Origin: a phage | Length of the DNA: 44,007 nt | Reading direction: 5' to 3' (one strand) | Sequence record: PX907401.1 | Shown here: in pieces, positions 1-44,007 of the stretch | How positions within the stretch are numbered: the stretch's first letter is position 1 | How the letters are laid out: the number at the start of each line of letters is the position of its first letter | Made by a program: the position numbers and the translations under genes | Notes under the pieces: generated by a model | What the model was told of the DNA's origin: nothing | Seen by the model: the letters and a program-made list of their open reading frames with translations, nothing else | Database searches by the model: none

Positions 1-70
1 ATTACGGCATCGTTGCCGTGTCCAATGCCTTTTTTCGACAGGCGGGCTTTCCGCATATAAACATTGCGTA
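1..70. repeat. Terminal direct repeat, identical to 43938-44007 (circular closure overlap or terminal redundancy)
   Basis: 70/70 identity between the two window ends, read directly from the sequence. Confidence 0.9.
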
Positions 71-168
71 GGGCAATACCGTATTTCTTCGCAATATCTT
101 TAACCGTAGTCCCTGCCTGAATTTCTGCGATCAATTGCTCATCGGTAATTTTAGTTTGCGGGTGCATA
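1..168 (-). CDS. N-terminal segment (HTH-like) of the wrap-around metallophosphoesterase gene; continues at 42962-44007 on the circular map
   Basis: ATG at 168 in frame with the M at 43993 (= position 56); translation MHPQTKITDEQLIAEIQAGTTVKDIAKKYGIALRNVYMRKARL...; AGGA about 10 nt upstream. Confidence 0.5.
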
Positions 169-188
169 TTTAATTAATTCCTGATTAG

Positions 189-214
189 TGGACCGTGGAC
201 AATATACCACGGTC
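189..214. promoter_or_regulatory. Perfect 9-bp inverted repeat GGACCGTGG-N8-CCACGGTCC (candidate operator or hairpin) upstream of the phosphoesterase gene
   Basis: Palindrome arms read directly; spacer acaatata. Confidence 0.3.
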
Positions 215-296
215 CGTATGGCGGCGGGCGATATCAATTCGCAAATATCTTTACGTGCCATCTTGATTACTCCTCCAGTTGATTGGTTGCGAGTCA

Positions 297-326
297 AGCA
301 ATAAAAAGCCCGGAATTAACCGGGCT
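297..326 (-). terminator. Rho-independent terminator closing the minus-strand lysis operon
   Basis: Minus-strand hairpin AGCCCGG-TTAATT-CCGGGCT followed by TTTTATTGCT, 8 nt after the stop of ORF 334-507. Confidence 0.6.
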
Positions 327-333
327 TGATTGT

Positions 334-507
334 TTACGTCACTGGGTCAGATTCCTCCTGCGGTGGTGGTGGTGGGCTTGGCAGCTTCGCATCGAAGACC
401 CCGGCGTGGTTGATAGAGTCCGCGATGATAGCGCGTGCGCCTGGGTCTTCGGTTTTAGCCAGTGCGGCAAGCGCGTCCGCATTATGATCAAGAATGCTTT
501 TTAACAT
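334..507 (-). CDS. Small hypothetical protein (57 aa), not in the ORF track
   Basis: ATG at 507 preceded by GAGG at about 8 nt; MLKSILDHNADALAALAKTEDPGARAIIADSINHAGVFDAKLPSPPPPQEESDPVT; lies between endolysin and terminator. Confidence 0.35.
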   Translation of the reverse strand: MLKSILDHNADALAALAKTEDPGARAIIADSINHAGVFDAKLPSPPPPPQEESDPVT

Positions 508-523
508 ACTGTGTTACCTCGTA

Positions 524-1015
524 TTATGCTGCGTTACGTCCGATCTTCTCGGCAACGTCCCACTGCTTACCATCGAATAGTGCCTGCCTGCCGATTGCAC
601 GACGGACAAGCCCCTTGAGCACTACCCCACCTTGCTTGCGGAATTGTGGCAGTGTTGCTCGCACCTTCGCCCAGTCACCCAGGCGGATCGCATCGTCGAA
701 GTCACCGGCGACGTCGTCCGGCATGATCGGACCAGGACCGGCATTGATAACCAGGTCCACCAGCGCGTCGAATTGCGCCTGGTTAATGCTCGGATGTGCG
801 TATTTGTTCACCCGGTCCTCAGCATACGCCACATCGCGCTTAAGTAGCTCCAGCGCTTCCGCGCGGGTAATGCTTCGAGGCGGGTTAGTGCCGGTGTGAC
901 CATAACCCCAGGTGTACAGGCCGCGGGCCTGCTCTTTCTTGGTCGCGAAATACGGCACCGGGCTGAACGCCTCCCATGCTGCCGTAAATCGGAGACCGTT
1001 ATCACTGAATCGCAT
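524..1015 (-). CDS. Endolysin, phage lysozyme (glycoside hydrolase family 24-like)
   Basis: 163 aa; GLYTWGYGHTG motif typical of T4/lambda-type lysozymes; directly downstream of two holin-like genes. Confidence 0.8.
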   Translation of the reverse strand: MRFSDNGLRFTAAWEAFSPVPYFATKKEQARGLYTWGYGHTGTNPPRSITRAEALELLKRDVAYAEDRVNKYAHPSINQAQFDALVDLVINAGPGPIMPDDVAGDFDDAIRLGDWAKVRATLPQFRKQGGVVLKGLVRRAIGRQALFDGKQWDVAEKIGRNAA

Positions 1016-1247
1016 GTTTTACCCCATTCAAAACAGCATTACGCAGTGTGCGCAATGCAAACAGCCATATTAACGCGGTCCAGGTGGTATCAGATACGTC
1101 TCCTGTTTGCAACAATCCGATAATACAGACCATTGCCGTTAACAGATACAGCACCCGACCGAAAATGCCATCCTGTACGGACGGCGCATACACGTTAAAC
1201 AGGGACGAAGCCCCGATGATAACAAACAACAGGACGGAGATAATCAT
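1002..1247 (-). CDS. Small membrane protein, second holin or antiholin candidate
   Basis: 81 aa, two or three hydrophobic helices (LLFVIIGASSLF, VLYLLTAMVCIIGLL, ALIWLFAL); overlaps neighbours by a few codons. Confidence 0.55.
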   Translation of the reverse strand: MIISVLLFVIIGASSLFNVYAPSVQDGIFGRVLYLLTAMVCIIGLLQTGDVSDTTWTALIWLFALRTLRNAVLNGVKHAIQ

Positions 1248-1534
1248 TTTGCACCCCCCGGAAGTCGGAACGACGCAATAGTCTCCCTGATCCGGTCGGC
1301 GATTGGCATCCAGAAGATCGCAGTTACGAAGCCCAAACCGGCGACAGTGCGCTCACCCGACAAACCAGCCCACTCAGCGATAGCCGGTGCGCCAAATATG
1401 GCACACAGGAAGCCAACTACAACATACAAAACGAAGTTTAGCGGCCCCTTCGTAGCATCGCCATGAATGCGTGCGCCTACGAAGCCACCCGCCAGACATG
1501 CCAGGGCGAATAGCCACTCGTTTAGCTTATTCAT
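1244..1534 (-). CDS. Holin-like protein (three predicted TM segments)
   Basis: 96 aa; hydrophobic stretches WLFALACLAGGFVGA, FVLYVVVGFLCAIFGAPAIA, GLGFVTAIFWMPIA; adjacent to endolysin. Confidence 0.6.
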   Translation of the reverse strand: MNKLNEWLFALACLAGGFVGARIHGDATKGPLNFVLYVVVGFLCAIFGAPAIAEWAGLSGERTVAGLGFVTAIFWMPIADRIRETIASFRLPGGAK

Positions 1535-1586
1535 AAAAAAGTCCCAGTAAGTTTTAGCTCACTGGGACTATATCACGCTTGCATAA

Positions 1587-1874
1587 TTAATCGAAAACGG
1601 ACCACTTGCCGACGCCTTTCCACTCCCACCCTTCCGATCGGACGGCCTCGAACATCCTGCCCCCTATCATATCCCGATACCATAGCAACCATATCCGAAG
1701 CCTGGTCGGGTGCTCCGTGATTCCACGGCGCTTGTATATCTGGAACGTCATGCGGGTAATGCTGGCGGCCTCCACCGCGGGCCAAATCAGGAACACCCAT
1801 ACCAACAGCGCCAGCACCGTGGCAAAGAGTGTCGCGCACCCCAATCCAAACCAATATATCAAATCGTGTAGCAT
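1587..1874 (-). CDS. Hypothetical membrane protein
   Basis: 95 aa with N-terminal hydrophobic helices; preferred over the overlapping 1573-1959 frame, whose translation is R/G-rich and unprotein-like. Confidence 0.45.
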   Translation of the reverse strand: MLHDLIYWFGLGCATLFATVLALLVWVFLIWPAVEAASITRMTFQIYKRRGITEHPTRLRIWLLWYRDMIGGRMFEAVRSEGWEWKGVGKWSVFD

Positions 1875-1995
1875 CGTATTGCCCCCTCTGGTTTGCCAAT
1901 ATGGCGCGCCCAGGCACGCGCCACGAAGTAATTGCGAAACACCCGACCGCCAATCTCAAAGCGGTTATGCATTAGCACATCACGAATCACGGCGC

Positions 1996-2538
1996 TCATT
2001 TCAGAATGACCCCGCGCGGATCGGTAGACTTCATGCTGCCGTCGGGGTAGACCAGAAGAACACCAATCCCAAATCGTTTGGCATCGTTGCCAGCCTGTGC
2101 TCTGGCGTTGTCGATATGCTGGCGCACCTTGTTCTCGTCGTATTTGGTATAGGCTGGCTGCGACTTGCGGAACTCAACTCGATCATGAGGCTGGCGGTTG
2201 CGCAGGCAGTATTTGCGACCCACGCGCTCGTAGTGGATTAGCCCGAAGTACGTCATACTCCTAATCATGTTGCCCGATACGCCACCCATGCGTGTCTGTA
2301 TACGAAGGTTATTAAATCCCGCACACTCCACGACCCACAATTGCCCATCGCGAATATCCCGCGGCACATCTCCGCTCGCGATATCATGTGTGAGTACGTC
2401 AAAGTTTGCCGGTAGGTTGGCCGTATCTGCCAGGCACTCAAGGCCGCTGTGTACATGGCGCAAGCGCACGCATGTAGCAAGGGTCTGGGTCGGCCTCATG
2501 AGGTAGCCATCGGCTTTACGGCGGAATAGTAATTTCAT
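1996..2538 (-). CDS. Hypothetical protein (180 aa)
   Basis: ORF with GAGGAG 8 nt upstream of the ATG at 2538. Confidence 0.6.
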   Translation of the reverse strand: MKLLFRRKADGYLMRPTQTLATCVRLRHVHSGLECLADTANLPANFDVLTHDIASGDVPRDIRDGQLWVVECAGFNNLRIQTRMGGVSGNMIRSMTYFGLIHYERVGRKYCLRNRQPHDRVEFRKSQPAYTKYDENKVRQHIDNARAQAGNDAKRFGIGVLLVYPDGSMKSTDPRGVILK

Positions 2539-2645
2539 AGTTCAGTCTCCTCGATAGTCTTCGTGTCGCCATCGCACACCGTAGCGATGCCGTTTTGTTC
2601 GGCACATATGCAGGTAGATATACTCCTGCGAGAATCCGCCTATCA

Positions 2646-2915
2646 TCATCTGCTCAGTCTCCAGTGTTTGCCTACCCGCTCAATGGCGGGCTTCCGGCGT
2701 AATGTAATACGGATCCCCATTGGTTGCAAGGAAGTCCGCACCCTGAAATCGTGTTGTGCTGCGAACTGGTGCAGGTAGCGAGTCTGCGTCAACGGCTTAA
2801 CGTCATCGCGATAACACCAGAATACAGAATCCCCCGCATTCGCATTCTCAGCCCATATTCGTATGCAATGCAGGGGGATATGCCACGAAAGCTGTTTTGC
2901 TCGTCTACGGCCCAT
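2646..2915 (-). CDS. Hypothetical protein (89 aa)
   Basis: ORF packed 10 nt after the upstream gene; no recognisable motif. Confidence 0.4.
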   Translation of the reverse strand: MGRRRAKQLSWHIPLHCIRIWAENANAGDSVFWCYRDDVKPLTQTRYLHQFAAQHDFRVRTSLQPMGIRITLRRKPAIERVGKHWRLSR

Positions 2916-2924
2916 TTTGGCCCC

Positions 2925-3251
2925 TTATTTCGCAAGCTGGGCGAATAGTTCGCGCTGGGCTTTAATCCGGGCGACGTTTGTCACTGCCGTCTCGCCGATA
3001 CCGAAGCGATACGCCAGGCGCTCACGGGCAAATGCGAGCGCGTAGTCCTGGATAGCGTTTGCGAGTGGCTGGATCTCCGCCATCGTGTCGAATCGGTCCT
3101 CCAGCATACAGGCGATGGCCTGCTGCGTGACGCGGACAACGGACCACGCTGCCGATAGTCTTTCGACCGCTTCCGCTCCTTCACTGGCGAACTCCGCCGC
3201 TTCTTGCGCCGCCGCCATAGCCATTGCGTAATTCCAGATTAATGCTCTCAT
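2925..3251 (-). CDS. Hypothetical alpha-helical protein (108 aa), first gene of the minus-strand operon
   Basis: ATG at 3251 with GAGGA upstream; promoter-like element just upstream. Confidence 0.55.
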   Translation of the reverse strand: MRALIWNYAMAMAAAQEAAEFASEGAEAVERLSAAWSVVRVTQQAIACMLEDRFDTMAEIQPLANAIQDYALAFARERLAYRFGIGETAVTNVARIKAQRELFAQLAK

Positions 3252-3279
3252 CGTTCAGTCCTCATGTTGGTGTGCGACC

Positions 3280-3308
3280 AATATAGCCGGGTGCTGGGCT
3301 GAATGCAA
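3280..3308 (-). promoter_or_regulatory. Sigma70-like promoter on the minus strand (-35 TTGCAT, 17-bp spacer, -10 TATATT) carrying the ATTGGTTGCAT motif
   Basis: Minus-strand reading ATTGGTTGCATtcagcccagcacccggcTATATT; about 25 nt upstream of the ATG at 3251. Confidence 0.5.
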
Positions 3309-3449
3309 CCAATATTAATCACGCGCATGAAAAAGTTGATCGCTATCAGCTGTGACTGCATTTTTCACTACGCATAATGCATTGGTTGCCGAGTTCATCC
3401 GCGACCGCACTTCGCATCATGCTGCCGTGTATTTTGCGATCCACGGATT

Positions 3450-3623
3450 TTATTCAGTCTCAGACGAGGGGGGCCGTTGACCCCCGTCTAGTCTGAAAGA
3501 CTGGGGTTTGTCCCGCCTGTCCCGCTCCTCTGGAAGCCGCGCCATCCGGGGCGGGACGGGGGTGCTGTCCCGCTTTGTCCCGCCCCTTGTTTGTCCCGCT
3601 TTCTGTCCCGCTTACTTTATGCA
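3450..3623. repeat. Dispersed repeat element, copy A (about 174 bp; second copy at 31279-31452)
   Basis: Near-identical 5' 75 bp and 3' 48 bp shared with copy B; contains six direct TGTCCCGC heptamers plus one inverted, and hairpin-capable segments. Confidence 0.85.
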
Positions 3624-3696
3624 GTTTTATTGCATAACTATTCATTACAGCTACACGACACGGCAACCAATACGACCAGTTAAAAACGCCCAAAAT

Positions 3697-3836
3697 GGCA
3701 ACCAATGCGCGCAAAATTTAACCTTTTAGCGATATGGGAATTCCCATATCGGCAACCAATGCGCGCAAAATTTAACCTTTTAGCGATATGGGAATTCCCA
3801 TATTGGCAACCAATGCGCGCAAAATTTAATCTTTTA
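3697..3836. repeat. Tandem direct repeat, 54-bp unit x about 2.6, each unit with a perfect 18-bp palindrome ATATGGGAATTCCCATAT and a GCAACCAAT motif
   Basis: Units at 3697-3750, 3751-3804 and partial 3805-3836; palindromes at 3732-3749 and 3786-3803; overlaps the primase stop codon (3826-3828). Confidence 0.9.
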
Positions 3837-6090
3837 AATCATCATCGGTCGCTGAAAGCGTGATGGGTATGTTCGTTTTGATGACGATATTAGACGACCC
3901 ATAGATGGCCCCGGTGTGTGGGTCTGTGTAAAACCCAAGCACGCCGCGCTCGACCATATCGTCTATTGCCTTCGTCGATGTGCCACCTTTTGCCAATCCC
4001 GCCTGGCGGACGATTGCCGATTTACTGAATCCGGTATGGTCCGGGTTATCTTCCATCAGTTTTTCCAGTGCCGCATAAAGCACTTTCTCTTTTTCGTTGC
4101 GCGGTCCGGCGGCATTCTCTTCCTTAACTGCGGCTTTGCCAGCGGCCTTTGCTTGCTCAATGGCGAACGGTGCCAGGGCGACCGGTACGAGATAAAGAGT
4201 CTCGTCGCGTGGCGTGGATGCAATTGGCTTGACGTCCCAACCGGCAACCACGTCGCCGAAGTCAGGCCCGGTGCTGGTGGACTGGTGTGATTCGAACGCT
4301 TCGGACTTGCGGAGATCCACCTTAACCTTGCACTTGAGCAGGACGAAGCCGCGCGGCGCTTGCTTGATGCCGTTACGTGCCTTTTCGTGATACAGGTTCA
4401 ATTGGCCCGGCTGATTGTCGTCCGGTTGCTCCAGGAAGAACGCAGAATCGACAGCGCCATGCAGCGCGCCGGACCCACGGGGAGATCTGCTGCCGTTTGC
4501 ACCCTTCGCCGGGTGGTGGATGACGCCCGCACTGCCGCCTGTATTTTCCGCAATGGCCTTCAGCGCTTTGACCACTTCACCCATATCGCTGGCGTTGTTC
4601 TCGTCGAACGGTTTTGCATTGGCGGACCGCAGCGCAACAGTCTGGTTGAGTGAGTCGAACGCCACCAGGCCAACCGGTTCGCCGTTAGCGGTGCGGTTGA
4701 TGAAGCTGATAACTTCGCGCAAGCCGGACTTGTTGGTGATATCCCAGCCGCGTGACTGCAGATCGATAATGTGCAGCTTGTCGAGGTCGTGCTCATATTT
4801 AATCTGCAATGCTTCTTTGCGCTGGTTAGAGGCTTCACCACCTTCCGCATCGAAATAGAAGCAATGAGACTGGACGACCTTCGCACCGCCGAACGGAATA
4901 CCGGCGGCAACCGCGCCCATCTGCCCCAGCACATAGAAAGACTTACCAATGTTCGACTCGCCCGCCATATACCAGGTCGATTTGAAGTTAATCAACCCCT
5001 CGATAATCGGGTCGTGCTTACTGAACAGCGCAACCGGCTCGTTATCCAGATCCGCATCAGTACACACGCCGTACTCGTCGCCGTCTCCGACCGCATCAAC
5101 GATATGTTCATAGCACGATTCCACTTCCTCATCGTCCAGTCCCGGAAGGATGGCGGCGATTTGCTTACGTGACATGTTGTGCGGCTCGACGTTCAGGTGG
5201 TCCGGGATCCCGATAAGACGTAGCGCCAGGTGCTGGTGTCTGTTCAGTTCCGAGCAACACTCGTTGCCGGTGTGCATACACTTGAAACGGATCTCGCCAT
5301 CCTTAACCATGATAGCGGTTGACCCTTCGCCACTATGCAGATGTTCGTTCGGGCATGGCACTTCATAACCCCGACCGGACGACAGCGGTTCGAATCCTGC
5401 CTGGAAGCACCAGTCCAGAATGCCGTCCGCCACGCCGTCATCGCCCTGGGTTAGTTCGCGGCGTACTTTCTCTTTTTCCACTCCCAGCTTATCAGCCAGG
5501 CGAAGCAGACGACGGACGCGGGCACGCTTGCCGTAGTGGCACTTAATAACGGACTGCTGGTGTGGCAGGTACATCAGGCGGTTTGTATCTTTCGTGCAAT
5601 CGTCGAAGTCCACATCTGACAGACCCAGTTGGTGTAATAGTGCATACTGGACGCGGCCCAGGTCTTCAGCCGGTACAGGCTTGTCAGTGAGCACCAGGAA
5701 ACGGGCGCAACGCGTGCCGCCCTTCAGCGGGTGGCGGTCGCCGGTGGTGGTGTGAAATACGTGTTCCAGACCCGAGTCGATGAACGCCTTACGGCAGCGG
5801 CGCAGGGTGCGGGTGTCGGTGCGGTCAATATCAAAGAACAGGATCGAGCGGTCCACCGCACTGGTCTTACGACGCAATCCGTCACTGGTATACGCCACGA
5901 TGCCATCGGCCTTACGCTTGCGGCGCGCATACTCGGCTTTATCTTCCGTCTTGTTGATATGCACCGAGGAGATTTCTTTCGCATCTTTGATAAATTCGAA
6001 AAACTCATCGGTCGTCATCTGGAAGTTTTCCGCCCTGGCTTTTTCGCCTTTTTTAGCGGGTTTTGTTACAGCGAATTTAATCAAGCTCAT
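3826..6090 (-). CDS. Bifunctional DNA primase/helicase (primase-like N-terminal domain, P-loop ATPase C-terminal domain)
   Basis: 754 aa; FFDIDRTD acidic motif in the N-terminal domain; Walker A GESNIGKS and Walker B-like VAFDSL in the C-terminal domain. Confidence 0.8.
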   Translation of the reverse strand: MSLIKFAVTKPAKKGEKARAENFQMTTDEFFEFIKDAKEISSVHINKTEDKAEYARRKRKADGIVAYTSDGLRRKTSAVDRSILFFDIDRTDTRTLRRCRKAFIDSGLEHVFHTTTGDRHPLKGGTRCARFLVLTDKPVPAEDLGRVQYALLHQLGLSDVDFDDCTKDTNRLMYLPHQQSVIKCHYGKRARVRRLLRLADKLGVEKEKVRRELTQGDDGVADGILDWCFQAGFEPLSSGRGYEVPCPNEHLHSGEGSTAIMVKDGEIRFKCMHTGNECCSELNRHQHLALRLIGIPDHLNVEPHNMSRKQIAAILPGLDDEEVESCYEHIVDAVGDGDEYGVCTDADLDNEPVALFSKHDPIIEGLINFKSTWYMAGESNIGKSFYVLGQMGAVAAGIPFGGAKVVQSHCFYFDAEGGEASNQRKEALQIKYEHDLDKLHIIDLQSRGWDITNKSGLREVISFINRTANGEPVGLVAFDSLNQTVALRSANAKPFDENNASDMGEVVKALKAIAENTGGSAGVIHHPAKGANGSRSPRGSGALHGAVDSAFFLEQPDDNQPGQLNLYHEKARNGIKQAPRGFVLLKCKVKVDLRKSEAFESHQSTSTGPDFGDVVAGWDVKPIASTPRDETLYLVPVALAPFAIEQAKAAGKAAVKEENAAGPRNEKEKVLYAALEKLMEDNPDHTGFSKSAIVRQAGLAKGGTSTKAIDDMVERGVLGFYTDPHTGAIYGSSNIVIKTNIPITLSATDDDLKD

Positions 6091-6100
6091 TGTCGTGGCC

Positions 6101-6430
6101 TTACTTAGAAGTTTTATTATTGCGTACCCAGGAGCGCACTGTGCTCTGATTAATTCCGGTCAACTCGGCAATCATCGCCCAAGATTTGCCCTCGGCGCGC
6201 AAACGGATAACCTGCTTTTTGTATTCTTCCATTTCTTCATTGTGTTTTTGCAGCTTGCTTGCTGCTGTACCGTTGAGCAATTCCAGCCTGGAGCGTAATT
6301 CTTTTTCGACACTGCGCAGTCGTTCGATTTCAAATAACACCACCCCCACGGCATCGGTATAAGCCCATGACCGGCTTGTCTCACTGCAAACAGTCTTCGT
6401 TAACATTTCGATTGCGTCGTTTACATTCAT
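6101..6430 (-). CDS. Small DNA-binding protein with C-terminal helix-turn-helix (putative transcriptional regulator)
   Basis: 109 aa; coiled-coil-like N-terminus; C-terminal KSWAMIAELTGINQSTVRSWVRN resembles an HTH; GAGGG 8 nt upstream of the ATG. Confidence 0.6.
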   Translation of the reverse strand: MNVNDAIEMLTKTVCSETSRSWAYTDAVGVVLFEIERLRSVEKELRSRLELLNGTAASKLQKHNEEMEEYKKQVIRLRAEGKSWAMIAELTGINQSTVRSWVRNNKTSK

Positions 6431-6560
6431 TGCTCTGCCCTCAGTTGGTTAATGACCAACGAAACTACACCCAAAACTGCACGGTGTCAAATCCTTTTGA
6501 TATTGAAACGGGCGCGCACGCGTGTAATAATAATTCTCGTCTCATTGTCTCTTATTGGTT

Positions 6561-6593
6561 AGCGCCGTCGCATTTTGCCTCGGCGCTTTTTTT
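6561..6593 (+). terminator. Terminator-like hairpin plus T-run immediately upstream of the early promoter
   Basis: AGCGCCG-loop-CGGCGCT followed by TTTTTTTG. Confidence 0.4.
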
Positions 6594-6604
6594 GAAATTA
6601 GTTG

Positions 6605-6634
6605 TTGACACCCATCCTGCAACCAATCTATCAT
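6605..6634 (+). promoter_or_regulatory. Early promoter, sigma70-like (-35 TTGACA, 18-bp spacer, -10 TATCAT)
   Basis: Perfect TTGACA at 6605-6610; GCAACCAAT motif lies within the spacer; about 60 nt upstream of the first plus-strand gene; a second perfect TTGACA on the minus strand at 6485-6490 faces the HTH gene. Confidence 0.55.
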
Positions 6635-6694
6635 TCACTCCGTAGACAGGGCATACCGCCCTGACACCTAAACTTAACCAATCGGAGATACACC

Positions 6695-7126
6695 ATGTTT
6701 GAACAAATCGTAAACCTGATTACTCGCGGCGTAGTAGCGCTGGAAACCATCGCTAAGTATTATGAAACCGTTGGCGCTGCCGTTGGTAAGCAGGAAGACA
6801 AGAAGCCGTCTAAGGCCAAAAAAGAAGTCGTAGAAGATGACGACGATGAAGAAGCCGAAGACGAAAAACCGGCTAAAGCTAAAAAAGCACCGGCGAAAGG
6901 CAAAGGGAAGAAAGATGCCGATCCGCTGGCAGAGATGCGCGACGAGATCAAGCAGTACGCCGCGATTATCGCCGGTGGCGATGACGACGATGCTAACGAC
7001 GAATTTGACGACCTGCTGGAAGCGTTCGAGATCAAATCAATCGCTAAGCTGGAAGACGACGACGTCGAAGACTTCCACAAAGATTTAAAAGAAATCGTCG
7101 AGACTTATTTCGAACTGGAAGACTAA
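6695..7126 (+). CDS. Highly acidic early protein (143 aa) with lysine-rich insert; DNA-mimic or anti-restriction candidate
   Basis: GGAGA RBS 6 nt upstream; runs of D/E (EDDDDEEAEDE, GGDDDDANDEFDD, EDDDVEDF) flanking KAKKAPAKGKGKK. Confidence 0.75.
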   Translation: MFEQIVNLITRGVVALETIAKYYETVGAAVGKQEDKKPSKAKKEVVEDDDDEEAEDEKPAKAKKAPAKGKGKKDADPLAEMRDEIKQYAAIIAGGDDDDANDEFDDLLEAFEIKSIAKLEDDDVEDFHKDLKEIVETYFELED

Positions 7127-7130
7127 TATC

Positions 7131-7256
7131 ATGGACTATGAAATGAGAATCATGCTCGATTTCATAGCAGAAAATTGGGCGGCATTCACCGCCTTCTGCG
7201 AAGAAAGAGGCGACGACCCGGACGAGGTTTATAAACAACTCGGCGGTGAAGATTAA
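7131..7256 (+). CDS. Small hypothetical protein (41 aa), not in the ORF track
   Basis: ATG at 7131, MDYEMRIMLDFIAENWAAFTAFCEERGDDPDEVYKQLGGED; followed by a terminator. Confidence 0.35.
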   Translation: MDYEMRIMLDFIAENWAAFTAFCEERGDDPDEVYKQLGGED

Positions 7257-7264
7257 TATTATCC

Positions 7265-7291
7265 GGCCCGCATATTAGCGGGCCTCTTTTT
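7265..7291 (+). terminator. Rho-independent terminator
   Basis: GGCCCGC-ATATTA-GCGGGCC followed by TCTTTTT. Confidence 0.65.
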
Positions 7292-7304
7292 AGAGGACGA
7301 GACA

Positions 7305-7556
7305 ATGGCACGATTCACGCTAATCGAGGCGGTGGATTCCCGCGACCAGCGCCCGTACTATTGGCTATTCGAACGCATCGGCAGCTTTCAATCCCGCGTT
7401 GCCGTAATAGATAAACGCCGTAACACGCCCGCGCAAATTAAGCGCACCACCTTTACTAACCCCGACTTTTATATTTGGGCGGACTCCAATCTGGAATATG
7501 TTCGCTTTGCGGTTGCATCCGAAGCAAGAACGATTGACCGCTGGGAGACGAAATAA
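7305..7556 (+). CDS. Hypothetical protein (83 aa)
   Basis: ORF with purine-rich stretch upstream. Confidence 0.55.
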   Translation: MARFTLIEAVDSRDQRPYYWLFERIGSFQSRVAVIDKRRNTPAQIKRTTFTNPDFYIWADSNLEYVRFAVASEARTIDRWETK

Positions 7557-7745
7557 ATGGCTATATTCTTTGTTTTATTTCGTTGCCGTATCACCGGCGA
7601 CGAGCAACCGGAAATTGTTATGAATCAAAACTGGAATTGCTGCTGGATGCAAGCCCGAGGACTGGCGGCTACCAAGAACAATGCCGCTAAGCGGGCCAAT
7701 GTTGAACACGATTATTACATTGCTCAGTTTACAAGGGTGGAATAA
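7557..7745 (+). CDS. Hypothetical protein (62 aa)
   Basis: Start overlaps the upstream stop (TAAATGG); tightly packed operon. Confidence 0.4.
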   Translation: MAIFFVLFRCRITGDEQPEIVMNQNWNCCWMQARGLAATKNNAAKRANVEHDYYIAQFTRVE

Positions 7746-9175
7746 TGGCGATTAAACCAAAACGTAAGACGCAATCCGGTAGCAATACCGAACACTCATT
7801 ACTCGGGCCGTCCGGTGCTAAAAAATGGATGGGTTGCCCTGCCGCTCTGGTGGTAGAAAAAGATATCCCAAACGAATCCGGGCAAGCCGCGATTAACGGT
7901 ACGAGTATGCACACCGTATCGGAGGTGGTGCTAAACCGCATTATCGCCGGTGAGAAGCTGATAACCGCGAAGACGCATAAAGGGTGCTACGTCGAGAACG
8001 AAGGCAAGGGGCCAGTAAAGGCACACCCTAAAGCACCGAAAGGCGGCGTACTGGTCAACGACGACATGGTGAAACAGTGCGACGCGTACATCGACCACTG
8101 GCGACCGCTCCTCGAAGTGGCGGAGTTTGTCCAGCTTGAGATGCGCGCCGATCTCACCCGCGTCCTACACTCTGGCTTCGAGATCGACGGCAACCGGGTT
8201 AAGACGTTCGGCACTGCGGATATGGTCATGGTCATGAAGAAGACCGACGGCACGTACATGCTGATTGTTGGCGACCTGAAGACGGGGCGGCATAAGGTCG
8301 AGGCGAAAGAAAACAAACAGCTTATGCTGTATGCGCTCGGCCTGCTGCGCAAGCTGAAAACTATGTACGACATTACGACCGTGCGCCTGGTTATCTTCCA
8401 GCCGTATTGCGGCGGGGCGTCGGAGTGGGATATTTCAGTGGAAGCCCTGGAGATATTCGCGAAGTTTGCGTCCAAGCGTGCAATCGCCGCCCTGGAAGCG
8501 TACGCACGCGGCAAAAAGGGACTCACCCGCGCCGACTTCAGACCGAGCGTTGATGCGTGCCAGTGGTGCAGATTTGCGGACCAGTGCAGCGTCCGGGCGA
8601 AGGCCGCAATCGACACGATGACACCGCCAACGGCAACCGACGAAGACCTGGGCGACGACGTGAGCGTGGCTACCGAGGAAGAATGCGCCAATCACGACCG
8701 CAATATGGCCCGCGAAGCCCGGAAGGCGGCCCGACGTGCGAAGCGTGGTAAGAAAGAAGCGGCCCCCGGCGCTATGAGCGCGGCGGAACTGCGCAAGGCT
8801 TATGAAGGCCTTGATGCGATGCGCCAGCACATCAAGGCTATCGAGTCCGCGGTATTCAAGGCCGTAATGGCTGGTGATGGCGAATCGCTGGGCCTCAAGA
8901 TGGTTGCCGGTAAGGAAGGAATCCGCAAGTGGGCGGACGAGAGCGAAGTGATTGAAATCTTCACGAAGGCCCGGATCAAGCGCGATGTGATGTACAAAGA
9001 AACATTACTCAGTCCTACGGATGCCGAGAAGGTACTGAAGGACGAGAAGCCGAAAGTGTGGGCCAAATTGTGTGATAAAATAACGCGCGCACCGGCCAAA
9101 CCGGTATTAGCACCCATTGACGACCCGCGCCCTGCGTGGTCTGAAGCTACTGACGAGGACTTAAGCAATGAATAA
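7745..9175 (+). CDS. PD-(D/E)XK-family exonuclease (Cas4/DUF2800-like) with C-terminal Cys cluster
   Basis: 476 aa; N-terminal HSLLGPSGAKKWMGCP; core VGDLKTGRHKVEAKENKQLMLYALGL (D..K and Q..Y motifs); CQWCRFADQC cysteine cluster. Confidence 0.8.
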   Translation: MAIKPKRKTQSGSNTEHSLLGPSGAKKWMGCPAALVVEKDIPNESGQAAINGTSMHTVSEVVLNRIIAGEKLITAKTHKGCYVENEGKGPVKAHPKAPKGGVLVNDDMVKQCDAYIDHWRPLLEVAEFVQLEMRADLTRVLHSGFEIDGNRVKTFGTADMVMVMKKTDGTYMLIVGDLKTGRHKVEAKENKQLMLYALGLLRKLKTMYDITTVRLVIFQPYCGGASEWDISVEALEIFAKFASKRAIAALEAYARGKKGLTRADFRPSVDACQWCRFADQCSVRAKAAIDTMTPPTATDEDLGDDVSVATEEECANHDRNMAREARKAARRAKRGKKEAAPGAMSAAELRKAYEGLDAMRQHIKAIESAVFKAVMAGDGESLGLKMVAGKEGIRKWADESEVIEIFTKARIKRDVMYKETLLSPTDAEKVLKDEKPKVWAKLCDKITRAPAKPVLAPIDDPRPAWSEATDEDLSNE

Positions 9176-9410
9176 AGTATTCGCAATCTTATTGATGTTT
9201 TTGCTCGGCGCGCTGGGCTTTATCCTGCATTGTGTGCAAGGCGTGTTAATGGTCGCCTGGATGATTCGACATCCTACCCGCTGGCTGGATGACGGCTATA
9301 ACGAAGCTGCCGTCGATTGGGTGGAAAAGAACATCAACCGCCCGCCGTTAAGCTGGATCGAGAACGCGACCAACTACGTTACCAGAAATCTTTTTAATGA
9401 AAATGCTTGA
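9168..9410 (+). CDS. Small membrane protein (80 aa)
   Basis: N-terminal hydrophobic segment FAILLMFLLGALGFILHCVQGVLMVAWMI. Confidence 0.5.
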   Translation: MNKVFAILLMFLLGALGFILHCVQGVLMVAWMIRHPTRWLDDGYNEAAVDWVEKNINRPPLSWIENATNYVTRNLFNENA

Positions 9411-9500
9411 CCGCTTAGGCGCAACCAAGTAGATTATCAACCAAGCCGGACGGGGTGGCTCACAATAACCCCGATACATGTGAAAATGAGGAATTGGAAA

Positions 9501-10223
9501 ATGACTAAAGTCAACCTGAAAAATGTGCGCGTATGTTTCCTGAAAATTTGGGAACGTGATACCCCTAAACAGGATGGACAAAAACCGGCATACCGCGCCG
9601 TGATTCTTCTTGATAAAGAAGATCCGCAGGTGGACAAAGTGGAAGCGGCAGCACGCGCAGTGCTCACCGACAAGCTGAAATCCGAGAAGAATGCCGATAA
9701 GTGGATGGACCGCCACTACGCCCAGGATTCTAAGGAATGTGCAGTTCGCGACGGCGACGAGCGCGACGAAGTGACCGAAGAATTCGAAGGCATGTTGTAC
9801 ATCAACGCCAAGTCGTTCAAACAGCCTATCATTCAAACGTCACTCGGCGAGAAGCAGACTGAACAGGGTCTGACCATCGACGGCGACGAGATTGAAGGCC
9901 AGGAGATCTACTCCGGTTGTTATTGCAACGTGTCCCTTGATATTTGGGCGTGGAACAATACCAACGGCAAGGGTCTCGGGGCGGGCTTGCTGGGCCTGCG
10001 ATTCCGTGAAGACGGCGAAGCCTTCGGCGGTGGCGGGTCTTCTTGCTCCGATGAAGACCTGGACAACGACGACGAAGACGAAGCACCGCGCAAGGCTAAG
10101 AAGTCAAAACGTCGTGATGACGATGAGGAAGATGAGAAACCTCGCAAACGTCGTAAGCCACGCGATGACGAAGATGAGGACGACGACGAAGACGAAGCAC
10201 CACGTAAACGTCGCCGCCGTTAA
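9501..10223 (+). CDS. Putative ssDNA-binding protein (DUF2815-like) with repetitive mixed-charge C-terminal tail
   Basis: GAGGA 8 nt upstream of the ATG at 9501 (ORF frame opens at GTG 9480); N-terminus MTKVNLKNVRVCF...; tail DEDEAPRKAKKSKRRDDDEEDEKPRKRRKPRDDEDEDDDEDEAPRKRRRR; sits between exonuclease and polymerase. Confidence 0.6.
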   Translation: MTKVNLKNVRVCFLKIWERDTPKQDGQKPAYRAVILLDKEDPQVDKVEAAARAVLTDKLKSEKNADKWMDRHYAQDSKECAVRDGDERDEVTEEFEGMLYINAKSFKQPIIQTSLGEKQTEQGLTIDGDEIEGQEIYSGCYCNVSLDIWAWNNTNGKGLGAGLLGLRFREDGEAFGGGGSSCSDEDLDNDDEDEAPRKAKKSKRRDDDEEDEKPRKRRKPRDDEDEDDDEDEAPRKRRRR

Positions 10224-10242
10224 GGGCAAAGCCCACTATTCA

Positions 10243-10265
10243 AGCCCGCTTAATGCGGGCTTTTT
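10243..10265 (+). terminator. Rho-independent terminator
   Basis: AGCCCGC-TTAAT-GCGGGCT followed by TTTT. Confidence 0.7.
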
Positions 10266-10281
10266 AATAGGACAATGAAAA

Positions 10282-10452
10282 ATGCGTATTAAAGCCAGCG
10301 AAGTAAAAGTCGGAATGCAAGTATGGTCCAAGCTACTGGGGGAATATTTCACAGTTGCCGAGATTCGCAACAACGGCGAAGAAATCGCCCTGTCCGACGG
10401 CATCTTCTCCATGATCGGCAGCAATGACGCCGTAGTGAGGATAAAGCAATGA
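10282..10452 (+). CDS. Small hypothetical protein (56 aa), translationally coupled to the polymerase (ATGA overlap)
   Basis: MRIKASEVKVGMQVWSKLLGEYFTVAEIRNNGEEIALSDGIFSMIGSNDAVVRIKQ; its stop overlaps the polymerase ATG at 10449. Confidence 0.5.
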   Translation: MRIKASEVKVGMQVWSKLLGEYFTVAEIRNNGEEIALSDGIFSMIGSNDAVVRIKQ

Positions 10453-13400
10453 AAGACTTCGAACGCCTGTTTCTCGACACCGAGACATTTAGCGGGGTGG
10501 ACCTGAAGAAAGTTGGGGCGTACGCCTACGCAGAGCACCCAACCACCGAGATTATGATTTGCACATACGCCATCGACGAGGGCCGCGTGCAGACATGGGA
10601 TTGCACTGAATCCCCCACAATGCCGCGTGAACTGCGCAAAGCGATCCGCCATGTATCCCGCAAGAAAGCAAAAATCGTGATGGCTAACGGCCTCCTGTTT
10701 GACCGCCTGGTTATTCGCGAGAAGTGGGGTATTGACCTGCCGGTAAGCCAGATCGAAGACACCATGATTATGGCCTTTCGCCACGCGCTGCCGGGTAGCC
10801 TCGATATGCAGTGCCAGGTGCTGGGCGTTGACGCAGAGCACGCGAAGGATAAGGCAGGCAAGGCGCTGATTAAACGATTCTGTAAGCCTACCCCTAAGAC
10901 CTACAAAATACGCCGCTACACTCGCGAGACTCACCCGGAAGAATGGGCCAAATTTCTGCGCTATGCCGCGCTGGATATTATCGCAATGCGTGAAGTCTAC
11001 TGGCGCATACCGGACTGGGGTAATACTCCGAAGGAAGATGAAATCCTACTTATCGACCAGTTGATCAACGACCGCGGCTTCTATGTGGACGTTGACCTGG
11101 CGAACGCCGCGATCAAAGCGGTGCAGGCGCATAAGGAAGAATTGAAGGAAGAAGCCTGGGAGCGATTTGGCGGTAAGCTGACCGGCAATGACTTCCTGCC
11201 AATCCTGCGTGATATCGCCCCGGCGTTCACGATCCACAACGCGCAGAAATCCACACTTAACGACCTACTGGAAGACCCGGACTTCCCGGACGAGGGCAAA
11301 GCGCTTATCGAAATGCGCCTCGGTGCGTCATCAACGGCATCTACTAAATACAATCCGCTTGTCAATGGCCTGTCCGCCGATGGTCGCCGCCGTGGTTGTC
11401 TTCAGTATGGTGGGGCAAAGCGCACGCTACGCTGGGCCGGTAAAGGCTTTCAACCTCAAAACCTGGCGCGTGGCGAGTACAGCGACGACCACGAAGGGAA
11501 GATTAAACGCCGCGAGGGTGAAAGCGACGTCTCGTTTTGGGTCCGGTCGCACATGCTCACCAACGGCATCAACTCCCTGTTACGCGGGACCGCACACTGG
11601 GCGTATGACATATCGAAGCTAACGGCCTCGACCGTTCGCGGGTGCATTATTCCGGCGAAGGGCAAGAAGTTTGTCGTAGCGGACTACTCCAACGTGGAAG
11701 GGCGTGGACTTGCCTGGATCGCTGGCGAGAAAACAGCGTTAATGGTCTTTAAGGCCGGTCGCGATATCTATTGCGAGACTGCCGGTAAGATGTTCGGCCT
11801 GGACCCGGACTACATTAAAGCCAACCGCAAGGACTTACGCCAGATCGGTAAGGCTTGCTTGCACCGCCATACCCAAGTATTGACCAATGGCGGGTTCAAG
11901 GATATTATGGCCGTAACATCAACGGATAAAGTATGGAACGGCGAAAAATGGGTGAGTACAAAAGGCGCGCACCTTATGGGGTGGAAACCAGTGATAGACG
12001 TGGACGGGGTCTTGATGACAGAAGACCACAAAATCTTGACGCATTCATGGAAGGAGGCAAGGCAACTCGTTTCAGACAGGTGCACGATGGCCCGCGCCCT
12101 GGCGAGAGGTATGGACGCCTGGTTATCCTGCGCGAATTACCAAAACGACAGGGGCACAGACAACTGCTGGCTCAATGTGATTGCGGAGCGATGCCAGGAC
12201 GCGTCGGGTATGACAACGTCCGAAGGGGTAAAACATCCCAATGCAACCTCTGCGCAATTGAAGCGACAAAGCGGTATCGTAAACAGTATTTTTGCTACGA
12301 TGACGCAATGCCAGACGATGCGCACAGAACGCGGCTGCTCAACCGGCTGTCCGCGGCAATATCACGAACGACAAACCCCCGCGCCAAAGGGTATAAAAAC
12401 TATGGCGGTCGTGGGATTGCCGTATGTGACGAATGGAAAAGAGATAAAAGGTCGTTTCTTCGCTACGTTCAAACGCTGGACGGCTGGGATAATCCAGACT
12501 TCGAAATGGACCGGGTCGATACAGACGGCAACTATGAGCCTGGAAACCTTCGGTTTGTCAGCCGTTCGGAAAACTGCCGTAACCGGCGCAGCGTGCCCGA
12601 GCTTCAGCGAAAGTGCGATGAAGCCCTTACCCGCATTGCTGAACTGGAACGGGAAGTTAACCTATTGCGAGCCGGTTTACGACCTGATTGATGTGGAAGA
12701 CGGAAACCGGTTCCTTATTGCGTCTAAGTCTGGTTTTCTGGTGGCGCATAACTGCGAGCTAGGCTTGGGCTATGGTGGCGGCGTGGCAGCGTTCTTGCAG
12801 TTCGCTAAAAACCTGGGCCTCGACCTGTACACTATGGCGGACGTGATGAAAGGCACGTTCCCGGATCACATTTGGGCGGCGGCGAAACGCGGCTATGAGT
12901 ACGCCCGCATTAACGAAGCGAAACGCCCACCGAAGCCTGGCAAGAAGGACGAGCGACCGACTTACATACTGCCGAAAAACGTATGGCTGACGTGCGACGC
13001 GATCAAACGTATGTGGCGAGAGGCCCACCCGAAGACGGTTGCCTTTTGGGCCGAGCTTGAGGACGCGGTGTTGTGTGCAATCCGCAATCCGGGCAAAGCA
13101 TACTGGGCTGGCGCGAACGTTCGCCCGGATGGCAAGAAAGCGCTCAAGATTGTTCGCACGAAGGCGAAGCACGACCCAACCTTCGACGAGGAGCGCGACG
13201 ACCCGGACGCTGCGGGGTGGTGGTTGAAAATTGAGTTGCCGTCGGGGCGCATCATGAGCTACCCCGGCATCGCGCTGTCTGTCACGACAGAGATTGACGA
13301 GGACACCGGCAAGAAGCGCACCAGCACACGCATTAAATATCAGGGCGAGAATCAGACGACGCGCCAGTGGGGGTTCCAGTACACCTACGGCGGCAAACTG

Positions 13401-13637
13401 ACGGAGAACATCGTACAGGCGTTGTGCCGTGATATTCTCGCATGGTCCATGCCGGGCGTCGAAGCCGCGGGGTATGAAATAGTCCTGTCAGTACACGATG
13501 AACTGATCACCGAAGTGCCCGACACAGACGACTACACGACAGAGGAGCTTTGCGCGCTGATGTGCGACCTGCCTGTTTGGGCGAAAGGCTTCCCACTTGC
13601 CGCCGAAGGTGATTGTATGTATCGCTACCGCAAGTAG
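10449..13637 (+). CDS. Family-A (Pol I-like) DNA polymerase with 3'-5' exonuclease domain, interrupted in motif B by an intein
   Basis: 1062-codon uninterrupted ORF; Exo I LFLDTETFS; motif A VVADYSNVEGRG; motif B RQIGKA / CELGLGYGG split by a 299-codon insert; motif C VHDE. Confidence 0.9.
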   Translation: MKDFERLFLDTETFSGVDLKKVGAYAYAEHPTTEIMICTYAIDEGRVQTWDCTESPTMPRELRKAIRHVSRKKAKIVMANGLLFDRLVIREKWGIDLPVSQIEDTMIMAFRHALPGSLDMQCQVLGVDAEHAKDKAGKALIKRFCKPTPKTYKIRRYTRETHPEEWAKFLRYAALDIIAMREVYWRIPDWGNTPKEDEILLIDQLINDRGFYVDVDLANAAIKAVQAHKEELKEEAWERFGGKLTGNDFLPILRDIAPAFTIHNAQKSTLNDLLEDPDFPDEGKALIEMRLGASSTASTKYNPLVNGLSADGRRRGCLQYGGAKRTLRWAGKGFQPQNLARGEYSDDHEGKIKRREGESDVSFWVRSHMLTNGINSLLRGTAHWAYDISKLTASTVRGCIIPAKGKKFVVADYSNVEGRGLAWIAGEKTALMVFKAGRDIYCETAGKMFGLDPDYIKANRKDLRQIGKACLHRHTQVLTNGGFKDIMAVTSTDKVWNGEKWVSTKGAHLMGWKPVIDVDGVLMTEDHKILTHSWKEARQLVSDRCTMARALARGMDAWLSCANYQNDRGTDNCWLNVIAERCQDASGMTTSEGVKHPNATSAQLKRQSGIVNSIFATMTQCQTMRTERGCSTGCPRQYHERQTPAPKGIKTMAVVGLPYVTNGKEIKGRFFATFKRWTAGIIQTSKWTGSIQTATMSLETFGLSAVRKTAVTGAACPSFSESAMKPLPALLNWNGKLTYCEPVYDLIDVEDGNRFLIASKSGFLVAHNCELGLGYGGGVAAFLQFAKNLGLDLYTMADVMKGTFPDHIWAAAKRGYEYARINEAKRPPKPGKKDERPTYILPKNVWLTCDAIKRMWREAHPKTVAFWAELEDAVLCAIRNPGKAYWAGANVRPDGKKALKIVRTKAKHDPTFDEERDDPDAAGWWLKIELPSGRIMSYPGIALSVTTEIDEDTGKKRTSTRIKYQGENQTTRQWGFQYTYGGKLTENIVQALCRDILAWSMPGVEAAGYEIVLSVHDELITEVPDTDDYTTEELCALMCDLPVWAKGFPLAAEGDCMYRYRK
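11856..12752 (+). other. Intein (protein-splicing element) within DNA polymerase motif B
   Basis: Starts with Cys (CLHRHTQVLTNGGFKDI), TxxH-like block (EDHKILTHSW), ends VYDLIDVEDGNRFLIASKSGFLVAHN followed by +1 Cys; flanks reconstitute the RxxxKxxxFGxxYG motif. Confidence 0.75.
11933..12691 (+). CDS. HNH-type (HNH_3/AP2-like) homing-endonuclease-like ORF in the -1 frame, entirely inside the intein
   Basis: 252-codon ORF; GERYGRLVIL...CDCG...QCNLC (Zn-ribbon-like) and GYKNYGGRGIAVCDEW...DRVDTDGNYEPGNLRFVSRSENCRNRR; the overlapping polymerase frame is also open throughout. Confidence 0.55.
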   Translation: MERRKMGEYKRRAPYGVETSDRRGRGLDDRRPQNLDAFMEGGKATRFRQVHDGPRPGERYGRLVILRELPKRQGHRQLLAQCDCGAMPGRVGYDNVRRGKTSQCNLCAIEATKRYRKQYFCYDDAMPDDAHRTRLLNRLSAAISRTTNPRAKGYKNYGGRGIAVCDEWKRDKRSFLRYVQTLDGWDNPDFEMDRVDTDGNYEPGNLRFVSRSENCRNRRSVPELQRKCDEALTRIAELEREVNLLRAGLRPD

Positions 13638-13668
13638 CGGAAATGTTGCGTTTAACGGAAATAAGATT

Positions 13669-13947
13669 ATGACACCCGAAGGCAAGATACAAAGTCACCT
13701 GATGAAGCTGGTTAAAGCCGTTGGGGGATTCTGCCGAAAACTGGCATGGGAGGGGCGCGCAGGTGCGCCCGACCTGATTATTATCATCAACGGCAAAATA
13801 GTGTTCGTCGAAGTGAAGCGCCAAGGCGGAAAACCGAAGCCGCACCAGGTACGAGAACATGAGCGAATGGCCCGCCGTGGTGCTGACGTTCGCGTCATCG
13901 ACAACATAGCCGACTGTGATTTATTGGTTGCTGAATTGGTCGCTTAA
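13669..13947 (+). CDS. VRR-NUC domain nuclease (PD-(D/E)XK fold)
   Basis: 92 aa from the ATG at 13669 (GGAA about 9 nt upstream); GAPDLIIIINGKIVFVEVKRQGGKPKPHQ motif. Confidence 0.7.
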   Translation: MTPEGKIQSHLMKLVKAVGGFCRKLAWEGRAGAPDLIIIINGKIVFVEVKRQGGKPKPHQVREHERMARRGADVRVIDNIADCDLLVAELVA

Positions 13948-13987
13948 CAGTATAGTGAGCAGGTTAGCTCTACCGAGGATTTTAGAA

Positions 13988-14161
13988 ATGATTGAGGAAA
14001 AACGTTGCAGTAATTGCGGTTGCGTCAAGCCGCTATCCCAGTTCCACAAATACACCGGTAAGACCGCGCGAAGCCCGGACGGGTATCGGGCCGAGTGCAA
14101 ATCGTGCCGCAATAAAAAAGAGCGCGAACGGCAGCGCCGCTACCGCGCAGAGCAAAAATAA
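13988..14161 (+). CDS. Small Zn-ribbon protein (CxxC...CxxC)
   Basis: 57 aa from the ATG at 13988 (GAGGA 8 nt upstream); CSNCGC...ECKSCRNKKERERQRR. Confidence 0.55.
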   Translation: MIEEKRCSNCGCVKPLSQFHKYTGKTARSPDGYRAECKSCRNKKERERQRRYRAEQK

Positions 14162-14168
14162 TTAATAC

Positions 14169-14191
14169 GGCGGGCTTGTCCCGCCATTTTT
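14169..14191 (+). terminator. Rho-independent terminator
   Basis: GGCGGG-CTTGT-CCCGCC followed by ATTTTTG; the stem contains the TGTCCCGC heptamer also found in the dispersed repeats. Confidence 0.55.
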
Positions 14192-14198
14192 GGGAGAC

Positions 14199-14423
14199 AT
14201 GACGATGAAAGAACATTACCGACTCACCAAGCTGGGCGAATGTAAACCGGGCGATCGCGTATGGTTTATCGCGGGCATGAATGATCCGCTGCCGTTGACG
14301 GTGTGCTGGCAAAAATTTAAGAGCTTCCGGGCTACCGGTGTGCACATCGGACACGCCACCAACTACGACGCTACAAAAAGGAACTGGAACAGTGAAACCG
14401 AAGTCTGGAAAAAGGCGGAATAA
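14199..14423 (+). CDS. Hypothetical protein (about 74 aa)
   Basis: ORF with GGGAGA upstream; start could be ATG 14199 or 14205. Confidence 0.5.
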   Translation: MTMKEHYRLTKLGECKPGDRVWFIAGMNDPLPLTVCWQKFKSFRATGVHIGHATNYDATKRNWNSETEVWKKAE

Positions 14424-14427
14424 AGAA

Positions 14428-15852
14428 ATGGCACGATTCCGACGCCGCGAATATCAGAAGTTGATAACCGCGTTCATCCTCAAGCATAAGCGATGCAATA
14501 TATGGGCGACAATGGGGTCGGGTAAAACCGGCGCGACCATGTGGGCGCTGAATAAAATGTTCCAGACCGGCATCCTGTCCAACCAGGAGGACCGCGTACT
14601 GGTGCTAGCCCCGCTGCGCGTTGCGTCCGGTACATGGCCCCCGGAACAGGAGAAATGGCGCTTCCCAGCCTTGCTGGTGGTAGACGGCACTGGGTCAGAG
14701 AAGGACCGCATCGCGGCGCTTGAGAGCGACGCTAACGTGGTTTGTGTTAACTACGATGTGGTTGAGTGGCTGGTCGACTATTACGGCGATGCGTGGCCCT
14801 TTACGGTCGTTGTTGCCGATGAATCCACTAAGCTGAAAGGCTATCGTAGCAAGCAGGGGAGCAAGCGCGCCCGCGCACTGGCAGCGATTGCACATAAACA
14901 CGTCAAGCGCTGGATTAACCTGACCGGCACACCAGCGCCAAACGGGCTGAAAGACTTATGGGGCCAGACGTGGTTTGTCGACGGTGGCGAACGACTCGGC
15001 AGTAGCTATAAGGCATTTACCGACCGCTGGTTCATTAGCAAGCCTGTTAAGCCTGGCAGCTTCACTATGCAGCACGCTCCGCTAAAGAACTCCGAGAAAG
15101 AAATACAACAACGCCTGTCTGACGTATCACTAACCGTTGACGCGGCTGAATACTTCGGGTGCGACAAGCCAATCTATACGCCGGTTGTTGTGGATCTACC
15201 GAAGAAAGCCCGCAAGATTTACGACCAGTTTGAAAGCGAGCTATTTGCCGAACTGGAAAGCGGAACAGTGGAAGCGGCTAACGCTGCGTCGAAGACCATC
15301 AAGTGCCTTCAGCTTGCTTCCGGCGCTGTGTATAAGGTGGACGAAGACGGCGAACGGACCGACGAGTGGGTGAAGATTCACGACGCCAAACTGGACGCGC
15401 TGGAAAGTATCGTGGAGGAGTTGAACGGCGCGCCGTTGCTCGTTGCGTATCAGTATAAGCATGACCTGGCACGTCTTAAGAAGAAATTTCCGCACGGCGT
15501 CGCGTTGGGTAAGGGTAAGCAGGGCAATAAGGATATGGAAGCGTGGAACAGGGGCGAGATCCCCATCATGTTTGCACACCCGGCATCGGCAGGCCACGGC
15601 CTTAACTTGCAGGACGGCGGACATCACCTGGCAATCTTCTCCGATACCTGGAACTTTGAGCATTTTTCGCAGATCGTTGAACGTATCGGGCCGGTTCGCC
15701 AGATGCAGGCCGGACACCCTCGACCGGTATTCGTCTACATTATCCAGGCGCGCGGGACACTGGACGAATTGGTCGCCGAGCGTCGCGACAGTAAGCGAGA
15801 TATACAGGACGACTTGATGGAATACATGAAAGCTAAAAAGGCGCGCAAATGA
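14428..15852 (+). CDS. SNF2-like superfamily-2 helicase/ATPase
   Basis: ATG 14428 (MARFRRREYQKL); Walker A MGSGKTGA; DExx VVADESTKLK; NLTGTPAPNGLKDLW (SNF2-type motif III). Confidence 0.8.
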   Translation: MARFRRREYQKLITAFILKHKRCNIWATMGSGKTGATMWALNKMFQTGILSNQEDRVLVLAPLRVASGTWPPEQEKWRFPALLVVDGTGSEKDRIAALESDANVVCVNYDVVEWLVDYYGDAWPFTVVVADESTKLKGYRSKQGSKRARALAAIAHKHVKRWINLTGTPAPNGLKDLWGQTWFVDGGERLGSSYKAFTDRWFISKPVKPGSFTMQHAPLKNSEKEIQQRLSDVSLTVDAAEYFGCDKPIYTPVVVDLPKKARKIYDQFESELFAELESGTVEAANAASKTIKCLQLASGAVYKVDEDGERTDEWVKIHDAKLDALESIVEELNGAPLLVAYQYKHDLARLKKKFPHGVALGKGKQGNKDMEAWNRGEIPIMFAHPASAGHGLNLQDGGHHLAIFSDTWNFEHFSQIVERIGPVRQMQAGHPRPVFVYIIQARGTLDELVAERRDSKRDIQDDLMEYMKAKKARK

Positions 15853-16544
15853 TAATCTGGTCATTGTTTGACGGCAGCGGCTTGATGATTGAGCGTGCTG
15901 CCGAGATGGGGCATAAGTGCTACTGTTTTAACTACTCCGAAGCCGATCACGGGTCGTACCTCGACTACCGGATTTATGGCCGCGGGATCCGGTATCGCAA
16001 TGAGTTTATCGATCTGGACTTCGTGGACCGCGCGATGAATGGCGATTTCGGTACGCCGGATATCATATACGCTTTCCCGCCGTGTACGGATCTAGCAGTG
16101 AGCGGCGCGCCTGCTTTCCCGCGCAAGCGTGCAAAAGACCCCGCCTTTCAGCTTAAGGCCGTGCGCACCGCGAAGATCGCCGCTTACCTGGGTGATTTCT
16201 TTGAAGTGCCATATATGATTGAGAATCCGCGCAGTGTGCTTTCCACCCAGTGGCGCAAGCCTGATCACTCGTTCGACCCGTGGGAGTATGGGGGATATCT
16301 GCCGGAGGATGACGTACACCCGCTCTTCCCGGAATACATCAACGCCCGCGATTCATATCCGAAGCTGACCTGCTTATGGACCGGCAACGGCTTCCGTATG
16401 CCAGAGAAGAAACCCGTTTTCGTTGAAAAAGGGTACTCGAAGCAGTATAGCCGCCTCGGTGGTAAATCCGCTCGTACAAAATTAATCCGCTCACTAACTC
16501 CACGCGGCTTCGCGATAGCGGTTAACGAGGAAAATTTAAAATGA
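15849..16544 (+). CDS. Putative DNA cytosine-C5 methyltransferase (compact, 231 aa)
   Basis: Motif I-like SLFDGSG, motif IV-like FPPCTDLAVSG, motif VI-like ENPRS; ATGA overlap with the upstream helicase. Confidence 0.55.
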   Translation: MIIWSLFDGSGLMIERAAEMGHKCYCFNYSEADHGSYLDYRIYGRGIRYRNEFIDLDFVDRAMNGDFGTPDIIYAFPPCTDLAVSGAPAFPRKRAKDPAFQLKAVRTAKIAAYLGDFFEVPYMIENPRSVLSTQWRKPDHSFDPWEYGGYLPEDDVHPLFPEYINARDSYPKLTCLWTGNGFRMPEKKPVFVEKGYSKQYSRLGGKSARTKLIRSLTPRGFAIAVNEENLK

Positions 16545-16864
16545 ACGCTACATACGAAACCTTAGACTTTTCGGTTGCAATGACTAACCAGTTATTCTCC
16601 TACGACAGCAAAACCGGCGTCATTCGTCTGAAGTCCACCGGCTGCAAAATTGGCAACATCAATACTGCCGATGGTGGCACACGTATCGAATGCAACGGCA
16701 AAACTCTATCGGGGGCGCGCGTGGCGTGGATTATTGAGACTGGCAATACAATCCCTCCAGGCTATGCCGTAGTGTGCCGTCAGCGCACACCAGGCCACTA
16801 CGGCAACCGAATCAGCAATCTGTATCTGGTAGACGTAGCGCGCGACCCAAATTTTTATGCGTAA
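16541..16864 (+). CDS. Small HNH_3/AP2-family-like protein, possibly catalytically degenerate
   Basis: 107 aa; YDSKTGVIRLKSTG...GGTRIECNGKTLSGARVAWIIETG resembles the N-terminal region of phage HNH endonucleases; no clear HNH catalytic motif. Confidence 0.4.
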   Translation: MNATYETLDFSVAMTNQLFSYDSKTGVIRLKSTGCKIGNINTADGGTRIECNGKTLSGARVAWIIETGNTIPPGYAVVCRQRTPGHYGNRISNLYLVDVARDPNFYA

Positions 16865-16898
16865 ATTGGTTGCATAAGCATATTGGTTGCATTATATT
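16865..16898 (+). promoter_or_regulatory. Promoter with tandem ATTGGTTGCAT motifs (-35 TTGCAT, 17-bp spacer, -10 TATATT)
   Basis: ATTGGTTGCATaagcatATTGGTTGCATTATATT read directly. Confidence 0.5.
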
Positions 16899-16944
16899 GA
16901 GGGTGTCCGGTTGGACGCCCTTTTTAATACCTGGAGACAACACG

Positions 16945-17409
16945 ATGAAAATTTTACAAGAAGAAAAAGCATACTGGGCCGCGCAATGCCTCGAAGCCCG
17001 CGAACAGGCCGAACGTGCGAACGCGTTGGCAGACACTAACCAGGCGCTATATGAAGGCGAGGAGAAGGCGCGCAAGGAATTAGTGGAGCGCTTCGAACTG
17101 CTGTATGAGTTGATGGGTATTATGCAGCGCACCGGGTACACAACCACCGTCGCGCTAAACCGCATCACTGCCGATGGTTTGCGTGAGCATTGCAAACTAG
17201 CGGAAGAGTACGTGCGCCCCAAAGGTCGCCAGTCTAAGATCGACCGGAAAGACCTGGTGCTTATGGCGTGGCGCAACCCCACAAACGGCAACTTCTACCC
17301 GGACGCGCGCCCTTTAGGTGTGTCGGAGACGCAGCGATTGCAGCGAATCCTGAAAAAAGGTGACAAGATTGCCCTGTATGCGATAGACCCCGACCATGCA
17401 GAAGAGTGA
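16945..17409 (+). CDS. Hypothetical protein (154 aa)
   Basis: ATG at 16945 with GGAGA RBS; the track ORF starts earlier at 16774 without an RBS. Confidence 0.55.
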   Translation: MKILQEEKAYWAAQCLEAREQAERANALADTNQALYEGEEKARKELVERFELLYELMGIMQRTGYTTTVALNRITADGLREHCKLAEEYVRPKGRQSKIDRKDLVLMAWRNPTNGNFYPDARPLGVSETQRLQRILKKGDKIALYAIDPDHAEE

Positions 17410-17881
17410 GCAAAAAGATAGCTGGCGCACGCCGCTAGCTTTATTTAAACCGCTGCGCCGTAAGTTCCGATTCCGTTACGATATGGCGGCAAGCGACGCC
17501 AATCATCTGCTACCGCGTTACTTCACGGCAGAGCACAGCGCGCTTGATGTGGACTGGGCAGAGTTGAAAGGGTGGAAGTGGTGCAATCCGCCGTATTCCG
17601 ATCCGCTGCCGTGGGTTGAGTGCGCTGCGCACGGACGACGGACTGTCATGCTGCTGAATCAGGACACGTCGACGAAGTGGGCGAAGTTGGCCCGGAAGAC
17701 TGCAAACCTGATAATTCTTCTGGACTGGCGGGTGAGATTTATACACGCCGTCACCGGCGAAGTCGGGCCGAGCAATAACAAGTGCCAGCAATTGATAATC
17801 TTTGACGAAGCGCCACCCATCGGCAGCGCAAAAATTGAAATAATGAGCGAAGGAGAACTCCTTGAATATCTTAATCGTTGA
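17396..17881 (+). CDS. Phage-type DNA N6-adenine methyltransferase (Dam-like)
   Basis: 161 aa; WRTPLALFKPL N-terminal motif and NPPYS catalytic motif. Confidence 0.75.
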   Translation: MQKSEQKDSWRTPLALFKPLRRKFRFRYDMAASDANHLLPRYFTAEHSALDVDWAELKGWKWCNPPYSDPLPWVECAAHGRRTVMLLNQDTSTKWAKLARKTANLIILLDWRVRFIHAVTGEVGPSNNKCQQLIIFDEAPPIGSAKIEIMSEGELLEYLNR

Positions 17882-18086
17882 CCGCGACCCAGCGGTCGTA
17901 GACCAAATGCAAAGAGACTATAACATCAACCCACGCCGCGATTGTGTGCGTCGCGTGTCACGGCCTGAATACCTTCTGGGCCTGGATCTTACCGGCTGGC
18001 TTGTCATAACCAAGCGTTGCCATTTCGTGTGCAACTCCTTCACCGCGCGCAGCGCCCGATACACCCTTATTGAGAGCTTAAAATGA
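17862..18086 (+). CDS. Hypothetical protein (74 aa)
   Basis: ORF overlapping both neighbours by a few codons. Confidence 0.4.
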   Translation: MNILIVDRDPAVVDQMQRDYNINPRRDCVRRVSRPEYLLGLDLTGWLVITKRCHFVCNSFTARSARYTLIESLK

Positions 18087-18553
18087 AACTACTGATTTGT
18101 GATCTTGATGGCGTTATTAATGGTTCGAGTGATGCACGCGCCGACCTGGTGCCGGGTATAAAAACCAAATCAACATTTTGGGCAAAGTGGCACAAAGCGC
18201 ATGCACGCGAAGACCTGAACATGGATATGCTGCCGCTGTTGCGCATGTACAAAGAGCAAGGCTTCGAGATCGCGTATCTGACAAACCGGCAGCGCGAATG
18301 TTGGGACACGACCGCCGAACAACTGGAGGTCTTCCCCGCAGGCCGGTTGTTTATGCGCCACATGCTGGACGACACCCCGCCGCCAGAGTTTAAGGCGTGC
18401 GCCGTGTTCAAAATGGTCTGCTATGCGGACGTATCGGAACTGGTCGTCATTGAAGACTGTCCGAAGAACATCGCGGCAATTCGTCGGGCGTGCAGCGATC
18501 TGGTCCCGAAAATTTATGCGATAAACGTTGAAAAATTCACTTGCAACCAATAG
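18083..18553 (+). CDS. HAD-superfamily phosphatase-like protein
   Basis: 156 aa; N-terminal LICDLDGVI (HAD motif I DxDG). Confidence 0.55.
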   Translation: MKLLICDLDGVINGSSDARADLVPGIKTKSTFWAKWHKAHAREDLNMDMLPLLRMYKEQGFEIAYLTNRQRECWDTTAEQLEVFPAGRLFMRHMLDDTPPPEFKACAVFKMVCYADVSELVVIEDCPKNIAAIRRACSDLVPKIYAINVEKFTCNQ

Positions 18554-18570
18554 GTTGGTTGCACTATAGT
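18541..18570 (+). promoter_or_regulatory. Promoter (-35 TTGCAA, 18-bp spacer, -10 TATAGT) with inverted GCAACCAAT / TTGGTTGC motifs
   Basis: TTGCAACCAATAGGTTGGTTGCACTATAGT read directly; overlaps the 3' end of the upstream gene. Confidence 0.45.
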
Positions 18571-18615
18571 TAACGCGTCGGGGCAATATGGCCCCACGCT
18601 AAAAAGGACCACATA

Positions 18616-19170
18616 ATGAAAGCATACGAATACTGCAAAAACGCCGCCACCACTATGGAACAGCGCGGGAAAGAAAATGGCTATGACAACGCGAAAGAAG
18701 AACGCAGCGCGAAACAGATCGCTGCCGTGTTTAACGCGCTTACCGGGCGCGACCTTACCGAGCAAGAAGCCTGGACATTCCTGATCTGCCTGAAGCTGGT
18801 GCGCCAGCACCGTAAGCACCAGGAAGATAACATCGTGGATCTGGTGGCGTATGCCGCCCTGCTGGGCGAGTCTTACATGACCGTGCATGATGAGATTCAG
18901 ATCGACACAACGGCAGCACAATTCGAAAGCCTAAAAGATCTGTCCGGGCGTCTTGACGGCGAGATTAATGCGTATAACAGTGCAATGCGCGTTACCGGGG
19001 ATATGGTGGCCTCGTTCGGGAAGACCGTTAAAGCTGCCAATTTCGGCATTGCTGCCCAAGAAGTCCAGCCTATGGTCGTGCTCACCGGCGAAGACGGGTC
19101 TAAAATCCTCATGACGCCGGAAGACTTCCGCAACATGGAAAAAACACTGGTACGTAGCGCGCTGAAATAA
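18616..19170 (+). CDS. Hypothetical protein (184 aa)
   Basis: AAGGA RBS upstream of the ATG. Confidence 0.55.
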   Translation: MKAYEYCKNAATTMEQRGKENGYDNAKEERSAKQIAAVFNALTGRDLTEQEAWTFLICLKLVRQHRKHQEDNIVDLVAYAALLGESYMTVHDEIQIDTTAAQFESLKDLSGRLDGEINAYNSAMRVTGDMVASFGKTVKAANFGIAAQEVQPMVVLTGEDGSKILMTPEDFRNMEKTLVRSALK

Positions 19171-19212
19171 AACTAATCGCGGGCTTCGGCCCGCGGCAAT
19201 GAGGACCACACA

Positions 19213-19788
19213 ATGTACGGCGAATATGAAATATCCGGTAAACAATTCCACCTGGCGGCAATGATAGCAAGCATCGAGTTTGATCAGTGGCGCTTAAAGT
19301 CTGACGCGTGCAAGCAAAGCCGACTGGTCGGTGTGCTGGGCGAAATGTTTGCAGGCATGTACCTTGAAGGGCAGGCGGGCGGGCGTAGTTGCATCCCGCA
19401 AGGTTTGCTTATGCGTACCGGCCTGTTTAGCGCCAATACCATTGACCGCGGCGATATTATCATGGTCGGCAAGCGCAAGGTAAAGTCCGGCCACGACTTC
19501 CGCGAGCATGTGGTCGATGCCGTATGGACCTACGAAGTTAAGGCCACCAGCGGCATCCGTCGCGGACTGGTAGAGGCGCGTTGCGCTCGCGAGTATCTTA
19601 CCCGTCGCGTTGCCGGTGTTATCCTGGTGGGTGTGTCGTTAGGGCCACAAAGCGCGCACGGCGTTATTGAAGATATCGCGGAGCCGTACGTGATTGTTAA
19701 TGACTGGCCCTTAGTGGAAGTTGAGGGCAAGGAATACTACGAAAGCCCACTGGTGCGGCGCAAAATGGACTGGGAAAACTCAAACTAA
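19213..19788 (+). CDS. Hypothetical protein (191 aa), last gene of the plus-strand block
   Basis: ORF followed by a bidirectional terminator. Confidence 0.55.
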   Translation: MYGEYEISGKQFHLAAMIASIEFDQWRLKSDACKQSRLVGVLGEMFAGMYLEGQAGGRSCIPQGLLMRTGLFSANTIDRGDIIMVGKRKVKSGHDFREHVVDAVWTYEVKATSGIRRGLVEARCAREYLTRRVAGVILVGVSLGPQSAHGVIEDIAEPYVIVNDWPLVEVEGKEYYESPLVRRKMDWENSN

Positions 19789-19815
19789 AAAAAAGGGCCG
19801 TATGGCCCTTCTCTT
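19787..19815. terminator. Bidirectional rho-independent terminator between converging transcription units
   Basis: AAAAAAAA-GGGCCGTATGGCCC-TTCTCTT; the hairpin is flanked by an A-run on one side and a T-rich run on the other. Confidence 0.7.
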
Positions 19816-19937
19816 ATCTCTTATATTAGCTGCCATCCGTGCTCGGGGGCATTACCGTAGATAGCGTTTCGTCTTCCATGATTTCGCTAGGGTCCCCGAT
19901 CGCCCTCCAACTACCATCCTCTTTAATCGCGTAATAT

Positions 19938-21059
19938 TCACCGGTCATATTTATACCCCGCAACATCTATGAAAAAACCACCATCATCTTGCGGAGCGGA
20001 GGTATACTTGTACGCAACAAGGCCGCCACCAGCAATAGAAGGAGGTAGATCTATTAAAAACCTACAGTAATAAGGCTGAACGTTAGTTACGTATTCAAAA
20101 CCAACGGATGTGACGTTGGCGGATGCAAGTGTGGTTGTAGTGTTAGTCACTACCAATTTAACACTAGTAAATGCTGCCAAAGGTACAAACTTTTCATAAT
20201 TTACAGGTGCATCAGTAGTGGCGGTCCCTTTATTTAGTACGCGCCCTATTCCACCCCATGCAAATAAATGAATACACTCGCCGTCAATCAATCTGCAAAT
20301 CGCAACCTCGGATCCTCCAGTGAAATAAAACATCCCAATGAAGCGTCGACTTGTGTCGTCTTTTTTAGTGCTGGCCTTGTATCCGTATTTGACATTTTCG
20401 GTTGTTGATACTTCGATACCCAACGATCCGTTATCATTGTAGGCGTAAATATAATACTTCGTTGCCGCTGTTAAGCCACTGTGCGCGATAGTCTTCGGCG
20501 TCTCCAGGCGCAATATCTTATCTTCAGATGGAAGATAGCATTCCCCGGGATACACTTTTATATTTGTACTTGTCACGTCAACATTAAGGCCTGCAATGTG
20601 CTCGTCCATTCTGGTGTTAAGGGCAACCCAGCGCATTTCAACTGGGGCTACTTTCTTCAGCAAGGACGACAAATAACCCCACGACATACCCTGCATTACT
20701 TGACCGTTCGGCAGCGTTACCGAGATTTCTTCTTCGTTACCGAAGATTGCGCGCCAGTTGTTTTCATCTGCGATCATCAAGCGCAACGCTTTCTGCGCCT
20801 GGACGGTTACGCCCATCGTTGCCAGCGACATGGTGTCGCGCTTAACGCCATCCCACGCGAGGTCGGTTGCCGTGGGGCCGTCGAACGGCAGCACCAGCGT
20901 AAGCGCGGTGTCGCTTTCGACTGACGCGATAGCAACAGTGTAAGGGACTTGCCCTACTACCAGCGTTAAGAAGTCGCCAGCTTTAAACGCGGTGAACGTC
21001 GTGCCTACCCCGGCAACCGCCTTGCTGTTATTCGTTACGGATAGTGTACCCGCTGCCAT
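19938..21059 (-). CDS. Putative tail fiber / receptor-binding protein
   Basis: 373 aa from the ATG at 21059 (GAGGA 7 nt upstream; the track ORF starts at TTG 21086); last gene of the tail module; divergent from a Cor-like lipoprotein gene. Confidence 0.5.
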   Translation of the reverse strand: MAAGTLSVTNNSKAVAGVGTTFTAFKAGDFLTLVVGQVPYTVAIASVESDTALTLVLPFDGPTATDLAWDGVKRDTMSLATMGVTVQAQKALRLMIADENNWRAIFGNEEEISVTLPNGQVMQGMSWGYLSSLLKKVAPVEMRWVALNTRMDEHIAGLNVDVTSTNIKVYPGECYLPSEDKILRLETPKTIAHSGLTAATKYYIYAYNDNGSLGIEVSTTENVKYGYKASTKKDDTSRRFIGMFYFTGGSEVAICRLIDGECIHLFAWGGIGRVLNKGTATTDAPVNYEKFVPLAAFTSVKLVVTNTTTTLASANVTSVGFEYVTNVQPYYCRFLIDLPPSIAGGGLVAYKYTSAPQDDGGFFIDVAGYKYDR

Positions 21060-21139
21060 AGCTGAATCCTCATAAATTGGTTGCAATCCTGGTTGAGCGG
21101 TGTAATACTAAAACTCAACCAAATACAGGAGATGATACC

Positions 21140-21361
21140 ATGAAAACTTTACTTTTAGCCTGTGTAGTTGCGGTGCTGGTCGGATGCTCCGCGATGCCTG
21201 GCAAGATCTGCGAAGCGACATACCACACTGGCGGCATGGATTATGCGGTCCCTGTGTATGGTGTTGCGGACTTCTCCGGGCATAAAATGCTAAGGGCGGG
21301 TTATCCGTTTAGCTTCCGGTACGTGTCTGTAGACCATTTCAAAAACACCACCTGCGAATAA
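21140..21361 (+). CDS. Small lipoprotein (73 aa), candidate Cor/Llp-like superinfection-exclusion protein
   Basis: Signal peptide with lipobox MKTLLLACVVAVLVGC; AGGAG RBS 9 nt upstream; own promoter-like motif and terminator; embedded opposite to the tail genes. Confidence 0.6.
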   Translation: MKTLLLACVVAVLVGCSAMPGKICEATYHTGGMDYAVPVYGVADFSGHKMLRAGYPFSFRYVSVDHFKNTTCE

Positions 21362-21383
21362 TCCCCGAAAGGGGATTTTCTTC
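21361..21383 (+). terminator. Rho-independent terminator after the lipoprotein gene
   Basis: ATCCCC-GAAA-GGGGAT followed by TTTCTT. Confidence 0.65.
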
Positions 21384-22056
21384 AGTCGTAGTTGGCAGTG
21401 TTAATCGCCATGATTGCGTTGCCGTTATTCGTATACCCCACCACACCCCCCGTGGCGTTCCCAGCCGACGCTGCGGATATACGCGTTCGTGACCCATCAA
21501 ATCTGGCCCCCGTGTACGCCGTTATCGATATTACCTGCGGCTGGCCCTGCACAAAAAACCGGATCAGCGTAGACCCCAATATGCCCGGAGCGACGGCGTA
21601 GCTGCCGTTTAGCGTCTGGTCAATGTTAATCCCCCCGTTAGCGCCTGGCGATCCGACGGTAACTAAATCGCTTAGTACCCTGCTCTCGTTCGTCAGCACT
21701 AGCCTCCCCGTCTTATCCCAAATAGCGAAGCCCCACCGCGGAAGGGTCTGCGGGAATATGGCAAAGATGTATGCCGTCAACGTGAATCCTTGCCCAAATG
21801 GATTGCTGGCGCTCACCTTCACCACATTACCAACGCGAGAAGACCCTACGACGGTCGGCCGGGCGGTGTGCGTAGTTTTCACAAACGCTATTGCAGGGTA
21901 GTCACCTCCCAAATCAATATCGGCAGCCGCCATTTGCATCGTGCCGTTAGTCCAGGACCCGACATCCACCCGCCGGAATAGACAAAACGGCGTCGATTCT
22001 GGCGTGATAAACGGGTTGCCGTTTGGTAAGTCAATCAACGCGCCGTAATTAGCCAT
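21382..22056 (-). CDS. Hypothetical tail-associated protein (224 aa)
   Basis: ORF between the J-like gene and the fiber gene; Gly/Asn/Thr-rich. Confidence 0.5.
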   Translation of the reverse strand: MANYGALIDLPNGNPFITPESTPFCLFRRVDVGSWTNGTMQMAAADIDLGGDYPAIAFVKTTHTARPTVVGSSRVGNVVKVSASNPFGQGFTLTAYIFAIFPQTLPRWGFAIWDKTGRLVLTNESRVLSDLVTVGSPGANGGINIDQTLNGSYAVAPGILGSTLIRFFVQGQPQVISITAYTGARFDGSRTRISAASAGNATGGVVGYTNNGNAIMAINTANYD

Positions 22057-22358
22057 TATGCTCGCTCCACAAAAACAATAACGTCACATTCAGATGCGGA
22101 GTAAACCCCGCCACCTACCGCACTTGCCGCGGAAACCGTGATAGTGTTCCCGCTGGCGGTTATTCTGCGTCCTGGCCCGACCGCGCCTTCATCCAGTGCG
22201 ACCACGTATCCGACCTTCATCCCCGCCGGTACAGGGAATGACCATGCGCCTGATTTTTGTCCTTCCGCAAGATGAATCCTTCCGATCACGCTTACCGGTT
22301 TAATGCCGTAGTTGTTTGGGCGTCCTTGCGCGTCCCACGTTGCTATACCGAATGCCAT
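22056..22358 (-). CDS. Hypothetical protein (100 aa)
   Basis: ORF directly downstream of the J-like gene. Confidence 0.45.
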   Translation of the reverse strand: MAFGIATWDAQGRPNNYGIKPVSVIGRIHLAEGQKSGAWSFPVPAGMKVGYVVALDEGAVGPGRRITASGNTITVSAASAVGGGVYSASECDVIVFVERA

Positions 22359-22394
22359 AAATAACCTCGTTAAAAAGGGGCCGAAGCCCCTATA

Positions 22395-25300
22395 CTACCA
22401 GCGACCAGTAAGCTCGCCAATTTGCACGCGTAAAACACCGTTCTCGTCTTTAACGCTGTAGTTTGTGTTGGTCTGCTTTGTACCACCACCGCTTCCAGTC
22501 CCCAGGTTGATAAACGTTCCATCTTTCCCCAAGCGCCAGCCTCGCGTGCTGCCGTCGTAGTTATTCGACTGCAGCGTGTCTGTGATCTGCGCAAAGTTAA
22601 TGGACGCATTCTTGATGCGTGCGGTGTCAATGTACACCTGCCCGCCGTCAACAATAAACGCGGACGAAAGCGACCCATTCGACGGGTGCATGATGTAGAA
22701 CTGGTCTGCCTTGAACGCGATGCGTGATTTAACCGCGCCCCCTTCCACCACAACTGAAAGCTGCATACCGGCGTCATAGTAAGTCCCTTTATACGTCACG
22801 CCAGCCTTAAGGCTGTAAGTCGCGCTACCACCAGCGTGGTTAAACGAAGACGTCATCTTCTGCTCGATAGCTGCGGACTGCTGACCGAACTGCGCCGCGA
22901 CCTGGGTCTTATACTCCGCCAGTGCGCCCGCTACGTCTGCCGTTGCCGTTTGTACCTGCTGGATGGCGGCTTCCTGTTCCCCGAACTTAGCGGCAACAGT
23001 TTGCTGATACTGGGCGAATGCTTGCTCGTGAGTGCTTTGCGCTGTCTGCAACGTGTGGATTGCCGCTTCCGCATCGTCAAGGCGAGTGCCGATCAACGTT
23101 TCCAGTTGCGAGACTGCCTTGTGGGCGTCTGCCGCCACGTTATATGCGACCTTGATTTCTGCGTAAATCCCTTTGTACTCAGCACGGGCGTTAAACAACT
23201 GCTGTGCGTCAGTGAGCATCGCCTCGTAAATACCCTGCGGGATCGTGTCGATTGCGTCCTGGAAGTGTTTACCATCCTCGGAAGTCAAGAACTCGTCATC
23301 AAGCCCCTTCATGTATTCGTCGACTTTGTCACTCACCTGGCCTTCAAACGGATCTGACCAGTCCGACAGGTTTCCGATTTTATCCGCTACACGGGCGCGC
23401 AACTGCTGGTAGATGCCGAACTCCAGCGACGTTTGCGCATACTCCGCCCCCGGATATGGGACGTTGGTTAGGAACTTCCATTCCGTTTCACCAGTCTTAC
23501 GCACTTCAAGCTCGGTGTACGAAATATCCGTCGCGGCGTTGTTGTGGTTCCACTTCCACAAAATTTGGTGTAAGCCAGAAATTGCGTTGGTGATGATTGG
23601 CGCGTTAAGCCCGCCGAGACGACCATCCACCGGCGTGATAGCTGACGACACCCACGGGGACGAAATCTCGCCCATACCGATCGCGCGGACGCGTGCCTGG
23701 TAGTTACCGGAGAACACGTTAGGGATGTGCGCGCCGTTCGATGCAGTGCGTGGGATGTTCACCCAGTCGTTACCCCACTGGATCGCCATATTCTGCAGGC
23801 TAGTACGCCTCCACTGGATTTCATACACCACGGCATCTTTCACCGGCGGGAAAACAATATCCACGTTGGTGATTAGCTGGCCTTGCGATGAAATCTGCGA
23901 CGGAGTTATAGTCACGGATTCCGGCCCCTTCATTACACCGTCCGGCACTTGCGTAAAGATGCCCGGGTCTAGGCGCGCGCCATTATCAACGGCATCATAT
24001 TTGCTATCGTTGTATTCAATCCCGCGCACCGAGAAAGTGCTGGTAGAGTCATCATATTCTAGGTCGGTTATGCGGAACTTCTGCAACTGGATATCATCGC
24101 CATCAACGCAAAACGGTTGATCGGGAATCGGGTCGGCGTTCAGTGCAGTTTTCAGCGTAACCTTGTTGCCGTTGACGCTGGCAATCTCACGAGTCTCCAC
24201 ATTCCCGCTATCGGTGCGCACCAGGAATTTGTCACCAGGGCGGAACGTGATTTCGCTGTCTGTGTTCAGCACAGTCCGCGTGCCTGGATCTGACAACAGG
24301 CGACCGCCGCGGATCTCGAATCCGCCAGAAATATTAGTATCTGCGATCGCGACTACGCTACCGGGAATAAAGAATAACCCCTCCATGCCAACCTTAAAAC
24401 TAACTTGCTGGTCAAGCTGGTTTGAGATTAGCGCCCAGTGCCCCCGGCGTTGTGCTTCTGATTCACGCGTACATCCGATCGCCGTAATATCAAGGCGGTT
24501 GATTTTATGGCGGCGCACCAGTTCGACACGCTGGCCCGTTGCGATGGCGTCTTCGTAATGGTTCTTCGGGTTGCCGTATGCTACCGCGAACGTGGAATAG
24601 CGAGTTTTCTGGCTACCCGATGCGTAGTCGAATCGGCCATCAATAACCGAGGCGTTGGTGATAGTGTGCGATACCGCTGCGACCGGCTGGTCGCTTACGA
24701 TATTCAACATCTGGTTGCCCCACCATGTCATACCCGCAAAGATAGCTGCTAAATCCTTAAGCACGGTCCAGGCGTCTGTCTGCGACTGGATGTACATATC
24801 ATTCTTAAAGCGGATTTCCTGTCCGCCGTTGCCGTCGCTGACCAGTTGATCGCAGCGCTTCGCAATCTGGTAGAGCGCATACCGGTTTAACATTTGCGGT
24901 TTGATACGCCGACCGAGGCCGAAGCGCTCAGTAATACAAATATCGTACCAGTGCCACGCGGGGTTATCCGTCCATGCGCGTTTAAACGTGCCGTCCCAGT
25001 CACCGGAATAGGTATGATTAATCGGGTCGTAGTTGTTAGGTATTAGAACTTTGCGGCCTTTGCACTTGATGGACACGCGCGGGATGTTCTGGAACGCTTT
25101 AGCGTCGAACTCCACGAACAACAGCGCAGTTAGCGGGTAGCGAAGACGGGCGTCGATAATCTCAGTAATAGATTGCACCCGGATATCGTTAACCACTTTT
25201 GCCGATGTGGAGTCTGCCGTTATGCGGTGCACCTCCACGCGCCAGCCTGTGTTAACGTTCGGCGGTAGCTCGATGCGGTGATCGCGCTCGTATAGAGACA

Positions 25301-25814
25301 TTGTTTTACCAACGGCGGCGAAGGTAAACTCACGCGGGTCGGCATTATCCGTATACACAACGATCTTATAGTCGATGCGCCCACCCACCAGGTCGCCATT
25401 ATCTTCGCTAGTGTACAGGGCAGGAATGCCGATGCGAACACGCACGGCGTCAAGACTGGTGTCGGTGATCTGGCGCACCCACGGCGTACCGTTTTCCAGT
25501 TTTACACCGACGGATTGCTCACTTTCCACCGCTGAAAATCCGTGGATCACATCCTGGTGCTGTGTGCCGGGGCGGAACTCCACGCGCGCTCCGGGGAAGT
25601 TTTCGGACAGGTCTGCGTTCTGGATCGGTGTTCCGTCCAGATATACGCGCTGCCGTAATTCGCTGGCGCTCGTAATGCCTTCGAATTCCCCTTCCCCCAG
25701 CGCAAGCAAGATGCGGATTTTAGCCAGCGAATGCAGGCTATCTGGCGTCTCCTGTGGGGTGTGCTGTTTGCCTCCGCCGCCTTTATGGCCTGTGACGTCG
25801 TATACAATCGTCAT
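22395..25814 (-). CDS. Central tail fiber / host specificity protein (lambda J-like)
   Basis: 1139 aa; position after the I-like gene; N-terminal region typical of J-family proteins. Confidence 0.8.
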   Translation of the reverse strand: MTIVYDVTGHKGGGGKQHTPQETPDSLHSLAKIRILLALGEGEFEGITSASELRQRVYLDGTPIQNADLSENFPGARVEFRPGTQHQDVIHGFSAVESEQSVGVKLENGTPWVRQITDTSLDAVRVRIGIPALYTSEDNGDLVGGRIDYKIVVYTDNADPREFTFAAVGKTMSLYERDHRIELPPNVNTGWRVEVHRITADSTSAKVVNDIRVQSITEIIDARLRYPLTALLFVEFDAKAFQNIPRVSIKCKGRKVLIPNNYDPINHTYSGDWDGTFKRAWTDNPAWHWYDICITERFGLGRRIKPQMLNRYALYQIAKRCDQLVSDGNGGQEIRFKNDMYIQSQTDAWTVLKDLAAIFAGMTWWGNQMLNIVSDQPVAAVSHTITNASVIDGRFDYASGSQKTRYSTFAVAYGNPKNHYEDAIATGQRVELVRRHKINRLDITAIGCTRESEAQRRGHWALISNQLDQQVSFKVGMEGLFFIPGSVVAIADTNISGGFEIRGGRLLSDPGTRTVLNTDSEITFRPGDKFLVRTDSGNVETREIASVNGNKVTLKTALNADPIPDQPFCVDGDDIQLQKFRITDLEYDDSTSTFSVRGIEYNDSKYDAVDNGARLDPGIFTQVPDGVMKGPESVTITPSQISSQGQLITNVDIVFPPVKDAVVYEIQWRRTSLQNMAIQWGNDWVNIPRTASNGAHIPNVFSGNYQARVRAIGMGEISSPWVSSAITPVDGRLGGLNAPIITNAISGLHQILWKWNHNNAATDISYTELEVRKTGETEWKFLTNVPYPGAEYAQTSLEFGIYQQLRARVADKIGNLSDWSDPFEGQVSDKVDEYMKGLDDEFLTSEDGKHFQDAIDTIPQGIYEAMLTDAQQLFNARAEYKGIYAEIKVAYNVAADAHKAVSQLETLIGTRLDDAEAAIHTLQTAQSTHEQAFAQYQQTVAAKFGEQEAAIQQVQTATADVAGALAEYKTQVAAQFGQQSAAIEQKMTSSFNHAGGSATYSLKAGVTYKGTYYDAGMQLSVVVEGGAVKSRIAFKADQFYIMHPSNGSLSSAFIVDGGQVYIDTARIKNASINFAQITDTLQSNNYDGSTRGWRLGKDGTFINLGTGSGGGTKQTNTNYSVKDENGVLRVQIGELTGRW

Positions 25815-26428
25815 TCGTTCAAGTCCTCGGTTACGATTCCGGCTGAAATAATAGCGCCGCCGATCTCACGCTCGCCCCATAATACACCAAGTGCCGTACC
25901 TTGTGCGGTCGTGTTTACCGGTCCGCCGAACGCATACGACGCTTTGTTATCCACGTCCTGCCGGGTCTGCAATCCTTTCGGCTGTGGGGACAGCAATTGC
26001 ATAGCACCGCCCAGCGCAAGCGACATGCCGAACGAAAATGTAGCCGTACCGATAGCGGCAGCGGTTGCAGCCGAAGCCCCGAAAGCGGCAGTAGCAAGTC
26101 CGCCAGTATAGAACGACGCCACTACAATCGCGACACCCGCCAGCAATTGGCCCAATCCTCTTTTTGCGCCAGTCATAACCGGCGCGATGGTAACGACGCG
26201 GTCGCCGTGGAACTCGCCTAGCTCATCGTAGCCGGTCATGGTGTGATTGCCCTTGCGCACTTTGAACATCATGTTGTCCAGGTGGGCCGACATTAGAAAG
26301 TCCTGTAAGCCGGGTAACTTCACACACAGGCCGGTGATGCCTTCGCCTGGTGTGAAACAGTCCAGCTTATGCACTTTACCAAAACGACGTCCTAAGACGC
26401 CGTACAATTTAAATGTGGTCATTGCCAT
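25811..26428 (-). CDS. Tail assembly protein (lambda I-like)
   Basis: 205 aa; conserved position between the K-like and J-like genes; Gly/Ala-rich C-terminal half. Confidence 0.7.
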   Translation of the reverse strand: MAMTTFKLYGVLGRRFGKVHKLDCFTPGEGITGLCVKLPGLQDFLMSAHLDNMMFKVRKGNHTMTGYDELGEFHGDRVVTIAPVMTGAKRGLGQLLAGVAIVVASFYTGGLATAAFGASAATAAAIGTATFSFGMSLALGGAMQLLSPQPKGLQTRQDVDNKASYAFGGPVNTTAQGTALGVLWGEREIGGAIISAGIVTEDLNE

Positions 26429-27159
26429 TCTGTGATATTCCCCGGTAGGTCTTTATGACGTACCCATTTAACCACATTGTCGCGGAAAAATCCTGCCCGG
26501 AAGGGGACGACGCTAGACAGGCTGCCGTAGATATGGTGAAGTAGTTGGTTGCCTGGGAGGAAGATTCCAGCGTGGTTTGGCACTGGTGCGCTGATCTGCA
26601 TGATGACCATCGCCCCCGGCGTATTCTCCTCACACTCCCGGAAGCCCGCGCCATACCAATTGTCCATATACAGGTTTTCGCCTGTCTCCCACCAGTTGTA
26701 CGGTACACGGAAGTCTGGCAGGTTTACGCCCTGCTTTTTATGCCAGTCCATAACGAGGCCGTAACAGTCCGTAATTCCGAGAACAAATCGGCGACCCACC
26801 AGCGGCGGGTCTTCCGGGTCGATCTCGATAAAGTCGCCATACTCATTAGTAATTGTCCAGACGACGCCGCTGCCGTTGCATCCGTTAACGTCGCCCAATG
26901 ACGGGGTTAGCTCGCGCTGACCTGGGTGCGAGTGGACTACGCGCACGACGTCGCCCATATCCTCGGCATCCATCCAGGCCATATCGCTAATTGTAAACGC
27001 GTCTTTGCGCGAGCGCACGCCGGTCGGGTCTTCGAAGACGTTCAGGCACGGGACGAATACTTGCTTACGACCCACCATGACAACCAGGCCGCAGGCTTCT
27101 TCCGGCAGACATGCCGCAACGTGTGCGGCGATATCGCTTTTAACCTTTTTTGTTAGCAT
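26419..27159 (-). CDS. Tail tip assembly protein (lambda K-like; MPN/JAB plus NlpC/P60 domains)
   Basis: 246 aa; EACGLV...HSHP (JAB/MPN-like) and DCYGLV...H (NlpC/P60-like Cys-His). Confidence 0.8.
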   Translation of the reverse strand: MLTKKVKSDIAAHVAACLPEEACGLVVMVGRKQVFVPCLNVFEDPTGVRSRKDAFTISDMAWMDAEDMGDVVRVVHSHPGQRELTPSLGDVNGCNGSGVVWTITNEYGDFIEIDPEDPPLVGRRFVLGITDCYGLVMDWHKKQGVNLPDFRVPYNWWETGENLYMDNWYGAGFRECEENTPGAMVIMQISAPVPNHAGIFLPGNQLLHHIYGSLSSVVPFRAGFFRDNVVKWVRHKDLPGNITEWQ

Positions 27160-27161
27160 GG

Positions 27162-27950
27162 CTACCCCTTAATTAATTTGGACCCAGGAAAACCGCCGAA
27201 GTCCAACACTGCGGCTTTGGGGTCCGCAAGACCTTGACCAAAACGAAGATAGCAGTCCGACAAGCATCCGCCGCATCGGTCCATATTCATCGAGATGACT
27301 TCGTTTCCGCGCTCGTCGTAGTATTTTATGCCAGGCTTCGCAAGGTTCCACGTGCAGCCGTCCCCGCTGGCGTACTTCCCATTTAACGCCCATTCGCACA
27401 TGTTCATGATCTGGCGGCGGGGAACTACTTGCCCCTCCATATCCGCAGGTGAGGATAGCGCAAAGGTGATCTGCTTGCCCGGATTGCGACCGACCTGTGA
27501 GTCGATGTAATACTCCTGGACACGTTTTTGCGTCGGGTCTGGATCCGGCCCATCGTCCAGGAACTTCGCGAACGTATCAATGATCTCAACCTTCGCGCCC
27601 AGTAGCTGGTCGTGATTCAGCGACAACCGGGTGATGATTCCGCCAATATCAACGATGGTCAGCTGTGGTTCTGCTGCCGTTGATGTGGAGAAGTTGAGGC
27701 CGGACAAATCGAAGGGCCAGAATTCGAATTCCTGCCCGCCGAAGAAGATGGATTTAGGTTTTAGCTTGTCCTCGTCACCACCCGCCGCGGCAATATCCTC
27801 GGCAGTGTGCGGAATAAAGCAATAGTGAAAATAGTGATGACCCGCGCCGATAGCGCCGTCTCCCGGCTCCACGTCCTGCGCATCAATGTGAATCAGGCGA
27901 ACGCGTCCAGATGGGACAAAGCGCGTCGCCTCTCGGTATAGTTTATTCAT
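27162..27950 (-). CDS. Minor tail protein (lambda L-like)
   Basis: 262 aa; C-terminal cysteine cluster DRCGGCLSDC typical of L-family tail tip proteins. Confidence 0.75.
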   Translation of the reverse strand: MNKLYREATRFVPSGRVRLIHIDAQDVEPGDGAIGAGHHYFHYCFIPHTAEDIAAAGGDEDKLKPKSIFFGGQEFEFWPFDLSGLNFSTSTAAEPQLTIVDIGGIITRLSLNHDQLLGAKVEIIDTFAKFLDDGPDPDPTQKRVQEYYIDSQVGRNPGKQITFALSSPADMEGQVVPRRQIMNMCEWALNGKYASGDGCTWNLAKPGIKYYDERGNEVISMNMDRCGGCLSDCYLRFGQGLADPKAAVLDFGGFPGSKLIKG

Positions 27951-28585
27951 CTTACGAATCCAATAGCTGTTTTAAGGGTGGCGGACACCGTTGCCGTGTT
28001 ATGCCCGTTGTCGGTGTACGACAAGCTCGAACGCTCGACCACGAATAAACCTGTTTCGCCATCCGGCGCGGTGACGACAAACGGCTTGACGAAGTGCCCG
28101 CGAAGGAAGTTGTAAACCAGTTTGGGGTTGCACCACTTGTCAGTAGTCAGCCCGATGAATTGCACGGGGAACTGTTTCGTTTCGGCGTTCGGGCCGTCCG
28201 CGATGTTCTGACCGTAACCGTTACCGAATTGCAATTCCTCGGACCGGAAAGCCAACTGCACGTCTCCGCCGCCTTGCAATTGCATGTGCCAGTAATAAGG
28301 CCATTCGTTTGACCGCGGGTCGTGCGCTTCGATTAGCTCATAAGCCGCACCGGCTTTTGTCGGTCCTGCCCAGTTATCAGCCAGGGTGATGACGGTGTTA
28401 GAGTTGAATGCCGCAATTTTTCCGGTGTAGTCGTTGCCGTCGATGCGGGTAAATACGCGGACCTTCCCGATCTCGCTCAGGAACGCCGTTCCCGCGCCCG
28501 TGACGGTCTTACTTCCCTTAGTTAGTGTGATTGTACCTTGTGCCATAAAAAAGCCCCCACGTTGTAGTGAGGGCCATTTTATCAT
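27947..28585 (-). CDS. Minor tail protein (lambda M-like position)
   Basis: ATGA overlap with the tape-measure stop; alternative internal start at 28546 (MAQGTITL). Confidence 0.5.
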   Translation of the reverse strand: MIKWPSLQRGGFFMAQGTITLTKGSKTVTGAGTAFLSEIGKVRVFTRIDGNDYTGKIAAFNSNTVITLADNWAGPTKAGAAYELIEAHDPRSNEWPYYWHMQLQGGGDVQLAFRSEELQFGNGYGQNIADGPNAETKQFPVQFIGLTTDKWCNPKLVYNFLRGHFVKPFVVTAPDGETGLFVVERSSLSYTDNGHNTATVSATLKTAIGFVR

Positions 28586-31215
28586 CGTTTGTAAAGTACA
28601 CCACCCGGTTTCGTCGCCTTCACGATCTCGGCCTTGACCGACTCAGTGATTTGCTTTCCGAACGCCTGCGCGGTGCGCGGGTCTGGTCCGCTAACACTGG
28701 TATCCGTCTTACCGGTCCCCATGTTAACGTTGGTCGTTACAATCATTCCCCCTACACCACCGGCAGCGGCAACTCCCAGTTTGCCGTCCGGGCCGCGCTT
28801 CAGTGGCATGATGGCTTCGGGGCCTGCCTCCCCCATCAATCCTGCGCCCTTAGCGAACGCCTGGACGCCATAACTGAAAAAGGTTGGCTGGCTTACCACT
28901 TGCCCCGAATAGGCTGCGAGATTGCCTCCTGCGTACGCTCCGCCGTCCGCATTCTTAGTGAGGCCGGAGAAGATAGCGCCGAACAATCCGTTTTTGCCGC
29001 CGAAAGCGCTAACGATGGACTTGAACGCCTGCGATGTAGCCAGCTTGATTAATTCGCTCAGGATGGACTTTACCATTTCCTTTGCGTTCAGCTTGCCAGT
29101 CTCGAAAAACTCGTCCATCGTGTCCTGCATAGCGCCGAACGTGAATTTTGTGAGTGACGACATCTGCATATAGCCGTTACCCATTTCATCAACACTATCG
29201 CGAAGCCCGCGACTAAATCCATCCCATAATGAGGCGTTAGCACCGGTCTGTGCTTCCTGCACTTCCCGCAGCGTAGACACCGCCTTGTCGATAGCGGTAT
29301 CACTAGCGCCGACACGCTGCAAGCGGTCTATTAGCTGCAATTCTTCGCGCAGGTTAGCCGCTTCGCGCGTAGACAGTGCGTAGCCCGCAGCGGTGGCCTT
29401 TAGCTCGGCGTTCTGATTCTTGAGGAACGCGTCGACCTGGGACTGGGCTTTGATCTGCTTCTCTTTCGCATCCAGTAATTTGGCTTCTTCGACAATCTGC
29501 TCGCGCACTTCCTTCACGCGCCCAAACTCCGCCATCTGCTGCTTTTCCGCTGCCGTTAGTACCCTTTCTTTGCTTGCAGCGATTAACTGCTCATTATCCG
29601 CGATCAGCTTGTTTAGTGCCGCTTGCGCGCGTTGCGTGCGGGTCTGCGTCGATGCGTTGGCTTCGATCTGCTTTCCAGACTCACGAAGCTGGGCTAATTC
29701 GCTTCGCGCGACTTCCAGCATTTTCAGCCCGGCATCGACTCGAACTGCCGCCGCTTTTTTTGGTGCGGGGTCTTTGTAACGCTCGTTGACCTGCTTCACC
29801 GCCTCAGCAAGCTCTTTCTCGTCAATCACGCCGCGCTTATTCAGCAAATTTAGGCGGGCGATCTCGTCTGCTCGCCGCTTCGCGTTGGTTGCGTACTCCT
29901 TCTCAAACGCGGCGCGGTCGCGGGCGGTGCGGTTTGCCTCTTCGTTCGCCTTTGCTGCTTCGTCAGCGGCACTTGCGTTGTCTCGCTCTGCACGGTTGCG
30001 CAGGGTGAGCGACGCCACTACTTTTTCCTGGGCTACCAGTTCGCTGTAAAGCATGTTAATACGCGCTTTCTGCGCTTCGGTCATCACCCCACCGGCAGCG
30101 TTTACCGCTTTCATCTCGGCATAGTAAGCCGTGGTCAGTCGCTGCAATGATTCACGCGCTTTCATCTCTGACTCATTCGAGGACTGCGCGCGCCCGACAT
30201 CCAGGATGGCATCCCACATAGATTTAGCTGCCGATGTAACGACGTTCATCGACCGCTCAAGCGTACCCATGTTGGACTTGATCTCATTGGTCATAGTGGT
30301 AAACGACGCTGCGGCTGTTTTGTTAGCCAGCGCCACCGCTTCGGTTTCGCGACCAGCCGTCACTAGTGACTGCACCTGCTGGATCTGCGCTTCGTTTACG
30401 ACGTGATACTTATCCGCCAGCGCACGCAGTCCGCCAACGGGGTCGGTTGACAGCTTCGCCACCGCCGCCACCACATCCTCGATCGGCTGGCTGGACACCT
30501 TCGCAAAGTCATTAACTACCTTAGCCAATGCGCCGAAGTCACCACCCGCTTTCACACCCGCCGCCGCCAGCGCCTGGATTGTGTCACGCGTCTTGCGGAA
30601 TGATCCGCCCATTCGCTCGGCGTTCTCGGATAACACCAGGATCTGGTTTGCAGTGAGGCCGGAAATGTTGCCGGAAAGCGCCAGCGTCTTGTTAAGCGCG
30701 GCGACCTGGTTCTCTGCGCGGGACGTAATTGCCACGCCCACGCCTAACGTTGCCGTTACGGCGGCAAGGCCGATCCCTACTGGGCCGAGGAATCCCGCAA
30801 CATAACGCAGCGTGTTACCCAGTCCGCCGAACGCCCCAGTTAACTGCGGTAACTGCTGAAGCATAACGCGGTGTACTGGCATCCCCATCTCAAGCGTAAC
30901 TGCGATATCCTGTAACTGGAATGCGGCGTTACGCGAGGCAAAGCCCAGGTTTTTGGTCGACATGCCTAACCTGTTGGCGAGTCGTTCCTGTTTCGTCATG
31001 CCATCGGCGGCGCGCTGCGATTCGTTTGCCAGCTTTTCCATTCCGCCCGCGGCGTCACTCGTCACCTTTTTGGATTTGCCGAGGGTGTCGTTTAATTTCT
31101 TAACCTTGTTTTCTGTGTTCTCGGATTTCTGTGCGAAGGAGTCCAGCACAGTATTTGCCGTTCTGATTTGTGCAACATCAGCCTTCAGCGTGATGCCTGC
31201 TGCTTGATCTGCCAT
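28582..31215 (-). CDS. Tail tape measure protein
   Basis: 877 aa, largely alpha-helical with coiled-coil character; hydrophobic Gly-rich C-terminal region; follows the G/GT chaperone. Confidence 0.85.
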   Translation of the reverse strand: MADQAAGITLKADVAQIRTANTVLDSFAQKSENTENKVKKLNDTLGKSKKVTSDAAGGMEKLANESQRAADGMTKQERLANRLGMSTKNLGFASRNAAFQLQDIAVTLEMGMPVHRVMLQQLPQLTGAFGGLGNTLRYVAGFLGPVGIGLAAVTATLGVGVAITSRAENQVAALNKTLALSGNISGLTANQILVLSENAERMGGSFRKTRDTIQALAAAGVKAGGDFGALAKVVNDFAKVSSQPIEDVVAAVAKLSTDPVGGLRALADKYHVVNEAQIQQVQSLVTAGRETEAVALANKTAAASFTTMTNEIKSNMGTLERSMNVVTSAAKSMWDAILDVGRAQSSNESEMKARESLQRLTTAYYAEMKAVNAAGGVMTEAQKARINMLYSELVAQEKVVASLTLRNRAERDNASAADEAAKANEEANRTARDRAAFEKEYATNAKRRADEIARLNLLNKRGVIDEKELAEAVKQVNERYKDPAPKKAAAVRVDAGLKMLEVARSELAQLRESGKQIEANASTQTRTQRAQAALNKLIADNEQLIAASKERVLTAAEKQQMAEFGRVKEVREQIVEEAKLLDAKEKQIKAQSQVDAFLKNQNAELKATAAGYALSTREAANLREELQLIDRLQRVGASDTAIDKAVSTLREVQEAQTGANASLWDGFSRGLRDSVDEMGNGYMQMSSLTKFTFGAMQDTMDEFFETGKLNAKEMVKSILSELIKLATSQAFKSIVSAFGGKNGLFGAIFSGLTKNADGGAYAGGNLAAYSGQVVSQPTFFSYGVQAFAKGAGLMGEAGPEAIMPLKRGPDGKLGVAAAGGVGGMIVTTNVNMGTGKTDTSVSGPDPRTAQAFGKQITESVKAEIVKATKPGGVLYKR

Positions 31216-31278
31216 TGTGCAGTCCCCTTTTTTATGCAGTTGCCGACTGTCATTGTATCAGCGAATTTCAAACAAACC

Positions 31279-31452
31279 TTATTCAGTCTCAGACGAGGGG
31301 GGCCGTTGACCCCCGTCTAGTCTGAAAGACTGGGCTTTGTCCCGCTTGTCCCGATCGGCTGAAAACCGCGGCAGCACTGGCGGGGATGGGGTGCTGTCCC
31401 GCTTTGTCCCGCCCCCTGTTTGTCCCGCTTTCTGTCCCGTTTGGTTTATGCA
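31279..31452. repeat. Dispersed repeat element, copy B (see 3450-3623)
   Basis: Same orientation as copy A; lies in the intergenic gap between the GT stop (31512) and the tape-measure start (31215). Confidence 0.85.
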
Positions 31453-31511
31453 CGAAATTCGAATAGGTATGCACATTTCATGGGTGGGACAAAACGGGAC
31501 GTCCCGCTTCA

Positions 31512-32203
31512 TTATGCGGGGTTCTGCTGCGCCATCTCATCAAGCGCTATTCGTTCCATTAGCTTGATATCTTTAAACGCGCGCTGTTCGTTTTCGATAC
31601 CGTGCATCTTAAATAACCACTCCAGCACGCCGTAGTCGATGCCGTATGCGCCACCAAATCCGGTGCGCCATTGCGTGGAGCAATCTGTGAAGACTGCGAC
31701 TACCTTCGCGTTGTCGGGCCACAGCGCAACAGGTGGACAAACATCTTCGGGGGCCGCGCCCCATAAACTTGCGGCTAAATCTTCGGAGGGTGGCGGCGGG
31801 CCATAAAAGCGTCGCGCCGCCTCAATTAGTTTTTTTCACGCAACCCCATCAGTTCGAGATAGTACGACGTGTGGAACACACCGAACGCGCGTGGATAGTT
31901 GACCACCAGGCGGCGGACGTTCTCCGCGTTAAATTCGTCCGGCAGATTCCAGCCTTCTGCGACGTGCATGATGGCCTCGACCATAACGTTAAAGCCGTCC
32001 GGGTCATTGTCGTCATATTCCGACAGCTTGCGTTCGGTGTCCTGCATGGTCTGCGAAAACTCGTCGATCGGGCGGTGGCGTACGGTAAACGTCATCTTGC
32101 CTGGTTCGATCTCACCAGGGCGCGGGATCTCAATCGGCAGCTTAAAGGTTGGCTTAGGGTCAAGTGTGAAGAGTGGTGCTTTAGCCATTGTAGTATTCTC
32201 CAA
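31512..32203 (-). CDS. Tail assembly chaperone GT-like fusion made by programmed -1 ribosomal frameshift
   Basis: Hand translation of the -1 frame after the slip gives a stop-free 105-codon extension (LIEAARRFYGPPPP...EMAQQNPA) ending at 31512. Confidence 0.65.
31826..32203 (-). CDS. Tail assembly chaperone (lambda G-like)
   Basis: 125 aa between the major tail and tape-measure genes; ends ...MGLREKN with slippery heptamer A AAA AAC just before the stop. Confidence 0.75.
   Translation of the reverse strand: MENTTMAKAPLFTLDPKPTFKLPIEIPRPGEIEPGKMTFTVRHRPIDEFSQTMQDTERKLSEYDDNDPDGFNVMVEAIMHVAEGWNLPDEFNAENVRRLVVNYPRAFGVFHTSYYLELMGLREKN
31829..31835 (-). other. Slippery heptamer A AAA AAC for -1 frameshifting (G to GT)
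   Basis: mRNA reads CGU GAA AAA AAC UAA; X XXY YYZ aligned to the zero frame. Confidence 0.65.
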
Positions 32204-32257
32204 TAAAAAAGGGGCCGTGCTGGCCCCATATTATCACTCGCTATTTAAGCGACCAAA

Positions 32258-32983
32258 TCAAGACAATGCCTCGACCAGATCCTTACGGTAGATAACCATA
32301 TCAGACTGCATGGTCAGAGTGGATTGTACCGTTTCCACGTTGTTTACTTCAGCGGACGGAATCTTCTGGAAAGATACCTTAGCTGGGTAAATACGAATCT
32401 CACCTTTGCCGCTTGCTGCAGCTGGGTTAGTGAACTTAATCACAGTGGTTTTCTGTGTGTCGTCCAGGTCTTCCAGGATTGGGCGGATCGGGTCTTCTTC
32501 GTCGTGGGTGAAGGTGTAAGTCTGTACCAACGGGTTTTTCGTGGTGTTCAGACTGATCGCGGTATTCACCTGTAACGGCTGGAAGGTAGTCGTCTGCTGG
32601 TCGCCACCAGACACGGCAACGTTAGTAATGTAAGGGAAGTCGATAAAGCCCGACACCTTCACCACTTCGCCCGGAGTGCCTACGCTGAAAGCGCCGGTCG
32701 GGTATTTTGTGACGTCTTTGGTGTCGAAGCGCGCCAGCGTAACGTCGTTGATGTCCACTTTACCCACGATGAATGCGCGGTTAAGCGCTCGGACCCACGG
32801 GGTTTTAGTGAACATAACAACGTCGCCAACAACCAGACCATGCGAAGCCGCGCAGGTAATTACGCAACCTTGCGTAAGGTCGGAGATCGACGCGGCGGCG
32901 TTGGTAGCTGCCGTAACCGCGATGCCGCTGCCTAATACGGACCCGATCTGGACGCTGGACCCGTTGGGAAGTTGATAACCCAT
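32258..32983 (-). CDS. Major tail protein
   Basis: 241 aa; located directly upstream of the G/GT chaperone pair. Confidence 0.7.
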   Translation of the reverse strand: MGYQLPNGSSVQIGSVLGSGIAVTAATNAAASISDLTQGCVITCAASHGLVVGDVVMFTKTPWVRALNRAFIVGKVDINDVTLARFDTKDVTKYPTGAFSVGTPGEVVKVSGFIDFPYITNVAVSGGDQQTTTFQPLQVNTAISLNTTKNPLVQTYTFTHDEEDPIRPILEDLDDTQKTTVIKFTNPAAASGKGEIRIYPAKVSFQKIPSAEVNNVETVQSTLTMQSDMVIYRKDLVEALS

Positions 32984-33043
32984 AATAAAGCTCCTGTTTA
33001 GATATACGGTTTAATGATACAGCACGCGCAGAATTGCGCCAAA

Positions 33044-33466
33044 TCAGGCGCAACAGGTGTAGGGTACTGTAACCACGATGCGGGCGCGATCAACATCCTC
33101 AATCACCGAACTGGTGTATGGCGCGTCTTGAAGCTGGAACGCAGCGCCGGTAAGCCTTACGGCCTGCCACTTGTCAGACGTCGCGATGGCGTCCGCCAGT
33201 TCGCTCGCATACTGTGTGCCAGTGCCCGCAGGAAATACCACGGCGACCTGATACACGCCTGCATAGATCCGGCCCTTCTGCTGGAAGCCAACAAACTGGG
33301 TCGGGGCCGGAAGCAGATATGGTTCCAGGTAGACACCGCTGCCGTTTGCGTGGTCGCCGCTCACGTTCTCCCAGTTAACCTTTATCGGGCGCGTGCTAGT
33401 GCTCAGGCTTACCGATAACTCTTCTACTACGCTGTTAAGCGCCTTGCGGATTAGAGTATTGCTCAT
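33044..33466 (-). CDS. Tail terminator-like protein (lambda U position)
   Basis: 140 aa; gene order. Confidence 0.45.
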   Translation of the reverse strand: MSNTLIRKALNSVVEELSVSLSTSTRPIKVNWENVSGDHANGSGVYLEPYLLPAPTQFVGFQQKGRIYAGVYQVAVVFPAGTGTQYASELADAIATSDKWQAVRLTGAAFQLQDAPYTSSVIEDVDRARIVVTVPYTCCA

Positions 33467-34059
33467 TATTTCACCTTCGAATTGATTTCTGCCGCTACGA
33501 CGCGAACAATCCCCGCGGGCGCTTGTTTACTCCAGCCATACTCTAGGCGCTGCGCGTATGGCACGTTGTTAGTAAACCAGATCGACCCGTATTCACTCGA
33601 ATCGTAATGTGCCAGCACTTCACGCCCAGCGGCTAATGTTGCCGTTCCGGCCTTGTCCACGCGGTCAATAGCGCCCACAGCCGGGCGGTCGAACGTCACT
33701 TGCCAGTTCCCCCGGAAGCGCCCCCCGGTGTAATTCTTCGCGGCCCAGCCGCGCTGGCGGAACGTGACGTTGCCGTTTTTAGTTTTGAATGACACCAGCA
33801 CACTGGCGTGCTTCTTCTGACCGCGCTTCAGTTTGCCGCCATTCTTGCGACGCTGTGCGGCGTTCACCTTGTTTGCGTGCTGGCGGGCGAGCGCGTAAGC
33901 CCTGTTAATTTTCCATCGGCGCGGGTCGCCCACTGGTGAGATCTCGATCAGGCGTCCGAGTATTTGCATACCGTACGCCCGCACCGCCTTGTCGTTGTTC
34001 TCCTTCGTCTTATCCACCCACGTAGCAATAGTGGCGGCGAACGAGTAGACTTCAGCCAC
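33466..34059 (-). CDS. Tail completion / neck protein (HK97 gp10-like position)
   Basis: 197 aa; gene order. Confidence 0.45.
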   Translation of the reverse strand: MAEVYSFAATIATWVDKTKENNDKAVRAYGMQILGRLIEISPVGDPRRWKINRAYALARQHANKVNAAQRRKNGGKLKRGQKKHASVLVSFKTKNGNVTFRQRGWAAKNYTGGRFRGNWQVTFDRPAVGAIDRVDKAGTATLAAGREVLAHYDSSEYGSIWFTNNVPYAQRLEYGWSKQAPAGIVRVVAAEINSKVK

Positions 34060-34060
34060 G

Positions 34061-34423
34061 TTAGCCCCTTAGCTGTAGTTGAAACAGCATGGTCTGGCCC
34101 GCCGGTTGCAGGGGGTTGGGATTGATAACCCGGTAGTCTGTATTGTTCAGGCTAACCAAATCCCCGACCTTTACCTGCTTGACGGCCTGACACAAAAACT
34201 TCACATCACCGGCAACGATACGCGTCCCGTCGATCTCGCTCGGCTTGTACTCCTCTCGAAGACCGATGACGTCGAACGACGTTGGCGGGATTATCACTTC
34301 GTCGCCGTCTACGCGGTCAACCGACCCCGGACGCGTCACCGTAGCCATCATGCCGAATTTTTTAATCAGCGGATTCACTTTCCGCTTTAATCCTGCGTAA
34401 TTAAAGCCCGCCATCTTCTTCAC
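34061..34423 (-). CDS. Head-tail joining protein
   Basis: 120 aa; GTG start at 34423; gene order. Confidence 0.45.
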   Translation of the reverse strand: MKKMAGFNYAGLKRKVNPLIKKFGMMATVTRPGSVDRVDGDEVIIPPTSFDVIGLREEYKPSEIDGTRIVAGDVKFLCQAVKQVKVGDLVSLNNTDYRVINPNPLQPAGQTMLFQLQLRG

Positions 34424-34518
34424 TCTCCTGTGCCTGTGGTACTGGTTCTGGCTCCGGTTGTTCTGGTTGCCGTTTAGCGTTGGCGGCGATAATCGCCGCG
34501 AGTGATGCAGGATTCATA

Positions 34519-35019
34519 TTACCCCCTGAATACGTCGAAATTGCCTGCGGCGTTGCCGCCAGAATCAACCCAGTGCCCTAACAAGCCATCCCACCACGGG
34601 AACGACACCCCGCTACCAATCGACGCCGGGTCATATTCCATCGTGATCGGGCCGACCGTTTCGCGAATAGTCTCTTTACCATCGCCGACAGGAGAAATAT
34701 CGATCTCGTCGGCCACTAACAACGCCAGCCGGTAAACAGCTTGCTCAACGGCAACGGGGATTGATGCAAAGTCTACGATTTGCCCGACAGGCACTACCGC
34801 CACGACTTCAGTGAGCGTGTCCCGCACCGGCTTACCGTCTGACGGGTAATTAATGCGGGGCCATGCGTCGATTCCGGTCTGGTCTGCTTGTTCGCCGATC
34901 CAGTTGATGCCGTTAAGGAAGTCGTTAACGATGGTAAGGTGTCGCGTTGCATCGCCTGGCGTAATTTCAACGCCTCGCGCAGCGGCATAATCGACAAATG
35001 TTTGCGGGTCGCCATACAT
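34519..35019 (-). CDS. Head-tail connector / head completion protein
   Basis: 166 aa from the ATG at 35019 (GGAG 8 nt upstream); the track ORF extends to 35049 through the upstream terminator hairpin. Confidence 0.5.
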   Translation of the reverse strand: MYGDPQTFVDYAAARGVEITPGDATRHLTIVNDFLNGINWIGEQADQTGIDAWPRINYPSDGKPVRDTLTEVVAVVPVGQIVDFASIPVAVEQAVYRLALLVADEIDISPVGDGKETIRETVGPITMEYDPASIGSGVSFPWWDGLLGHWVDSGGNAAGNFDVFRG

Positions 35020-35032
35020 TGTATTCACTCCT

Positions 35033-35058
35033 ATAAAAAAGGCGGGCATAAGCCCGCC
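35033..35058 (-). terminator. Rho-independent terminator after the major capsid gene
   Basis: Minus-strand hairpin GGCGGGC-TTAT-GCCCGCC followed by TTTTTT. Confidence 0.65.
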
Positions 35059-35077
35059 CCTTTGGGATGTGCGCCCG

Positions 35078-36178
35078 TTAAGACGCGGTAGTCGCAGTCA
35101 GCGTAACCAGTACGCCAGCGGTTTCCTTGATGTGACGGGTAGGCACTGCCTGTGCGGCCTGGGTCTTACGACGGCCTTTAGTATCGCCATCACCCACATC
35201 GCCAACGTCCTGCACGGTTGCCGGTGCGTTGTCTACCTGGCCCTGGTCCAGTTCCCAGTTATCGGAAGTGGTGATATCCGACAGCTTGAACGAGCGGACG
35301 CCTTCGATCTGTGTACGAGCGGACGCCTTCAGACGGTAGCCTTTAACAGCCACGTTGAAGTCGAACTCGCCCTGCCACCAGCGTTCGATGTTCTCGTTAC
35401 CGCCTTTCTCCTGCGCCAGCATATCGAGGCCGTTGGTGGTAACGGCAACCGCGCCAGGGACCAGACCCAGCATGTTACCCGTGCCCATAGCATCGGCAGC
35501 GGCATCGGAGATAATGAAACGACGGCCCAGGCCATCACCCATTACCTGAAGATCGCCAATTGCGAATACCTGTTCAGCGGAAGGGAGCGCCTGGTATGCG
35601 ATGAAGTTTGCCCAGGTAACACCGTCCATAAACCAGGACTTAATCAAAGACGCCTGATCGCCGAACTTAGACGCAGCCAGCGGGAAGTCTGCCAGGGTCG
35701 GGAAGGTACGACCACCAACGCCATCAACGCGCGCAGGTTGGATGTATTTTGCCGCTGCGTTGCTTTCGATCGCCGCTTTACTTGCGCCGATACCCGCTTT
35801 CAGGTAATGCAGCATAATCGCTTGAGTGGCCTGCGCCGCAATCTCAGCCGCAACGCTGTTAACGTTGGTTTCGATCTTAGCCATCATAGCCTTCGTGATT
35901 GCTACCGGGCCCACTTTCGCGGATAGGTTAACGGAGTTGGTCAGCATACGCGCCAGCACTTTAGCGGTTGCCGGAGTGCCGACAGGGGCGTAGGCGTTAC
36001 GGTCGGTAACAAGGTTGGCGATCAAGCCTACGGACATTTTTTCTACAACATCCTTCAGCACTTCACCAGTACCGAGAACAACAGCGCCATTGGCGGCAGC
36101 GTTGAATACGTTCAGGTTGTCGGGGATCATTTGCGTAACCGCGGTAACGAGTTTACGCTGGAACACTGTTAAAGACAT
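35078..36178 (-). CDS. Major capsid protein
   Basis: 366 aa; position after scaffold and before the terminator; AAGGA RBS. Confidence 0.8.
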   Translation of the reverse strand: MSLTVFQRKLVTAVTQMIPDNLNVFNAAANGAVVLGTGEVLKDVVEKMSVGLIANLVTDRNAYAPVGTPATAKVLARMLTNSVNLSAKVGPVAITKAMMAKIETNVNSVAAEIAAQATQAIMLHYLKAGIGASKAAIESNAAAKYIQPARVDGVGGRTFPTLADFPLAASKFGDQASLIKSWFMDGVTWANFIAYQALPSAEQVFAIGDLQVMGDGLGRRFIISDAAADAMGTGNMLGLVPGAVAVTTNGLDMLAQEKGGNENIERWWQGEFDFNVAVKGYRLKASARTQIEGVRSFKLSDITTSDNWELDQGQVDNAPATVQDVGDVGDGDTKGRRKTQAAQAVPTRHIKETAGVLVTLTATTAS

Positions 36179-36275
36179 ATCGAAATCCTTTGAGTTGTGA
36201 GCATTCGCCCAGTGGCATTAATGTTACCTTAGTTTTACGCGCTCGCAAAATTGCTCGCTTTCGCGGGCAATCTGC

Positions 36276-36977
36276 TTACTCGTCACCCATTTTAGCGATG
36301 ATTTCACCGGCCTGTTTGGTGAGATCGGTGATACCGAAGCTATGGCCCATCGTAATTTTAGACTTCACATCTTCGACAACCTGCGTCGGTTTGCTAGGCG
36401 CGCCACCGGCTGGCGTGCCAGCCAGGACTGATGCAAAATCGGCGTTATTACGGAACTCTTTTTCAAGCTCTTCCATAGTCAGCGCGGACGGTTTGCCATC
36501 CTGCAAGACACGCACTTTCAAGCTGCCGTCTTCGCCGTCTTCCAGCGTCAGGCGGTCCATTACGTGGCGTTGCATGATGCCCGCATTCTTACCGAATAGC
36601 TTCGATGCCAGGTCTTTGGCAGCGCTGCCGATGGTTAGATCGTGGATCTGCTTGCGGTAGGCTTCGATTTTTCCCGCTGTGTCTGCTTCGTGTTTCGCAA
36701 ACTTATCTTTCCAGGACTTGTCGATCGCTTCGAGGTCGCCATTTTTGCGCGCTGCGGCTTCCTCTTTCTCTTTCGCAAGGCGCTCGGCTTCGGCGCGACG
36801 TTCAGCTTCTGCTTTCTTCTCGCTCACCAGCTTCGCGTTGTTGTCTTTCAGACCCTTGATCTCCGCCTGTACTTCTTCTGCGGTCATGAACGTTGATTTA
36901 TACCCGTCGCCATCGGCAACAAAAAGCGCCTTCATGCCTTCCGGCAACGCGTCATATTCTGCTTTAGTAAGTTTCAT
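36276..36977 (-). CDS. Scaffolding protein
   Basis: 233 aa from the ATG at 36977 (GGGGGA RBS); charged coiled-coil stretch with repeated AEAERRAEAERLAKEKEEAAARK; immediately upstream of the capsid gene. Confidence 0.65.
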   Translation of the reverse strand: MKLTKAEYDALPEGMKALFVADGDGYKSTFMTAEEVQAEIKGLKDNNAKLVSEKKAEAERRAEAERLAKEKEEAAARKNGDLEAIDKSWKDKFAKHEADTAGKIEAYRKQIHDLTIGSAAKDLASKLFGKNAGIMQRHVMDRLTLEDGEDGSLKVRVLQDGKPSALTMEELEKEFRNNADFASVLAGTPAGGAPSKPTQVVEDVKSKITMGHSFGITDLTKQAGEIIAKMGDE

Positions 36978-37066
36978 GCTATCCCCCTGGGATTGTGGCA
37001 AAGCGGGCCACCCGCTTGACTTCACGCCTTAATATTATCAGCGATAAAAATAATCGCAAAATTCGC

Positions 37067-37096
37067 TTGCAATCCGCGTATTGGTTGCACTATATT
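37067..37096 (+). promoter_or_regulatory. Promoter for the clamp-like gene (-35 TTGCAA, 18-bp spacer, -10 TATATT) with tandem ATTGGTTGCAC motifs
   Basis: TTGCAAtccgcgtATTGGTTGCACTATATTGGTTGCAC read directly. Confidence 0.5.
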
Positions 37097-37125
37097 GGTT
37101 GCACACCAACAACGAGGATATGACA

Positions 37126-37638
37126 ATGATTAAAGTTAACTATGCCGATCTTAAAGCCGCTATGATGTGCGCCGCAACTAATGACGTGCGATACTATCTG
37201 AACGGTGTATTTTTCGACGAGAAAGGATTCATCGTAGCCACCGACGGTCATCGCTTGTTCTGCGGGTCCGCGGTTGTTCCCGAAGGTGAAAGTAAAATAG
37301 TAGCAATTAAAGGCCGCTTACCTACTAAATTCGAATACTGCAACATAGACGGCACCTCCGCTGCGTTCTTTGATAGTAAAGACGTATTAATCGGTACCAT
37401 ACCCGTAGAGATCGTAGACGGCCGATTCCCAGACTGGCGTAGAGTTACGTCTTTCGATAGCGCTAAGGTGGAAGCTATAGGGTTTGCCGGGGGCTACCTG
37501 TCCGACGCCTGCAAAATTGCTAAATTGTTCGACCGTAAGTTTGATAGCTTAAAACTGGAATTTCAGGGAGTAGACAAGGCGACACGTGTGCTTTTCAAAG
37601 GTGGTGCATTCCTTGTTATCATGCCGATGCGTTTGTAG
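37126..37638 (+). CDS. Truncated beta sliding-clamp (DnaN) homolog: domain II plus the C-terminal end of domain III only
   Basis: 170 aa from the ATG at 37126 (GAGGA 7 nt upstream); NDVRYYLNG, VATDGHRL, VDGRFPDWRRV and C-terminal VIMPMRL match E. coli DnaN QDVRYYLNG, VATDGHRLA, VDGRFPDYRRV, VVMPMRL (from memory). Confidence 0.7.
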   Translation: MIKVNYADLKAAMMCAATNDVRYYLNGVFFDEKGFIVATDGHRLFCGSAVVPEGESKIVAIKGRLPTKFEYCNIDGTSAAFFDSKDVLIGTIPVEIVDGRFPDWRRVTSFDSAKVEAIGFAGGYLSDACKIAKLFDRKFDSLKLEFQGVDKATRVLFKGGAFLVIMPMRL

Positions 37639-37641
37639 CTA

Positions 37642-37672
37642 ACAAAAAAGGGGGGCCATCACGGCCCTCGAA
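37642..37672. terminator. Bidirectional terminator between the clamp-like gene and the spanin genes
   Basis: Hairpin GGGCC-ATCAC-GGCCC; minus strand followed by CCCTTTTTTGTT. Confidence 0.5.
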
Positions 37673-37889
37673 TTATTTTCTGCAACTCCAGCACTTGCGC
37701 CCTTAGCTTAGCCCCGCATTCCATATTTTTAACATCAACCAGCAAGTCTTCGTCTGGATCTGCCGAGGCATTCTCAAAGGTGCAAGGAGGTCTATAGACC
37801 GACTCGGTTAGCGGCATCAATGGCGCTTTGCTTGATCCGCACGCGCTCAGCATCAAAACTGCAATCAGGACGGTTAGGACGCGTAACAT
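37659..37889 (-). CDS. Outer-membrane spanin (Rz1-like lipoprotein)
   Basis: 76 aa; lipobox MLRVLTVLIAVLMLSAC; Pro-rich mature part with Cys residues; GAGG RBS; overlaps the 3' end of the Rz-like gene in another frame. Confidence 0.6.
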   Translation of the reverse strand: MLRVLTVLIAVLMLSACGSSKAPLMPLTESVYRPPCTFENASADPDEDLLVDVKNMECGAKLRAQVLELQKIIRGP

Positions 37890-38100
37890 ATTTTACAACC
37901 TCTTTCGTGATGGTCCTGTATTCCACATCGCGGGCCTGTTCTGCCTGCACGGCCCCCTCGACAACCTTAGTTTGCTGCCGTTGGGCTTTCGCTTGCGCTT
38001 CTTGCGCCGCTCTCGTCTCAACGCCAGTGCGGTAGGAATCACCCTGCCAGAATCCAACCGCCAGGCCAATTACCAGCCCAATCGCTGCATACTTAATCAC
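37792..38100 (-). CDS. Inner-membrane spanin (Rz-like)
   Basis: No ATG; likely GTG start at 38100 (track ORF begins TTG 38130); N-terminal TM AAIGLVIGLAVGFW then coiled-coil RAAQEAQAKAQRQQ. Confidence 0.55.
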   Translation of the reverse strand: MIKYAAIGLVIGLAVGFWQGDSYRTGVETRAAQEAQAKAQRQQTKVVEGAVQAEQARDVEYRTITKEVVKYVTRPNRPDCSFDAERVRIKQSAIDAANRVGL

Positions 38101-39196
38101 GCCATAACCCCCGGTTTTTAAGCTGCGCAATAGTCATTAGTTCGCCCGTATCGGTGAACATCTTCGGCACTTTCACGCCTCGCATAATCTGGTCGGCGCG
38201 CTGCACTCCATATAATTCCTCCAGAATATGGCGCGGCTGGCGCTGCACCCATGAGAAGAAATCAGTCTGCGCGTCGACCTGCTCACTCAGCAATCTGCCC
38301 GCTTCAGCCTTCAGTGCCGGACGCTTACCACTGGGCCAATCTTCCATGCCCTTAACTTTCCACGTCTCCGTCGAACGGCAGCAATAATGCAGCTTGCCCG
38401 GACCAGCGCCATATTGTGATCCCGCCACCACTTTCCCGCCGCGTTTTCCTTTGGTGTCGGGAGTGACGTCAACAGGATAAAACAGGCGATCGCGTAGCTG
38501 GCACATAGGGGAAGTATGCGTGTCCAATGTAGCCAACCATTGGCGACCTTCGAGAATATCGTCATTAGCTTTTACCATTAATTCGCGGGCGGTTGCCGCA
38601 TAGTGGTTGACCGCGGACTTAACAACGCTTGAGATTGCTTGCGCACTACGACCGCCTAGCGCGCGCCTCACGTCCGCAATAATTTCCATAGTCGGCTTGC
38701 CCTGAATGAATCCAGCGCGCACCTGATTCCCGATCTGCGTCCGGGTCCACTCCGAAAGTGAATCGGGCCACTGTATCATGGTGTTACCCTGGAACGGGTT
38801 TTTCATTGCAGTCGCTGCAATCTGCGCGCCGGTAACAACGCCAACTACTTCAACAGCGGGTACGGCGACAGCGGGCTGGATCGCTGCCGTTAATGTGTCG
38901 GCGAGATAATCAGCCTCGGTGTCGGCGAACTCCTGAAGGCTTTCAGCCAGCGCCTTAAACTCGGCGCGCAGTTCCGTTTTGACGGTCTTGTCTAGTTGCG
39001 TTAATAGAGTGGTAAGTGCCTTGTTGTTCATGGACTTTTTGCCATCAAGTAACTCGGTCAGCTTACCAAGTAAAGTGGGCCGGAACTTCTCCCACATAGC
39101 CAGCACCCTCCGCGCCTGATCATTGCTCAGGCGCTGGGTGAAGATGTGACGGCGAATCATTCGATCCGCCAAATGTTGATTAATTGTCTTCGCCAT
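38093..39196 (-). CDS. Head morphogenesis protein (Mu F-like minor capsid protein)
   Basis: 367 aa; LATLDTHTSPMCQLRDRLFY motif typical of Mu-F/SPP1 gp7-like proteins; directly downstream of the portal gene. Confidence 0.75.
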   Translation of the reverse strand: MAKTINQHLADRMIRRHIFTQRLSNDQARRVLAMWEKFRPTLLGKLTELLDGKKSMNNKALTTLLTQLDKTVKTELRAEFKALAESLQEFADTEADYLADTLTAAIQPAVAVPAVEVVGVVTGAQIAATAMKNPFQGNTMIQWPDSLSEWTRTQIGNQVRAGFIQGKPTMEIIADVRRALGGRSAQAISSVVKSAVNHYAATARELMVKANDDILEGRQWLATLDTHTSPMCQLRDRLFYPVDVTPDTKGKRGGKVVAGSQYGAGPGKLHYCCRSTETWKVKGMEDWPSGKRPALKAEAGRLLSEQVDAQTDFFSWVQRQPRHILEELYGVQRADQIMRGVKVPKMFTDTGELMTIAQLKNRGLWRD

Positions 39197-40700
39197 TGTC
39201 CGCTACCTTGTCCGGGTCTTCTTCGGTAGATTCTACCGCATCAGGGGACATTTGAGGCAATGGATTCTGATTTCGCAATTCGTCTTCCACCTGCTCGACG
39301 GTTTGCGAGTCGTCGATGACGCCCTGCGCCATCATCCACTTGATGAAATCCGCTAGGCGGACCGTGCCAGTCTGCACACCCGACATCATCGCGGTCATAA
39401 GCTGCGCATCAACCGTGATTTCAGTGTAGAACTTGTTCAGCGTCACACGCTGGTCGGCGGTGTCGCCCGTGAATAGCTGGACGATTTGCAGCGCACGGTT
39501 GAAAGCCTTCTCAACGTTACCGGCAATAAGCGACAGGATACTGTTATCAGTCTGCGCATCGTAGGCCGCCTCGGTTGCCGTCTTAGGTGCGGTCCCCTTC
39601 TCGACCAGGGCCGCGCCCAGTTTAGCCATTTGCAATTCGCGTCGCTCACACAGTGCAACAGACAAGTTGCGCTCCTCGGCCTGAATCAGTTTAGCGTCCA
39701 TGTTCTGACCCAGGATGACGCCCTTAGTCGCGCCGAGAGCAATGCCGCCCTTTAGGTTTTTGTCCGCCCATGATTGCGTCAAGCCCGTCGCAACCAGGGT
39801 AGGTTGACCAACGATGTGCGCAATCTCGGCGACGTCCGCTTCGGCGTTGTAGTGCTTAATGTTGATGGATGCGATATCAGCCAGCGGGGCGGCGTCAGGC
39901 GTCGCGTTGTTATCCACCGCCCCACACCAGCAAAACGGAAGTTGAGTCAGTGCATTACCGTCGGCATCCACCAGCGGCACAAGGTCGGTGCGGGTAAATC
40001 CACGCGGCAAGTCCATTTGCACCTCGGACGTGTCGGCGTTGTAGTACCAGCGGCGGGCGTGTGCTGCACCGTTAATCATGCGAAGCTCGGTCCAGATTGT
40101 TACTTCGTGGTTTGCGAAGTCGTCCGGGTCTTCAGTGCTGATTTCGTCCGTTTCCTTCAGCACAATCAGCGTATCGACGCCGTGGGTCTGCCGCCAGTTG
40201 ATGATCTGTTCTGCCGAGTACAGGCGGATAAGCGGGCGGTGTGACGCCATCTCGGCTGCGGTCTGCGGCACTACATTACCCCGTTCATCAAAATGCGCCT
40301 GGCGGTCGTAGTCGACCATAAAGCCTGCACGGCCTGATTGCAGAACTTCAGACATAGCACCGCGCAGGAGTTGCGGAAGCGGCATTCCGCTGCCGTCTAC
40401 GTCGTCAATCAGGTCAGCCATCGCCCCGGAAAGGTCGAGACTTACCGGTTTAGCAAAGGCAACGCCTAACAGCGCGTTAAGTGTGCGGGCGGTGGCGTTC
40501 AGGAATACAGCGCGTTGCTTGTACGCCTTATACCGCGCCCGTGATTTCGGGTCCGTATTGTCGCCACTGGCGGGATGAGGCAGGTACAAGGGGCCGCACG
40601 CCTTCACGGCGCGCTCCCCTGCTACGCAATCACGGATCATTTTCCACTCTGGCGCGATGCGCGCATATAGAGGGTGCTGGTTATCAACGTTAACGGTCAT
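39180..40700 (-). CDS. Portal protein
   Basis: 506 aa; immediately downstream of terL; acidic C-terminus. Confidence 0.75.
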   Translation of the reverse strand: MTVNVDNQHPLYARIAPEWKMIRDCVAGERAVKACGPLYLPHPASGDNTDPKSRARYKAYKQRAVFLNATARTLNALLGVAFAKPVSLDLSGAMADLIDDVDGSGMPLPQLLRGAMSEVLQSGRAGFMVDYDRQAHFDERGNVVPQTAAEMASHRPLIRLYSAEQIINWRQTHGVDTLIVLKETDEISTEDPDDFANHEVTIWTELRMINGAAHARRWYYNADTSEVQMDLPRGFTRTDLVPLVDADGNALTQLPFCWCGAVDNNATPDAAPLADIASINIKHYNAEADVAEIAHIVGQPTLVATGLTQSWADKNLKGGIALGATKGVILGQNMDAKLIQAEERNLSVALCERRELQMAKLGAALVEKGTAPKTATEAAYDAQTDNSILSLIAGNVEKAFNRALQIVQLFTGDTADQRVTLNKFYTEITVDAQLMTAMMSGVQTGTVRLADFIKWMMAQGVIDDSQTVEQVEDELRNQNPLPQMSPDAVESTEEDPDKVADNGEDN

Positions 40701-40710
40701 GGTCGTTTCC

Positions 40711-42096
40711 TTAGTAGAAGTCTACAGTTGGAACAACGGCGATCGGACGAATCACTGGGAACAGGTGCGCAATTGGATAGCCCGCGGCATCGTTCATGTG
40801 GTCCACACCGGCGGTTTTATCCGGCTCGCCTTTCTTCAGGTCGTAAACCTGCTGTTCCAGACATTTCGCTAGTGTAGGGCATTTATCCAGGTTGACAAAA
40901 TACTGGCGCACGCCCTTCGAGTTGCACATCATCGTATTCATCGCGATCAATCGGTCTTTCACAGGTGGGTTAACACTGTCGTATTCTACCTCGAAGCCTG
41001 CGTCTTCCAGTTGCGCTATATCGGACGACGATGCGTTGACAGTCTTGCGAGACTTGCCGCTGCTATCCGGGTAAACGACTACCCGACCGGCAGCACAATG
41101 ATCGGGGTAGCGCTCCTCGATCGCCTCAATCATAGCCGGGGTATCAAACAGGTCTACGAATTCATCCACTGCGTGAATCTCGTCGCGGAACTCCTTGTTT
41201 TCGGTGATGCGCTGCCGTCTGACGTACACGACCGCCGCCATCTTCGTGACGTTAAAGTCCATACCGATAATCAGCGTGTCGTCCGGTTGCACTTCTTCGG
41301 TGCTGGCGTTCTCCTCGCGGTTGAACATCTTGTACACCGCGCCCGACGTAAGGTTGACAAACAAGCCGTTCAAGTACGCATCAATCAGGTTAGCCGGGTA
41401 CTGACTGCGCAGCGTGTCGATAAAGTCCGCCGGTAAATGGTGGTTGTCCGTGGTCTTCGCCCGGATCAAGCGTTTCTGGTTGTCTTTCTCCACCTCGAAA
41501 ATTTGGTACATCGCCCGGTAGCCTTCAGGCGTTGACACGATGACGAACTGGCGGACGAAGCCAGCACGCAGACGACCGAGCAATTTGTGATATGCCGCCA
41601 GCGCGACGTCTTGTTTCGTGGTGTCGAACTCGTCGGCAACAATCCACGCGGCGTTGATACCGATCAGGCGGGTATAGTTCTCCATTGACTCACAGATAAC
41701 GCGAGTCCATTTGCCTTTCACCAGCACGTTGTAAATCTTGTCCTGCTTATTGAACTTCCACCGGAAGCCAGCCTCGTCGAATGCCTTCTCCAGTTCCGGA
41801 TACATGATTTTAACCAGGAGTGGAATAGTCGGTTCGGTCACGATGCCGTCATAACCAGGGTTAAGTGTCAGAAGCTGGATGACCTTACGTGCGGCAACCC
41901 ATGACTTGCCACCGCCGAAGCCGGAACACAGGCCGAGGATTTTAGTCTTCGTGTCGCGCAGTAGTTCAACCTGGTGCGGCAAGCAATCTGGCTGGTAAAG
42001 ACGCACAGCCTGCGCAACGCGGGTCGGGCGTGGCGGTCGGTTACGCTTTGCGATCGCTCGTTCAAGGGCGCGGTGTTCTGCCGCATAGTTACGCAT
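40711..42096 (-). CDS. terL: Terminase large subunit
   Basis: 461 aa; Walker A GLCSGFGGGKS, Walker B WIVADEFD, C-terminal nuclease-like acidic motifs. Confidence 0.85.
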   Translation of the reverse strand: MRNYAAEHRALERAIAKRNRPPRPTRVAQAVRLYQPDCLPHQVELLRDTKTKILGLCSGFGGGKSWVAARKVIQLLTLNPGYDGIVTEPTIPLLVKIMYPELEKAFDEAGFRWKFNKQDKIYNVLVKGKWTRVICESMENYTRLIGINAAWIVADEFDTTKQDVALAAYHKLLGRLRAGFVRQFVIVSTPEGYRAMYQIFEVEKDNQKRLIRAKTTDNHHLPADFIDTLRSQYPANLIDAYLNGLFVNLTSGAVYKMFNREENASTEEVQPDDTLIIGMDFNVTKMAAVVYVRRQRITENKEFRDEIHAVDEFVDLFDTPAMIEAIEERYPDHCAAGRVVVYPDSSGKSRKTVNASSSDIAQLEDAGFEVEYDSVNPPVKDRLIAMNTMMCNSKGVRQYFVNLDKCPTLAKCLEQQVYDLKKGEPDKTAGVDHMNDAAGYPIAHLFPVIRPIAVVPTVDFY

Positions 42097-42668
42097 TATT
42101 CACCCTGGCCTTTGCCGGTAGGCTCCACAACGACGTCGCCGTTATCATCTTCGTCGTCATCCAGCGGCACATCGTCGCGGACGCCGTGGTTTGCTTTAAG
42201 CAGGAATGTAGCGAAGCCCGCAGCGATGGTTACGCCGCCAGCTTCCATCAGGAATGTTTTCTGTAGCTCCATAGCGTCAGCCATAGCCTCGGCGAACTCC
42301 TCATGTGCGCGCGCCCAGCGATACAGGCAAGCTACGCCCACGCCGATTTCCGCGGCAAATCGACCGAAGGTTGGCATTTTGTTGCGGGGGATTACTTGCG
42401 CAGCGCCTTTATCGGAGTAGTTTACCTGCCAGGCGTCGGCGTCGGCAAAATAGCGGCGAAGCTGGTCGCAGTAAACGGATCGGTAGTCAGTAGGTCGTCC
42501 ACATTTGCCGCCTTTACGGCGCTTTCCGTACTTGATTTCAGGTCCGAGATTGGTATGCTCGGTTTGCTCGCCTGGTTTACGGCGCGGGGTTACCGCTACT
42601 CGTCCGTCCAGTTTGGCGCGTCGGCCCTTAACTTTGATTTCTGCCATGATATAAGCCCTTTTGTGCAT
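42096..42668 (-). CDS. terS: Terminase small subunit
   Basis: 190 aa; HTH-like FGRFAAEIGVGVACLYRWA; acidic C-terminus; stop overlaps the terL start. Confidence 0.65.
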   Translation of the reverse strand: MHKRAYIMAEIKVKGRRAKLDGRVAVTPRRKPGEQTEHTNLGPEIKYGKRRKGGKCGRPTDYRSVYCDQLRRYFADADAWQVNYSDKGAAQVIPRNKMPTFGRFAAEIGVGVACLYRWARAHEEFAEAMADAMELQKTFLMEAGGVTIAAGFATFLLKANHGVRDDVPLDDDEDDNGDVVVEPTGKGQGE

Positions 42669-42716
42669 ATGCGCCGACCATCGGCAACATAAGAGACGGC
42701 CCAGCCATCTAAGGGG

Positions 42717-42725
42717 ATTATAACA
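42717..42725 (-). promoter_or_regulatory. Candidate extended -10 element (TGTTATAAT) upstream of terS
   Basis: Minus strand reads tgcctGTTATAATcccc about 45 nt upstream of the terS ATG; no good -35. Confidence 0.3.
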
Positions 42726-42730
42726 GGCAC

Positions 42731-42756
42731 AAAAAAGCCCACCAAATCGGCGGGCT
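42731..42756 (-). terminator. Rho-independent terminator between the phosphoesterase operon and terS
   Basis: Minus-strand hairpin AGCCCGCC-GATTT-GGTGGGCT (one G-U pair) followed by TTTTTT. Confidence 0.55.
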
Positions 42757-42763
42757 GTGCGGT

Positions 42764-42871
42764 TTAAACGGCGCGCCCGTAGTATCGGGTTAACATGCTT
42801 TCTACTTCGCTTATTGCGCCTTCTGTGTAGCGTATTTGCGACAGTATCTCGATCCGCTCACTAATAGACAT
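42764..42871 (-). CDS. Possible small ORF (35 aa from ATG; frame open for 60 codons)
   Basis: MSISERIEILSQIRYTEGAISEVESMLTRYYGRAV; no clear RBS. Confidence 0.25.
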   Translation of the reverse strand: MSISERIEILSQIRYTEGAISEVESMLTRYYGRAV

Positions 42872-42961
42872 GCCGATTGCCGCTGCCGTTCGTTCGAATC
42901 GGCGCAATCCTTCCAGTTGTTTGCGTAGTTCTTTCAGGCGTGCTCATGAATACTTGTCTGA

Positions 42962-44007
42962 TCATTTCAACATTTCCGGGCTAATGGTTAAGCGCGCTAC
43001 TTCGCCGTAGTTGGCGCTATAGGTGATGACGTTTGCGCTGCGACCTGACATCCAACCGCCACGACTGGCGTAGGCGTCTTTCGCTGCGAGCGTCCTGTGC
43101 TGTTCAACAATCATGTTGCGGGATTCAACAATCTTCTGGTGGTGCAAATGGCCTACGTGCGCGTAGCTGTATTCGCTCGACCCGAAAGCCTGTCTGAATT
43201 TAGCGATCATAACCTGCTCGATAACATCGAATCGCGCTTTGTGCCCGTGGTGGAAAAATAGTGTGGTCTTACCGTGCTGCACCATTTTGTAGACGTCCGG
43301 GGACGTATCCACATCGACGCGCGGCTCGTTCTCGTACAGCGTGTTGAACATCTCAGCAAGCCAAATCATGCCCGACTCGTCATGATTCCCCTGGACGATT
43401 AGCAGTTTGACTTTGTGGTGTTTTTGCAGCGCCAGTTCGACGACGTTGCGCACCATGCGAATCATGTAGCGGACCAACTTCTGGTATCGGGTGTCGGCGT
43501 CCAGTATGTGACCACTTGCCGGAGTGACAGCATCGAGGCTATCAAAGTGGGCCATATCACCGAGGATATTAATTACGGCAGTGCCTGCGTCCGGGGCGCG
43601 GGCGAAGGCTTCGACAAACCAGCGGTAAAACAGGTCTTCGGCAATCGCCATATCCCAGTCTTCGCCAGTCTCCTCGCCCCAGGCCAACATGCCCAGGTGG
43701 AAGTCTGACACAGTGTACAGGTTGAGTAGGTCGAGCGCCTGGATCGGGACTGGCGGGGCGCTTACTGGTGCTGCCGGTGTGATTTCGCTGTTCATGCCCT
43801 CGACAACAGCGCGCATGGCTTCAAGCTGGCGCTCCTTGTCCTGCTCAGTGATAACCCACGACATGACCTCTTCGCCATTTCCGCGCACCAGGGCCGATAC
43901 GCGCTTAACCCCAAACCCATCGGCAACGCGCTTGCGTATTACGGCATCGTTGCCGTGTCCAATGCCTTTTTTCGACAGGCGGGCTTTCCGCATATAAACA
44001 TTGCGTA
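42962..44007 (-). CDS. Calcineurin-like metallophosphoesterase, truncated by the window edge (N-terminal HTH segment is at 1-168)
   Basis: Motifs SDFHLG, GDMAHFD, GNHDE, GHLHH read in the translation; the ORF runs into the terminal repeat. Confidence 0.75.
   Translation of the reverse strand, partial: RNVYMRKARLSKKGIGHGNDAVIRKRVADGFGVKRVSALVRGNGEEVMSWVITEQDKERQLEAMRAVVEGMNSEITPAAPVSAPPVPIQALDLLNLYTVSDFHLGMLAWGEETGEDWDMAIAEDLFYRWFVEAFARAPDAGTAVINILGDMAHFDSLDAVTPASGHILDADTRYQKLVRYMIRMVRNVVELALQKHHKVKLLIVQGNHDESGMIWLAEMFNTLYENEPRVDVDTSPDVYKMVQHGKTTLFFHHGHKARFDVIEQVMIAKFRQAFGSSEYSYAHVGHLHHQKIVESRNMIVEQHRTLAAKDAYASRGGWMSGRSANVITYSANYGEVARLTISPEMLK
43938..44007. repeat. Terminal direct repeat, identical to 1-70
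   Basis: Same 70-nt string as the window start. Confidence 0.9.

What the first reader, a model, noticed from the sequence alone, without database searches (positions are those of the whole stretch)
11933..12691. HNH-type endonuclease ORF overprinted in the -1 frame inside the intein
Across the intein, two reading frames are both open for about 253 codons: the polymerase/intein frame and the -1 frame. The -1 frame encodes a convincing HNH_3/AP2-type endonuclease (GERYGRLVIL..CDCG..QCNLC; GYKNYGGRGIAVCDEW..DRVDTDGNYEPGNLRFVSRSENCRNRR). In canonical inteins the homing endonuclease domain is in-frame; here it would have to be made by internal initiation (candidate ATGs at 11933, 11948, 12047, none with a good SD) or by frameshifting. 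Two long ORFs overlapping by chance is very unlikely, so this is either a true overlapping-gene arrangement or a pair of compensating indels.
Basis: partly seen in the sequence, partly recalled or inferred. Interest (0 to 1): 0.9.

Follow-up and report, generated by a model that had tools for sequence, protein, structure and literature searches.

The report
Endonuclease gene hidden inside an intein
A self-splicing protein insert (intein) in this phage's DNA polymerase gene carries a complete second gene in a shifted reading frame, for a homing-endonuclease-like protein, and both frames are kept intact by selection in dozens of distantly related phages.

Summary
The Pol A gene (10449-13637) contains a 299-codon class-1 intein (11856-12752). 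Its -1 frame is open for 253 codons (11930-12691).

The nested ORF is a phage HNH-annotated homing-endonuclease-type gene, with PHROG HNH families at E=1.9e-46. It has free-standing relatives in hundreds of phages.

- **Conservation.** In 79 of 80 related loci, down to 40% protein identity, the same ORF sits in the same -1 frame inside a Pol A intein.
- **Selection switches frame.** The intein frame is constrained at both splicing ends (dN/dS about 0.05). The HNH frame is constrained in the middle (0.10), where the intein frame drifts (1.2-1.9) yet never acquires a stop: 0 observed against 5.3 expected per locus.
- **Start site.** A conserved ATG (11948) lies behind an SD-like GGGAYGG in the family. 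A promoter-like TTGACC-17-TATTAT (11880-11908) points to independent expression, not frameshifting.
- **Mobility.** Inteins are 98-99% identical between Dhillonviruses whose exteins are 91-96% identical, and about 94% of Dhillonvirus records lack the intein precisely.

The architecture was reported in 2025 for actinophage inteins with a different nuclease, and Sodalis phage SO-1's record already annotates this ORF. I rate it a new variant of a known kind. Nuclease activity is inferred: the canonical HNH histidine is an invariant arginine.

The parts
10449..13637 (+). Family A DNA polymerase precursor gene (1062 codons), single open frame through the intein
11856..12752 (+). Class-1 intein, 299 aa, inserted in Pol A motif B (RQIGKA|C...HN|CELGLGYGGG)
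   Evidence: Boundaries. Precise absence in intein-less Dhillonviruses. The mini-intein profile hits the Neq pol split intein at 1.7e-4 and the Spl DnaX mini-intein at 1.2e-3.
11856..12041 (+). Intein N-terminal splicing region (blocks A and B: Cys1, TEDH), read in the polymerase frame
   Evidence: dN/dS 0.05-0.16 in the intein frame. AF2 pLDDT 72-88 for residues 1-62.
12042..12659 (+). Polymerase-frame 'spacer': translated and stop-free, but unconstrained in amino-acid sequence
   Evidence: Intein-frame dN/dS 1.2-1.9. pLDDT 21-43 for residues 63-268. Only 22 weak hits among 1.84 billion representative proteins. Zero stops against 4.0 expected.
12660..12752 (+). Intein C-terminal splicing region (blocks F and G: VYDLIDV ... 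LVAHN)
   Evidence: dN/dS 0.04-0.05 in the intein frame. pLDDT 68-78.
11948..12691 (+). Nested -1 frame gene, 247 codons plus TGA, for an HNH-like homing-endonuclease-type protein. An in-frame ATG at 11933 would give 252 aa.
11948..12088 (+). N-terminal leader of the nested protein, overprinted on the intein N-splicing domain and weakly constrained
   Evidence: HNH-frame dN/dS 0.6-0.8. pLDDT below 60 for residues 1-45.
12095..12277 (+). Beta-barrel plus CxC...CxxC zinc finger (C77, C79, C99, C102), a CapR-type homing-endonuclease DNA-binding module
   Evidence: Invariant Cys residues. The Pfam CapR homology domain matches 18 of 64 homologs but not this protein itself. CapR background from PMC10448857.
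12503..12589 (+). Predicted beta-beta-alpha (HNH-like) motif EMDRVDTDGNYEPGNLRFVSRSENCRNRR, with Asp-Arg in place of Asp-His
12593..12676 (+). C-terminal long helix of the nested protein (residues 216-243), a possible dimerisation coiled coil
   Evidence: bZIP and GCN4-like weak hits
11880..11908 (+). Sigma-70-like promoter match TTGACC-17-TATTAT (10 of 12), 40 nt upstream of ATG 11948, inside the intein N-domain coding sequence
   Evidence: The same position scores 9 or more of 12 in 25 of 51 loci. Leu9 is TTG in 23 of 44 loci against 15% of other intein Leu codons, p=8e-7. In 13 of 51 loci p<=0.05 against synonymous resampling, compared with 0-2 at shifted control positions.
11930..11947 (+). 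Upstream region of the conserved start. It derives from the intein motif W(D/N)GxxW, which is SD-like across the family but weak here.
   Evidence: Family mean dG -7.5 against -2.35 for controls; this window -3.9.

Best explanation
This is a composite mobile element. A contiguous class-1 intein sits in motif B of the phage's essential family A DNA polymerase. The space between its two splicing regions is occupied by a free-standing-type homing endonuclease gene read in the -1 frame.

Ribosomes translating the polymerase read straight through in frame 0. They produce an N-splicing region, an unstructured spacer of about 200 residues with arbitrary sequence (the off-frame reading of the endonuclease gene), and a C-splicing region. 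The intein then excises itself and ligates the polymerase. This step is inferred.

Separately, ribosomes start at ATG 11948, a codon created by an A in front of a conserved intein Trp codon. They make a 247-aa protein with four parts:
- a disordered leader;
- a zinc-finger DNA-binding module;
- an HNH-like beta-beta-alpha module;
- a C-terminal helix.

That protein is inferred to cut or nick intein-less polymerase alleles during co-infection. Recombinational repair would then copy the whole intein-plus-gene cassette into the cut allele (homing).

Initiation may occur on the polymerase mRNA. It may also occur on a shorter transcript from a promoter-like sequence embedded in the intein's N-terminal codons (11880-11908).

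Selection therefore acts on three levels of the same DNA: splicing residues at the two ends, endonuclease residues in the middle, and stop avoidance in the polymerase frame through the endonuclease gene's codon choice.
For: **What is shown**
- Both frames are open.
- In 79 of 80 IMG/VR relatives, the HNH ORF of about 250 codons lies in the -1 frame of a 600-1280-codon Pol A ORF. Three further metagenomic loci show the same layout.
- All inteins examined have Cys1 and His-Asn at the C-terminus, with block B TxxH invariant in the aligned subset. The +1 residue is Cys in 49 of 51 loci and Ser in two.
- dN/dS switches frame: intein frame 0.05-0.16 at the ends; HNH frame 0.10 against intein frame 1.2-1.9 in the middle.
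- No intein-frame stop occurs in 51 loci, against 5.3 expected per locus; median per-locus P(0) is 5e-4.
- The HNH-frame product folds confidently (pLDDT above 90 for residues 50-247). The frame-0 reading of the same DNA does not (pLDDT 21-43), while the splicing ends in that same model do.
- The HNH frame has 2221 homologs, against 22 weak hits for the frame-0 middle.
- Free-standing relatives with the same architecture exist in Staphylococcus, Rhizobium and Pseudomonas phages, among 892 phage records.
- Start codon: ATG in 42 and GTG in 13 of 58 loci at the second Trp of W(D/N)GxxWV. Most of the GTG, GTT and CTG loci (the 'MPSR' subfamily) have an ATG two codons later, behind GGAGGA in most of them.
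- The third base before each of the two Trp codons is A more often than the intein's own codon usage predicts (p=0.0013 and p=3e-8).
- SD-like pairing has mean dG -7.5 against -2.35 for controls.
- Mobility: inteins are 98.4-99.9% identical among 7 Dhillonviruses whose exteins are 90-100% (mostly 91-96%) identical. The window's N-extein is 98.6-99.3% identical to an intein-less phage. Between Dhillonvirus and Jerseyvirus, inteins are 83% identical and exteins 61-67%.

**What is inferred**
Protein splicing, nuclease activity, the homing mechanism, and use of the promoter.
Against: - No expression data exist for either product.
- This window's own SD is poor (-3.9).
- The SD-like GGGAYGG and most of the promoter-like match are dictated by conserved intein residues (WDG, VLT, AIV). 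They could therefore be by-products. With the intein's own AT-rich codon usage as background, the -10 codon bias is not significant (Ile17 ATA, p=0.19). Only 13 of 51 loci exceed synonymous resampling.
- The window's promoter score is not above expectation for its amino-acid sequence (p=0.115).
- The 'MPSR' subfamily has no promoter-like match.
- No Pfam HNH model matches.
- The general-base His of HNH_3 is an invariant Arg, including in free-standing relatives.
- The loci are phylogenetically related, so counts across loci are not fully independent.
Confidence: 0.78

Rival explanations
1. Sequencing or assembly artefact. The endonuclease is really in frame with the intein, and two compensating indels in this record create the apparent frame shift.
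For: One related record, Salmonella phage SS3e, does fuse the intein N-region to the HNH ORF (P0006; L020).
Against: The same frame relationship holds in 79 of 80 independent loci and in about 160 cultured-phage records, with intein length constant at 897 nt across Dhillonviruses and Jerseyviruses. The intein frame is kept stop-free against an expectation of 5.3 stops per locus, which only makes sense if it is translated. SS3e differs by two 1-nt insertions and breaks its own polymerase.
Confidence: 0.01
2. The endonuclease is reached by programmed ribosomal frameshifting from the polymerase frame. One version has a -1 shift in and a +1 shift out, giving a canonical bifunctional intein. The other has a -1 shift giving an N-extein-intein-HNH fusion.
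For: The HNH ORF is always in the -1 frame relative to the polymerase. In this window a run of five A's (GAAAAAT) immediately precedes ATG 11948.
Against: No X XXY YYZ heptamer is conserved anywhere between the intein start and the HNH core in 53 loci, and the A-run is specific to the Dhillon/Jersey clade. A shift-in/shift-out model gives no reason for frame 0 to stay open across the middle, yet it does. The HNH frame stays open about 50 codons upstream of its folded core, back to a conserved ATG or GTG, and in many loci a stop lies immediately before that codon. The constant -1 relation is explained by common descent.
Confidence: 0.05
3. The nested ORF is a dead relic of a former endonuclease. 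It is no longer expressed and persists only because the element is young.
For: The window has no good SD. The canonical catalytic His is absent. Decay of intein endonucleases is common (established knowledge of the homing cycle).
Against: HNH-frame dN/dS is 0.10, with synonymous divergence near saturation between clades. The ORF is intact in 79 of 80 loci, down to 40% identity. Invariant residues cluster in the zinc finger and the beta-beta-alpha motif. The Arg-for-His substitution is shared with intact free-standing relatives, so it is a family trait and not decay. The distribution shows recent horizontal spread.
Confidence: 0.03
4. The nested protein is expressed but is not the nuclease that mobilises the element. 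It would be a sequence-specific DNA-binding protein, for example a regulator or a targeting partner for another nuclease.
For: The catalytic His is replaced by Arg throughout the family. No Pfam HNH hit. Relatives are annotated as AP2 or DNA-binding domain proteins. CapR, a relative of such DNA-binding modules, is a domesticated repressor (PMC10448857).
Against: The homing-like distribution needs a site-specific break, and no other candidate lies inside the 897-nt element. The beta-beta-alpha motif and its Asn residues are invariant. PHROG families with this domain are annotated as HNH endonucleases. Free-standing relatives occupy typical homing-endonuclease-gene positions between conserved phage genes.
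Confidence: 0.12
5. The insert is a group I intron carrying an endonuclease gene, as the SO-1 GenBank note says ('type I self-splicing intron').
For: The annotation note in NC_013600.
Against: No Rfam intron family matches at E<=1. The insert is exactly 299 codons, begins with Cys, ends with His-Asn before Cys, has a block B TxxH, and matches Hint-domain and intein profiles. The polymerase frame is selectively kept open through it, which an intron would not require.
Confidence: 0.01

Closest known systems
[quoted passage not shown]
   Same: Both are contiguous inteins whose homing endonuclease is encoded on the same strand in another reading frame ('frame 3') between the splicing blocks. In both, the in-frame reading of that region has no recognisable structure, and the distribution suggests continuing horizontal transfer. 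Both are proposed to have arisen when a free-standing homing endonuclease gene invaded an intein.
   Different: The nuclease family differs: here a zinc finger plus an HNH_3-like motif, with only a weak endonuclease VII PHROG hit at 8e-4. The host gene and phage group differ too: Pol A motif B in enterobacterial Dhillon- and Jerseyviruses and many uncultured phages. [quoted passage not shown] Here the ORF's first 45 codons or so, its start codon and its putative RBS and promoter are overprinted on the N-splicing domain. The paper has no analysis of start codon, SD or promoter, since a text search found none of those terms, and I saw no dN/dS or stop-avoidance analysis in the sections read.
ShiLan-type 'hidden' out-of-frame HNH insertion in a mycobacteriophage DNA methylase (Arsenault et al., Genes 2025, PMC11855218)
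   Same: An HNH endonuclease ORF is hidden in an alternative frame of an insertion that stays stop-free in the host gene's frame. The same open question applies: how is the hidden ORF translated?
   Different: The ShiLan insertion has no splicing domains and is thought to remain as a loop in the methylase. Here the carrier is a bona fide intein that removes the off-frame spacer from an essential enzyme.
Fractured genes: split inteins with a free-standing endonuclease gene between the halves (Dassa et al., NAR 2009, PMC2677866)
   Same: A free-standing-type endonuclease gene is lodged between the N- and C-terminal intein halves of a replication gene. The best structural sequence match of this intein's N-region is the Nanoarchaeum polymerase split intein.
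   Different: Here the intein is not split. The host frame reads through the endonuclease gene, so one precursor is made and cis-splicing is expected. This looks like the contiguous counterpart of, or an intermediate towards, that arrangement.
Canonical bifunctional inteins with an in-frame HNH or LAGLIDADG domain
   Same: Hint-fold splicing ends, insertion in a catalytic motif of an essential gene, and a homing-type distribution.
   Different: In those inteins the endonuclease is a domain of the intein polypeptide. Here it is a separate polypeptide from another frame.
Free-standing phage homing endonuclease genes of the same family (e.g. Staphylococcus phage 812 ORF 812_70, Rhizobium phage RHph_I1_23 HNH endonuclease)
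   Same: The same domain order and motifs: GxRxGxLxV, CxCxCG...CxxC, YxxYGGRGIxVC, and DRIDxDGNYEPxNxR...N, at 27-34% identity over 82-99% of the core.
   Different: Those genes stand alone between other genes, and 812_70 has its own annotated promoter. The nested clade has an extra PDDxHRxRLLNR segment and a leader encoded over the intein.

Membership tests
Class-1 intein | Cys/Ser/Thr at position 1 and block B TxxH | tested here: met
   Cys1 (CLHRHT) and TEDH in the window. C1, T55 and H58 are invariant in the 25-sequence mini-intein alignment.
Class-1 intein | C-terminal His-Asn followed by Cys/Ser/Thr at +1 | tested here: met
   LVAHN|C in the window. HN|C in 49 and HN|S in 2 of 51 loci.
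Class-1 intein | Precise in-frame insertion in a conserved host-protein motif, with intein-less alleles existing | tested here: met
   The 897 nt are absent precisely from about 149 of 158 Dhillonvirus records. The site is Pol A motif B.
Class-1 intein | Hint-fold similarity | tested here: met
   The profile of the N plus C regions hits the Neq pol split intein at 1.7e-4, the Spl DnaX mini-intein at 1.2e-3, and RecA mini-inteins at about 0.03. Pfam Vint and Hint_2 match weakly in 5 of 25. AF2 predicts beta-rich ends with pLDDT 68-88.
Class-1 intein | Protein splicing activity | not testable with these tools
   Inferred from the essentiality of Pol A and the conservation of the splicing residues.
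Canonical bifunctional (homing) intein | Endonuclease domain encoded in frame as part of the intein polypeptide | tested here: not met
   The frame-0 middle has dN/dS 1.2-1.9, pLDDT 21-43 and only 22 weak database hits. The endonuclease-like protein is in the -1 frame.
HNH (beta-beta-alpha-Me) endonuclease | Significant match to curated HNH profiles | tested here: inconclusive
   Pfam gives no HNH family for this protein at E<=0.1, and none among the top families for 64 homologs. PHROG families annotated as HNH endonuclease match at 1.9e-46, 7.9e-23 and 2.7e-22.
HNH (beta-beta-alpha-Me) endonuclease | Beta-beta-alpha fold | tested here: inconclusive
HNH (beta-beta-alpha-Me) endonuclease | General-base His at the end of strand 1 (the 'DH' of HNH_3; from general knowledge of the family) | tested here: not met
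   Asp-Arg is invariant (D188, R189) in 64 homologs and in free-standing relatives.
HNH (beta-beta-alpha-Me) endonuclease | Conserved Asn residues of the motif | tested here: met
   N200, N209 and N212 are invariant.
HNH (beta-beta-alpha-Me) endonuclease | DNA cleavage activity | not testable with these tools
   Inferred only from the homing-like distribution.
CapR-type zinc-finger DNA-binding module of phage homing endonuclease genes | CxC...CxxC zinc-finger motif and a match to the CapR homology domain | tested here: inconclusive
   The four Cys residues are invariant. Pfam PF21817 matches 18 of 64 homologs (best 5.4e-6) but not the window protein itself.
Out-of-frame intein homing endonuclease (Gosselin et al. 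2025) | Same-strand endonuclease ORF in another frame between the intein splicing blocks | tested here: met
Out-of-frame intein homing endonuclease (Gosselin et al. 2025) | Endonuclease VII-like nuclease | tested here: not met
Fractured gene / split intein | Host gene and intein divided into two separately translated ORFs | tested here: not met
   A single 1062-codon ORF in the window, and 600-1280-codon ORFs spanning the HNH gene in 79 of 80 loci.
Group I intron with homing endonuclease gene | Intron RNA structure | tested here: not met
   No Rfam match at E<=1 in 11500-13100.
Programmed -1 ribosomal frameshift | Conserved slippery heptamer at the frame junction | tested here: not met
   None is conserved in 53 loci.

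The most novel reading that the evidence does not exclude
A large and old clade of Pol A inteins carries a complete, autonomous expression cassette for a free-standing-type homing endonuclease. It comprises at least 561 loci in IMG/VR, about 2200 protein clusters and two cultured phage genera. The cassette's promoter, ribosome-binding site and start codon are written into the codons of the intein's own N-terminal splicing domain.

The polymerase frame is threaded through the endonuclease gene purely by codon choice. This would be a stable three-layer code and a living intermediate between 'mini-intein plus free-standing endonuclease' and both canonical inteins and fractured genes. Its nuclease would work without the canonical HNH histidine.
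Probability: 0.4. Interest if true: 0.75.

Novelty: new variant of a known kind. Interest (0 to 1): 0.62.

Why it matters
**Origin of inteins.** The finding gives a well-populated natural example in support of the 'splicing first, endonuclease later' view of intein origins. A free-standing homing endonuclease gene appears to have lodged in a mini-intein without merging frames. The two partners have then co-evolved over long divergence: endonuclease identity falls to 40%, and the host polymerases are barely alignable.

**Overlapping genes.** It is a clean system for studying how two genes share DNA. One frame carries information and the other needs only to avoid stops, and the relationship reverses at each end of the element.

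**Annotation.** In most of the Dhillonvirus and Jerseyvirus records inspected, only the polymerase is annotated and the nested gene is missed. In short metagenomic contigs the reverse happens.

**Applied relevance.** These genera are used as therapeutic and biocontrol phages. A mobile element in their polymerase drives local gene conversion between co-infecting phages.

**Enzymology.** If the Arg-for-His nuclease is active, it defines an uncharacterised catalytic variant of a very common phage protein family, present in 892 phage records.

Tried and rejected
- **Pfam and NCBIfam** scans of both frames found nothing for the intein or for the HNH ORF.
- **PDB sequence searches** with the single HNH sequence and with its 64-sequence profile gave only chance or zinc-ribbon hits.
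- **Foldseek against PDB** gave no meaningful match. The afdb50 library was unavailable.
- **Word-indexed protein searches** with the frame-0 intein and with the mini-intein profile returned only 5 and 4 proteins. Long polymerase precursors seem poorly retrieved, so I do not use those counts as evidence. The exhaustive representative search is used instead.
- **Pfam on free-standing relatives**, tried as a transitive route to HNH_3, found nothing.
- **BLASTP of the HNH-like motif** against SO-1 gp37, a canonical HNH, showed no similarity.
- **ATG 12047 and GTG 12080** as starts are rejected, because neither is conserved in Jerseyviruses.
- **Frameshifting at the GAAAAAT run** is rejected, because the run is not conserved.
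- **Promoter test.** My first version used extein codon usage and overstated significance (21 of 51 loci). I repeated it with the intein's own AT-rich codon usage and with shifted-position controls (13 of 51 against 0-2; Ile17 bias not significant).
- One simulation timed out and was replaced by an exact calculation.
Full report
**What is in the sequence.** The window is a Dhillonvirus-type phage genome. The region 11500-13100 is 97% identical to Sodalis phage SO-1 and Shigella phage EP23. A 1062-codon family A DNA polymerase ORF runs from 10449 to 13637.

Residues 470-768 of that ORF (nt 11856-12752, 299 aa) begin with Cys, contain TEDH, and end with His-Asn followed by Cys. They interrupt polymerase motif B as RQIGKA|C...HN|CELGLGYGGG.

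An artificial intein-less junction matches about 149 of 158 Dhillonvirus records as one uninterrupted piece. The 897 nt are therefore a discrete, precisely bounded insertion. A profile of the N- and C-terminal parts hits solved inteins: the Nanoarchaeum polymerase split intein at 1.7e-4 and the Spl DnaX mini-intein at 1.2e-3. No group I intron is detectable.

In the -1 (+2) frame there is no stop between 11927-11929 and 12689-12691, which is 253 codons. Elsewhere in the polymerase gene that frame has 44 stops in about 809 codons. From that rate I calculate a chance probability of about 7e-7.

**It is not an artefact.**
- Jerseyviruses share the intein at 83% nucleotide identity, have the same 897-nt length, and keep both frames open.
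- A degenerate-pattern scan of IMG/VR found at least 561 relatives. In 79 of the best 80, the HNH ORF of about 250 codons lies wholly inside a 600-1280-codon ORF, always in that ORF's -1 frame.
- Three metagenomic loci reached through distant protein homologs (40-45% identity) show the same layout.
- The single exception, Salmonella phage SS3e, carries two 1-nt insertions relative to its relatives and breaks its own polymerase, which is probably a sequencing error.
- All the large ORFs examined are Pol A genes, with the intein in motif B at two or three neighbouring positions.

**Which frame codes where.** I computed pairwise Nei-Gojobori dN/dS between the window, Jerseyviruses and a third clade. 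The constraint switches cleanly between frames.

| Intein nt | Intein frame | HNH frame |
|---|---|---|
| 0-92 | 0.05-0.08 | about 2.9 |
| 92-225 (HNH leader over the N-splicing domain) | 0.16 | 0.6-0.8 |
| 225-795 | 1.2-1.9 | 0.10 |
| 836-897 | about 0.05 | not calculable (no synonymous differences) |

The middle of the intein polypeptide is therefore unconstrained in sequence, yet it never contains a stop. I held each HNH protein fixed and drew its codons from that phage's own usage. On that basis 5.3 intein-frame stops are expected per locus, with a median P(0) of 5e-4. For this window the figures are 4.0 stops and P(0) = 0.0034. None occurs in any of 51 loci. That can only be selection for read-through of the polymerase frame, achieved through the endonuclease gene's synonymous sites.

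Database and structure evidence agree:
- The HNH-frame protein has 2221 homologs at E<1e-5. The frame-0 middle has only 22 weak hits among 1.84 billion representatives, all inside 700-1350-aa proteins.
- AlphaFold folds the HNH-frame product confidently from residue 50 onwards (pLDDT above 90) and leaves residues 1-45 disordered.
- For the frame-0 intein, AlphaFold gives confident beta-rich ends (residues 1-62 and 269-300, pLDDT 68-88) and nothing in between (pLDDT 21-43). The second alignment was shallow, but the contrast lies within a single model.

**What the nested protein is.** PHROG families annotated as HNH endonuclease match at 1.9e-46, 7.9e-23 and 2.7e-22. Pfam has no hit for this protein. 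The CapR homology domain, a zinc-finger DNA-binding module of phage homing endonuclease genes (PMC10448857), matches 18 of 64 homologs.

The model consists of four parts:
- a small beta-barrel plus a CxC...CxxC finger, with all four Cys invariant;
- a helical region;
- a strand-strand-helix unit over EMDRVDTDGNYEPGNLRFVSRSENCRNRR;
- a long C-terminal helix.

By my recollection, the motif aligns with the HNH_3 consensus (DHIDG..NN...NLR..T..EN). That comparison is a lead and not a test. The His is an invariant Arg here, and also in free-standing relatives. Membership of the HNH superfamily is therefore plausible but not demonstrated, and nuclease chemistry is inferred.

Free-standing relatives with the same domain order exist in 892 phage records. 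Examples are Staphylococcus phage 812 ORF 812_70, which has its own annotated promoter, and a Rhizobium phage gene lying among capsid and other structural genes. This fits an origin by invasion of a mini-intein.

**How the nested gene is probably expressed.** The HNH frame is open about 50 codons upstream of its folded core in every locus. It runs back to a codon aligned with the second Trp of the intein motif W(D/N)GxxWV. That codon is ATG in 42 and GTG in 13 of 58 loci. Most of the GTG, GTT and CTG loci belong to a subfamily with an ATG two codons downstream, behind GGAGGA in most of them. In many loci a stop lies immediately before this codon.

- **Start-codon bias.** The ATG exists only if the codon before Trp ends in A. 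That base is A in 36 of 51 loci against 24.9 expected from the intein's own codon usage (p=0.0013), and a purine in 50 of 51. The same bias at the first Trp is stronger, at 34 of 51 against 14.8 (p=3e-8).
- **SD-like pairing.** Upstream pairing to the anti-SD averages -7.5 kcal/mol against -2.35 for control positions. It comes from the WDG codons (TGGGAYGG), so it cannot be separated from amino-acid constraint.
- **Rejected alternatives.** ATG 12047 and GTG 12080 are not conserved. No slippery heptamer is conserved.

I therefore favour independent initiation at 11948, with 11933 also in frame in Dhillonviruses.

**Possible embedded promoter.** A sigma-70-like match, TTGACC-17-TATTAT, lies at 11880-11908, 40 nt upstream of the ATG. 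The same position scores 9 or more of 12 in 25 of 51 loci.

Most of that score is dictated by the conserved residues VLT and AIV. Codon choice adds a smaller contribution. Leu9 is TTG in 23 of 44 loci, against 15% of other intein Leu codons (p=8e-7). The Ile17 ATA bias is not significant once the intein's AT-rich usage is taken as background (p=0.19). In 13 of 51 loci the score exceeds synonymous resampling at p<=0.05, against 0-2 at shifted control positions. I treat the embedded promoter as a hypothesis with a probability of about 0.4.

**Evidence that the element is mobile.** Among seven intein-positive Dhillonviruses the inteins are 98.4-99.9% identical, while the flanking polymerase sequence is 90-100% (mostly 91-96%) identical. 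The window's N-extein is 98.6-99.3% identical to an intein-less phage (UDS3lw), closer than to almost every intein-positive one. Between Dhillonvirus and Jerseyvirus the intein is 83% identical and the exteins 61-67%. Only 9 of 158 Dhillonvirus records carry the intein.

This is the classic signature of homing. The only conserved, foldable product inside the element besides the splicing domain is the nested protein.

**Comparison with what is known.** The architecture is not unprecedented. [quoted passage not shown] It proposes the same invasion origin. A companion paper describes an out-of-frame HNH hidden in a methylase insertion that lacks splicing domains.

Prior annotations of this particular ORF also exist. 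The SO-1 GenBank record (GQ502199 / NC_013600) annotates gp39 'HNH endonuclease' nested in gp38. UniProt holds the Salmonella phage LPSE1 counterpart as an uncharacterised protein.

New relative to those reports:
- a different nuclease family and a different host gene;
- occurrence in enterobacterial phages and a very large uncultured clade;
- quantitative evidence for frame-switching selection and stop avoidance;
- overprinting of the gene's leader, start codon and possible RBS and promoter on the N-terminal splicing domain.

I searched the held literature for descriptions of this Pol A intein's nested gene and found none. That library is incomplete.

**Verdict.** I classify it as a new variant of a recently described kind. 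It is of moderate to high interest because of its scale, its age and the clarity of the dual-coding signal. The main unknowns are expression, splicing with a 200-residue spacer, and nuclease activity with Arg in place of the canonical His.

Noticed in passing
L021, L023, L052, L054 and other loci (intein junctions); window 11853-11858 and 12750-12776: The same intein-plus-nested-gene family occupies two or three neighbouring insertion points in Pol A motif B. These are GK[ATP]|C[EIV]LxLGY (as in the window), GKVxELA|CG[YF]xGG or GKTTILG|CGYGMG (four residues downstream), and QIGK[IV]A|CLALGY. This suggests site shifts during spread between polymerase lineages.
   Followed up: partly
L004:2563-5558: In this metagenomic phage the Pol A gene is cut into two ORFs (2563-3711 and 3708-5558) by an ATGA stop/start overlap upstream of the intein. 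This could be a genuinely split polymerase or an assembly error.
   Followed up: no
P0147 (211 aa, Logan contig): A related intein N-region (37% identical to the window's mini-intein construct) is inserted at a different Pol A site (YGGKL|C). It has only about 110 residues and no endonuclease insert, so it may be a mini-intein relative or a deleted derivative.
   Followed up: no
L020 (Salmonella phage SS3e), locus positions about 2456 and 2729: Two single-base insertions relative to other Jerseyviruses fuse the intein N-region in frame to the HNH ORF and break the polymerase. The record annotates the result as a 268-aa 'HNH endonuclease'. This is probably a sequencing error.
   Followed up: yes
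window 13637-13670; L001:3705-4307; L091:3705-4307: SO-1 and P-GXEC-L2P5 carry an extra free-standing canonical HNH gene (gp37, 603 nt) between the polymerase and the VRR-NUC gene. The window, AV129, PS2 and Pubbukkers lack it. It is a second, independently variable endonuclease gene at this locus.
   Followed up: partly
window 11856-12041 and 12660-12752 compared with 10449-11855 and 12753-13637: The intein's splicing-domain codons are more AT-rich than the exteins (GC 0.49 against 0.56-0.59) and use TTA, CTT and ATA often. This is consistent with a foreign origin, and it matters as a background for any codon-bias test.
   Followed up: yes
L010, L013, L017 (Jerseyviruses), equivalent of window 11933-11950: In Jerseyviruses the first HNH-frame ATG opens a three-codon mini-ORF (ATG GAG CGG TGA) that ends 4 nt before the conserved ATG. 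This arrangement could allow termination-reinitiation.
   Followed up: no
window 12509-12514 (Asp188-Arg189 of the nested protein); L094:1495-2130; L096:1779-2618: The whole protein family, free-standing members included, has Asp-Arg where HNH_3-type nucleases have Asp-His. The intein-nested clade additionally has a PDDxHRxRLLNR segment with an invariant His that free-standing relatives lack.
   Followed up: partly
window 9480-10223: The Gp2.5-like single-stranded DNA-binding protein gene upstream ends in a long, repetitive tail of alternating acidic and basic residues (DDEDEAPRKAKKSKRRDDDEEDEKPRKRRKPRDDEDEDDDEDEAPRKRRRR).
   Followed up: no
L091 (PQ843332.1, Escherichia phage P-GXEC-L2P5): The record is 88,607 bp, about twice the length of other Dhillonviruses (about 44-45 kb). 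It may be a concatemeric or mixed assembly.
   Followed up: no

Follow-up and report, generated by a model that had tools for sequence, protein, structure and literature searches.

The stretch of phage DNA analysed here (sequence record PX907401.1; the window, 44,007 nucleotides in all) raises the question of whether two genes lying close together encode DNA methyltransferases of different class, one acting on cytosine C5 and the other on adenine N6, and what such a pair would do for the phage. The source phage is a coliphage of the genus Dhillonvirus, with Zumzum, welsh and PaulFeyerabend as relatives at 91–93% identity. The explanation we favor is that these are two orphan phage DNA methyltransferases (C5 and N6) within the Dhillonvirus replication-gene cluster that would methylate progeny DNA; we place the probability of this explanation as a whole, the predicted C5 activity included, at roughly 0.85. 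For both proteins the analysis shows to which family they belong and that the catalytic residues are conserved; a methyltransferase fold is supported by the model of the C5 enzyme. The observation is correct yet ordinary because more than 100 related phage genomes have both genes annotated, the GenBank labels in relatives being 'Dcm-like C5 cytosine methyltransferase' and 'Dam-like N6-adenine methyltransferase'. The span 15000–19000 is matched by 160 phage records, at least 80% of it being present in 152 of these, and both genes are core Dhillonvirus features that were known before. The features of the locus are collected in Table 1.

Table 1. Features of the methyltransferase locus, in window coordinates.
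Feature	Position	Strand	Remarks
Terminator-like hairpin, upstream end of block holding both methyltransferase genes	14169..14185	+	consensus scan
C5-cytosine DNA methyltransferase gene	15849..16544	+	231 aa; 'Dcm-like' in relatives
Motif I, FDGSG	15867..15881	+	residues 7-11; SAM-binding loop after strand 1
Motif IV, FPPCT	16074..16088	+	residues 76-80; predicted catalytic Cys79
Motif VI, ENPRS	16221..16235	+	residues 125-129; Glu125
HNH_3-like protein gene	16541..16864	+	107 aa; phrog_99 at 1e-16; PF13392 only 0.053
Two 17-nt units with ATTGGTTGCA, then TATATT	16865..16898	+	promoter-like TTGCAT, 17 nt, TATATT
Terminator-like hairpin GGGTGTCC-GGTT-GGACGCCC, then TTTTT	16901..16925	+	
154-aa protein gene	16945..17409	+	phrog_10530 at 1.2e-94; overlaps Dam-like start by 14 nt
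Phage-type N6-adenine DNA methyltransferase gene	17396..17881	+	161 aa; PF05869 'Dam'
Catalytic motif IV, NPPYS	17585..17599	+	residues 64-68
Terminator-like hairpin, just past last + gene of block (ends 19788)	19793..19810	+	consensus scan

We examined the 231-aa protein for the motifs FDGSG, PPC and ENPRS, from which an earlier note on this DNA had assigned it to a C5-methyltransferase-like class. All three are present in the predicted reading frame, at the positions given by the note, and the class assignment holds, with the catalytic Cys and Glu kept and 54% identity by BLASTP over the full length to the Dcm of phage KarlJaspers (E 1e-86; 231 vs 236 aa). Profile searches, which the note had proposed, matched phrog_757 for this protein and PF05869 for the 161-aa protein. 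The phrog_757 profile ('DNA methyltransferase') covers residues 1–229 with an E of 2e-82, a match spanning the full length, so that the assignment is far above chance. Within motif I, 36 close relatives show no change at F7, G9, S10 or G11, and the wider family has the form [FY]-D-x-[TS]-G. Among 113 family representatives (32–55% identity to the query), C79 is kept in 108, E125 and P127 in 111 each, and N126 in 105; C79, E125, N126, P127, Y170, K172, W177 and R214 are each at least 93% conserved. The PF00145 profile did not match the 231-aa protein at E ≤ 1 and was weakly matched by 23 of the 36 close relatives (best 1.3e-6), and a search of PDB sequences with the family profile gave M.HaeIII as its sole match, at an E of 0.86. 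The canonical motif VIII (QxRxR) is not present in the 231-aa protein; a conserved D-x-Y-x-K-x-T-x-x-W stretch (residues 168–177), which runs into the last core strand, may stand in for it. These data point to a compact SAM-dependent C5-cytosine methyltransferase, its activity being predicted from sequence and model.

The family to which this protein belongs is large, its profile finding 1,963 representative clusters (approximately 2,000 at 50% identity). It is represented in 1,512 phage records and occurs in 3% of sequenced phages. There is no dedicated Pfam or NCBIfam model for it, and because both collections miss the family its members are often annotated as 'hypothetical protein'. Most relatives are approximately 210–290 aa long, and 112 of the 149 listed representatives fall between 200 and 290 aa. 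The shortness that the earlier note found unusual is thus the norm of the family and not peculiar to the source phage. The note's further suggestion, that a normal target-recognition domain may be lacking, was right in substance, the recognition region being much reduced. In the AF2 model (pLDDT 90.2, pTM 0.89) the last core strand (174–179) is separated from the C-terminal helix (219–229) by no more than about 40 residues, and there is an insert of about 30 residues at 143–173; the stretch from motif VIII to motif IX, where a target-recognition domain of appreciable size would be expected, has none. The note had named the lack of a SAM-binding fold as evidence that would count against it; the model instead predicts a C5 methyltransferase fold, and Foldseek returned 62 PDB matches at E ≤ 1e-3 with DNMT3A/3B on top. 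Recognition of DNA would then depend on a much reduced DNMT3-like region made up of residues ~143–173 and 180–218, which includes a conserved YPK motif and an LGGK...IRSLTPRG stretch. For catalysis, Cys79 (FPPC) would attack C6 of a flipped-out cytosine, N3 would be protonated by Glu125 (ENP), and C5 would receive the methyl group.

The second enzyme was read in the earlier note as an N6-adenine, Dam-like methyltransferase with the motif NPPYS, and the 161-aa reading frame bears this out. PF05869 matches it with an E of 1.8e-35 over profile positions 5–151 of 169, and because the score of 122.5 bits stands against a cut-off of 28.1 this assignment is also far above chance. P66, Y67 and S68 do not vary among 12 relatives, and N64 and P65 hardly do. 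D29, M30, A31 and A32 are invariant in the same relatives, and the sequence DMAAS (residues 29–33) is likely to be the SAM-binding motif. The subfamily is narrow, with 16 clusters found by word-indexed search. We consider that this minimal PF05869 phage Dam would methylate adenine N6 by means of NPPY. GATC is the target of the T1, HP1 and VT2-Sa type PF05869 enzymes, and by analogy with these relatives it would be the target here.

Both proteins lie at the lower size limit of their class, and this raises the possibility that one or both are not working DNA methyltransferases, the C5-like protein being an RNA enzyme (Dnmt2-like) or inactive and the Dam-like protein a degenerate remnant. At position 28, the acidic contact to the SAM ribose, the 231-aa protein has Asn, as does the KarlJaspers protein, where 91% of the family has Asp. 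The 161-aa protein missed the equivalog cut-off of TIGR01712 (86.2 vs 97.05 bits), which leaves it a family member that is not certified as an exact equivalent in function, and gave a poor predicted model (pLDDT 67). We nevertheless regard this reading as highly improbable. The K42 orthologue methylates DNA. The catalytic residues are conserved over hundreds of clusters, the 161-aa protein scores 4-fold over the Pfam cut-off with NPPY invariant, and the region with both genes is kept in nearly all of the related genomes, as given above. In addition, the family member P0278 consists of a compact C5 module fused to a D12-class Dam (PF02086, 2.5e-48), a fusion that supports a role in DNA methylation.

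Strain MG1655 is dcm+. Phage K42 and KarlJaspers (Bas06) are near-identical Drexlerviridae, and their compact C5 family is common to the source phage. Escape mutants of retron Ec86 (Eco1) mapped to the 711-bp dcm gene of K42, the product of which is the trigger of the retron, and the gene gave rise to 5mC on Ec86 msDNA as determined by LC-MS (bioRxiv 10.1101/2023.08.16.553469). In an inactive variant of K42 Dcm, C82, E128, K175 and K176 were mutated (bioRxiv 10.1101/2023.08.16.553469). By alignment, C82, E128 and K175 of KarlJaspers correspond to C79, E125 and K172 of the 231-aa protein; K176 corresponds to Leu173, a position that is variable across the family (K in 49 of 113).

These results bear on a serious though unlikely alternative, that the compact C5 enzyme is real and its target is not CCWGG, being instead a shorter or different motif, or hairpin or single-stranded DNA. 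Such a target would account both for the activation of retron Ec86 by the K42 orthologue and for the toxicity of that orthologue in a dcm+ host. It is favored by the very small recognition region and by the best structural matches, DNMT3A/3B, which read CpG only; moreover, msDNA carried little 5mC in MG1655 before expression of the phage enzyme, Dcm was itself toxic according to the authors, and the CCWGG specificity of K42 Dcm was assumed from its name and from msDNA mutants rather than mapped (bioRxiv 10.1101/2023.08.16.553469). On the other hand, Ec86 defence was lost when either C of CCTGG in the msDNA was replaced (bioRxiv 10.1101/2023.08.16.553469), and CCWGG is not strongly avoided in the phage (142 sites observed vs 154 expected), as would be expected of a protected site. 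A very short, broadly protective motif is further opposed by the strong avoidance of many GC-rich palindromes. If the compact C5 family does recognize a target other than that of host Dcm, a shorter motif or hairpin or single-stranded DNA, as we would suggest only tentatively, the label 'Dcm-like' would be misleading, and the Dhillonvirus copy would provide a distinct epigenetic mark as well as a liability to methylation-sensing defences, e.g. retron Ec86.

The 5mC product of the K42 orthologue also weighs against the transfer of some group that is not methyl, as by a CmoX-like C5-carboxymethyltransferase using carboxy-SAM from the host. Arg219 opens the C-terminal helix of the 231-aa protein and may correspond to CmoX R350; the selectivity of CmoX depends on an Arg in place of M.HhaI Asn304 where this helix starts, and E. 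coli produces carboxy-SAM by means of CmoA. Arg219 is found in just 78 of the 113 family members, however, the protein has FPPC instead of the CmoX-defining SPPC, and a scan of 16 predicted proteins of the window found none like CmoA or the CmoY ligase. We consider carboxymethyl transfer very improbable, and methyl transfer to cytosine is the reading retained below.

The two small genes that the earlier note had placed between the methyltransferase genes were both found. Upstream of the 231-aa gene is an SNF2-type helicase gene, whose stop overlaps the start of the 231-aa gene (ATGA), and the 107-aa gene starts in the same manner over the stop of the C5 methyltransferase gene (ATGA). The latter overlap, the matches of the 107-aa protein to HNH endonuclease families, and an HNH_2 domain borne by another compact C5 family member would be in keeping with a miniature restriction-modification or homing cassette. 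Against this, the 107-aa protein is short, its PF13392 match is very weak, and its alignment to a Felixounavirus homing endonuclease, itself weak (E 0.025), puts Gln in place of the catalytic His; KarlJaspers lacks the pairing, and the neighbours of its Dcm gene are other small genes. A cassette is the most improbable of the readings considered here. PaulFeyerabend annotates the 107-aa homologue as 'putative homing endonuclease', and from its sequence the protein is probably a degenerate homing-endonuclease remnant. The 154-aa protein, whose ATG lies at 16945 and not at 16942, had no match in Pfam or NCBIfam; the phrog_10530 label 'DNA ligase' stands without other support, and PaulFeyerabend has 'hypothetical protein'.

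The earlier note had assigned both methyltransferase genes to the same operon. What stands is a single cluster: between about 14190 and 19788 every gene is on the + strand, most of them overlap by 4–20 nt, and terminator-like hairpins stand at either end. The 80-nt gap between the 107-aa and 154-aa genes (16865–16944) may split it, since a promoter-like repeat lies there, as does a hairpin with a T-run after it; the C5 and Dam-like genes may therefore belong to separate sub-units of the one cluster. The 10-mer ATTGGTTGCA occurs in 18 copies in the window, where 3.4 would be expected; most copies lie upstream of genes and share their orientation, and PaulFeyerabend has three repeat units at the equivalent gap. 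The hairpin in the gap is kept in PaulFeyerabend and is absent from the list of the terminator consensus scan; the fold of 16860–16947 has an energy of -24.5 kcal/mol (z -2.25).

No cognate or intact nuclease was found near either methyltransferase among the neighbouring genes or by profile searches, the neighbours being the helicase, the degenerate HNH_3-like protein, two proteins of unknown function (154 and 74 aa) and a HAD phosphatase. Both methyltransferases are orphans and do not constitute a Type II restriction-modification system. Dual protection against host restriction, as the earlier note had suggested, is a plausible role for the two. Like CCWGG, GATC is not strongly avoided (164 sites, observed/expected 0.80). 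Palindromes of 6 bp are strongly depleted, many being absent from the genome, so that protection is probably narrow. The BASEL study found Dhillonviruses to be comparatively sensitive to the restriction systems tested, and in that study the methyltransferase genes of phages did not relate in any simple way to resistance to restriction. This sensitivity, together with the avoidance of 6-bp palindromes, indicates that any protection is limited to the enzymes' own sites. A literature search found no published methylation work on any Dhillonvirus, the source phage included. We propose that both enzymes would modify progeny phage DNA once it has been replicated, as well as any host or retron DNA within their reach, and that their likely role is to shield the phage, without reliance on host Dam and Dcm, from restriction enzymes that cut at the target sites of the two methyltransferases. 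Methylation would come at a cost, since defences that sense it, retron Ec86 among them, could then act on the phage; the Dcm-like gene may predict sensitivity to Ec86 and be relevant to the choice of therapeutic phages.

The pair can be compared with several known systems. E. coli Dcm and the M.EcoRII- and M.HhaI-type enzymes (PF00145) are 100–240 residues longer than the 231-aa protein and have motifs VIII to X in canonical form as well as a large recognition domain; hhalign aligned the 231-aa protein with M.HhaI over motifs I–IV alone, at 6% probability. The catalytic domain of DNMT3A/DNMT3B, at 13–16% identity, belongs to eukaryotic, oligomeric proteins with regulatory domains that read CpG. 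CmoX (PDB 8YF3) has 372 aa and SPPC, with CmoA and often CmoY adjacent (PMC12783734); none of these features was found in the 231-aa protein or among the 16 window proteins scanned. Compared with the T1-type Dam, the 161-aa protein is approximately 50 residues shorter at its N-terminus, and the Dam-like protein of KarlJaspers (233 aa) is 30% identical to it over 151 residues. K42 and KarlJaspers belong to a phage lineage other than Dhillonvirus, with other genes beside dcm, and K42 Dcm is known from experiment whereas the Dhillonvirus protein is known from sequence and model. In P0278, adenine and cytosine methyltransferases are paired in one phage as they are here, although there they are fused and the adenine module is of the D12 class, whereas here they are separate genes and the adenine enzyme is of the PF05869 type. 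The Dmt of phage P1 is likewise a fused Dam and C5 methyltransferase.

Both ORFs named as methyltransferase genes in the earlier note encode the claimed motifs at the expected residues: FDGSG (7-11), FPPCT (76-80) and ENPRS (125-129) in the compact, Dcm-like C5-cytosine methyltransferase of 231 aa (the C5 enzyme), and NPPYS (64-68) in the Dam-like N6-adenine methyltransferase of 161 aa. The two small genes said to separate them are the 107-aa and 154-aa ORFs, and the + strand run continues past the 161-aa ORF with more small genes, to 19788. Upstream of the methyltransferase block lie genes for an exonuclease, a Gp2.5-like SSB/annealing protein, DNA polymerase and helicase, a position consistent with co-expression with the replication genes. 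Scans for Rfam families and tRNAs across the window gave no match. By megablast, positions 15000-19000 matched 160 phage records, 152 of which covered 80% or more of the query; the closest matches (91-93% identity) were Escherichia phages Zumzum, welsh, CEC_Kaz_2018 and PaulFeyerabend, all of the genus Dhillonvirus. In the GenBank record of PaulFeyerabend (Bas15) the gene order matches that of the window: DNA helicase, Dcm-like C5 cytosine methyltransferase, putative homing endonuclease, hypothetical protein, Dam-like N6-adenine methyltransferase, hypothetical protein and putative phosphatase. Because this annotation already names both methyltransferases, the finding of two such genes repeats existing annotation: it is correct and well supported, and was known already.

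Positions of the features discussed
Feature	Position	Strand	Source
Helicase ORF	ends 15852	+	ORF listing
231-aa ORF (C5 enzyme)	15849-16544	+	ORF listing
107-aa ORF	16541-16864	+	ORF listing
154-aa ORF	16945-17409	+	ORF listing
161-aa ORF (Dam-like enzyme)	17396-17881	+	ORF listing
80-nt intergenic gap	16865-16944		
10-mer ATTGGTTGCA, first six groups	282, 2719, 3273-3814 (7 sites), 6618, 13923, 16865		
10-mer ATTGGTTGCA, remaining sites	16882, 18542, 18554, 21076, 37080, 37094		
54-bp tandem repeat	3697-3836		
Helicase-primase gene	3826-6090	-	
Family A DNA polymerase ORF	10449-13637	+	
In-frame polymerase insertion	11856-12752		
Cys-rich protein gene	13916-14161	+	

The placement of both genes in the same operon held in that they share one + strand gene run, but the gap between the 107-aa and 154-aa ORFs contains a promoter-like repeat and a hairpin with a T-run. 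Two 17-nt units carry the 10-mer ATTGGTTGCA, a TATATT box lies 17 nt past the first TTGCAT, and a GC-rich hairpin is followed by TTTTT; in PaulFeyerabend the hairpin is conserved and the units number three. Allowing at most one mismatch, the window has 18 copies of the 10-mer where 3.4 would be expected, and none of 100 shuffles gave as many. Its sites are mostly intergenic, upstream of genes and in matching orientation, are often paired, and often have the context TTGCA(A/T)-N17-TATAnT, with the TATAnT box about 17 nt past TTGCA. From its sequence and context, the 10-mer resembles a promoter or operator motif specific to the phage. The elements in the gap suggest that the methyltransferase genes may sit in two neighbouring transcription units and not in one unbroken operon.

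Two further features were observed elsewhere in the window. A tandem repeat with a 54-bp unit (2.6 copies, 97% matches) adjoins the helicase-primase gene, its final few bases lying inside the 3' end of that gene; each unit contains the palindrome GATATGGGAATTCCCATATC and one copy of ATTGGTTGCC. The array is a candidate origin of replication or regulatory element. Within motif B, the 1062-aa family A DNA polymerase is interrupted by a 299-aa insert that bears intein hallmarks (borders ...RQIGKA/C470-LHRHTQVLT... and ...GFLVAHN768/C769-ELGLGYGGG); the PF00476 match ends at residue 469, and the insert is covered by phrog_93 'endonuclease'. The insertion is present at 97% identity in Sodalis phage SO-1 and missing from most Dhillonviruses, and an 'intein-containing DNA polymerase precursor' is annotated in Jerseyvirus Salmonella phages at about 79% nucleotide identity.

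The C5 enzyme is scarcely recognisable as a C5 methyltransferase by sequence methods. The profile search called for in the earlier note matched it to phrog_757 'DNA methyltransferase' (2e-82), but Pfam and NCBIfam scans gave no match; weak PF00145 matches were found in 23 of 36 close relatives. A phmmer search of PDB sequences returned nothing but a chance kinase match, a profile of the 36-sequence family found M.HaeIII alone (E 0.86, over motifs I-IV), and hhalign against M.HhaI aligned motifs I-IV alone, at 6% probability. For the C-terminal helix, 'SLTPRGFAxAV', motifs IX and X are candidate counterparts, the sequence alignment reaching motifs I-IV alone.

An experimental anchor is provided by phage K42, a KarlJaspers-type member of the Drexlerviridae from which mutants escaping retron Ec86 were isolated, with all escape mutations in the 711-bp dcm gene (bioRxiv 10.1101/2023.08.16.553469). 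Expression of this gene activated Ec86 and raised msDNA 5mC as determined by LC-MS, and the C82A/E128A/K175A/K176A mutant was inert (bioRxiv 10.1101/2023.08.16.553469); a later paper restates the result as established. The product of the 711-bp Dcm-like gene of KarlJaspers is 54% identical to the 231-aa protein over its full length (E 1e-86). Its residues C82, E128 and K175 align to C79, E125 and K172, whereas K176 corresponds to L173. This identity, together with the aligned residues, indicates that the C5 enzyme belongs to a family with a characterised DNA C5-methylating member. Literature searches on Dhillonviruses and on the compact C5 family turned up no methylomes or restriction digests beyond the retron Ec86 work.

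The family is large and its members are small. Word-indexed searching brought up 2,886 relatives and an exhaustive profile search 1,963 clusters at 50% identity; by tblastn the family occurs in 1,512 of 50,697 phage records, including Drexlerviridae, Vequintavirinae-like myoviruses, 9NA and many Klebsiella phages. Lengths are mostly about 210-290 aa (200-290 aa in 112 of the 149 representatives listed). In an alignment of 113 representatives with 32-55% identity to the 231-aa protein, C79, E125, N126, P127, G86, Y170, K172, W177, R214, P218 and G220 are each more than 90% conserved. At the acidic position following strand 2, 91% of the family have Asp but the enterobacterial clade has Asn28, and the central Gly of FDGSG lacks family-wide conservation. 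Only about 40 residues separate the last core strand (174-179) from the C-terminal helix, so the recognition region is truly small, as supposed when the protein was described as unusually short and perhaps lacking a normal target-recognition domain; the small size itself, however, is the family norm. Several members are extended at the N-terminus by 170-200 residues that match nothing in Pfam, and another, of 348 aa (P0281), contains an HNH_2 domain. A 563-aa member, P0278, joins the compact C5 module to a D12-class Dam (PF02086, 2.5e-48), indicating that the adenine-plus-cytosine pairing recurs.

As for specificity, CCWGG was assumed for K42 Dcm, with sole support from the finding that mutating the msDNA CCTGG abolished defence (bioRxiv 10.1101/2023.08.16.553469). 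Three points leave room for a target different from that of host Dcm: the recognition region is tiny, the K42 enzyme is toxic, and it can add 5mC to msDNA in MG1655. MG1655 is dcm+. Action like that of CmoX, a phage DNA cytosine C5-carboxymethyltransferase (372 aa, SPPC), was also considered, R219 at the start of the C-terminal helix being a possible counterpart of the CmoX Arg. This reading was rejected: the K42 product is 5mC, R219 is conserved in only 69%, the motif is FPPC and not SPPC, and neither CmoA nor CmoY, proteins encoded near CmoX, was found among 16 window proteins scanned. That the protein methylates RNA, or is inactive, was rejected as unlikely, since the catalytic residues are conserved across hundreds of clusters, the K42 orthologue methylates DNA and one relative is fused to a DNA adenine methyltransferase.

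No intact nuclease partner for either methyltransferase gene was found among the neighbours, so both enzymes are orphans. The 107-aa ORF, whose start at 16541 overlaps the methyltransferase stop, is probably a decayed or truncated HNH_3 homing endonuclease, judging by a weak alignment (E 0.025) in which a Gln stands at the catalytic His of the 'DH' motif; that this HNH-like gene and the methyltransferase gene form a mini restriction-modification pair was rejected as unlikely. The 154-aa protein matches phrog_10530 'DNA ligase' (1.2e-94), a label carried into some GenBank records; it is far too small for a ligase and has no Pfam or NCBIfam match, and the label therefore looks unreliable. For a small Cys-rich protein, the scans gave a match to phrog_5558 'Lar-like restriction alleviation protein' (1e-18), weaker ones to endonuclease VII and HNH phrogs, and none in Pfam; because a ATTGGTTGCT motif at 13923 falls inside its listed GTG-start ORF, its true start is probably a downstream ATG (MIEEKR...).

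Many 6-bp palindromes are strongly depleted across the window (observed/expected: GGCGCC 0/23, GCCGGC 0/18, AAGCTT 0/14, TCCGGA 1/14, GGGCCC 1/12, TGGCCA 0/7), and CTAG (25/55) and GGCC (172/238) are low too, consistent with type II restriction evasion by site avoidance. GATC (164 sites, ratio 0.80) and CCWGG (142 sites, ratio 0.92) are near expectation; neither their counts nor their clustering is striking, and they are no measure of specificity. The site counts fit methylation confined to particular sites, combined with site avoidance, and do not fit broad protection. In the BASEL study, Dhillonviruses were comparatively sensitive to the restriction systems tested there, and phage methyltransferase genes showed no simple link to resistance, so the putative 'dual protection' against host restriction is plausible for cognate sites only.

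The Dam-like enzyme matches PF05869 (phage Dam; 1.8e-35, four-fold above the gathering score) and phrog_111 (4e-54), but its TIGR01712 score of 86 bits is under the equivalog cut-off of 97. NPPY and the upstream DMAA are invariant among its relatives. These form only 16 clusters by word-indexed search, and this shallow alignment resulted in a poor predicted model, with which a fold search was weakly supportive. Compared with the T1-type Dam-like protein of KarlJaspers (233 aa), the 161-aa protein is 30% identical and lacks about 50 N-terminal residues; the two phages also differ around the C5 gene, the KarlJaspers Dcm having no neighbour like the 107-aa HNH_3-like ORF of the window.

Follow-up and report, generated by a model that had tools for sequence, protein, structure and literature searches.

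The window, that is, the whole 44,007-bp stretch of DNA that was analysed, is a complete, circularly permuted Dhillonvirus genome (HK578-like lytic siphophage of E. coli) with ~91% DNA identity to phages welsh, jat and Envy. The gene map was obtained by carrying over the annotation of phage welsh. On this map, two divergent arms start from a 264-bp control region (6431-6694). Genes for replication and DNA metabolism are on the rightward arm (6695-19788); the leftward arm carries gp34, the primase-helicase gene, a 574-bp non-coding gap, and then small genes and those for lysis, packaging, head and tail. Two genes on the opposite strand break the leftward arm: sie (21140) and a 'moron' gene, RusA-like/beta-clamp-like (37150). 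Non-coding DNA makes up ~7% of the genome, and Rfam, applied to the whole window at gathering thresholds, returned zero matches. In most relatives a 136-bp insertion lies between the predicted promoter P_R (listed below) and gp33; the window and CHD5UKE2 are without it.

Dispersed over this genome is a short word, ATTGGTTGC or, inverted, GCAACCAAT, hereafter the box. Counted on both strands of the whole genome, it is present in 16 exact copies versus 0.47 +/- 0.67 expected, and the maximum in a control of 100 dinucleotide-preserving shuffles was 3 copies of ATTGGTTGC. In an unbiased screen using an order-3 Markov model, ATTGGTTGC was the top over-represented 9-mer of the genome (16 copies against an expectation of 0.48), and among 10-mers ATTGGTTGCA came first (9 copies against 0.10). 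The original prediction had put the number at 15 or more against well under one by chance, which the exact count bears out. Its list of positions was mostly correct, except that the copy given as 3662 is at 3663, the entry 18555 is a one-mismatch copy (GTTGGTTGC) at 18554, and the copy at 2719 had been missed. Further one-mismatch copies of use here are ATTGGTCGC at 3274 and 13935.

The site was defined from 70 unique sites pooled from six lineages. It reads R-TTGGTTGC-(A preferred, G and C less so, T avoided), i.e. 10 bp (RTTGGTTGCA), asymmetric and with sharp edges; position 1 is a purine, and no information was found outside the 10 bp. Twelve of the 16 exact copies are strictly intergenic, three lie no more than 25 bp from a gene end (13923, 18543 and 21076) and one is intragenic, so that the claim of essentially exclusive placement between genes or at their ends holds for 15 of the 16. 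We estimate the binomial chance of such non-coding placement, given ~7% non-coding DNA, at ~1e-11. The exception is the following copy, which occupies the same place in relatives; the ORF that contains it matches phrog_12533 across its full length.

2719-2727, plus strand: box inside the 89-codon ORF 2646-2915; promoter context not evident.

Most of the remaining copies lie in or beside predicted sigma-70 promoters, all promoters described here being consensus predictions from sequence:

282-290, plus strand: box of P_gp45, a single copy upstream of the minus-strand small ORF and phosphoesterase genes.
3274-3313, minus strand: predicted promoter P_gp36; box 3305-3313 supplies the -35 TTGCAT (3308-3303), and the -10 TATATT is at 3285-3280.
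6605-6634, plus strand: predicted promoter P_R (gp33 and replication operon, rightward early); TTGACA-18-TATCAT with inverted box GCAACCAAT at 6619-6627.
13923-13956, plus strand: predicted promoter P_gp23; box 13923-13931 supplies the -35 TTGCTG, and the -10 TATAGT is at 13951-13956.
16865-16898, plus strand: predicted promoter P_gp17; box 1 (16865-16873) supplies the -35 TTGCAT (16870-16875), and box 2 (16882-16890) lies in the spacer.
16893-16898, plus strand: -10 of P_gp17, TATATT, after a spacer of 17 bp.
18541-18570, plus strand: predicted promoter P_gp13; TTGCAA-18-TATAGT, the spacer filled by the inverted pair GCAACCAAT (18543-18551) and GTTGGTTGC (18554-18562).
21076-21109, plus strand: predicted promoter of sie, the opposite-strand superinfection-exclusion gene; box 21076-21084 supplies the -35 TTGCAA, and the -10 is AATACT/TAATAC.
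37067-37110, plus strand: predicted promoter P_orf37150 of the 'moron' gene 37150-37638; TTGCAA-18-TATATT, with box 37080-37088 abutting the -10.

Across the genome, a promoter scan found promoter-like sites overall to be no commoner than in shuffled sequence. The association with the box is statistically supported: a -10-like hexamer stands 16-18 bp downstream of 6 of 20 motif-associated TTGC tetramers versus 2.6% of other TTGCs (Fisher p = 2.6e-5). The proposal that the TTGCA(T/A) part of the motif frequently acts as a -35 applies to a subset of copies, with four convincing cases: 3305(-), 13923(+), 16865(+) and 21076(+). In the commonest layout, ATTGG-TTGCAx forms the -35 and is followed by a 17-bp spacer and then TATATT, TATAGT or AATACT. 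A second box is usually placed in the spacer (start at -16 or -11) or fused to the -10 as TATATTGGTyGC (start at +3; fused form TATATTGGTTGC). Abutment on or overlap with the -10, which had also been predicted, was confirmed at 16882, 18554 and 37080 (abutting) and at 3274 and 37094 (fused, TATATTGGT...). The consensus scan found sigma-70 hexamers 16-18 bp apart at 6605-6634, 18541-18570 and 37067-37096; at the latter two, a separate TTGCAA serves as -35 and both boxes lie between -22 and +12. Each box-bearing promoter has at least one copy within the RNA-polymerase footprint (-40 to +12), and both the -35 and the -10 hexamers of these promoters are conserved in relatives. Relative to the -10, the box takes at least five registers (-28 as -35, -22 inverted, -16, -11 and +3), and its orientation is not constant, with inverted copies at P_R, P_gp13 and P_gp45. 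With these variable registers and inversions, and with the arrays outside promoters described below, the box departs from the constant position and orientation expected of a fixed promoter element.

Individual promoters were compared with their counterparts in relatives. P_R is the best sigma-70 consensus match of the scan (11/12), and the inverted box in its spacer adjoins the -10; its -35, box and -10 are conserved in 7 genomes, and its counterpart in the metagenomic genome L006 has two adjacent inverted boxes. In P_gp36 a second box, ATTGGTCGC (3282-3274), is fused to the -10 and makes up one half of a palindrome TTGGT-N5-ACCAA (3267-3281); the 17-bp spacer varies among relatives while the boxes are invariant. 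Likewise, both boxes of P_gp17 are invariant and the 8-bp linker variable in 8 relatives, and phage Teewinot lacks exactly one copy. P_gp23 overlaps the end of the VRR-NUC gene and holds the one-mismatch box ATTGGTCGC (13935-13943) in its spacer; L006 (3486) and Edwardsiella phage eiAU (18147/18115) have the two-box layout ahead of the orthologue as well. In P_gp13, 18/18 box columns are invariant in 9 sequences. P_orf37150 has a second box (37094-37102), also fused to the -10, that gives rise to the palindrome TTGGTTGCACACCAA (37095-37109). At P_gp45, two inverted boxes flank the -10 of TTGACT-18-CATACT in relatives; the segment between them is deleted in the window.

The palindrome TTGGT-N5-ACCAA occurs at 3 sites in the genome versus 0.05 expected. 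Two of these cover the start regions of P_gp36 and P_orf37150; the third lies ahead of the start codon of gp34:

6444-6460, no strand: palindrome GTTGGTTAATGACCAAC, of the form RTTGGT-N5-ACCAAY; it follows a putative leftward promoter and precedes the start codon of gp34.

By our reading of the sequence, the putative leftward promoter of gp34 consists of TTGACA (6490-6485), a 17-bp spacer and TAGTTT (6467-6462), and the palindrome is a candidate autoregulatory operator for gp34. A full box takes the place of this palindrome ahead of the gp34-like gene in the metagenomic genomes L006, L008 and L010.

Several other features were observed around the promoters. A strong terminator-like hairpin (16899-16925; 10-bp stem, -17.3 kcal/mol, then a U-run) begins one base past the -10 of P_gp17. 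Upstream read-through would terminate there, and transcripts starting at ~16904-16905, without most of the 5' arm, would escape. P_gp13 and P_gp23 likewise have small hairpins past the -10, which show compensatory changes. Just upstream of P_R, a promoter-like TTGAAA-17-AATAAT with an upstream TG (6503-6531, plus strand) precedes a hairpin (6562-6586) with a T-run behind it (6587-6593); this region (6503-6593) could give a short non-coding transcript and holds a degenerate box, ATTGGTTAG (6554-6562). Precise deletions with their ends in two direct box copies were found at 240-345 of the window and at the P_gp17 orthologue of Teewinot (L003), and the boxes act as short recombination substrates; the deletion at 240-345 took out the segment that holds the -10 of the phosphoesterase operon's upstream promoter. 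The core of the inverted box, AACCAAY/ACCAAC, stands 13-22 nt upstream of the start codon, just before the ribosome-binding site, of the first gene per unit, namely gp33 (6670-6694), gp34 (6431-6460), gp36 (3252-3275), orf37150 (37103-37149), sie (21110-21139) and the small ORF at 259 (260-290). Its role could be that of a half-operator on the downstream side, or it could act at the RNA level.

The densest set of boxes in the window lies outside the promoters, directly behind the primase-helicase gene:

3826-6090, minus strand: primase-helicase gene (754 aa, AAA_25), with the box cluster directly downstream; an alternative candidate reader of the box or initiator.
3654-3826, minus strand: box array after the primase-helicase stop codon, with four ATTGGTTGCC-type boxes at 3663, 3698, 3752 and 3806.

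The gap past the stop codon (3252-3826) contains six boxes. Three of the four ATTGGTTGCC-type boxes belong to tandem repeats of 54 bp, in each of which a perfect palindrome of 18-20 bp, ATATGGGAATTCCCATAT(CG), stands beside the box, and a box in the opposite orientation is found at 3381-3389, 260-350 bp from the array. The copy number of the array differs among close relatives, from 1 to 6. The equivalent gap of eiAU holds 8 boxes in both orientations, and the box is the main repeat there; a ninth copy falls within the 3' end of the primase-helicase gene. Clustering of boxes next to the primase-helicase gene was seen in every motif-positive lineage, and no comparable repeats were found at this gap in motif-negative relatives. 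A repeat cluster in non-coding DNA beside a replication-protein gene, as at iterons, is thus present at 3252-3826, and by this arrangement the region is probably a replication origin. A second repeat family, GCGGGACA, shares the gap and is lineage-specific, being replaced by GGGTGCCA in L008 and by ACTCGCAA in a lineage with 49% primase-helicase identity.

A ~110-bp segment is present twice at 86% identity (3500-3625 and 31320-31445, minus strand). Both copies contain six (G/A)CGGGACA(R)A octamers; the first copy lies in the gap, and the second separates the tape-measure from the tail-chaperone genes. These copies correspond to 'region B' and 'region A' of the Sodalis phage SO-1 record; the GenBank record of SO-1 marks only such other repeat regions, not the box. 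GAATAGTTATGCA recurs in this gap (~3625-3650 in the window, ~16250-16320 in L131 and ~3030-3065 in L008), the motif-negative Salmonella phage included. When compared with TTATNCACA, which we take to be the DnaA-box consensus, TTATGCA(A/G)(T/A) matches at 7-8 of 9 positions.

Conservation was measured in footprint alignments of eight promoter regions with up to nine distinct sequences, as identity to the window. Box columns are 97.3% identical versus 86% for other non-coding columns, and 87% of box columns are invariant versus 66% of other non-coding columns (p = 6e-7); most losses fall in columns where some genome has a whole copy deleted. The box is therefore under purifying selection relative to its flanks. 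Five other Dhillonvirus genomes have 14-16 exact copies each, in orthologous places. Since conservation within Dhillonvirus is partly by descent, cross-genus data carry the most weight. In L006, L008 and L010, with ~71% DNA identity to the window where alignable, ATTGGTTGC is again the top 9-mer and takes the same functional positions. In eiAU (genus Eiauvirus), TTGGTTGC occurs in 23 copies versus 2.3 expected (10-fold), 18/23 of them non-coding, and promoters are built to the same designs as in the window (TTGCAT-17-TATAGT and TATAGTTGGTTGCA).

The lineage survey covered 42 viral loci gathered by anchoring on the primase-helicase. The box is present in gp34-bearing lineages (at least 68% primase-helicase identity) and in two lineages that carry an XRE gene instead, at 48-49% identity and, in the eiAU type, at 45%. 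It is absent from XRE-bearing lineages at 37-44% identity and from Salmonella phage SaI_NFG_5577, the only host-assigned member of the motif-negative clade. The distribution of the box crosses the gp34 and XRE lineages without a co-varying protein or domain, and the box therefore seems to be ancestral, with a single loss, and not tied to the regulator gene in the control region. No published account of the box in phages or of Dhillonvirus or eiAU promoters was found in the searchable literature, and neither were transcript-start data or a published transcription programme for Dhillonvirus.

Pattern scans of viral metagenomes for box pairs returned matches that, among those listed, were dominated by a tandem repeat of 27 bp (9 codons) that includes (A/G)TTGGTTGC. 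This repeat is widespread in low-GC viral contigs of 25-80 kb (IMG/VR, e.g. L017, L025, L057 and L171) and is probably a protein-coding repetitive segment, unrelated to the box. In an unrelated 19-kb contig, L021 (IMGVR_UViG_3300038463_000167), ~12 direct and inverted copies of TAATTGGTTGCATC and its variant AACTGGTTGCTTCG lie within 450 bp (2750-3180); this looks like an iteron or operator cluster that uses nearly the same word as the box, and the ORFs beside it gave no informative domains.

Candidate proteins that might read the box were considered, foremost among them the product of the gene next to the control region:

6101-6430, minus strand: gp34 (109 aa); short N-terminal helix, 55-residue helix and C-terminal helix-turn-helix (HTH).

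By Pfam and PHROGs, gp34 is the only predicted sequence-specific DNA-binding protein in the genome, with matches to HTH_23 (30.7 bits, cut-off 24.6) and Sigma70_r4_2 (27.6 bits, cut-off 25.7). Its family is small. Among 17 members the HTH is nearly invariant and the N-terminus variable; the C-terminal 60 residues, including SWAMIAELTGINxSTVRSWVRN, are almost invariant, and the N-terminal half has been freely replaced. The AlphaFold model (pLDDT 84) shows a long helix and a terminal HTH, the latter superposing locally at ~1 A on the HTHs of LuxR/GerE, DeoR, IstA and resolvase, with all E-values >0.7 and none significant. The control region of gp34 has box copies; that of eiAU is without them. 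Although gp34 co-occurs with the box in Dhillonvirus and in the 68% lineages, it is missing from the motif-positive eiAU and 49% lineages (BLAST and profile search), and it was rejected as sole or general reader. The box predates gp34. In this phage, gp34 is nevertheless our leading, if tentative, candidate for the reader; overall, the chances are no lower that the box is read by another conserved protein of the phage or by one of the host.

XRE proteins are found in motif-positive and motif-negative phages alike, and their recognition helix differs between the two motif-positive XRE lineages, on which grounds they were rejected. So was the winged-helix-like C-terminal segment of the primase-helicase, which is not conserved among motif-positive lineages; in an alignment of 19 homologues, this variable segment precedes an acidic tail (DDDLxD) with which all of them end. 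A sliding-window comparison of the primase-helicases found no 40-residue segment that separates motif-positive from motif-negative phages, and clustering of the ORFs within 5 kb either side of the primase-helicase at 14 loci found no family exclusive to motif-positive phages. A whole-genome presence/absence comparison (window and eiAU versus SaI_NFG_5577) left HNH, Dam, DUF6378 and two structural proteins, and was set aside as a route to the reader. No MotA-, AsiA- or sigma-like protein was found among the early proteins using Pfam and PHROGs. By eye, and to our knowledge, the box fits no sigma-54 or other alternative sigma promoter and no site for DnaA, IHF, Fis, NtrC, PdhR, the marbox or EcoKI.

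We consider the chances slightly better than even that the box is a protein-binding operator that overlaps sigma-70 promoters and is reused at the probable origin, and not a fixed promoter element. RTTGGTTGC(A) would be the recognition site of a sequence-specific DNA-binding protein, one asymmetric 10-bp site presumably offering one monomer-sized contact. The phage would build this site into host-type promoters, often with one copy as the -35 and another in the spacer or on the -10/+1; with the box within the polymerase footprint, its occupancy would compete with or reshape RNA-polymerase binding. The likeliest role would be in lowering or timing the activity of early, middle and 'moron' promoters, and the regulated set would include the divergent control region that drives gp34 and the replication genes. 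Multiplied in the gap behind the primase-helicase gene, the box would probably share in origin function. Repression or timing is favoured over activation because the promoters, as predicted, should suit the host holoenzyme and the second copies cover the spacer, -10 and start site. One feature tells against an operator: the commonest layout is always forward and in fixed register as the -35, which a pure operator does not require.

That feature is what a specialised promoter class would explain, the box being read by RNA polymerase together with an activator or sigma-remodelling factor that switches on a temporal gene class. At least 10 promoters across the lineages have a forward box with its TTGC 17 bp (at times 16-18) before a good -10, the box-derived -35 hexamers TTGCAT, TTGCTG and TTGCGG are non-consensus, and gp34 scores above threshold on the Sigma70 region 4.2 model. 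However, boxes also lie in spacers, on the -10/+1, inverted, in a perfect-TTGACA promoter and in non-promoter arrays, Pfam and PHROGs revealed no MotA-, AsiA- or sigma-like protein, and TTGCxx with a 17-bp spacer and TATATT/TATAGT should already function with the host holoenzyme. We rate a promoter class as rather unlikely. The original prediction had left the choice between such a class and a regulator's binding site. Its link to sigma-70-like promoters stands, and a regulator site fits better because there are at least five registers and both orientations, a box in a perfect-TTGACA promoter and clusters outside promoters. That the regulator belongs to the phage, as also predicted, is not established, because the box outlives replacement of the obvious candidate regulator gene.

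We give about the same low probability to a primarily replicative element, in which the box would be the iteron of an initiator (e.g. the primase-helicase, P4 alpha-like at ori/crr) and the promoter copies would be secondary, coupling transcription of the replication genes to the initiator level. All motif-positive lineages do have their densest clusters directly past the primase-helicase gene, close relatives differ in copy number as with iterons, motif-negative relatives are without comparable gap repeats, and in the eiAU gap the box, with 8 copies in both orientations, is the main repeat. Yet most copies in the window are at promoters over the whole genome, the primase-helicase tail is not conserved in motif-positive lineages and no specificity segment was found in it, and the family GCGGGACA, GGGTGCCA and ACTCGCAA matches lineage-specific initiator iterons better. 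Recruitment by this clade of a conserved enterobacterial DNA-binding protein would account for the retention of the exact word across 35-49%-identical proteins, gp34/XRE replacement and the hosts Escherichia, Sodalis and Edwardsiella, and no phage protein shows a matching distribution; but a related clade, including Salmonella phage SaI_NFG_5577, is without the box, and we know of no E. coli factor with this site. A host reader is improbable in our judgement. Least plausible by far is a box without function of its own, carried along by duplicated promoter cassettes. P_gp36 and P_orf37150 do share ~30 bp beyond the box (TATATTGGTyGCACACCAACA...GAGGA), but most copies have unrelated flanks, the intervening spacers and linkers vary and the boxes do not, and the word persists at ~71% DNA identity and in another genus whose intergenic DNA is past alignment.

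A more far-reaching reading is of one 10-bp box that forms a genome-wide regulon across several lytic siphophage genera and is read by neither HTH regulator of the locus. The reader, which would couple promoter activity to origin firing, would then be an unrecognised phage DNA-binding fold or a recruited host protein, and the cis-element would stay identical while the surrounding regulators are replaced, in effect the phages' own 'DnaA-box-like' system. We regard this reading as doubtful. There is a modest chance of a less ordinary finding, namely that the reader is a host protein or a new fold.

In logic, the box system appears closest to phage operators and to the DnaA boxes or iterons that serve both an origin and promoters. 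As with lambda-type operators (Cro/CI at OR/OL) and further phage repressor sites that overlap sigma-70 promoters, several copies of one short site lie inside core promoters, the divergent control region has a small HTH gene (an XRE/Cro-type gene in relatives), and three sites are palindromic over transcription start regions. Unlike the fixed 17-bp dyads of the lambda type, the sites in the window are mostly single asymmetric 10-mers with spacings of 12, 13/14, 17 and 31 bp and variable orientation, and they are distributed among about eight promoters throughout the genome of a strictly lytic phage. DnaA boxes and plasmid iterons are similar in being asymmetric 9-10-bp words, bound by a monomer per site, clustered by a replication-protein gene and reused in promoters; in the window, however, most copies are in promoters, the origin is a predicted one, and no DnaA- or Rep-like reader was found. 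The T4 MotA box is likewise an asymmetric 9-bp box in the -35 region which, with a standard -10, marks a set of phage promoters, but the box described here varies in position, has second copies on the spacer or -10 and keeps the TTG of a normal -35, and MotA/AsiA homologues are absent. P4 alpha with ori/crr resembles the locus in having a large primase-helicase beside repeat-rich non-coding DNA and a second homologous block elsewhere (here 3500-3625 and 31320-31445); this likeness is one of layout only, and it is closer for the GCGGGACA repeats than for the ATTGGTTGC box.

Dhillonviruses are E. coli phages that are commonly encountered and easy to isolate. The BASEL collection includes them, and research on defence systems and phage therapy makes use of them. 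By marking about eight predicted promoters and the probable origin, the box provides a ready map of transcription units. It could serve as an engineering handle (tunable native promoters and safe insertion points) and as a specific bait for the regulator. Because it outlives the swap of the neighbouring regulator gene, it also offers a small, testable case of co-evolution between a cis-word and its reader in mosaic phage genomes.

Two further observations concern coding sequence and composition elsewhere in the genome. The DNA polymerase frame (10449-13637) has 1062 codons, uninterrupted, versus 763 in relatives. The difference is an insertion of ~700 bp at ~11949-12650, with welsh residues 437-514 matching on both sides and an overlapping 252-codon ORF (11933-12691) in another frame. 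The insertion had no match to Rfam introns even at E <= 1 and none to Pfam intein or HNH domains; the annotators of SO-1 describe it as a group I intron with an HNH gene. Other words are also over-represented. ACGGCAGC or ACGGCAAC is a top 8-mer in nearly all related loci, motif-negative ones included. AACGGCAGC occurs in 15 copies versus 0.9 expected, 14/15 inside genes and 11/15 co-oriented with transcription (e.g. 4489, 14127, 26869 and 38883), and may be a polar, Chi-like or other DNA-level signal.

Follow-up and report, generated by a model that had tools for sequence, protein, structure and literature searches.

What does a small plus-strand gene do between two tail genes that are read from the opposite strand? 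In the 44,007-nt phage sequence PX907401.1, the whole of which is called the window below, an ORF of this kind (21140-21361, +) separates the gene of a lateral tail fibre from the genes of the tail tip, and an earlier note had proposed that it encodes a receptor-blocking lipoprotein similar to Cor of T1 and phi80 or Llp of T5. The best explanation, to which a probability of about 0.85 is given, is that the product is the Cor lipoprotein of a virulent Dhillonvirus-type coliphage, which would inactivate FhuA from the periplasm in an Llp-like manner and so exclude further phages.

The cor ORF and its lipoprotein signal

The gene starts with ATG at 21140 and ends with TAA at 21359-21361; the list of ORFs gives exactly the 73-aa plus-strand frame reported in the earlier note. 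Its product, a prolipoprotein, begins with MKTLLLACVVAVLVGC and reads MKTLLLACVVAVLVGCSAMPGKICEATYHTGGMDYAVPVYGVADFSGHKMLRAGYPFSFRYVSVDHFKNTTCE in full. The ribosome binding site, which had been described as strong, is the Shine-Dalgarno sequence AGGAG (21127-21131, +), 8 nt 5' of the start codon; in relatives this site reads AGGAG, GGGGA or AAGAG. A longer, TTG-initiated ORF (21077-21361, 94 aa) was considered and rejected, because it would bury the signal peptide, whose place is at the N-terminus, and because AGGAG precedes the ATG. The cor CDS of SECphi4 (L006, 1450-1722) is annotated from an upstream start as a product of 90 aa, which is probably an over-extended start.

The lipoprotein signal that had been noticed by eye also holds by formal rule. 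The PROSITE-type lipoprotein pattern, {DERK}6-[LIVMFWSTAG]2-[LIVMFYSTAGCQ]-[AGS]-C, with the lipobox cysteine allowed at positions 15-35 and a positive residue needed within the first seven, is fitted by the residues LACVVAVLVGC, where Cys16 is the lipobox cysteine and Lys2 provides the charge of the n-region. Residues 3-15 are strongly hydrophobic, and the mean Kyte-Doolittle value of the h-region is 2.85. The signal peptide (aa 1-15; 21140-21184, +) ends in three residues that form the lipobox L-V-G-C together with Cys16, and is followed by a mature protein of 58 aa (21185-21358, +) with a Cys1 predicted to be acylated, a probable disulfide between Cys9 and Cys57, and the motif RAGYPF. The +2 residue of the mature protein is Ser and not the retention signal Asp, so no inner-membrane retention signal is present. 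Under the Lol sorting rule, Ser at +2 predicts that the lipoprotein is sorted to the outer membrane and sits in its inner leaflet.

The window has 550 ORFs that start with Met and are 40 aa or longer, and the same rule selects 5 of them. Three of the other four have no family match; the last, the sole genuine lipoprotein-signal ORF besides cor, encodes an Rz-like spanin lipoprotein of 76 aa (MLRVLTVLIAVLMLSAC...; 37659-37889, -; PHROG 5672, E=1.2e-25). A spanin identity was also considered for the cor ORF itself and rejected: it matches PHROG 1119 only, and the spanin is a separate ORF.

In an alignment of cor from seven Dhillonviruses, variable columns numbered 19, 16 and 39 (each of 72) at the first, second and third codon positions, respectively. 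This third-position excess is the signature of protein coding under purifying selection in the annotated frame.

Membership of the Cor family

Over residues 1-73 the protein matches PHROG 1119, 'Cor superinfection exclusion protein' (E=1.9e-23), and the NCBIfam equivalog NF047972, lamb_exclu_cor ('phage exclusion lipoprotein Cor'), the latter with 56.3 bits, where the curated cutoff is 31, and with residues 1-73 aligned to profile positions 1-77/78. No Pfam model matches Cor or either of its cassette partners, the neighbouring 224-aa and 100-aa proteins, and the family assignment therefore rests on PHROGs and NCBIfam.

A first, word-indexed homologue search found only 4 proteins and was repeated with alignment. 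By tblastn, cor was matched in 233 phage records, and in more than 140 of them it is intact over at least 80% of its length. The best match is SM_A8 (94.5% identical, annotated 'super-infection exclusion protein cor'), while T1-like phages reach 44-50% and the Cor proteins of phi80, HK022 and N15 38-40% over the mature part. A profile search of a large protein collection returned 205 clusters, many of which carry the name 'phage exclusion lipoprotein Cor' or 'cor protein'. Leu, Gly and Cys of the lipobox, together with C24, C72 and R52-F57 (RAGYPF), are invariant between the Cor proteins of the window, the Dhillonviruses, T1, phi80 and N15, and 98 family sequences all share C1, C9, A38, G39, P41 and C57 (mature numbering).

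Judged by those features of the Cor family that can be read from sequence, all of which are present, the protein is filed as Cor and not as Llp. The Cor/Llp-like identity put forward in the earlier note is thus upheld by full-length matches to family profiles, by the motifs, by the position in the cassette and by a predicted Llp fold. The gene as such is already known: it bears the annotation cor in numerous near-identical GenBank records, and the link between the cassette and the receptor has been published.

Gene neighbourhood and phage identity

In megablast, the window falls among Escherichia phages of the genus Dhillonvirus (welsh, AV129, EC115); about 90% of its first 22 kb aligns with them at approximately 91-92% identity. 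For the local region, identity is 92.9% with SM_A8 and 92.4% with JLBYU37. Neither Rfam families nor tRNAs were found when the whole window was scanned.

Convergent with cor is a gene encoding a gp23-like protein of 224 aa (21382-22056, -), which belongs to phrog_425 (PHROG 425, E=5.8e-69). It is accompanied by the genes of a gp22-like protein of 100 aa (22056-22358, -), which belongs to phrog_557 (PHROG 557, E=1.1e-32) and is 71-72% identical to gp22 of phi80 and N15, and of a J-like central tail fibre or tail tip protein of 1139 aa (22395-25814, -) carrying the Pfam domains FNIII-A_GpJ, Phage-tail_3 and Phage_Tail_Tip. The resulting order, J, 100 aa, 224 aa and cor, is the same in T1, phi80 and N15.

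On its other side, cor diverges across an 80-bp intergenic region from a gene encoding a 373-aa lateral tail fibre (19938-21059, -). The N-terminal 223 aa of this protein match PHROG 1980, 'tail fiber', and its homologue in the BASEL phages PaulFeyerabend and KarlBarth is named 'lateral tail fiber protein'. The earlier note had regarded this neighbour as the receptor-binding fibre. The divergent arrangement is indeed present, but the fibre is a lateral (side) one, for which glycan recognition on the cell surface has been proposed (BASEL), and its gene is context only, outside the exclusion system. The proposed FhuA-binding module, consisting of J and the 100-aa and 224-aa proteins, lies on the convergent side.

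The distal part of the lateral fibre shows features of its own. Against 50,697 phage records, tblastn matched only its N-terminal 143-199 aa, and megablast coverage at this locus ends at about 20631. The C-terminal 175-230 aa or so (19938-20630, -) have PHROG 34307, a family of unknown function, as their sole match (E 1.8e-20), and the length of the fibre is 373 aa here against 571 aa in SM_A8 and 805 aa in JLBYU37. This suggests that the distal glycan-recognition domain was swapped, perhaps giving a distinct host O-antigen range.

The KanT1 paper (PMC13164509) suggests that proteins of the 224-aa and 100-aa types are membrane proteins aiding exclusion. Neither of the two contains a signal peptide or a hydrophobic segment (the maximal 19-residue Kyte-Doolittle value is about 1.2), and this fits the BASEL view of a tail-tip receptor-binding function better than that of membrane-located exclusion helpers. 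Records with Cor and records with the 224-aa protein are equal in number for phages of Escherichia (178/178), Enterobacteria (22/22) and Salmonella (4/4), which is consistent with inheritance as a unit.

Two further groups of records were observed. Among Klebsiella phages, homologues of the 224-aa protein (about 32% identity) occur in 111 records, e.g. H108-H117, and Cor in 2 (tblastn, E<=1e-5); either their Cor has diverged beyond the reach of a tblastn query of 73 aa, or the binding module exists there without a Cor-type partner. Eight phage records labelled Campylobacter jejuni (e.g. MG065637.1 and MG065679.1) contain both Cor and the 224-aa protein at identities typical of T1-like coliphages; the host labels look doubtful, and contaminating coliphages are possibly behind them.

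Transcription signals

A terminator-like site (19793-19810) closes the early-strand gene block, so that cor is probably dependent on a promoter of its own. A promoter-like motif is located at 21081-21109 (+) and consists of TTGCAA (21081-21086), a 17-nt spacer, TG (21101-21102), t and AATACT (21104-21109); it has 8 of the 12 consensus positions in addition to the extended -10 TG. The motif is kept with small changes in 7 Dhillonviruses, and the phi80 cor promoter, as annotated, is also a 9-nt extended -10 element, TGGTATTGT. Sites of this quality number 10 in the window against 7.2 +/- 2.7 expected from first-order Markov simulations, and the motif alone, at this chance-level frequency, is not significant. 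A scan of the window with promoter and terminator consensus sequences called neither a promoter nor a terminator for cor. Of the promoter claimed for this gene, the motif and its conservation thus stand, while its prominence over chance does not; a separate cor promoter is plausible.

A terminator-like hairpin at 21360-21383 (+; stem-loop 21360-21377) reads AAUCCCC-GAAA-GGGGAUU followed by UUCUUC, and fills the 20-bp gap that separates the stop codons of cor and the convergent 224-aa gene. Its energy is -16.5 kcal/mol (z = -4.2), a compensatory T:A to G:C change is found in relatives, and among Dhillonviruses the loop is flipped, being either GAAA or TTTC. The scan passed it over because the U-tract, UUCUUC, is imperfect. 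The terminator claimed earlier can be retained as a stable hairpin with a compensatory change, not as a canonical terminator with a perfect U-tract.

On the minus strand, that is, on the side of the tail operon, the hairpin is followed by AUUAUUCG, and a U-rich tail is present on the cor side only. A hairpin without a minus-strand U-tract would allow read-through into the lateral fibre gene. Two late tail genes flank cor in the opposite orientation, and late transcription towards the lateral fibre must therefore cross cor in antisense. It might even be imagined that the convergent layout is a built-in temporal switch, in which early cor transcription limits read-through to the lateral fibre and late transcription silences cor, but this idea is speculative and is given little credence.

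Putative receptor and the mosaic patch of cor

For three Dhillonviruses, JLBYU37, JLBYU60 and Teewinot, experiments have demonstrated dependence on FhuA and on its loop L8 (PMC10373560), and the extended cor cassette has been found in ten BASEL Drexlerviridae/Dhillonvirus phages, all of which use FhuA (PMC13164509, 2026). The 100-aa, 224-aa and J proteins of the window are 99%, 94.6% and 97% identical to those of JLBYU37, respectively; with its Teewinot counterpart, the 224-aa protein shares 96% identity. With the cassette 95-99% identical to those of FhuA-dependent phages, FhuA is predicted to be both the terminal receptor of the phage and the target of Cor.

Cor itself, at 78% identity to the JLBYU37 protein, is far more diverged than the remaining cassette. 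The divergence is concentrated in a patch (21140-21220) where DNA identity to JLBYU37 falls to 62-70%, the flanks being 90-100% identical. This patch spans the signal peptide and approximately the first 20 mature residues, and its version is shared with SM_A8. Residues 1-36 account for 16 of the 17 amino acid differences, and the C-terminal two-thirds of the protein differs at 1 of 37 positions. Apart from this patch and the antisense position of cor in the late tail operon, nothing about the gene is even slightly out of the ordinary. As a lesser variant of the reading given above, the SM_A8-type N-terminal patch might shift which FhuA alleles or competing phages are excluded by Cor.

Predicted structure and possible mode of action

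The mature protein of 58 residues was modelled confidently with AlphaFold2 from an alignment of 98 sequences (mean pLDDT 87.9) and forms four beta strands in the model. When it was compared with all PDB chains, FhuA-bound Llp of T5 was the single strong match in both fold and disulfide topology, although in the Foldseek ranking as such Llp stood 12th (E 0.09, TM 0.56-0.59), after generic Tudor-like small barrels. The best match in BFVD was the 'super-infection exclusion protein' of the Dhillonvirus CEC_Kaz_2018 (TM 0.96), and the next were proteins of the T5-like phages DT571/2, PSTCR5, slur09 and Stubb, of which three bear the name 'Lipoprotein'.

At the sequence level, a search of the PDB with the Cor profile placed Llp first (E 0.0027), although this alignment is mostly signal peptide, with about 25 residues beyond it, and Cys16, Cys24 and Cys72 of Cor align with the lipid-bearing Cys, Cys11 and Cys58 of Llp. 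The similarity of the mature domains, measured with the 98-sequence Cor profile, is not significant (hhalign E 0.5, probability 0.1), and a PDB search with the single Cor sequence gave chance matches only (hepatitis E virus ORF2, E about 1). It is thus the predicted fold from which we infer an Llp-type mechanism for Cor.

Llp binds a non-native conformation of the FhuA plug and makes EL7 and EL8 fold inward over the phage-binding site, and its authors suggested a similar action for Cor proteins (PMC9586334); the disulfide of Llp is reported to be necessary for its interaction with FhuA (bioRxiv 10.64898/2026.03.26.714494). By analogy, the following course of events may be envisaged. After injection, cor would be transcribed as its own unit: the host RNA polymerase would start at the weak extended -10 promoter, and the transcript would end at the hairpin just past the stop codon. 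The precursor would be exported, receive a diacylglycerol on Cys16, and be processed by signal peptidase II and N-acylated. [quoted passage not shown] Further FhuA-dependent phages would be excluded, and progeny would be spared wasteful adsorption to debris. The timing of expression, the localisation, the FhuA binding and the allosteric mechanism are all inferred; adsorption blocking, by homology, is the most likely activity of the protein. No experimental test of any Dhillonvirus Cor was found in the searchable literature.

Other explanations have to be weighed against this one. An unlikely though arguable possibility is that Cor inactivates FhuA by a route different from that of Llp, either together with other outer-membrane proteins or by steric or surface occlusion. 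For a non-Llp route, Arguijo-Hernandez et al. are cited in the KanT1 paper (PMC13164509), the molecular mechanism of Cor, even of the prophage proteins, is called "not elucidated" in the Llp preprint (bioRxiv 10.64898/2026.03.26.714494), and mature Cor has no significant similarity to Llp, from which RAGYPF is missing. Against it, the predicted fold and disulfide topology are best matched, among all PDB chains, by Llp in its complex with FhuA, and a published AlphaFold3 model of Cor with FhuA docks the lipoprotein at the periplasmic face with an ipTM of 0.84 (PMC13164509). Ser at +2, which predicts an inner-leaflet position in the outer membrane, also speaks against it. It is much less probable that the protein, while of the Cor/Llp type, is aimed at a receptor other than FhuA, such as BtuB, LptD or YncD. 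The genus Dhillonvirus uses FhuA, LptD and LamB, Cor-like proteins occur in BtuB-dependent Markadamsvirinae and Tempevirinae (PMC13164509), the fold alone leaves the target unfixed, and the N-terminal third of Cor is just the diverged mosaic patch in comparison with the FhuA-dependent JLBYU37. However, the full three-gene cassette with phrog_557 and phrog_425 is the form tied to FhuA (PMC13164509), it is 95-99% identical here to those of phages proven to depend on FhuA, the remainder of Cor is nearly unchanged from JLBYU37 (the single difference in 37 positions), and relatives that target LptD carry an unrelated protein of the Rtp45 type (E 3.7 against the Cor profile).

Finally, it is hardly credible that the ORF arose by chance, is what remains of a decayed gene, or encodes a spanin lipoprotein for lysis. 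The ORF is small, lacks a Pfam match and is preceded by a promoter motif of chance-level quality, and these points could speak for such a reading; yet it matches its families over the full length with strong E-values, varies mainly at third codon positions and persists intact, at 80% of the length or more, in more than 140 phage records, while the spanin lipoprotein of this phage is encoded elsewhere (37659-37889, -). The conservation data effectively refute the chance or decayed ORF. An Llp-like inactivation of FhuA by Cor is the preferred explanation.

If Cor acts in this way, infected or cor-carrying cells should resist FhuA-dependent phages (T1, T5, phi80) and probably albomycin and colicin M. 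The closest Dhillonviruses would also be blocked, because they need loop L8 of FhuA. Such resistance is relevant to the design of phage cocktails. The annotation of Cor supports the prediction of FhuA as the receptor and adds little otherwise.

Comparison with known exclusion systems

The nearest relatives are the Dhillonviruses SM_A8, JLBYU37, Gluttony and others, in which the gene is annotated as cor or super-infection exclusion protein; the signal peptide and N-terminal patch that the window shares with SM_A8 are diverged from those of other T1-like and Dhillonvirus Cor proteins. Cor of T1 (ST30, YP_003915.1) is 46.6% identical and has the same size, lipobox, cysteine pair and RAGYPF motif. 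In T1, as here, the cassette comprises J, proteins of about 100 and about 225 aa, and cor, which is read from the other strand and converges on the gp23-like gene. In both phages a GC-rich hairpin lies between the two stop codons; that of T1 (L004, 15603-15629; AAGCCCC-loop-GGGGCUU), between the convergent gp23-like and cor genes, is nearly the same. Its U-tract, however, faces the tail operon, with no tail gene beyond, whereas the U-tract of the window faces cor, and only here does a lateral fibre gene lie beyond cor.

The Cor proteins of phi80, N15, HK022 and mEp167, known for lysogenic conversion and FhuA inactivation, belong to the same family with 36-41% identity and the same motifs, and differ in a 3-residue insertion ahead of the first disulfide cysteine, which is absent here. 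The gp22 and gp23 homologues of phi80 and N15 are 56-72% identical to the proteins of the window, and cor follows them in both phages. The phi80 record labels cor a moron and gives it an extended -10 promoter and a terminator of its own. The temperate phages have the gene in the same direction as the tail genes and express it from the prophage, whereas in the window it is inverted and the genus is described as virulent.

Llp of T5 (PDB 8A60 with FhuA, 7QJF free) is, like the predicted fold of Cor, a compact beta-rich domain with an N-to-C disulfide, but unlike Cor it has no RAGYPF motif. The llp gene adjoins the receptor-binding gene oad/pb5 and is likewise divergent from this host-recognition gene, with back-to-back promoters annotated; pb5 has no counterpart here, where the neighbours are the lateral fibre (phrog_1980) and the phrog_425 protein. 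Rtp45 of phage Rtp (PDB 9RPS) is also a small lipoprotein of small siphophages, encoded beside the receptor-binding locus, downstream of a J homologue, and exerts superinfection exclusion by blocking the phage's own receptor, in this case LptDE. It differs from Cor in targeting LptD by a steric rather than a plug-mediated mechanism, and its E-value of 3.7 against the Cor profile sets it apart from the family.

Follow-up and report, generated by a model that had tools for sequence, protein, structure and literature searches.

At oriV of IncQ (RSF1010), which employs the RepA helicase, iterons are combined with an AT-rich segment, and conserved hairpins serve as priming signals. P4 encodes one multifunctional primase-helicase, alpha, that possesses a C-terminal DNA-binding domain, and its two separate regions ori and crr, one of which is gene adjacent, both contain a short repeat in direct as well as inverted orientation. 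The origins of PICIs are located 3' of the gene for a primase/helicase-type initiator, sometimes a fused pri-rep, and consist of lineage-specific short iterons that flank an AT-rich region presumed to melt; P4 alpha and its origin are mentioned in the same source (PMC6092414). ORF904 of pRN1 is a winged-helix replication protein with an origin just downstream of its own gene that includes an essential stem-loop, and similar arrangements exist in some phages (PMC4234260).

Here, a 174-nt element of a phage genome is compared with these systems. The window, that is, the whole stretch of 44,007 nt that was analyzed (PX907401.1), contains two copies of this element, one of them at 31279 to 31452. 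It most likely represents a known kind of element, a candidate origin in the Dhillonvirus group; more specifically, comparison of sequences makes it somewhat probable that the 174-nt unit forms the core of a replication origin of the iteron type, which occurs twice in the genome and is bound by the primase-helicase. The searched literature contained no paper that analyzes these repeats or defines a Dhillonvirus origin, and no report of binding or origin activity in any Dhillonvirus.

Anatomy and conservation of a two-copy repeat

The first 70 nt of the window (1-70) are exactly identical to the last 70 nt (43938-44007), so that the window represents a circular assembly (or a circularly permuted genome) of ∼43.9 kb. 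By BLAST, the phage belongs to the genus Dhillonvirus (HK578/SO-1-like coliphages). A block of minus-strand genes extends from ∼6430 down through position 1 and onward to ∼19938, and encompasses the primase-helicase gene (3826..6090) along with lysis, terminase, head, and tail genes. Outside the subject of this analysis, the DNA polymerase ORF (10449-13637, with an internal ORF at 11933-12691) exceeds its counterparts in Ioannina and UAE_MI-01 by ∼900 nt, with a break in the PolA match beyond approximately amino acid 470. The SO-1 record classifies the polymerase insert as a type I self-splicing intron carrying an HNH endonuclease. In the present genome, the reading frame is uninterrupted, a group I intron is not detected by Rfam, and the internal ORF lacks a Pfam match, so the insert could be an intein or another in-frame insertion.

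A 174-nt direct repeat occurs as copy A at 3450..3623 and as copy B, whose limits coincide exactly with the interval 31279-31452. The two copies are 89% identical, with no indels, and are separated by 27.8 kb or, the other way round the circle, by 16.1 kb. Copy A is located 203 nt 3' of the primase-helicase stop codon; the order is helicase stop (3826), AT-rich block (3612-3662), and iterons (3611-3509). Copy B takes up the entire space that separates the tail-chaperone frameshift product, which ends at ∼31512, from the tape-measure gene (28582..31215, minus strand), and is upstream of the latter. Thus, copy A lies directly 3' of the initiator/helicase gene, whereas copy B precedes the tape-measure gene, and both head gene blocks and are oriented the same way as transcription. 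Three 54-nt tandem repeats (3689..3850), each containing both GGCAACCAATGCGCGC and a palindromic GATATGGGAATTCCCATATC, extend across the helicase stop codon into the interval between the helicase gene and copy A; these may be part of the origin or form a regulatory array.

Each copy comprises a GC-rich hairpin, a small hairpin, two heptamer sites, a center of ∼35 nt, and four direct sites, with an AT-rich block next. In copy B, the imperfect GC-rich hairpin occupies 31291..31318 (AGACGAGGGGGG, loop CCGTTGA, CCCCCGTCT) and the small hairpin 31319..31331 (AGTCT-GAA-AGACT). Sites 1 and 2 (TGTCCCGC and TGTCCCGA) are on the plus strand at 31338..31354, followed on the same strand at 31395..31440 by sites 3 to 6 (three copies of TGTCCCGC and one of TGTCCCGT), which are 10, 16, and 12 nt apart. 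Exact direct GTCCCGC is found at 31339, 31396, 31406, and 31422 (n = 4), and the two other sites match at 6 of 7 positions (GTCCCGA at 31348 and GTCCCGT at 31434). In copy A, the big hairpin is at 3462-3489, the small one at 3490-3502, and the iterons at 3509..3611 on the plus strand, with direct TGTCCCGC at 3509, 3518, 3566, 3576, 3592, and 3604. The central segment differs between the copies and holds an inverted site that is exact in copy A (GCGGGAC, 3551-3557) and degenerate in copy B (GCGGGGA, 31380-31386).

The AT-rich block after the sites begins with TTTATGCA. In region B, this block spans 44 nt (31440..31483), is 63.6% AT compared with 45.7% for the genome, contains TTATGCA, and is a candidate melting region. 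A distal iteron set follows at 31484..31507, consisting of an inverted TGTCCCAC and the palindrome CGGGAC/GTCCCGC, that is, three sites, two of them inverted, so that the layout of region B is six sites, the AT-rich block, and three sites. In copy A, the block (3612..3662) is 66.7% AT and includes an inverted repeat, TTATGCA (3617-3623) and TGCATAA (3631-3637); GTCCCGC sites lie on one side of it only, and repeats of a different motif, GCAACCAAT, on the other. Two words in the AT-rich block of region B, TTATGCACG and GTATGCACA, are one mismatch from the DnaA-box consensus TTATNCACA; they lie at 31446-31454 and 31467-31475, 21 nt apart, and were noticed post hoc among 26 such words in the window. 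In copy A, DnaA-like words are found only at two mismatches.

The clustering of the heptamer is real and far beyond chance. GTCCCGC occurs 17 times in the window compared with 8.3 expected, a number reached in 1 of 100 shuffles, and 12 of the 17 occurrences are inside copies A and B. A single 8-mer has six same-strand copies within 110 nt, against a maximum of three in 100 dinucleotide shuffles. These counts bear out the enrichment that the initial annotation had proposed to check, and both hairpins that it described, as well as the array that it quoted (31392-31439), are present. Its five to six direct GTCCCGC per copy hold for copy A, with six exact sites, and for copy B if the two imperfect sites are added to the four exact ones; the inverted GCGGGAC that it placed in each copy is intact in copy A only, and the distal set of region B holds more inverted sites. 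The unit it took for a heptamer becomes an octamer once the leading T is counted, and the element it called dispersed is repeated, but in two copies only. The spacing of roughly 10 to 15 bp applies loosely, to intervals of 9 to 16 nt, but the start-to-start distances in both copies are 9, 48, 10, 16, and 12 nt, and the sites are therefore not strictly helically phased. The heptamer is indeed part of the stem of a terminator-like hairpin at 14169-14191 (GGCGGG-CTTG-TCCCGCC followed by ATTTTT), but the suggested link of this stem to the arrays is most simply a coincidence. GC skew, which had been put forward as a guide to the origin, follows gene orientation and marks neither copy.

The element is present in 159 phage records, typically in two places each. 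In an alignment of 33 unique copies, the GTCCCG cores, the stems of both hairpins, and the TTTATGCA..TGCATA..TAT.CA block (also GAATA..TAT.CA) are nearly invariant, and the spacers between heptamers, the loop of the big hairpin, and the central segment are variable, a pattern that fits discrete protein sites. The apparent invariance of the hairpins is inflated because the hairpin sequence was itself the query for the IMG/VR loci (L124-L149); the same conservation pattern is nevertheless seen in the BLAST-found records L001, L003, L150, and L151 and in L157, which was found only via its helicase (68% identical). The small hairpin is invariant in all copies, including those of these five records, none of which was selected by hairpin, and the big-hairpin stem of another relative, L193, shows one compensatory change (AGACG..CGTCT to GGACG..CGTCC). 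Over 139 positions, copies A and B differ by 13 substitutions within a genome compared with 17.2 between genomes (permutation P < 0.0002); being more alike within than between genomes, the two copies evolve in concert. The same two elements are the repeat_region features "region A" and "region B" of the SO-1 record (NC_013600), which are described there as mutually similar "direct, inverted and palindromic repeat sequences," to which the record assigns no more than a "possible ..." function.

A coding reading of the element (a 77-aa ORF at 31279..31512 on the minus strand and one of 84 aa in copy A) was rejected: the two copies are open in different frames, neither ORF has a Pfam match, 6 of the 33 copies differ by 1 to 2 nt in length, which breaks the frame, and substitutions cluster in spacers rather than at third codon positions.

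Lineage-specific repeats and the primase-helicase

The candidate iteron binder and initiator is the 754-aa primase-helicase (3826..6090, minus strand), with a RepA-like AAA_25 core at amino acids 357 to 531. Its C terminus models as a winged helix by structure prediction and fold searches, and this predicted domain (approximately amino acids 666 to 737; 3880..4095, minus strand) is the candidate iteron-recognition module. An alternative candidate binder is a 109-aa protein of the HTH_23 type encoded just upstream of the helicase (6101..6430, minus strand).

To trace the repeat beyond the Dhillonviruses, viral contigs were scanned for two closely spaced GTCCCGC. Many unrelated contigs were found to contain dense direct TGTCCCGC arrays together with inverted copies. 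The primase-helicase is the only protein of the window with homologs adjoining the arrays (25 to 31% identity over the helicase core), apart from an unrelated, weak match of a DEXX-box helicase (14338..15852) ∼2.3 kb from the L106 array. In nine contigs (L025, L031, L056, L059, L062, L064, L068, L096, and L104), the array directly follows a RepA-like primase-helicase gene, and in L025 and L104, it overlaps the 3' end of that gene. T precedes GTCCCGC in all nine, an inverted iteron pair often surrounds a short palindrome, for example, GGGACACCCCTTAGGGGTGTGTCCC, and the C termini of their helicases share an RKAFxRA..L..G.I..VW pattern. The array-linked proteins combine Prim-Pol or Zn-ribbon/Toprim primase domains with AAA_25; a common small HTH protein was not found beside the foreign arrays. 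In a second group (L078, L084, L092, L106, and L118), the array lies within an ORF of 250 to 360 aa with weak winged-helix matches, which is reminiscent of lambda, where ori is within gene O. No homology was detectable between the foreign and the Dhillonvirus helicase C-terminal domains (hhalign probability, 1.4%), which implies that the same motif would be read by apparently unrelated domains, or by something else.

Because the foreign arrays had been selected by motif, helicase homologs chosen without reference to the motif were also taken (n = 5; 43 to 68% identical). In all five, the helicase gene is followed by a gene-free gap of 360 to 650 nt that contains a repeat of its own: the GCGGGAC element with hairpins in L157 (68%), TTGCGAGT/ACTCGCAA in L158 (48%), GCTGCCAAC/GTTGGCAGC in L159 (46%), TTCCGCACA/TGTGCGGAA in L160 (46%), and, in STP-1 (43%), seven copies of GGGGAGA with a similar AT-rich TTATGCA..GAATAG block. 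Thus, the repeat in this gap differs among all five helicase lineages, namely, the Dhillonvirus/L157 group and the four that have other iterons, a correspondence that is confounded by phylogeny. Behind the helicase genes of the Jersey/Kaguna type (30 to 34% identical), no array was found, only a terminator and an opposite-strand gene.

The start of the putative recognition helix differs along the same lines. It is kept as GG-T/S-x-T-K/T in the lineages with GTCCCGC iterons and reads NYKK, KRRP, RYSD, or DRYK in those with other iterons, so that the recognition helix changes where the repeat changes, a covariation likewise confounded by phylogeny and shown by the small HTH protein upstream of the helicase as well. 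Identity of the winged helix drops to ∼29% while that of the whole protein is 44 to 50%, indicating that this domain diverges faster than the rest of the helicase. Given the lineage-specific repeats and the differing recognition helices, the iteron changes with the initiator. The position of copy A, the lineage-specific arrays of the relatives, and the foreign arrays abutting primase-helicase genes together underlie the reading of the element as an iteron origin. They also lend comparative weight to the suggestion in the initial annotation that the repeats are initiator-binding iterons, with the binding itself presumed from sequence.

In such an origin, several protomers of the primase-helicase would bind the direct and inverted (T)GTCCCG(C) sites via the C-terminal winged helix. 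The RepA-like hexameric helicase would thereby be concentrated and assembled beside the 64 to 67% AT block, which would melt; the helicase would then load, and the N-terminal primase would start synthesis. The invariant GC-rich hairpins may form on the unwound DNA and provide priming or loading signals or a boundary.

Among the described systems, PICI/SaPI origins resemble region B in the two iteron sets that flank an AT-rich block and copy A in the gene-adjacent position. Unlike these, the present element belongs to a virulent 44-kb siphovirus rather than a satellite island and occurs twice, the tail operon harboring the second copy. Its copy A has GTCCCGC sites on a single side of the AT-rich block, and conserved GC-rich hairpins are attached to the element. 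As in P4 with its ori and crr, one short repeat is found in both orientations in two separate regions, and this also applies to L193 and, with another repeat, to L158. However, the P4 repeat is a different octamer, and alpha is a helicase of a different class from the RepA-like AAA_25 protein found here. In Pfam, the helicase matches AAA_25 only; a PDB sequence search gave no match to alpha, and fold searches with the C terminus returned generic winged-helix domains, with the C-terminal domain of alpha not among the top matches. As these searches revealed no homology to alpha, the resemblance is one of function and not of membership. The pRN1 system is similar in that a multifunctional winged-helix replication protein has its origin 3' of its own gene, but there, a prim-pol with an SF3 helicase is paired with a 100-nt stem-loop and no iteron arrays, whereas here an AAA_25 protein is paired with iteron arrays and short hairpins. 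Finally, the helicase gives a weak sequence match to RepA (1G8Y; E = 0.4), but IncQ divides the work among three proteins (the binder RepC, RepA, and RepB') and has 20-bp iterons, in contrast to the single fused protein and the 7- to 8-bp sites of the phage, and the similarity is an analogy only.

Alternative roles of the element

The main rival to an origin is control of transcription where the late and tail operons begin, which we regard as unlikely. The heptamers would then be operator or activator sites for a phage regulator, such as the 109-aa HTH protein, and the hairpins, together with a weak terminator, would set transcription or attenuation at these blocks, for example, lowering the dosage of the tape-measure protein. 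The location of both copies upstream of gene blocks, in the orientation of transcription, is explained equally well in this manner, and the upstream small HTH protein switches family in the lineages with other iterons, that is, where the iterons change. Between copy B and the start of the tape-measure gene is an extended -10-like TGATACAAT, but it is not conserved in copy A or in L157 and L193, and consensus scans revealed no promoter or terminator within either copy. The annotation of PTXU06 includes a weak terminator (-9.5 kcal/mol) at the spot homologous to the distal set of region B. In addition, the element of L193 stays beside the tape-measure gene despite a gene inserted upstream. Conversely, six to nine sites with an AT-rich block would be unusual for an operator, and the foreign arrays track helicase genes without a common small HTH partner. 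Moreover, the motif that is dispersed at intergenic, promoter-like sites is a different one, GCAACCAAT. The palindrome CGGGACGTCCCG, followed by TTTTG (31495-31511, minus strand), is located right after the chaperone stop codon and could attenuate transcription into the tape-measure gene.

The GCAACCAAT motif itself has 17 exact copies in the genome and 29 with at most one mismatch, compared with 12 expected. Its sites (282, 2719, 3274-3389, 3663-3814, 6619, 13923-13943, 16865-16890, 18543-18562, 21076, and 37080-37102) are dispersed intergenically, often as inverted pairs overlapping promoter-like hexamers, and relatives whose iterons differ (L157, L158, L193, and L195) share the motif. Its features suggest a phage-specific motif for a promoter or regulator, comparable with the intergenic 21-nt repeats of phage TLS (PMC11447400).

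A pac site, at which the small terminase subunit would bind the repeated heptamers as it does the hexamer repeats of P1 pac, had been raised by the initial annotation in the form of terminase recognition sites and appears quite improbable. The arrays of the element do resemble those of P1 pac, where short-repeat arrays flank a central region. Dhillonviruses are reported to package by the headful mechanism, one of them with a preferred pac site (PMC9022532, PMC13348001, and PMC10059673), and no paper in the searched literature gives a pac coordinate. Several GenBank records start near the element: PQ658967, MK373789, and MK373791 begin 100 to 250 nt beyond copy A, and NC_073074.1 (L151) starts inside copy B; however, such starts coincide with the first gene after a noncoding region and so may be a matter of convention. 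A headful pac would be expected as a single site in or next to the small-terminase gene. Instead, there are two copies per genome, neither of them in or next to terS (42096..42668), from which copy A is ∼4.7 kb away, and across lineages and foreign contigs, the arrays follow helicase genes, not terminases. The terminase interpretation is not supported.

A structured RNA on the minus-strand transcripts, involved in processing, stability, or antitermination (nut/put-like) and using the GCGGGAC repeats as protein-binding RNA motifs, is still less probable. In its favor, the two copies have the orientation of transcription, the hairpins combine conserved stems, including one compensatory pair, with a variable loop, and the folding z-score is approximately -3 on either strand. 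The window gave no Rfam match at the gathering threshold, a relaxed Rfam search of 3250-3900 produced only weak, spurious matches in the 54-nt repeats and none in copy A, and a tRNA scan of the window detected nothing relevant. Neither copy contains a U-tract terminator, and in relatives, complementarity between the inverted heptamer and its predicted partner is not maintained. Conservation falls on short direct repeats separated by variable spacers, as is typical of DNA sites, and foreign and lineage-specific arrays adjoin helicase genes whatever the transcript context.

Least probable of all is a nonfunctional or selfish repeat, that is, a duplicated intergenic segment, a MITE-like insertion, or a recombination hotspot whose copies remain similar through gene conversion alone. 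The copy number of only two, the sharp boundaries, and the concerted evolution fit this view, but both copies are retained in 159 records and in the lineage with a 68%-identical helicase, the conservation is site specific rather than uniform, the element is absent from E. coli genomes and plasmids, and direct repeats 16 to 28 kb apart would promote lethal deletions, so that their retention points to selection. A host repeat (REP/ERIC/MITE) or a plasmid origin was rejected, with 0 matches in 5,426 E. coli genomes and 72,556 plasmids.

The second copy and implications for Dhillonvirus replication

Under the iteron-origin reading, copy A, 3' of the helicase gene, would be the ancestral, gene-linked origin, and copy B would act either as another origin or, by analogy with P4 ori/crr, as a remote partner in cis that is bridged to copy A. 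A second array is found in some of the relatives. In L193, from the lineage with the 68%-identical helicase, a copy is likewise situated directly upstream of the tape-measure gene; there (4470-4855), an opposite-strand gene, a moron-like insertion, separates the tail chaperone from the copy B element and is followed by a GCAACCAAT-rich region. In L158, the array peculiar to that phage occurs twice, at 22098-22175 and 12320-12400, with 9.8 kb between the two; one follows the helicase gene and the other a Mu-F-like head gene. In STP-1, only one array and no second copy was found. The two-site layout is therefore recurrent but not universal. A search with the N terminus of the tape-measure protein returned only close relatives. 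Copy B may be a second origin, a partner of the P4 crr type, or an element with a role in transcription of the tail operon.

A bolder proposal, which we consider speculative and rather doubtful, is that Dhillonviruses have a two-site origin in which the gene-linked copy requires the one in the tail operon as a distal partner, the primase-helicase forming the bridge between them, and that replicons combining TGTCCCGC iterons with a RepA-like primase-helicase form a widespread, undescribed class of origins across primase types.

Dhillonviruses are common therapeutic and model coliphages, and several are members of the BASEL collection; a concrete candidate origin and a candidate initiator domain make their replication testable. 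For genome engineering and rebooting, neither copy should be deleted, and the small "hypothetical proteins" that automated annotation calls across the element can be corrected. A helicase gene followed by lineage-specific iterons amounts to a simple rule for finding origins in many uncultivated phages. If the proposal of an obligatory partner in the tail operon is true, such a two-site origin would couple the initiation of replication to the late operon, and the conserved tail-operon copy could reveal a P4-like two-site mechanism in a virulent phage.

Follow-up and report, generated by a model that had tools for sequence, protein, structure and literature searches.

How many proteins does the tail chaperone gene of this phage encode? 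The window, that is, the whole 44,007-nucleotide stretch analysed here (sequence record PX907401.1), carries a G-like gene that ends CGU GAA AAA AAC UAA, and an open frame lies beyond its stop codon. A preliminary description of the sequence proposed that a programmed −1 frameshift of the G/GT type on A AAA AAC joins this frame, T, to G. We probed this proposal through the protein families on both sides of the stop codon, the substitution pattern in relatives, the downstream RNA structure and homologous loci in distant phages.

The window is the genome of a Dhillonvirus (HK578-like), an E. coli phage, and the tail genes discussed here lie on its minus strand. Positions 1–70 and 43938–44007 are identical, so the record represents a whole genome that was circularly assembled with an overlap; the true unit length is 43,937 nt. 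A 1.1-kb region around G–T matched 159 phage records at 80–100% identity, nearly all of them from Escherichia/Shigella Dhillonvirus phages (for example HK578, SSL-2009a, JL1, EP23 and Sodalis phage SO-1). The pair is flanked by a Phage_tail_3 gene upstream and a TMP_2 gene downstream (Table 1). The terminator-like hairpin between the major tail gene and G has counterparts annotated as terminators at the equivalent site in the CS16 and Motto records, and it probably reduces transcriptional read-through into the chaperone and tape measure genes. T had been placed just before the tape measure gene, which is indeed the next gene downstream, but 296 nt of non-coding DNA separate the T stop from the tape measure start at 31215.

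The G product matched Pfam family Phage_TAC_4 (PF08748; E=3e-23, 82.8 bits against a cut-off of 21.1) over its residues 1–120 and profile positions 1–124 of 124, and phrog_569 with E=1e-39. Its reading frame had initially been drawn up to position 32203. The frame is real, but the TTG at 32203 is likely to be merely a mechanical boundary and ATG 32188–32186 the start codon, because a Shine–Dalgarno-like GGAGA lies 8 nt upstream of this ATG and because it fits the identical 363-nt, 120-residue CDS annotated in relatives. Translation in the 0 frame ends ...MGLREKN, and the last codons, CGT GAA AAA AAC TAA, place the stop at 31828–31826.

Translated in the −1 frame from 31835, the same DNA reads KK-LIEAARRFYGPPPP...MAQQNPA and then TAA at 31514–31512, with no stop before it. 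Counted from CTA (31829–31827), the frame remains open for 105 sense codons, the length that the preliminary description had obtained by hand. Joined to G, this extension would complete a fusion of 225 residues, GT, with the junction ...LREKN-LIEAARR.... The T peptide matched Pfam DUF1799 (PF08809) over profile positions 1–80 of 80 (E=3e-21, 76 bits, cut-off 26) and phrog_680 (E=9e-31). A further profile, phrog_17368, is 213 positions long; its first half matches G and its second half T, and fused versions therefore exist among annotated phage proteins. A protein database search with the fusion returned three matches only, and a PDB sequence search returned none.

Table 1 Coordinates of the features discussed, in window numbering
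Feature	Position	Strand	Evidence or remark
Major tail (tube) protein gene, upstream neighbour	32258..32983	−	Pfam Phage_tail_3, E=1.5e-31; phrog_584
Intrinsic terminator-like hairpin and T-run, between major tail gene and G	32211..32227	−	GGGGCCAGCACGGCCCC followed by TTTTTT
Shine–Dalgarno-like GGAGA, 8 nt before G start codon	32197..32201	−	Read from the sequence
G gene, tail assembly chaperone, 120 aa and TAA stop	31826..32188	−	Pfam Phage_TAC_4; phrog_569; CDS of relatives
TGA in −1 frame, directly 5′ of heptamer	31836..31838	−	Frame reading
Slippery heptamer A AAA AAC, in X XXY YYZ phase with G	31829..31835	−	Sequence; conservation
0-frame stop UAA abutting heptamer, overlapping the first two −1-frame codons (CUA, AUU)	31826..31828	−	Sequence; conservation
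T extension, 105 codons (LIEAARRFYGPPPP...MAQQNPA) and TAA (31514–31512)	31512..31829	−	−1-frame translation; DUF1799; phrog_680
Candidate stimulatory stem-loop, GGCGGCG (31821–31815) with CGCCGCC (31798–31792)	31792..31821	−	Folding; starts 7 nt after heptamer
Perfect palindrome CGGGACGTCCCG then TTTTG, just after T stop	31495–31506	−	Annotated as rho-independent terminator in HK578 and as repeat_region in ‘rolling’
174-nt dispersed repeat, two copies 89% identical	31279–31452 and 3450–3623	− (both)	One copy between T and tape measure gene, the other after helicase-primase gene and the three 54-nt tandem repeats
Extended −10-like promoter element TGATACAAT	31252–31260	−	About 35 nt upstream of tape measure start; kept in all aligned relatives
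Tape measure protein gene, 877 aa, downstream neighbour	28582..31215	−	Pfam TMP_2, Tape_meas_lam_C; phrog_24
Three tandem 54-nt repeats containing TTGGTTGCC, iteron-like	3689–3850		Overlap 3′ end of replicative helicase-primase gene (3826–6090)

We then considered where the two frames could be joined. The heptamer at 31835–31829 fits X XXY YYZ, as first proposed, and it is the sole site, with a single in-phase position, at which the 0 and −1 frames are both open: a shift is possible only there, because the TGA at 31838–31836 closes the −1 frame just 5′ of the A-run and the 0-frame stop follows just 3′. A random 7-mer fits X_XXY_YYZ with a probability of about 0.004. The −1-frame TGA is not essential, since SECphi18 has CGA in its place. 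Other in-phase heptamers followed by long −1 frames occur in the window; the one inspected (22373–22379) precedes an ordinary neighbouring gene with a terminator before it and its own ribosome-binding site and ATG, so a heptamer and a −1 frame are not diagnostic by themselves.

T could instead be a protein in its own right, translated independently of the slip, for example by termination–reinitiation at the AUU that overlaps the UAA. The HK578 record draws its gp16 in this manner, from the last base of the G stop (a non-start codon), and several records call short internal open reading frames. However, the T frame contains no ATG, GTG or TTG for about 70 codons, which is most of the DUF1799 domain, and no Shine–Dalgarno sequence. 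Nor do relatives keep a near-cognate start in the codon that follows the stop, which is AAG in T1-like phages and AUC, ACU or AGG elsewhere, whereas the heptamer is conserved; and the phrog_17368 profile spans both G and T. Separate translation of T is thus highly improbable.

A homopolymer-length sequencing error that splits a single reading frame, or a T region that is only a dead remnant, might produce the same picture, and homopolymer runs are error-prone in some sequencing chemistries. The Dhillonvirus sequences speak against both. The region was matched by 159 independently sequenced records, and in 23 of the 23 sequences compared the A7 run and the frames are identical, the heptamer is invariant and T is open. 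Across 22 distinct relatives, variable sites in the T region fell on −1-frame codon positions 1, 2 and 3 in the ratio 23/9/68, and neither of the other two frames had a peak at third positions; the corresponding figures for G in its own frame are 12/7/81. This pattern shows that the T frame is under purifying selection. In phage ‘rolling’, AAC TGA replaces AAC TAA, a change that retains the frame 0 stop and also the frame −1 leucine (CTA to CTG), as would be expected if both frames are constrained. The −1 relation moreover holds in all the distant relatives that we fetched. The codon-position pattern, the open T frames, the invariant heptamer and the ‘rolling’ stop change exclude an artefact or a decayed gene, and we give this explanation next to no weight. 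None of the nine Dhillonvirus records inspected annotates a joined CDS: apart from HK578 gp16, the T region appears as ‘hypothetical’ fragments of 31–38 residues, as a mislabelled tape measure protein or as nothing at all.

Distant homologues extend the comparison. A tblastn search with the T part matched 1,158 phage records, and outside Dhillonvirus the homologues, at 30–40% identity, include those of T1-like Drexlerviridae, Klebsiella Webervirus, Ralstonia phages, Xp10 and Pectobacterium phage Koroua. At every homologous locus fetched, T is offset by −1 from the reading frame of the upstream chaperone gene. The 3′ ends of G read GAA AAA AAC TAA in Dhillonviruses, GTA AAA AAC TAA in T1-like phages, GAG GGA AAC TGA in Xp10, CGG GGA AAC TGA in 17 Ralstonia-type loci (47–97% identity), CAA AAG TAA in Koroua, CAA AAG CCT TAA in Diencephalon and Re28-1, and GCA AAA GTT TAA in VAC110. 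When ten reconstructed fusions were aligned, no gap fell across the junction, the leucine at −1-frame position 1 was nearly invariant and the alanine at position 4 was invariant. In a metagenomic survey with a degenerate DNA pattern for the T motif TQWR-x4-G-x2-G-x-DY, we obtained 120 viral contigs, 114 of them analysable. The upstream reading frame ended in an in-phase heptamer in 103 of the 114, A_AAA_AAC in 64 and G_GGA_AAC in 39; the 103 T peptides are all distinct and 27–47% identical to that of the window. Inspection of the 11 unclassified contigs revealed KKL or GKL junctions in most of them as well.

The same comparison bears on a route through RNA polymerase. Were one A added during transcription of the A7 run (31836–31830), some mRNAs would encode ...REKK-LIE...; the seven consecutive A residues invite this reading, and fusions of this kind are known to arise also by slippage on A/T runs (PMC5009743). 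Yet the homologues preserve a phase-specific heptamer and not a long homopolymer, with A6 in T1-like phages and GGGAAAC in Xp10, the Ralstonia types and 39 metagenomic members. A conserved downstream hairpin and an abutting stop are translational signals, and efficient transcriptional slippage usually requires runs of 8–9 or more. We regard transcriptional slippage as very unlikely.

Programmed −1 ribosomal frameshifting on A AAA AAC thus very probably yields both G (120 aa) and GT (225 aa) from this locus. Gene order, the two protein families, the start-less T frame, the substitution pattern, the invariant heptamer and the distant homologues all fit a lambda-type G/GT frameshift and support the proposal with which we began. 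From this arrangement we infer the occurrence of the shift, its frequency and the roles of the two products, as follows. Most ribosomes would translate G and terminate at UAA. A minority would slip back by one base on the heptamer, tRNA-Lys moving from AAA to AAA and tRNA-Asn from AAC to AAA, and would then read CUA AUU GAG..., adding the 105-residue DUF1799 T domain to give GT. By analogy with lambda, the G parts would cover the tape measure protein, recruitment of the major tail protein would fall to the T domain of the scarce GT, and the slip frequency would set the G:GT ratio needed for tail assembly.

A downstream stem-loop or pseudoknot had been suggested as something to look for, and a search yielded a candidate stem-loop 7 nt after the heptamer (Table 1). 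It folds with −17 kcal/mol for 60 nt, an energy that is not significant against shuffled sequence (z=−0.56) and that we did not count as evidence on its own. Positions 31835–31791 have the lowest third-position variability of the whole G–T region among Dhillonviruses, 2 of 12 third positions varying as against 67% overall (P=3e-4 per window; the minimum of 212 windows). The hairpin sits in conserved Ala-Ala and Pro-Pro codons, and its 5-bp core is invariant; in T1-like phages, a hairpin in the same register carries two compensatory pairs (C-G and G-C to U-A and U-A). At the register of the window, the hairpin is broken or absent in IME253, Xp10 and Koroua. Across the 103 diverse metagenomic members, folding stability between −150 and +240 peaks in the 40-nt segment that begins 0–6 nt after the heptamer, with a mean of −14.7 against about −9 kcal/mol and a GC-corrected residual of −2.65 ± 0.56; stem spacers are mostly 3–8 nt, and stem sequences differ widely between lineages. 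Within a subfamily of 20 sequences, the helix is 77.5% paired and its covariation is 0.314 compared with 0.254 in shuffles, none of the 500 shuffles reaching 0.314, although a +3 slide pairs almost as well. RNAalifold found almost nothing in a mixed alignment, and Rfam gave no match at the gathering threshold, with chance-level matches only at E≤1. Synonymous-site conservation, a family-wide stability minimum and modest covariation make the 3′ stem-loop a probable conserved stimulator, supported but not proven. This GC-rich element, probably together with the abutting stop, would act by pausing the ribosome on the heptamer.

The position of the stop codon is itself conserved. It abuts the heptamer directly in 92 of the 103 contigs, with all three stop codons in use (TGA 71, TAG 13, TAA 8), and one sense codon intervenes in the other 11. 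The stop overlaps the first codons of the T frame, and codon usage there is skewed: the first −1 codon is CTR in 92/103, with CTA Leu at 20% there compared with 4% elsewhere, and where the second −1 codon is arginine it is AGR in 19 of 19 cases as against 13.5% elsewhere in T. The abutting stop therefore looks selected, kept at the cost of rare T-frame codons. One reading of this bias is a post-translocation slip, in which tRNA-Asn stands on AAC in the P site with the stop in an empty A site and competition with the release factor sets G:GT; the product, ...KN-LIE..., would be the same. Koroua, with CAA AAG TAA, allows re-pairing for a single-tRNA slip only, and nearby stops have been seen to influence −1 shifting in other cases (PMC5009743). 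Against this stand the 11 members with a sense codon before the stop, the similar Diencephalon and VAC110 types, and the conservation of the full X_XXY_YYZ, not of A_AAC alone, which favours two-tRNA slippage; besides, selection could hold the stop next to the heptamer to spare G an extra C-terminal tail. We consider the post-translocation slip less likely than not. Sequence cannot decide between it and the two-tRNA slip, and the protein product is identical. More broadly, the Phage_TAC_4/DUF1799 family may share one cassette, consisting of X_XXA_AAC, an abutting stop and a hairpin 3–8 nt further on, in which the stop would be a selected functional part despite the rare AGR, CTA and ATA codons that it brings to T, and in which competition between release factor and post-translocation slip would set G:GT. 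We put this forward tentatively, as a possibility that we do not at present favour.

How does the predicted frameshift compare with known systems? Lambda G lies likewise between the major tail and tape measure genes, and a −1 shift near its 3′ end, on an X_XXY_YYZ heptamer (G_GGA_AAG), fuses a T domain to it, with rare GT expected beside abundant G; the roles of the two proteins and a G:GT ratio of 30:1 are described for lambda (Levin, Hendrix & Casjens 1993; Xu, Hendrix & Duda 2004, 2013, as summarised in PMC5009743). A fixed ratio of G to GT, a need for both proteins in tail assembly and their absence from the virion characterize the conserved G/GT systems of long-tailed phages. However, BLASTP detected no similarity between lambda GT and the Dhillonvirus fusion (best E=1.1), and the Pfam families differ, Phage_TAC_4 and DUF1799 being the fusion’s only Pfam matches. 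The lambda heptamer has AAG as its last codon and is 5 codons upstream of the G stop, whereas here it ends AAC, the stop abuts and a conserved hairpin follows. The Dhillonvirus pair would thus work like lambda G/GT by analogy, and is not a sequence-level member of that family.

True homologues are found in the T1-like phages (Drexlerviridae: BrunoManser, Motto, Reinasaurus, Skenny), for which a G/GT-like frameshift has already been described (PMC6763657); a related Edwardsiella phage, eiAU, is also said to contain one (PMC3025963). They share homologous G and T, with T about 35–39% identical, the A AAA AAC followed by UAA, and the hairpin register with its compensatory pairs. They differ in having GUA, not GAA, before the heptamer, and hence A6 in place of A7, and in a short gap of about 40 nt to the tape measure gene; some of their records annotate both pieces as chaperones. 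Xp10 p15/p16 and the Ralstonia/Burkholderiales prophage-like homologues have the two protein families, the −1 relation and a stop abutting the heptamer in common with the window, but have G GGA AAC as heptamer and UGA as stop. In Xp10, the place expected for the tape measure gene is occupied, downstream of T, by an HNH endonuclease gene (1513–2016 of the fetched locus), a further instance of an insertion at the T/tape measure junction.

Bacterial frameshift sites provide a guide to the likely efficiency. In E. coli IS1, the identical AAAAAAC has been proven to support low-level −1 ribosomal shifting, which fuses the upstream insA product to the downstream insB′ domain, and a downstream RNA structure has been proposed there as a possible stimulator; the proteins, a repressor and a transposase, are unrelated to those here (PMC12428005). 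In E. coli dnaX, too, a 3′ stem-loop accompanies −1 shifting on an A-rich heptamer, and a downstream element of the dnaX type, a stem-loop 5–9 nt after the heptamer, is present in the window with a spacer of 7 nt. An upstream Shine–Dalgarno-like stimulator contributes in dnaX, which shifts at about 50%. At the Dhillonvirus locus, UGGGGU ends 7 nt upstream of the heptamer, and the last G of its GGGG is a varying wobble base (G, A or C among Dhillonviruses). The dnaX heptamer differs too: it is the highly shift-prone A_AAA_AAG, compared with which A_AAA_AAC shifts far less readily in E. coli (PMC5009743). Efficiency at the Dhillonvirus site may therefore be low, which suits a product wanted at a few per cent, with G:GT at about 30:1.

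The 296 nt between T and the tape measure gene contain several further elements (Table 1). The palindrome just after the T stop belongs to a module of roughly 80–90 nt that is present in two tandem copies in close relatives; the window has one copy, so its intergenic region measures 296 nt compared with 374–406 nt in most relatives. In the 174-nt dispersed repeat, six (4 + 2) units of (G)CGGGACA precede a long imperfect hairpin (about 31332–31284), the loop of which varies among relatives. Essentially all of the 159 Dhillonvirus records carry both copies of the repeat, no other record in the phage collection contains it, and it has no Rfam match; a regulator-binding array, an RNA element and a processing or termination site are possibilities. 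A 77-residue open reading frame at 31279–31512 was rejected as a gene, as it has no family match and overlaps this repeat, and a promoter-like match at 31540–31511 is at chance level. The conserved extended −10-like element suggests that a separate promoter, downstream of the repeat, serves the tape measure gene. Elsewhere in the window, the tandem 54-nt repeats at the helicase-primase gene are a possible replication origin, and a 37-nt element with the inverted repeat TTGCAACCAAT...TTGGTTGCA and an operator-like look occurs twice, at 18532–18568 and 37058–37094.

The G/GT frameshift itself is textbook, and the Dhillonvirus member adds nothing unexpected to the paradigm; this member is new, and because the GT fusion is missing from the nine GenBank records inspected, the annotation of a common group of E. 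coli phages can be corrected. The family also supplies a natural series of over 100 divergent members, in which only two heptamers occur together with an abutting stop and a co-varying hairpin, and which could show how stop codon and 3′ structure tune low-level −1 frameshifting in bacteria.
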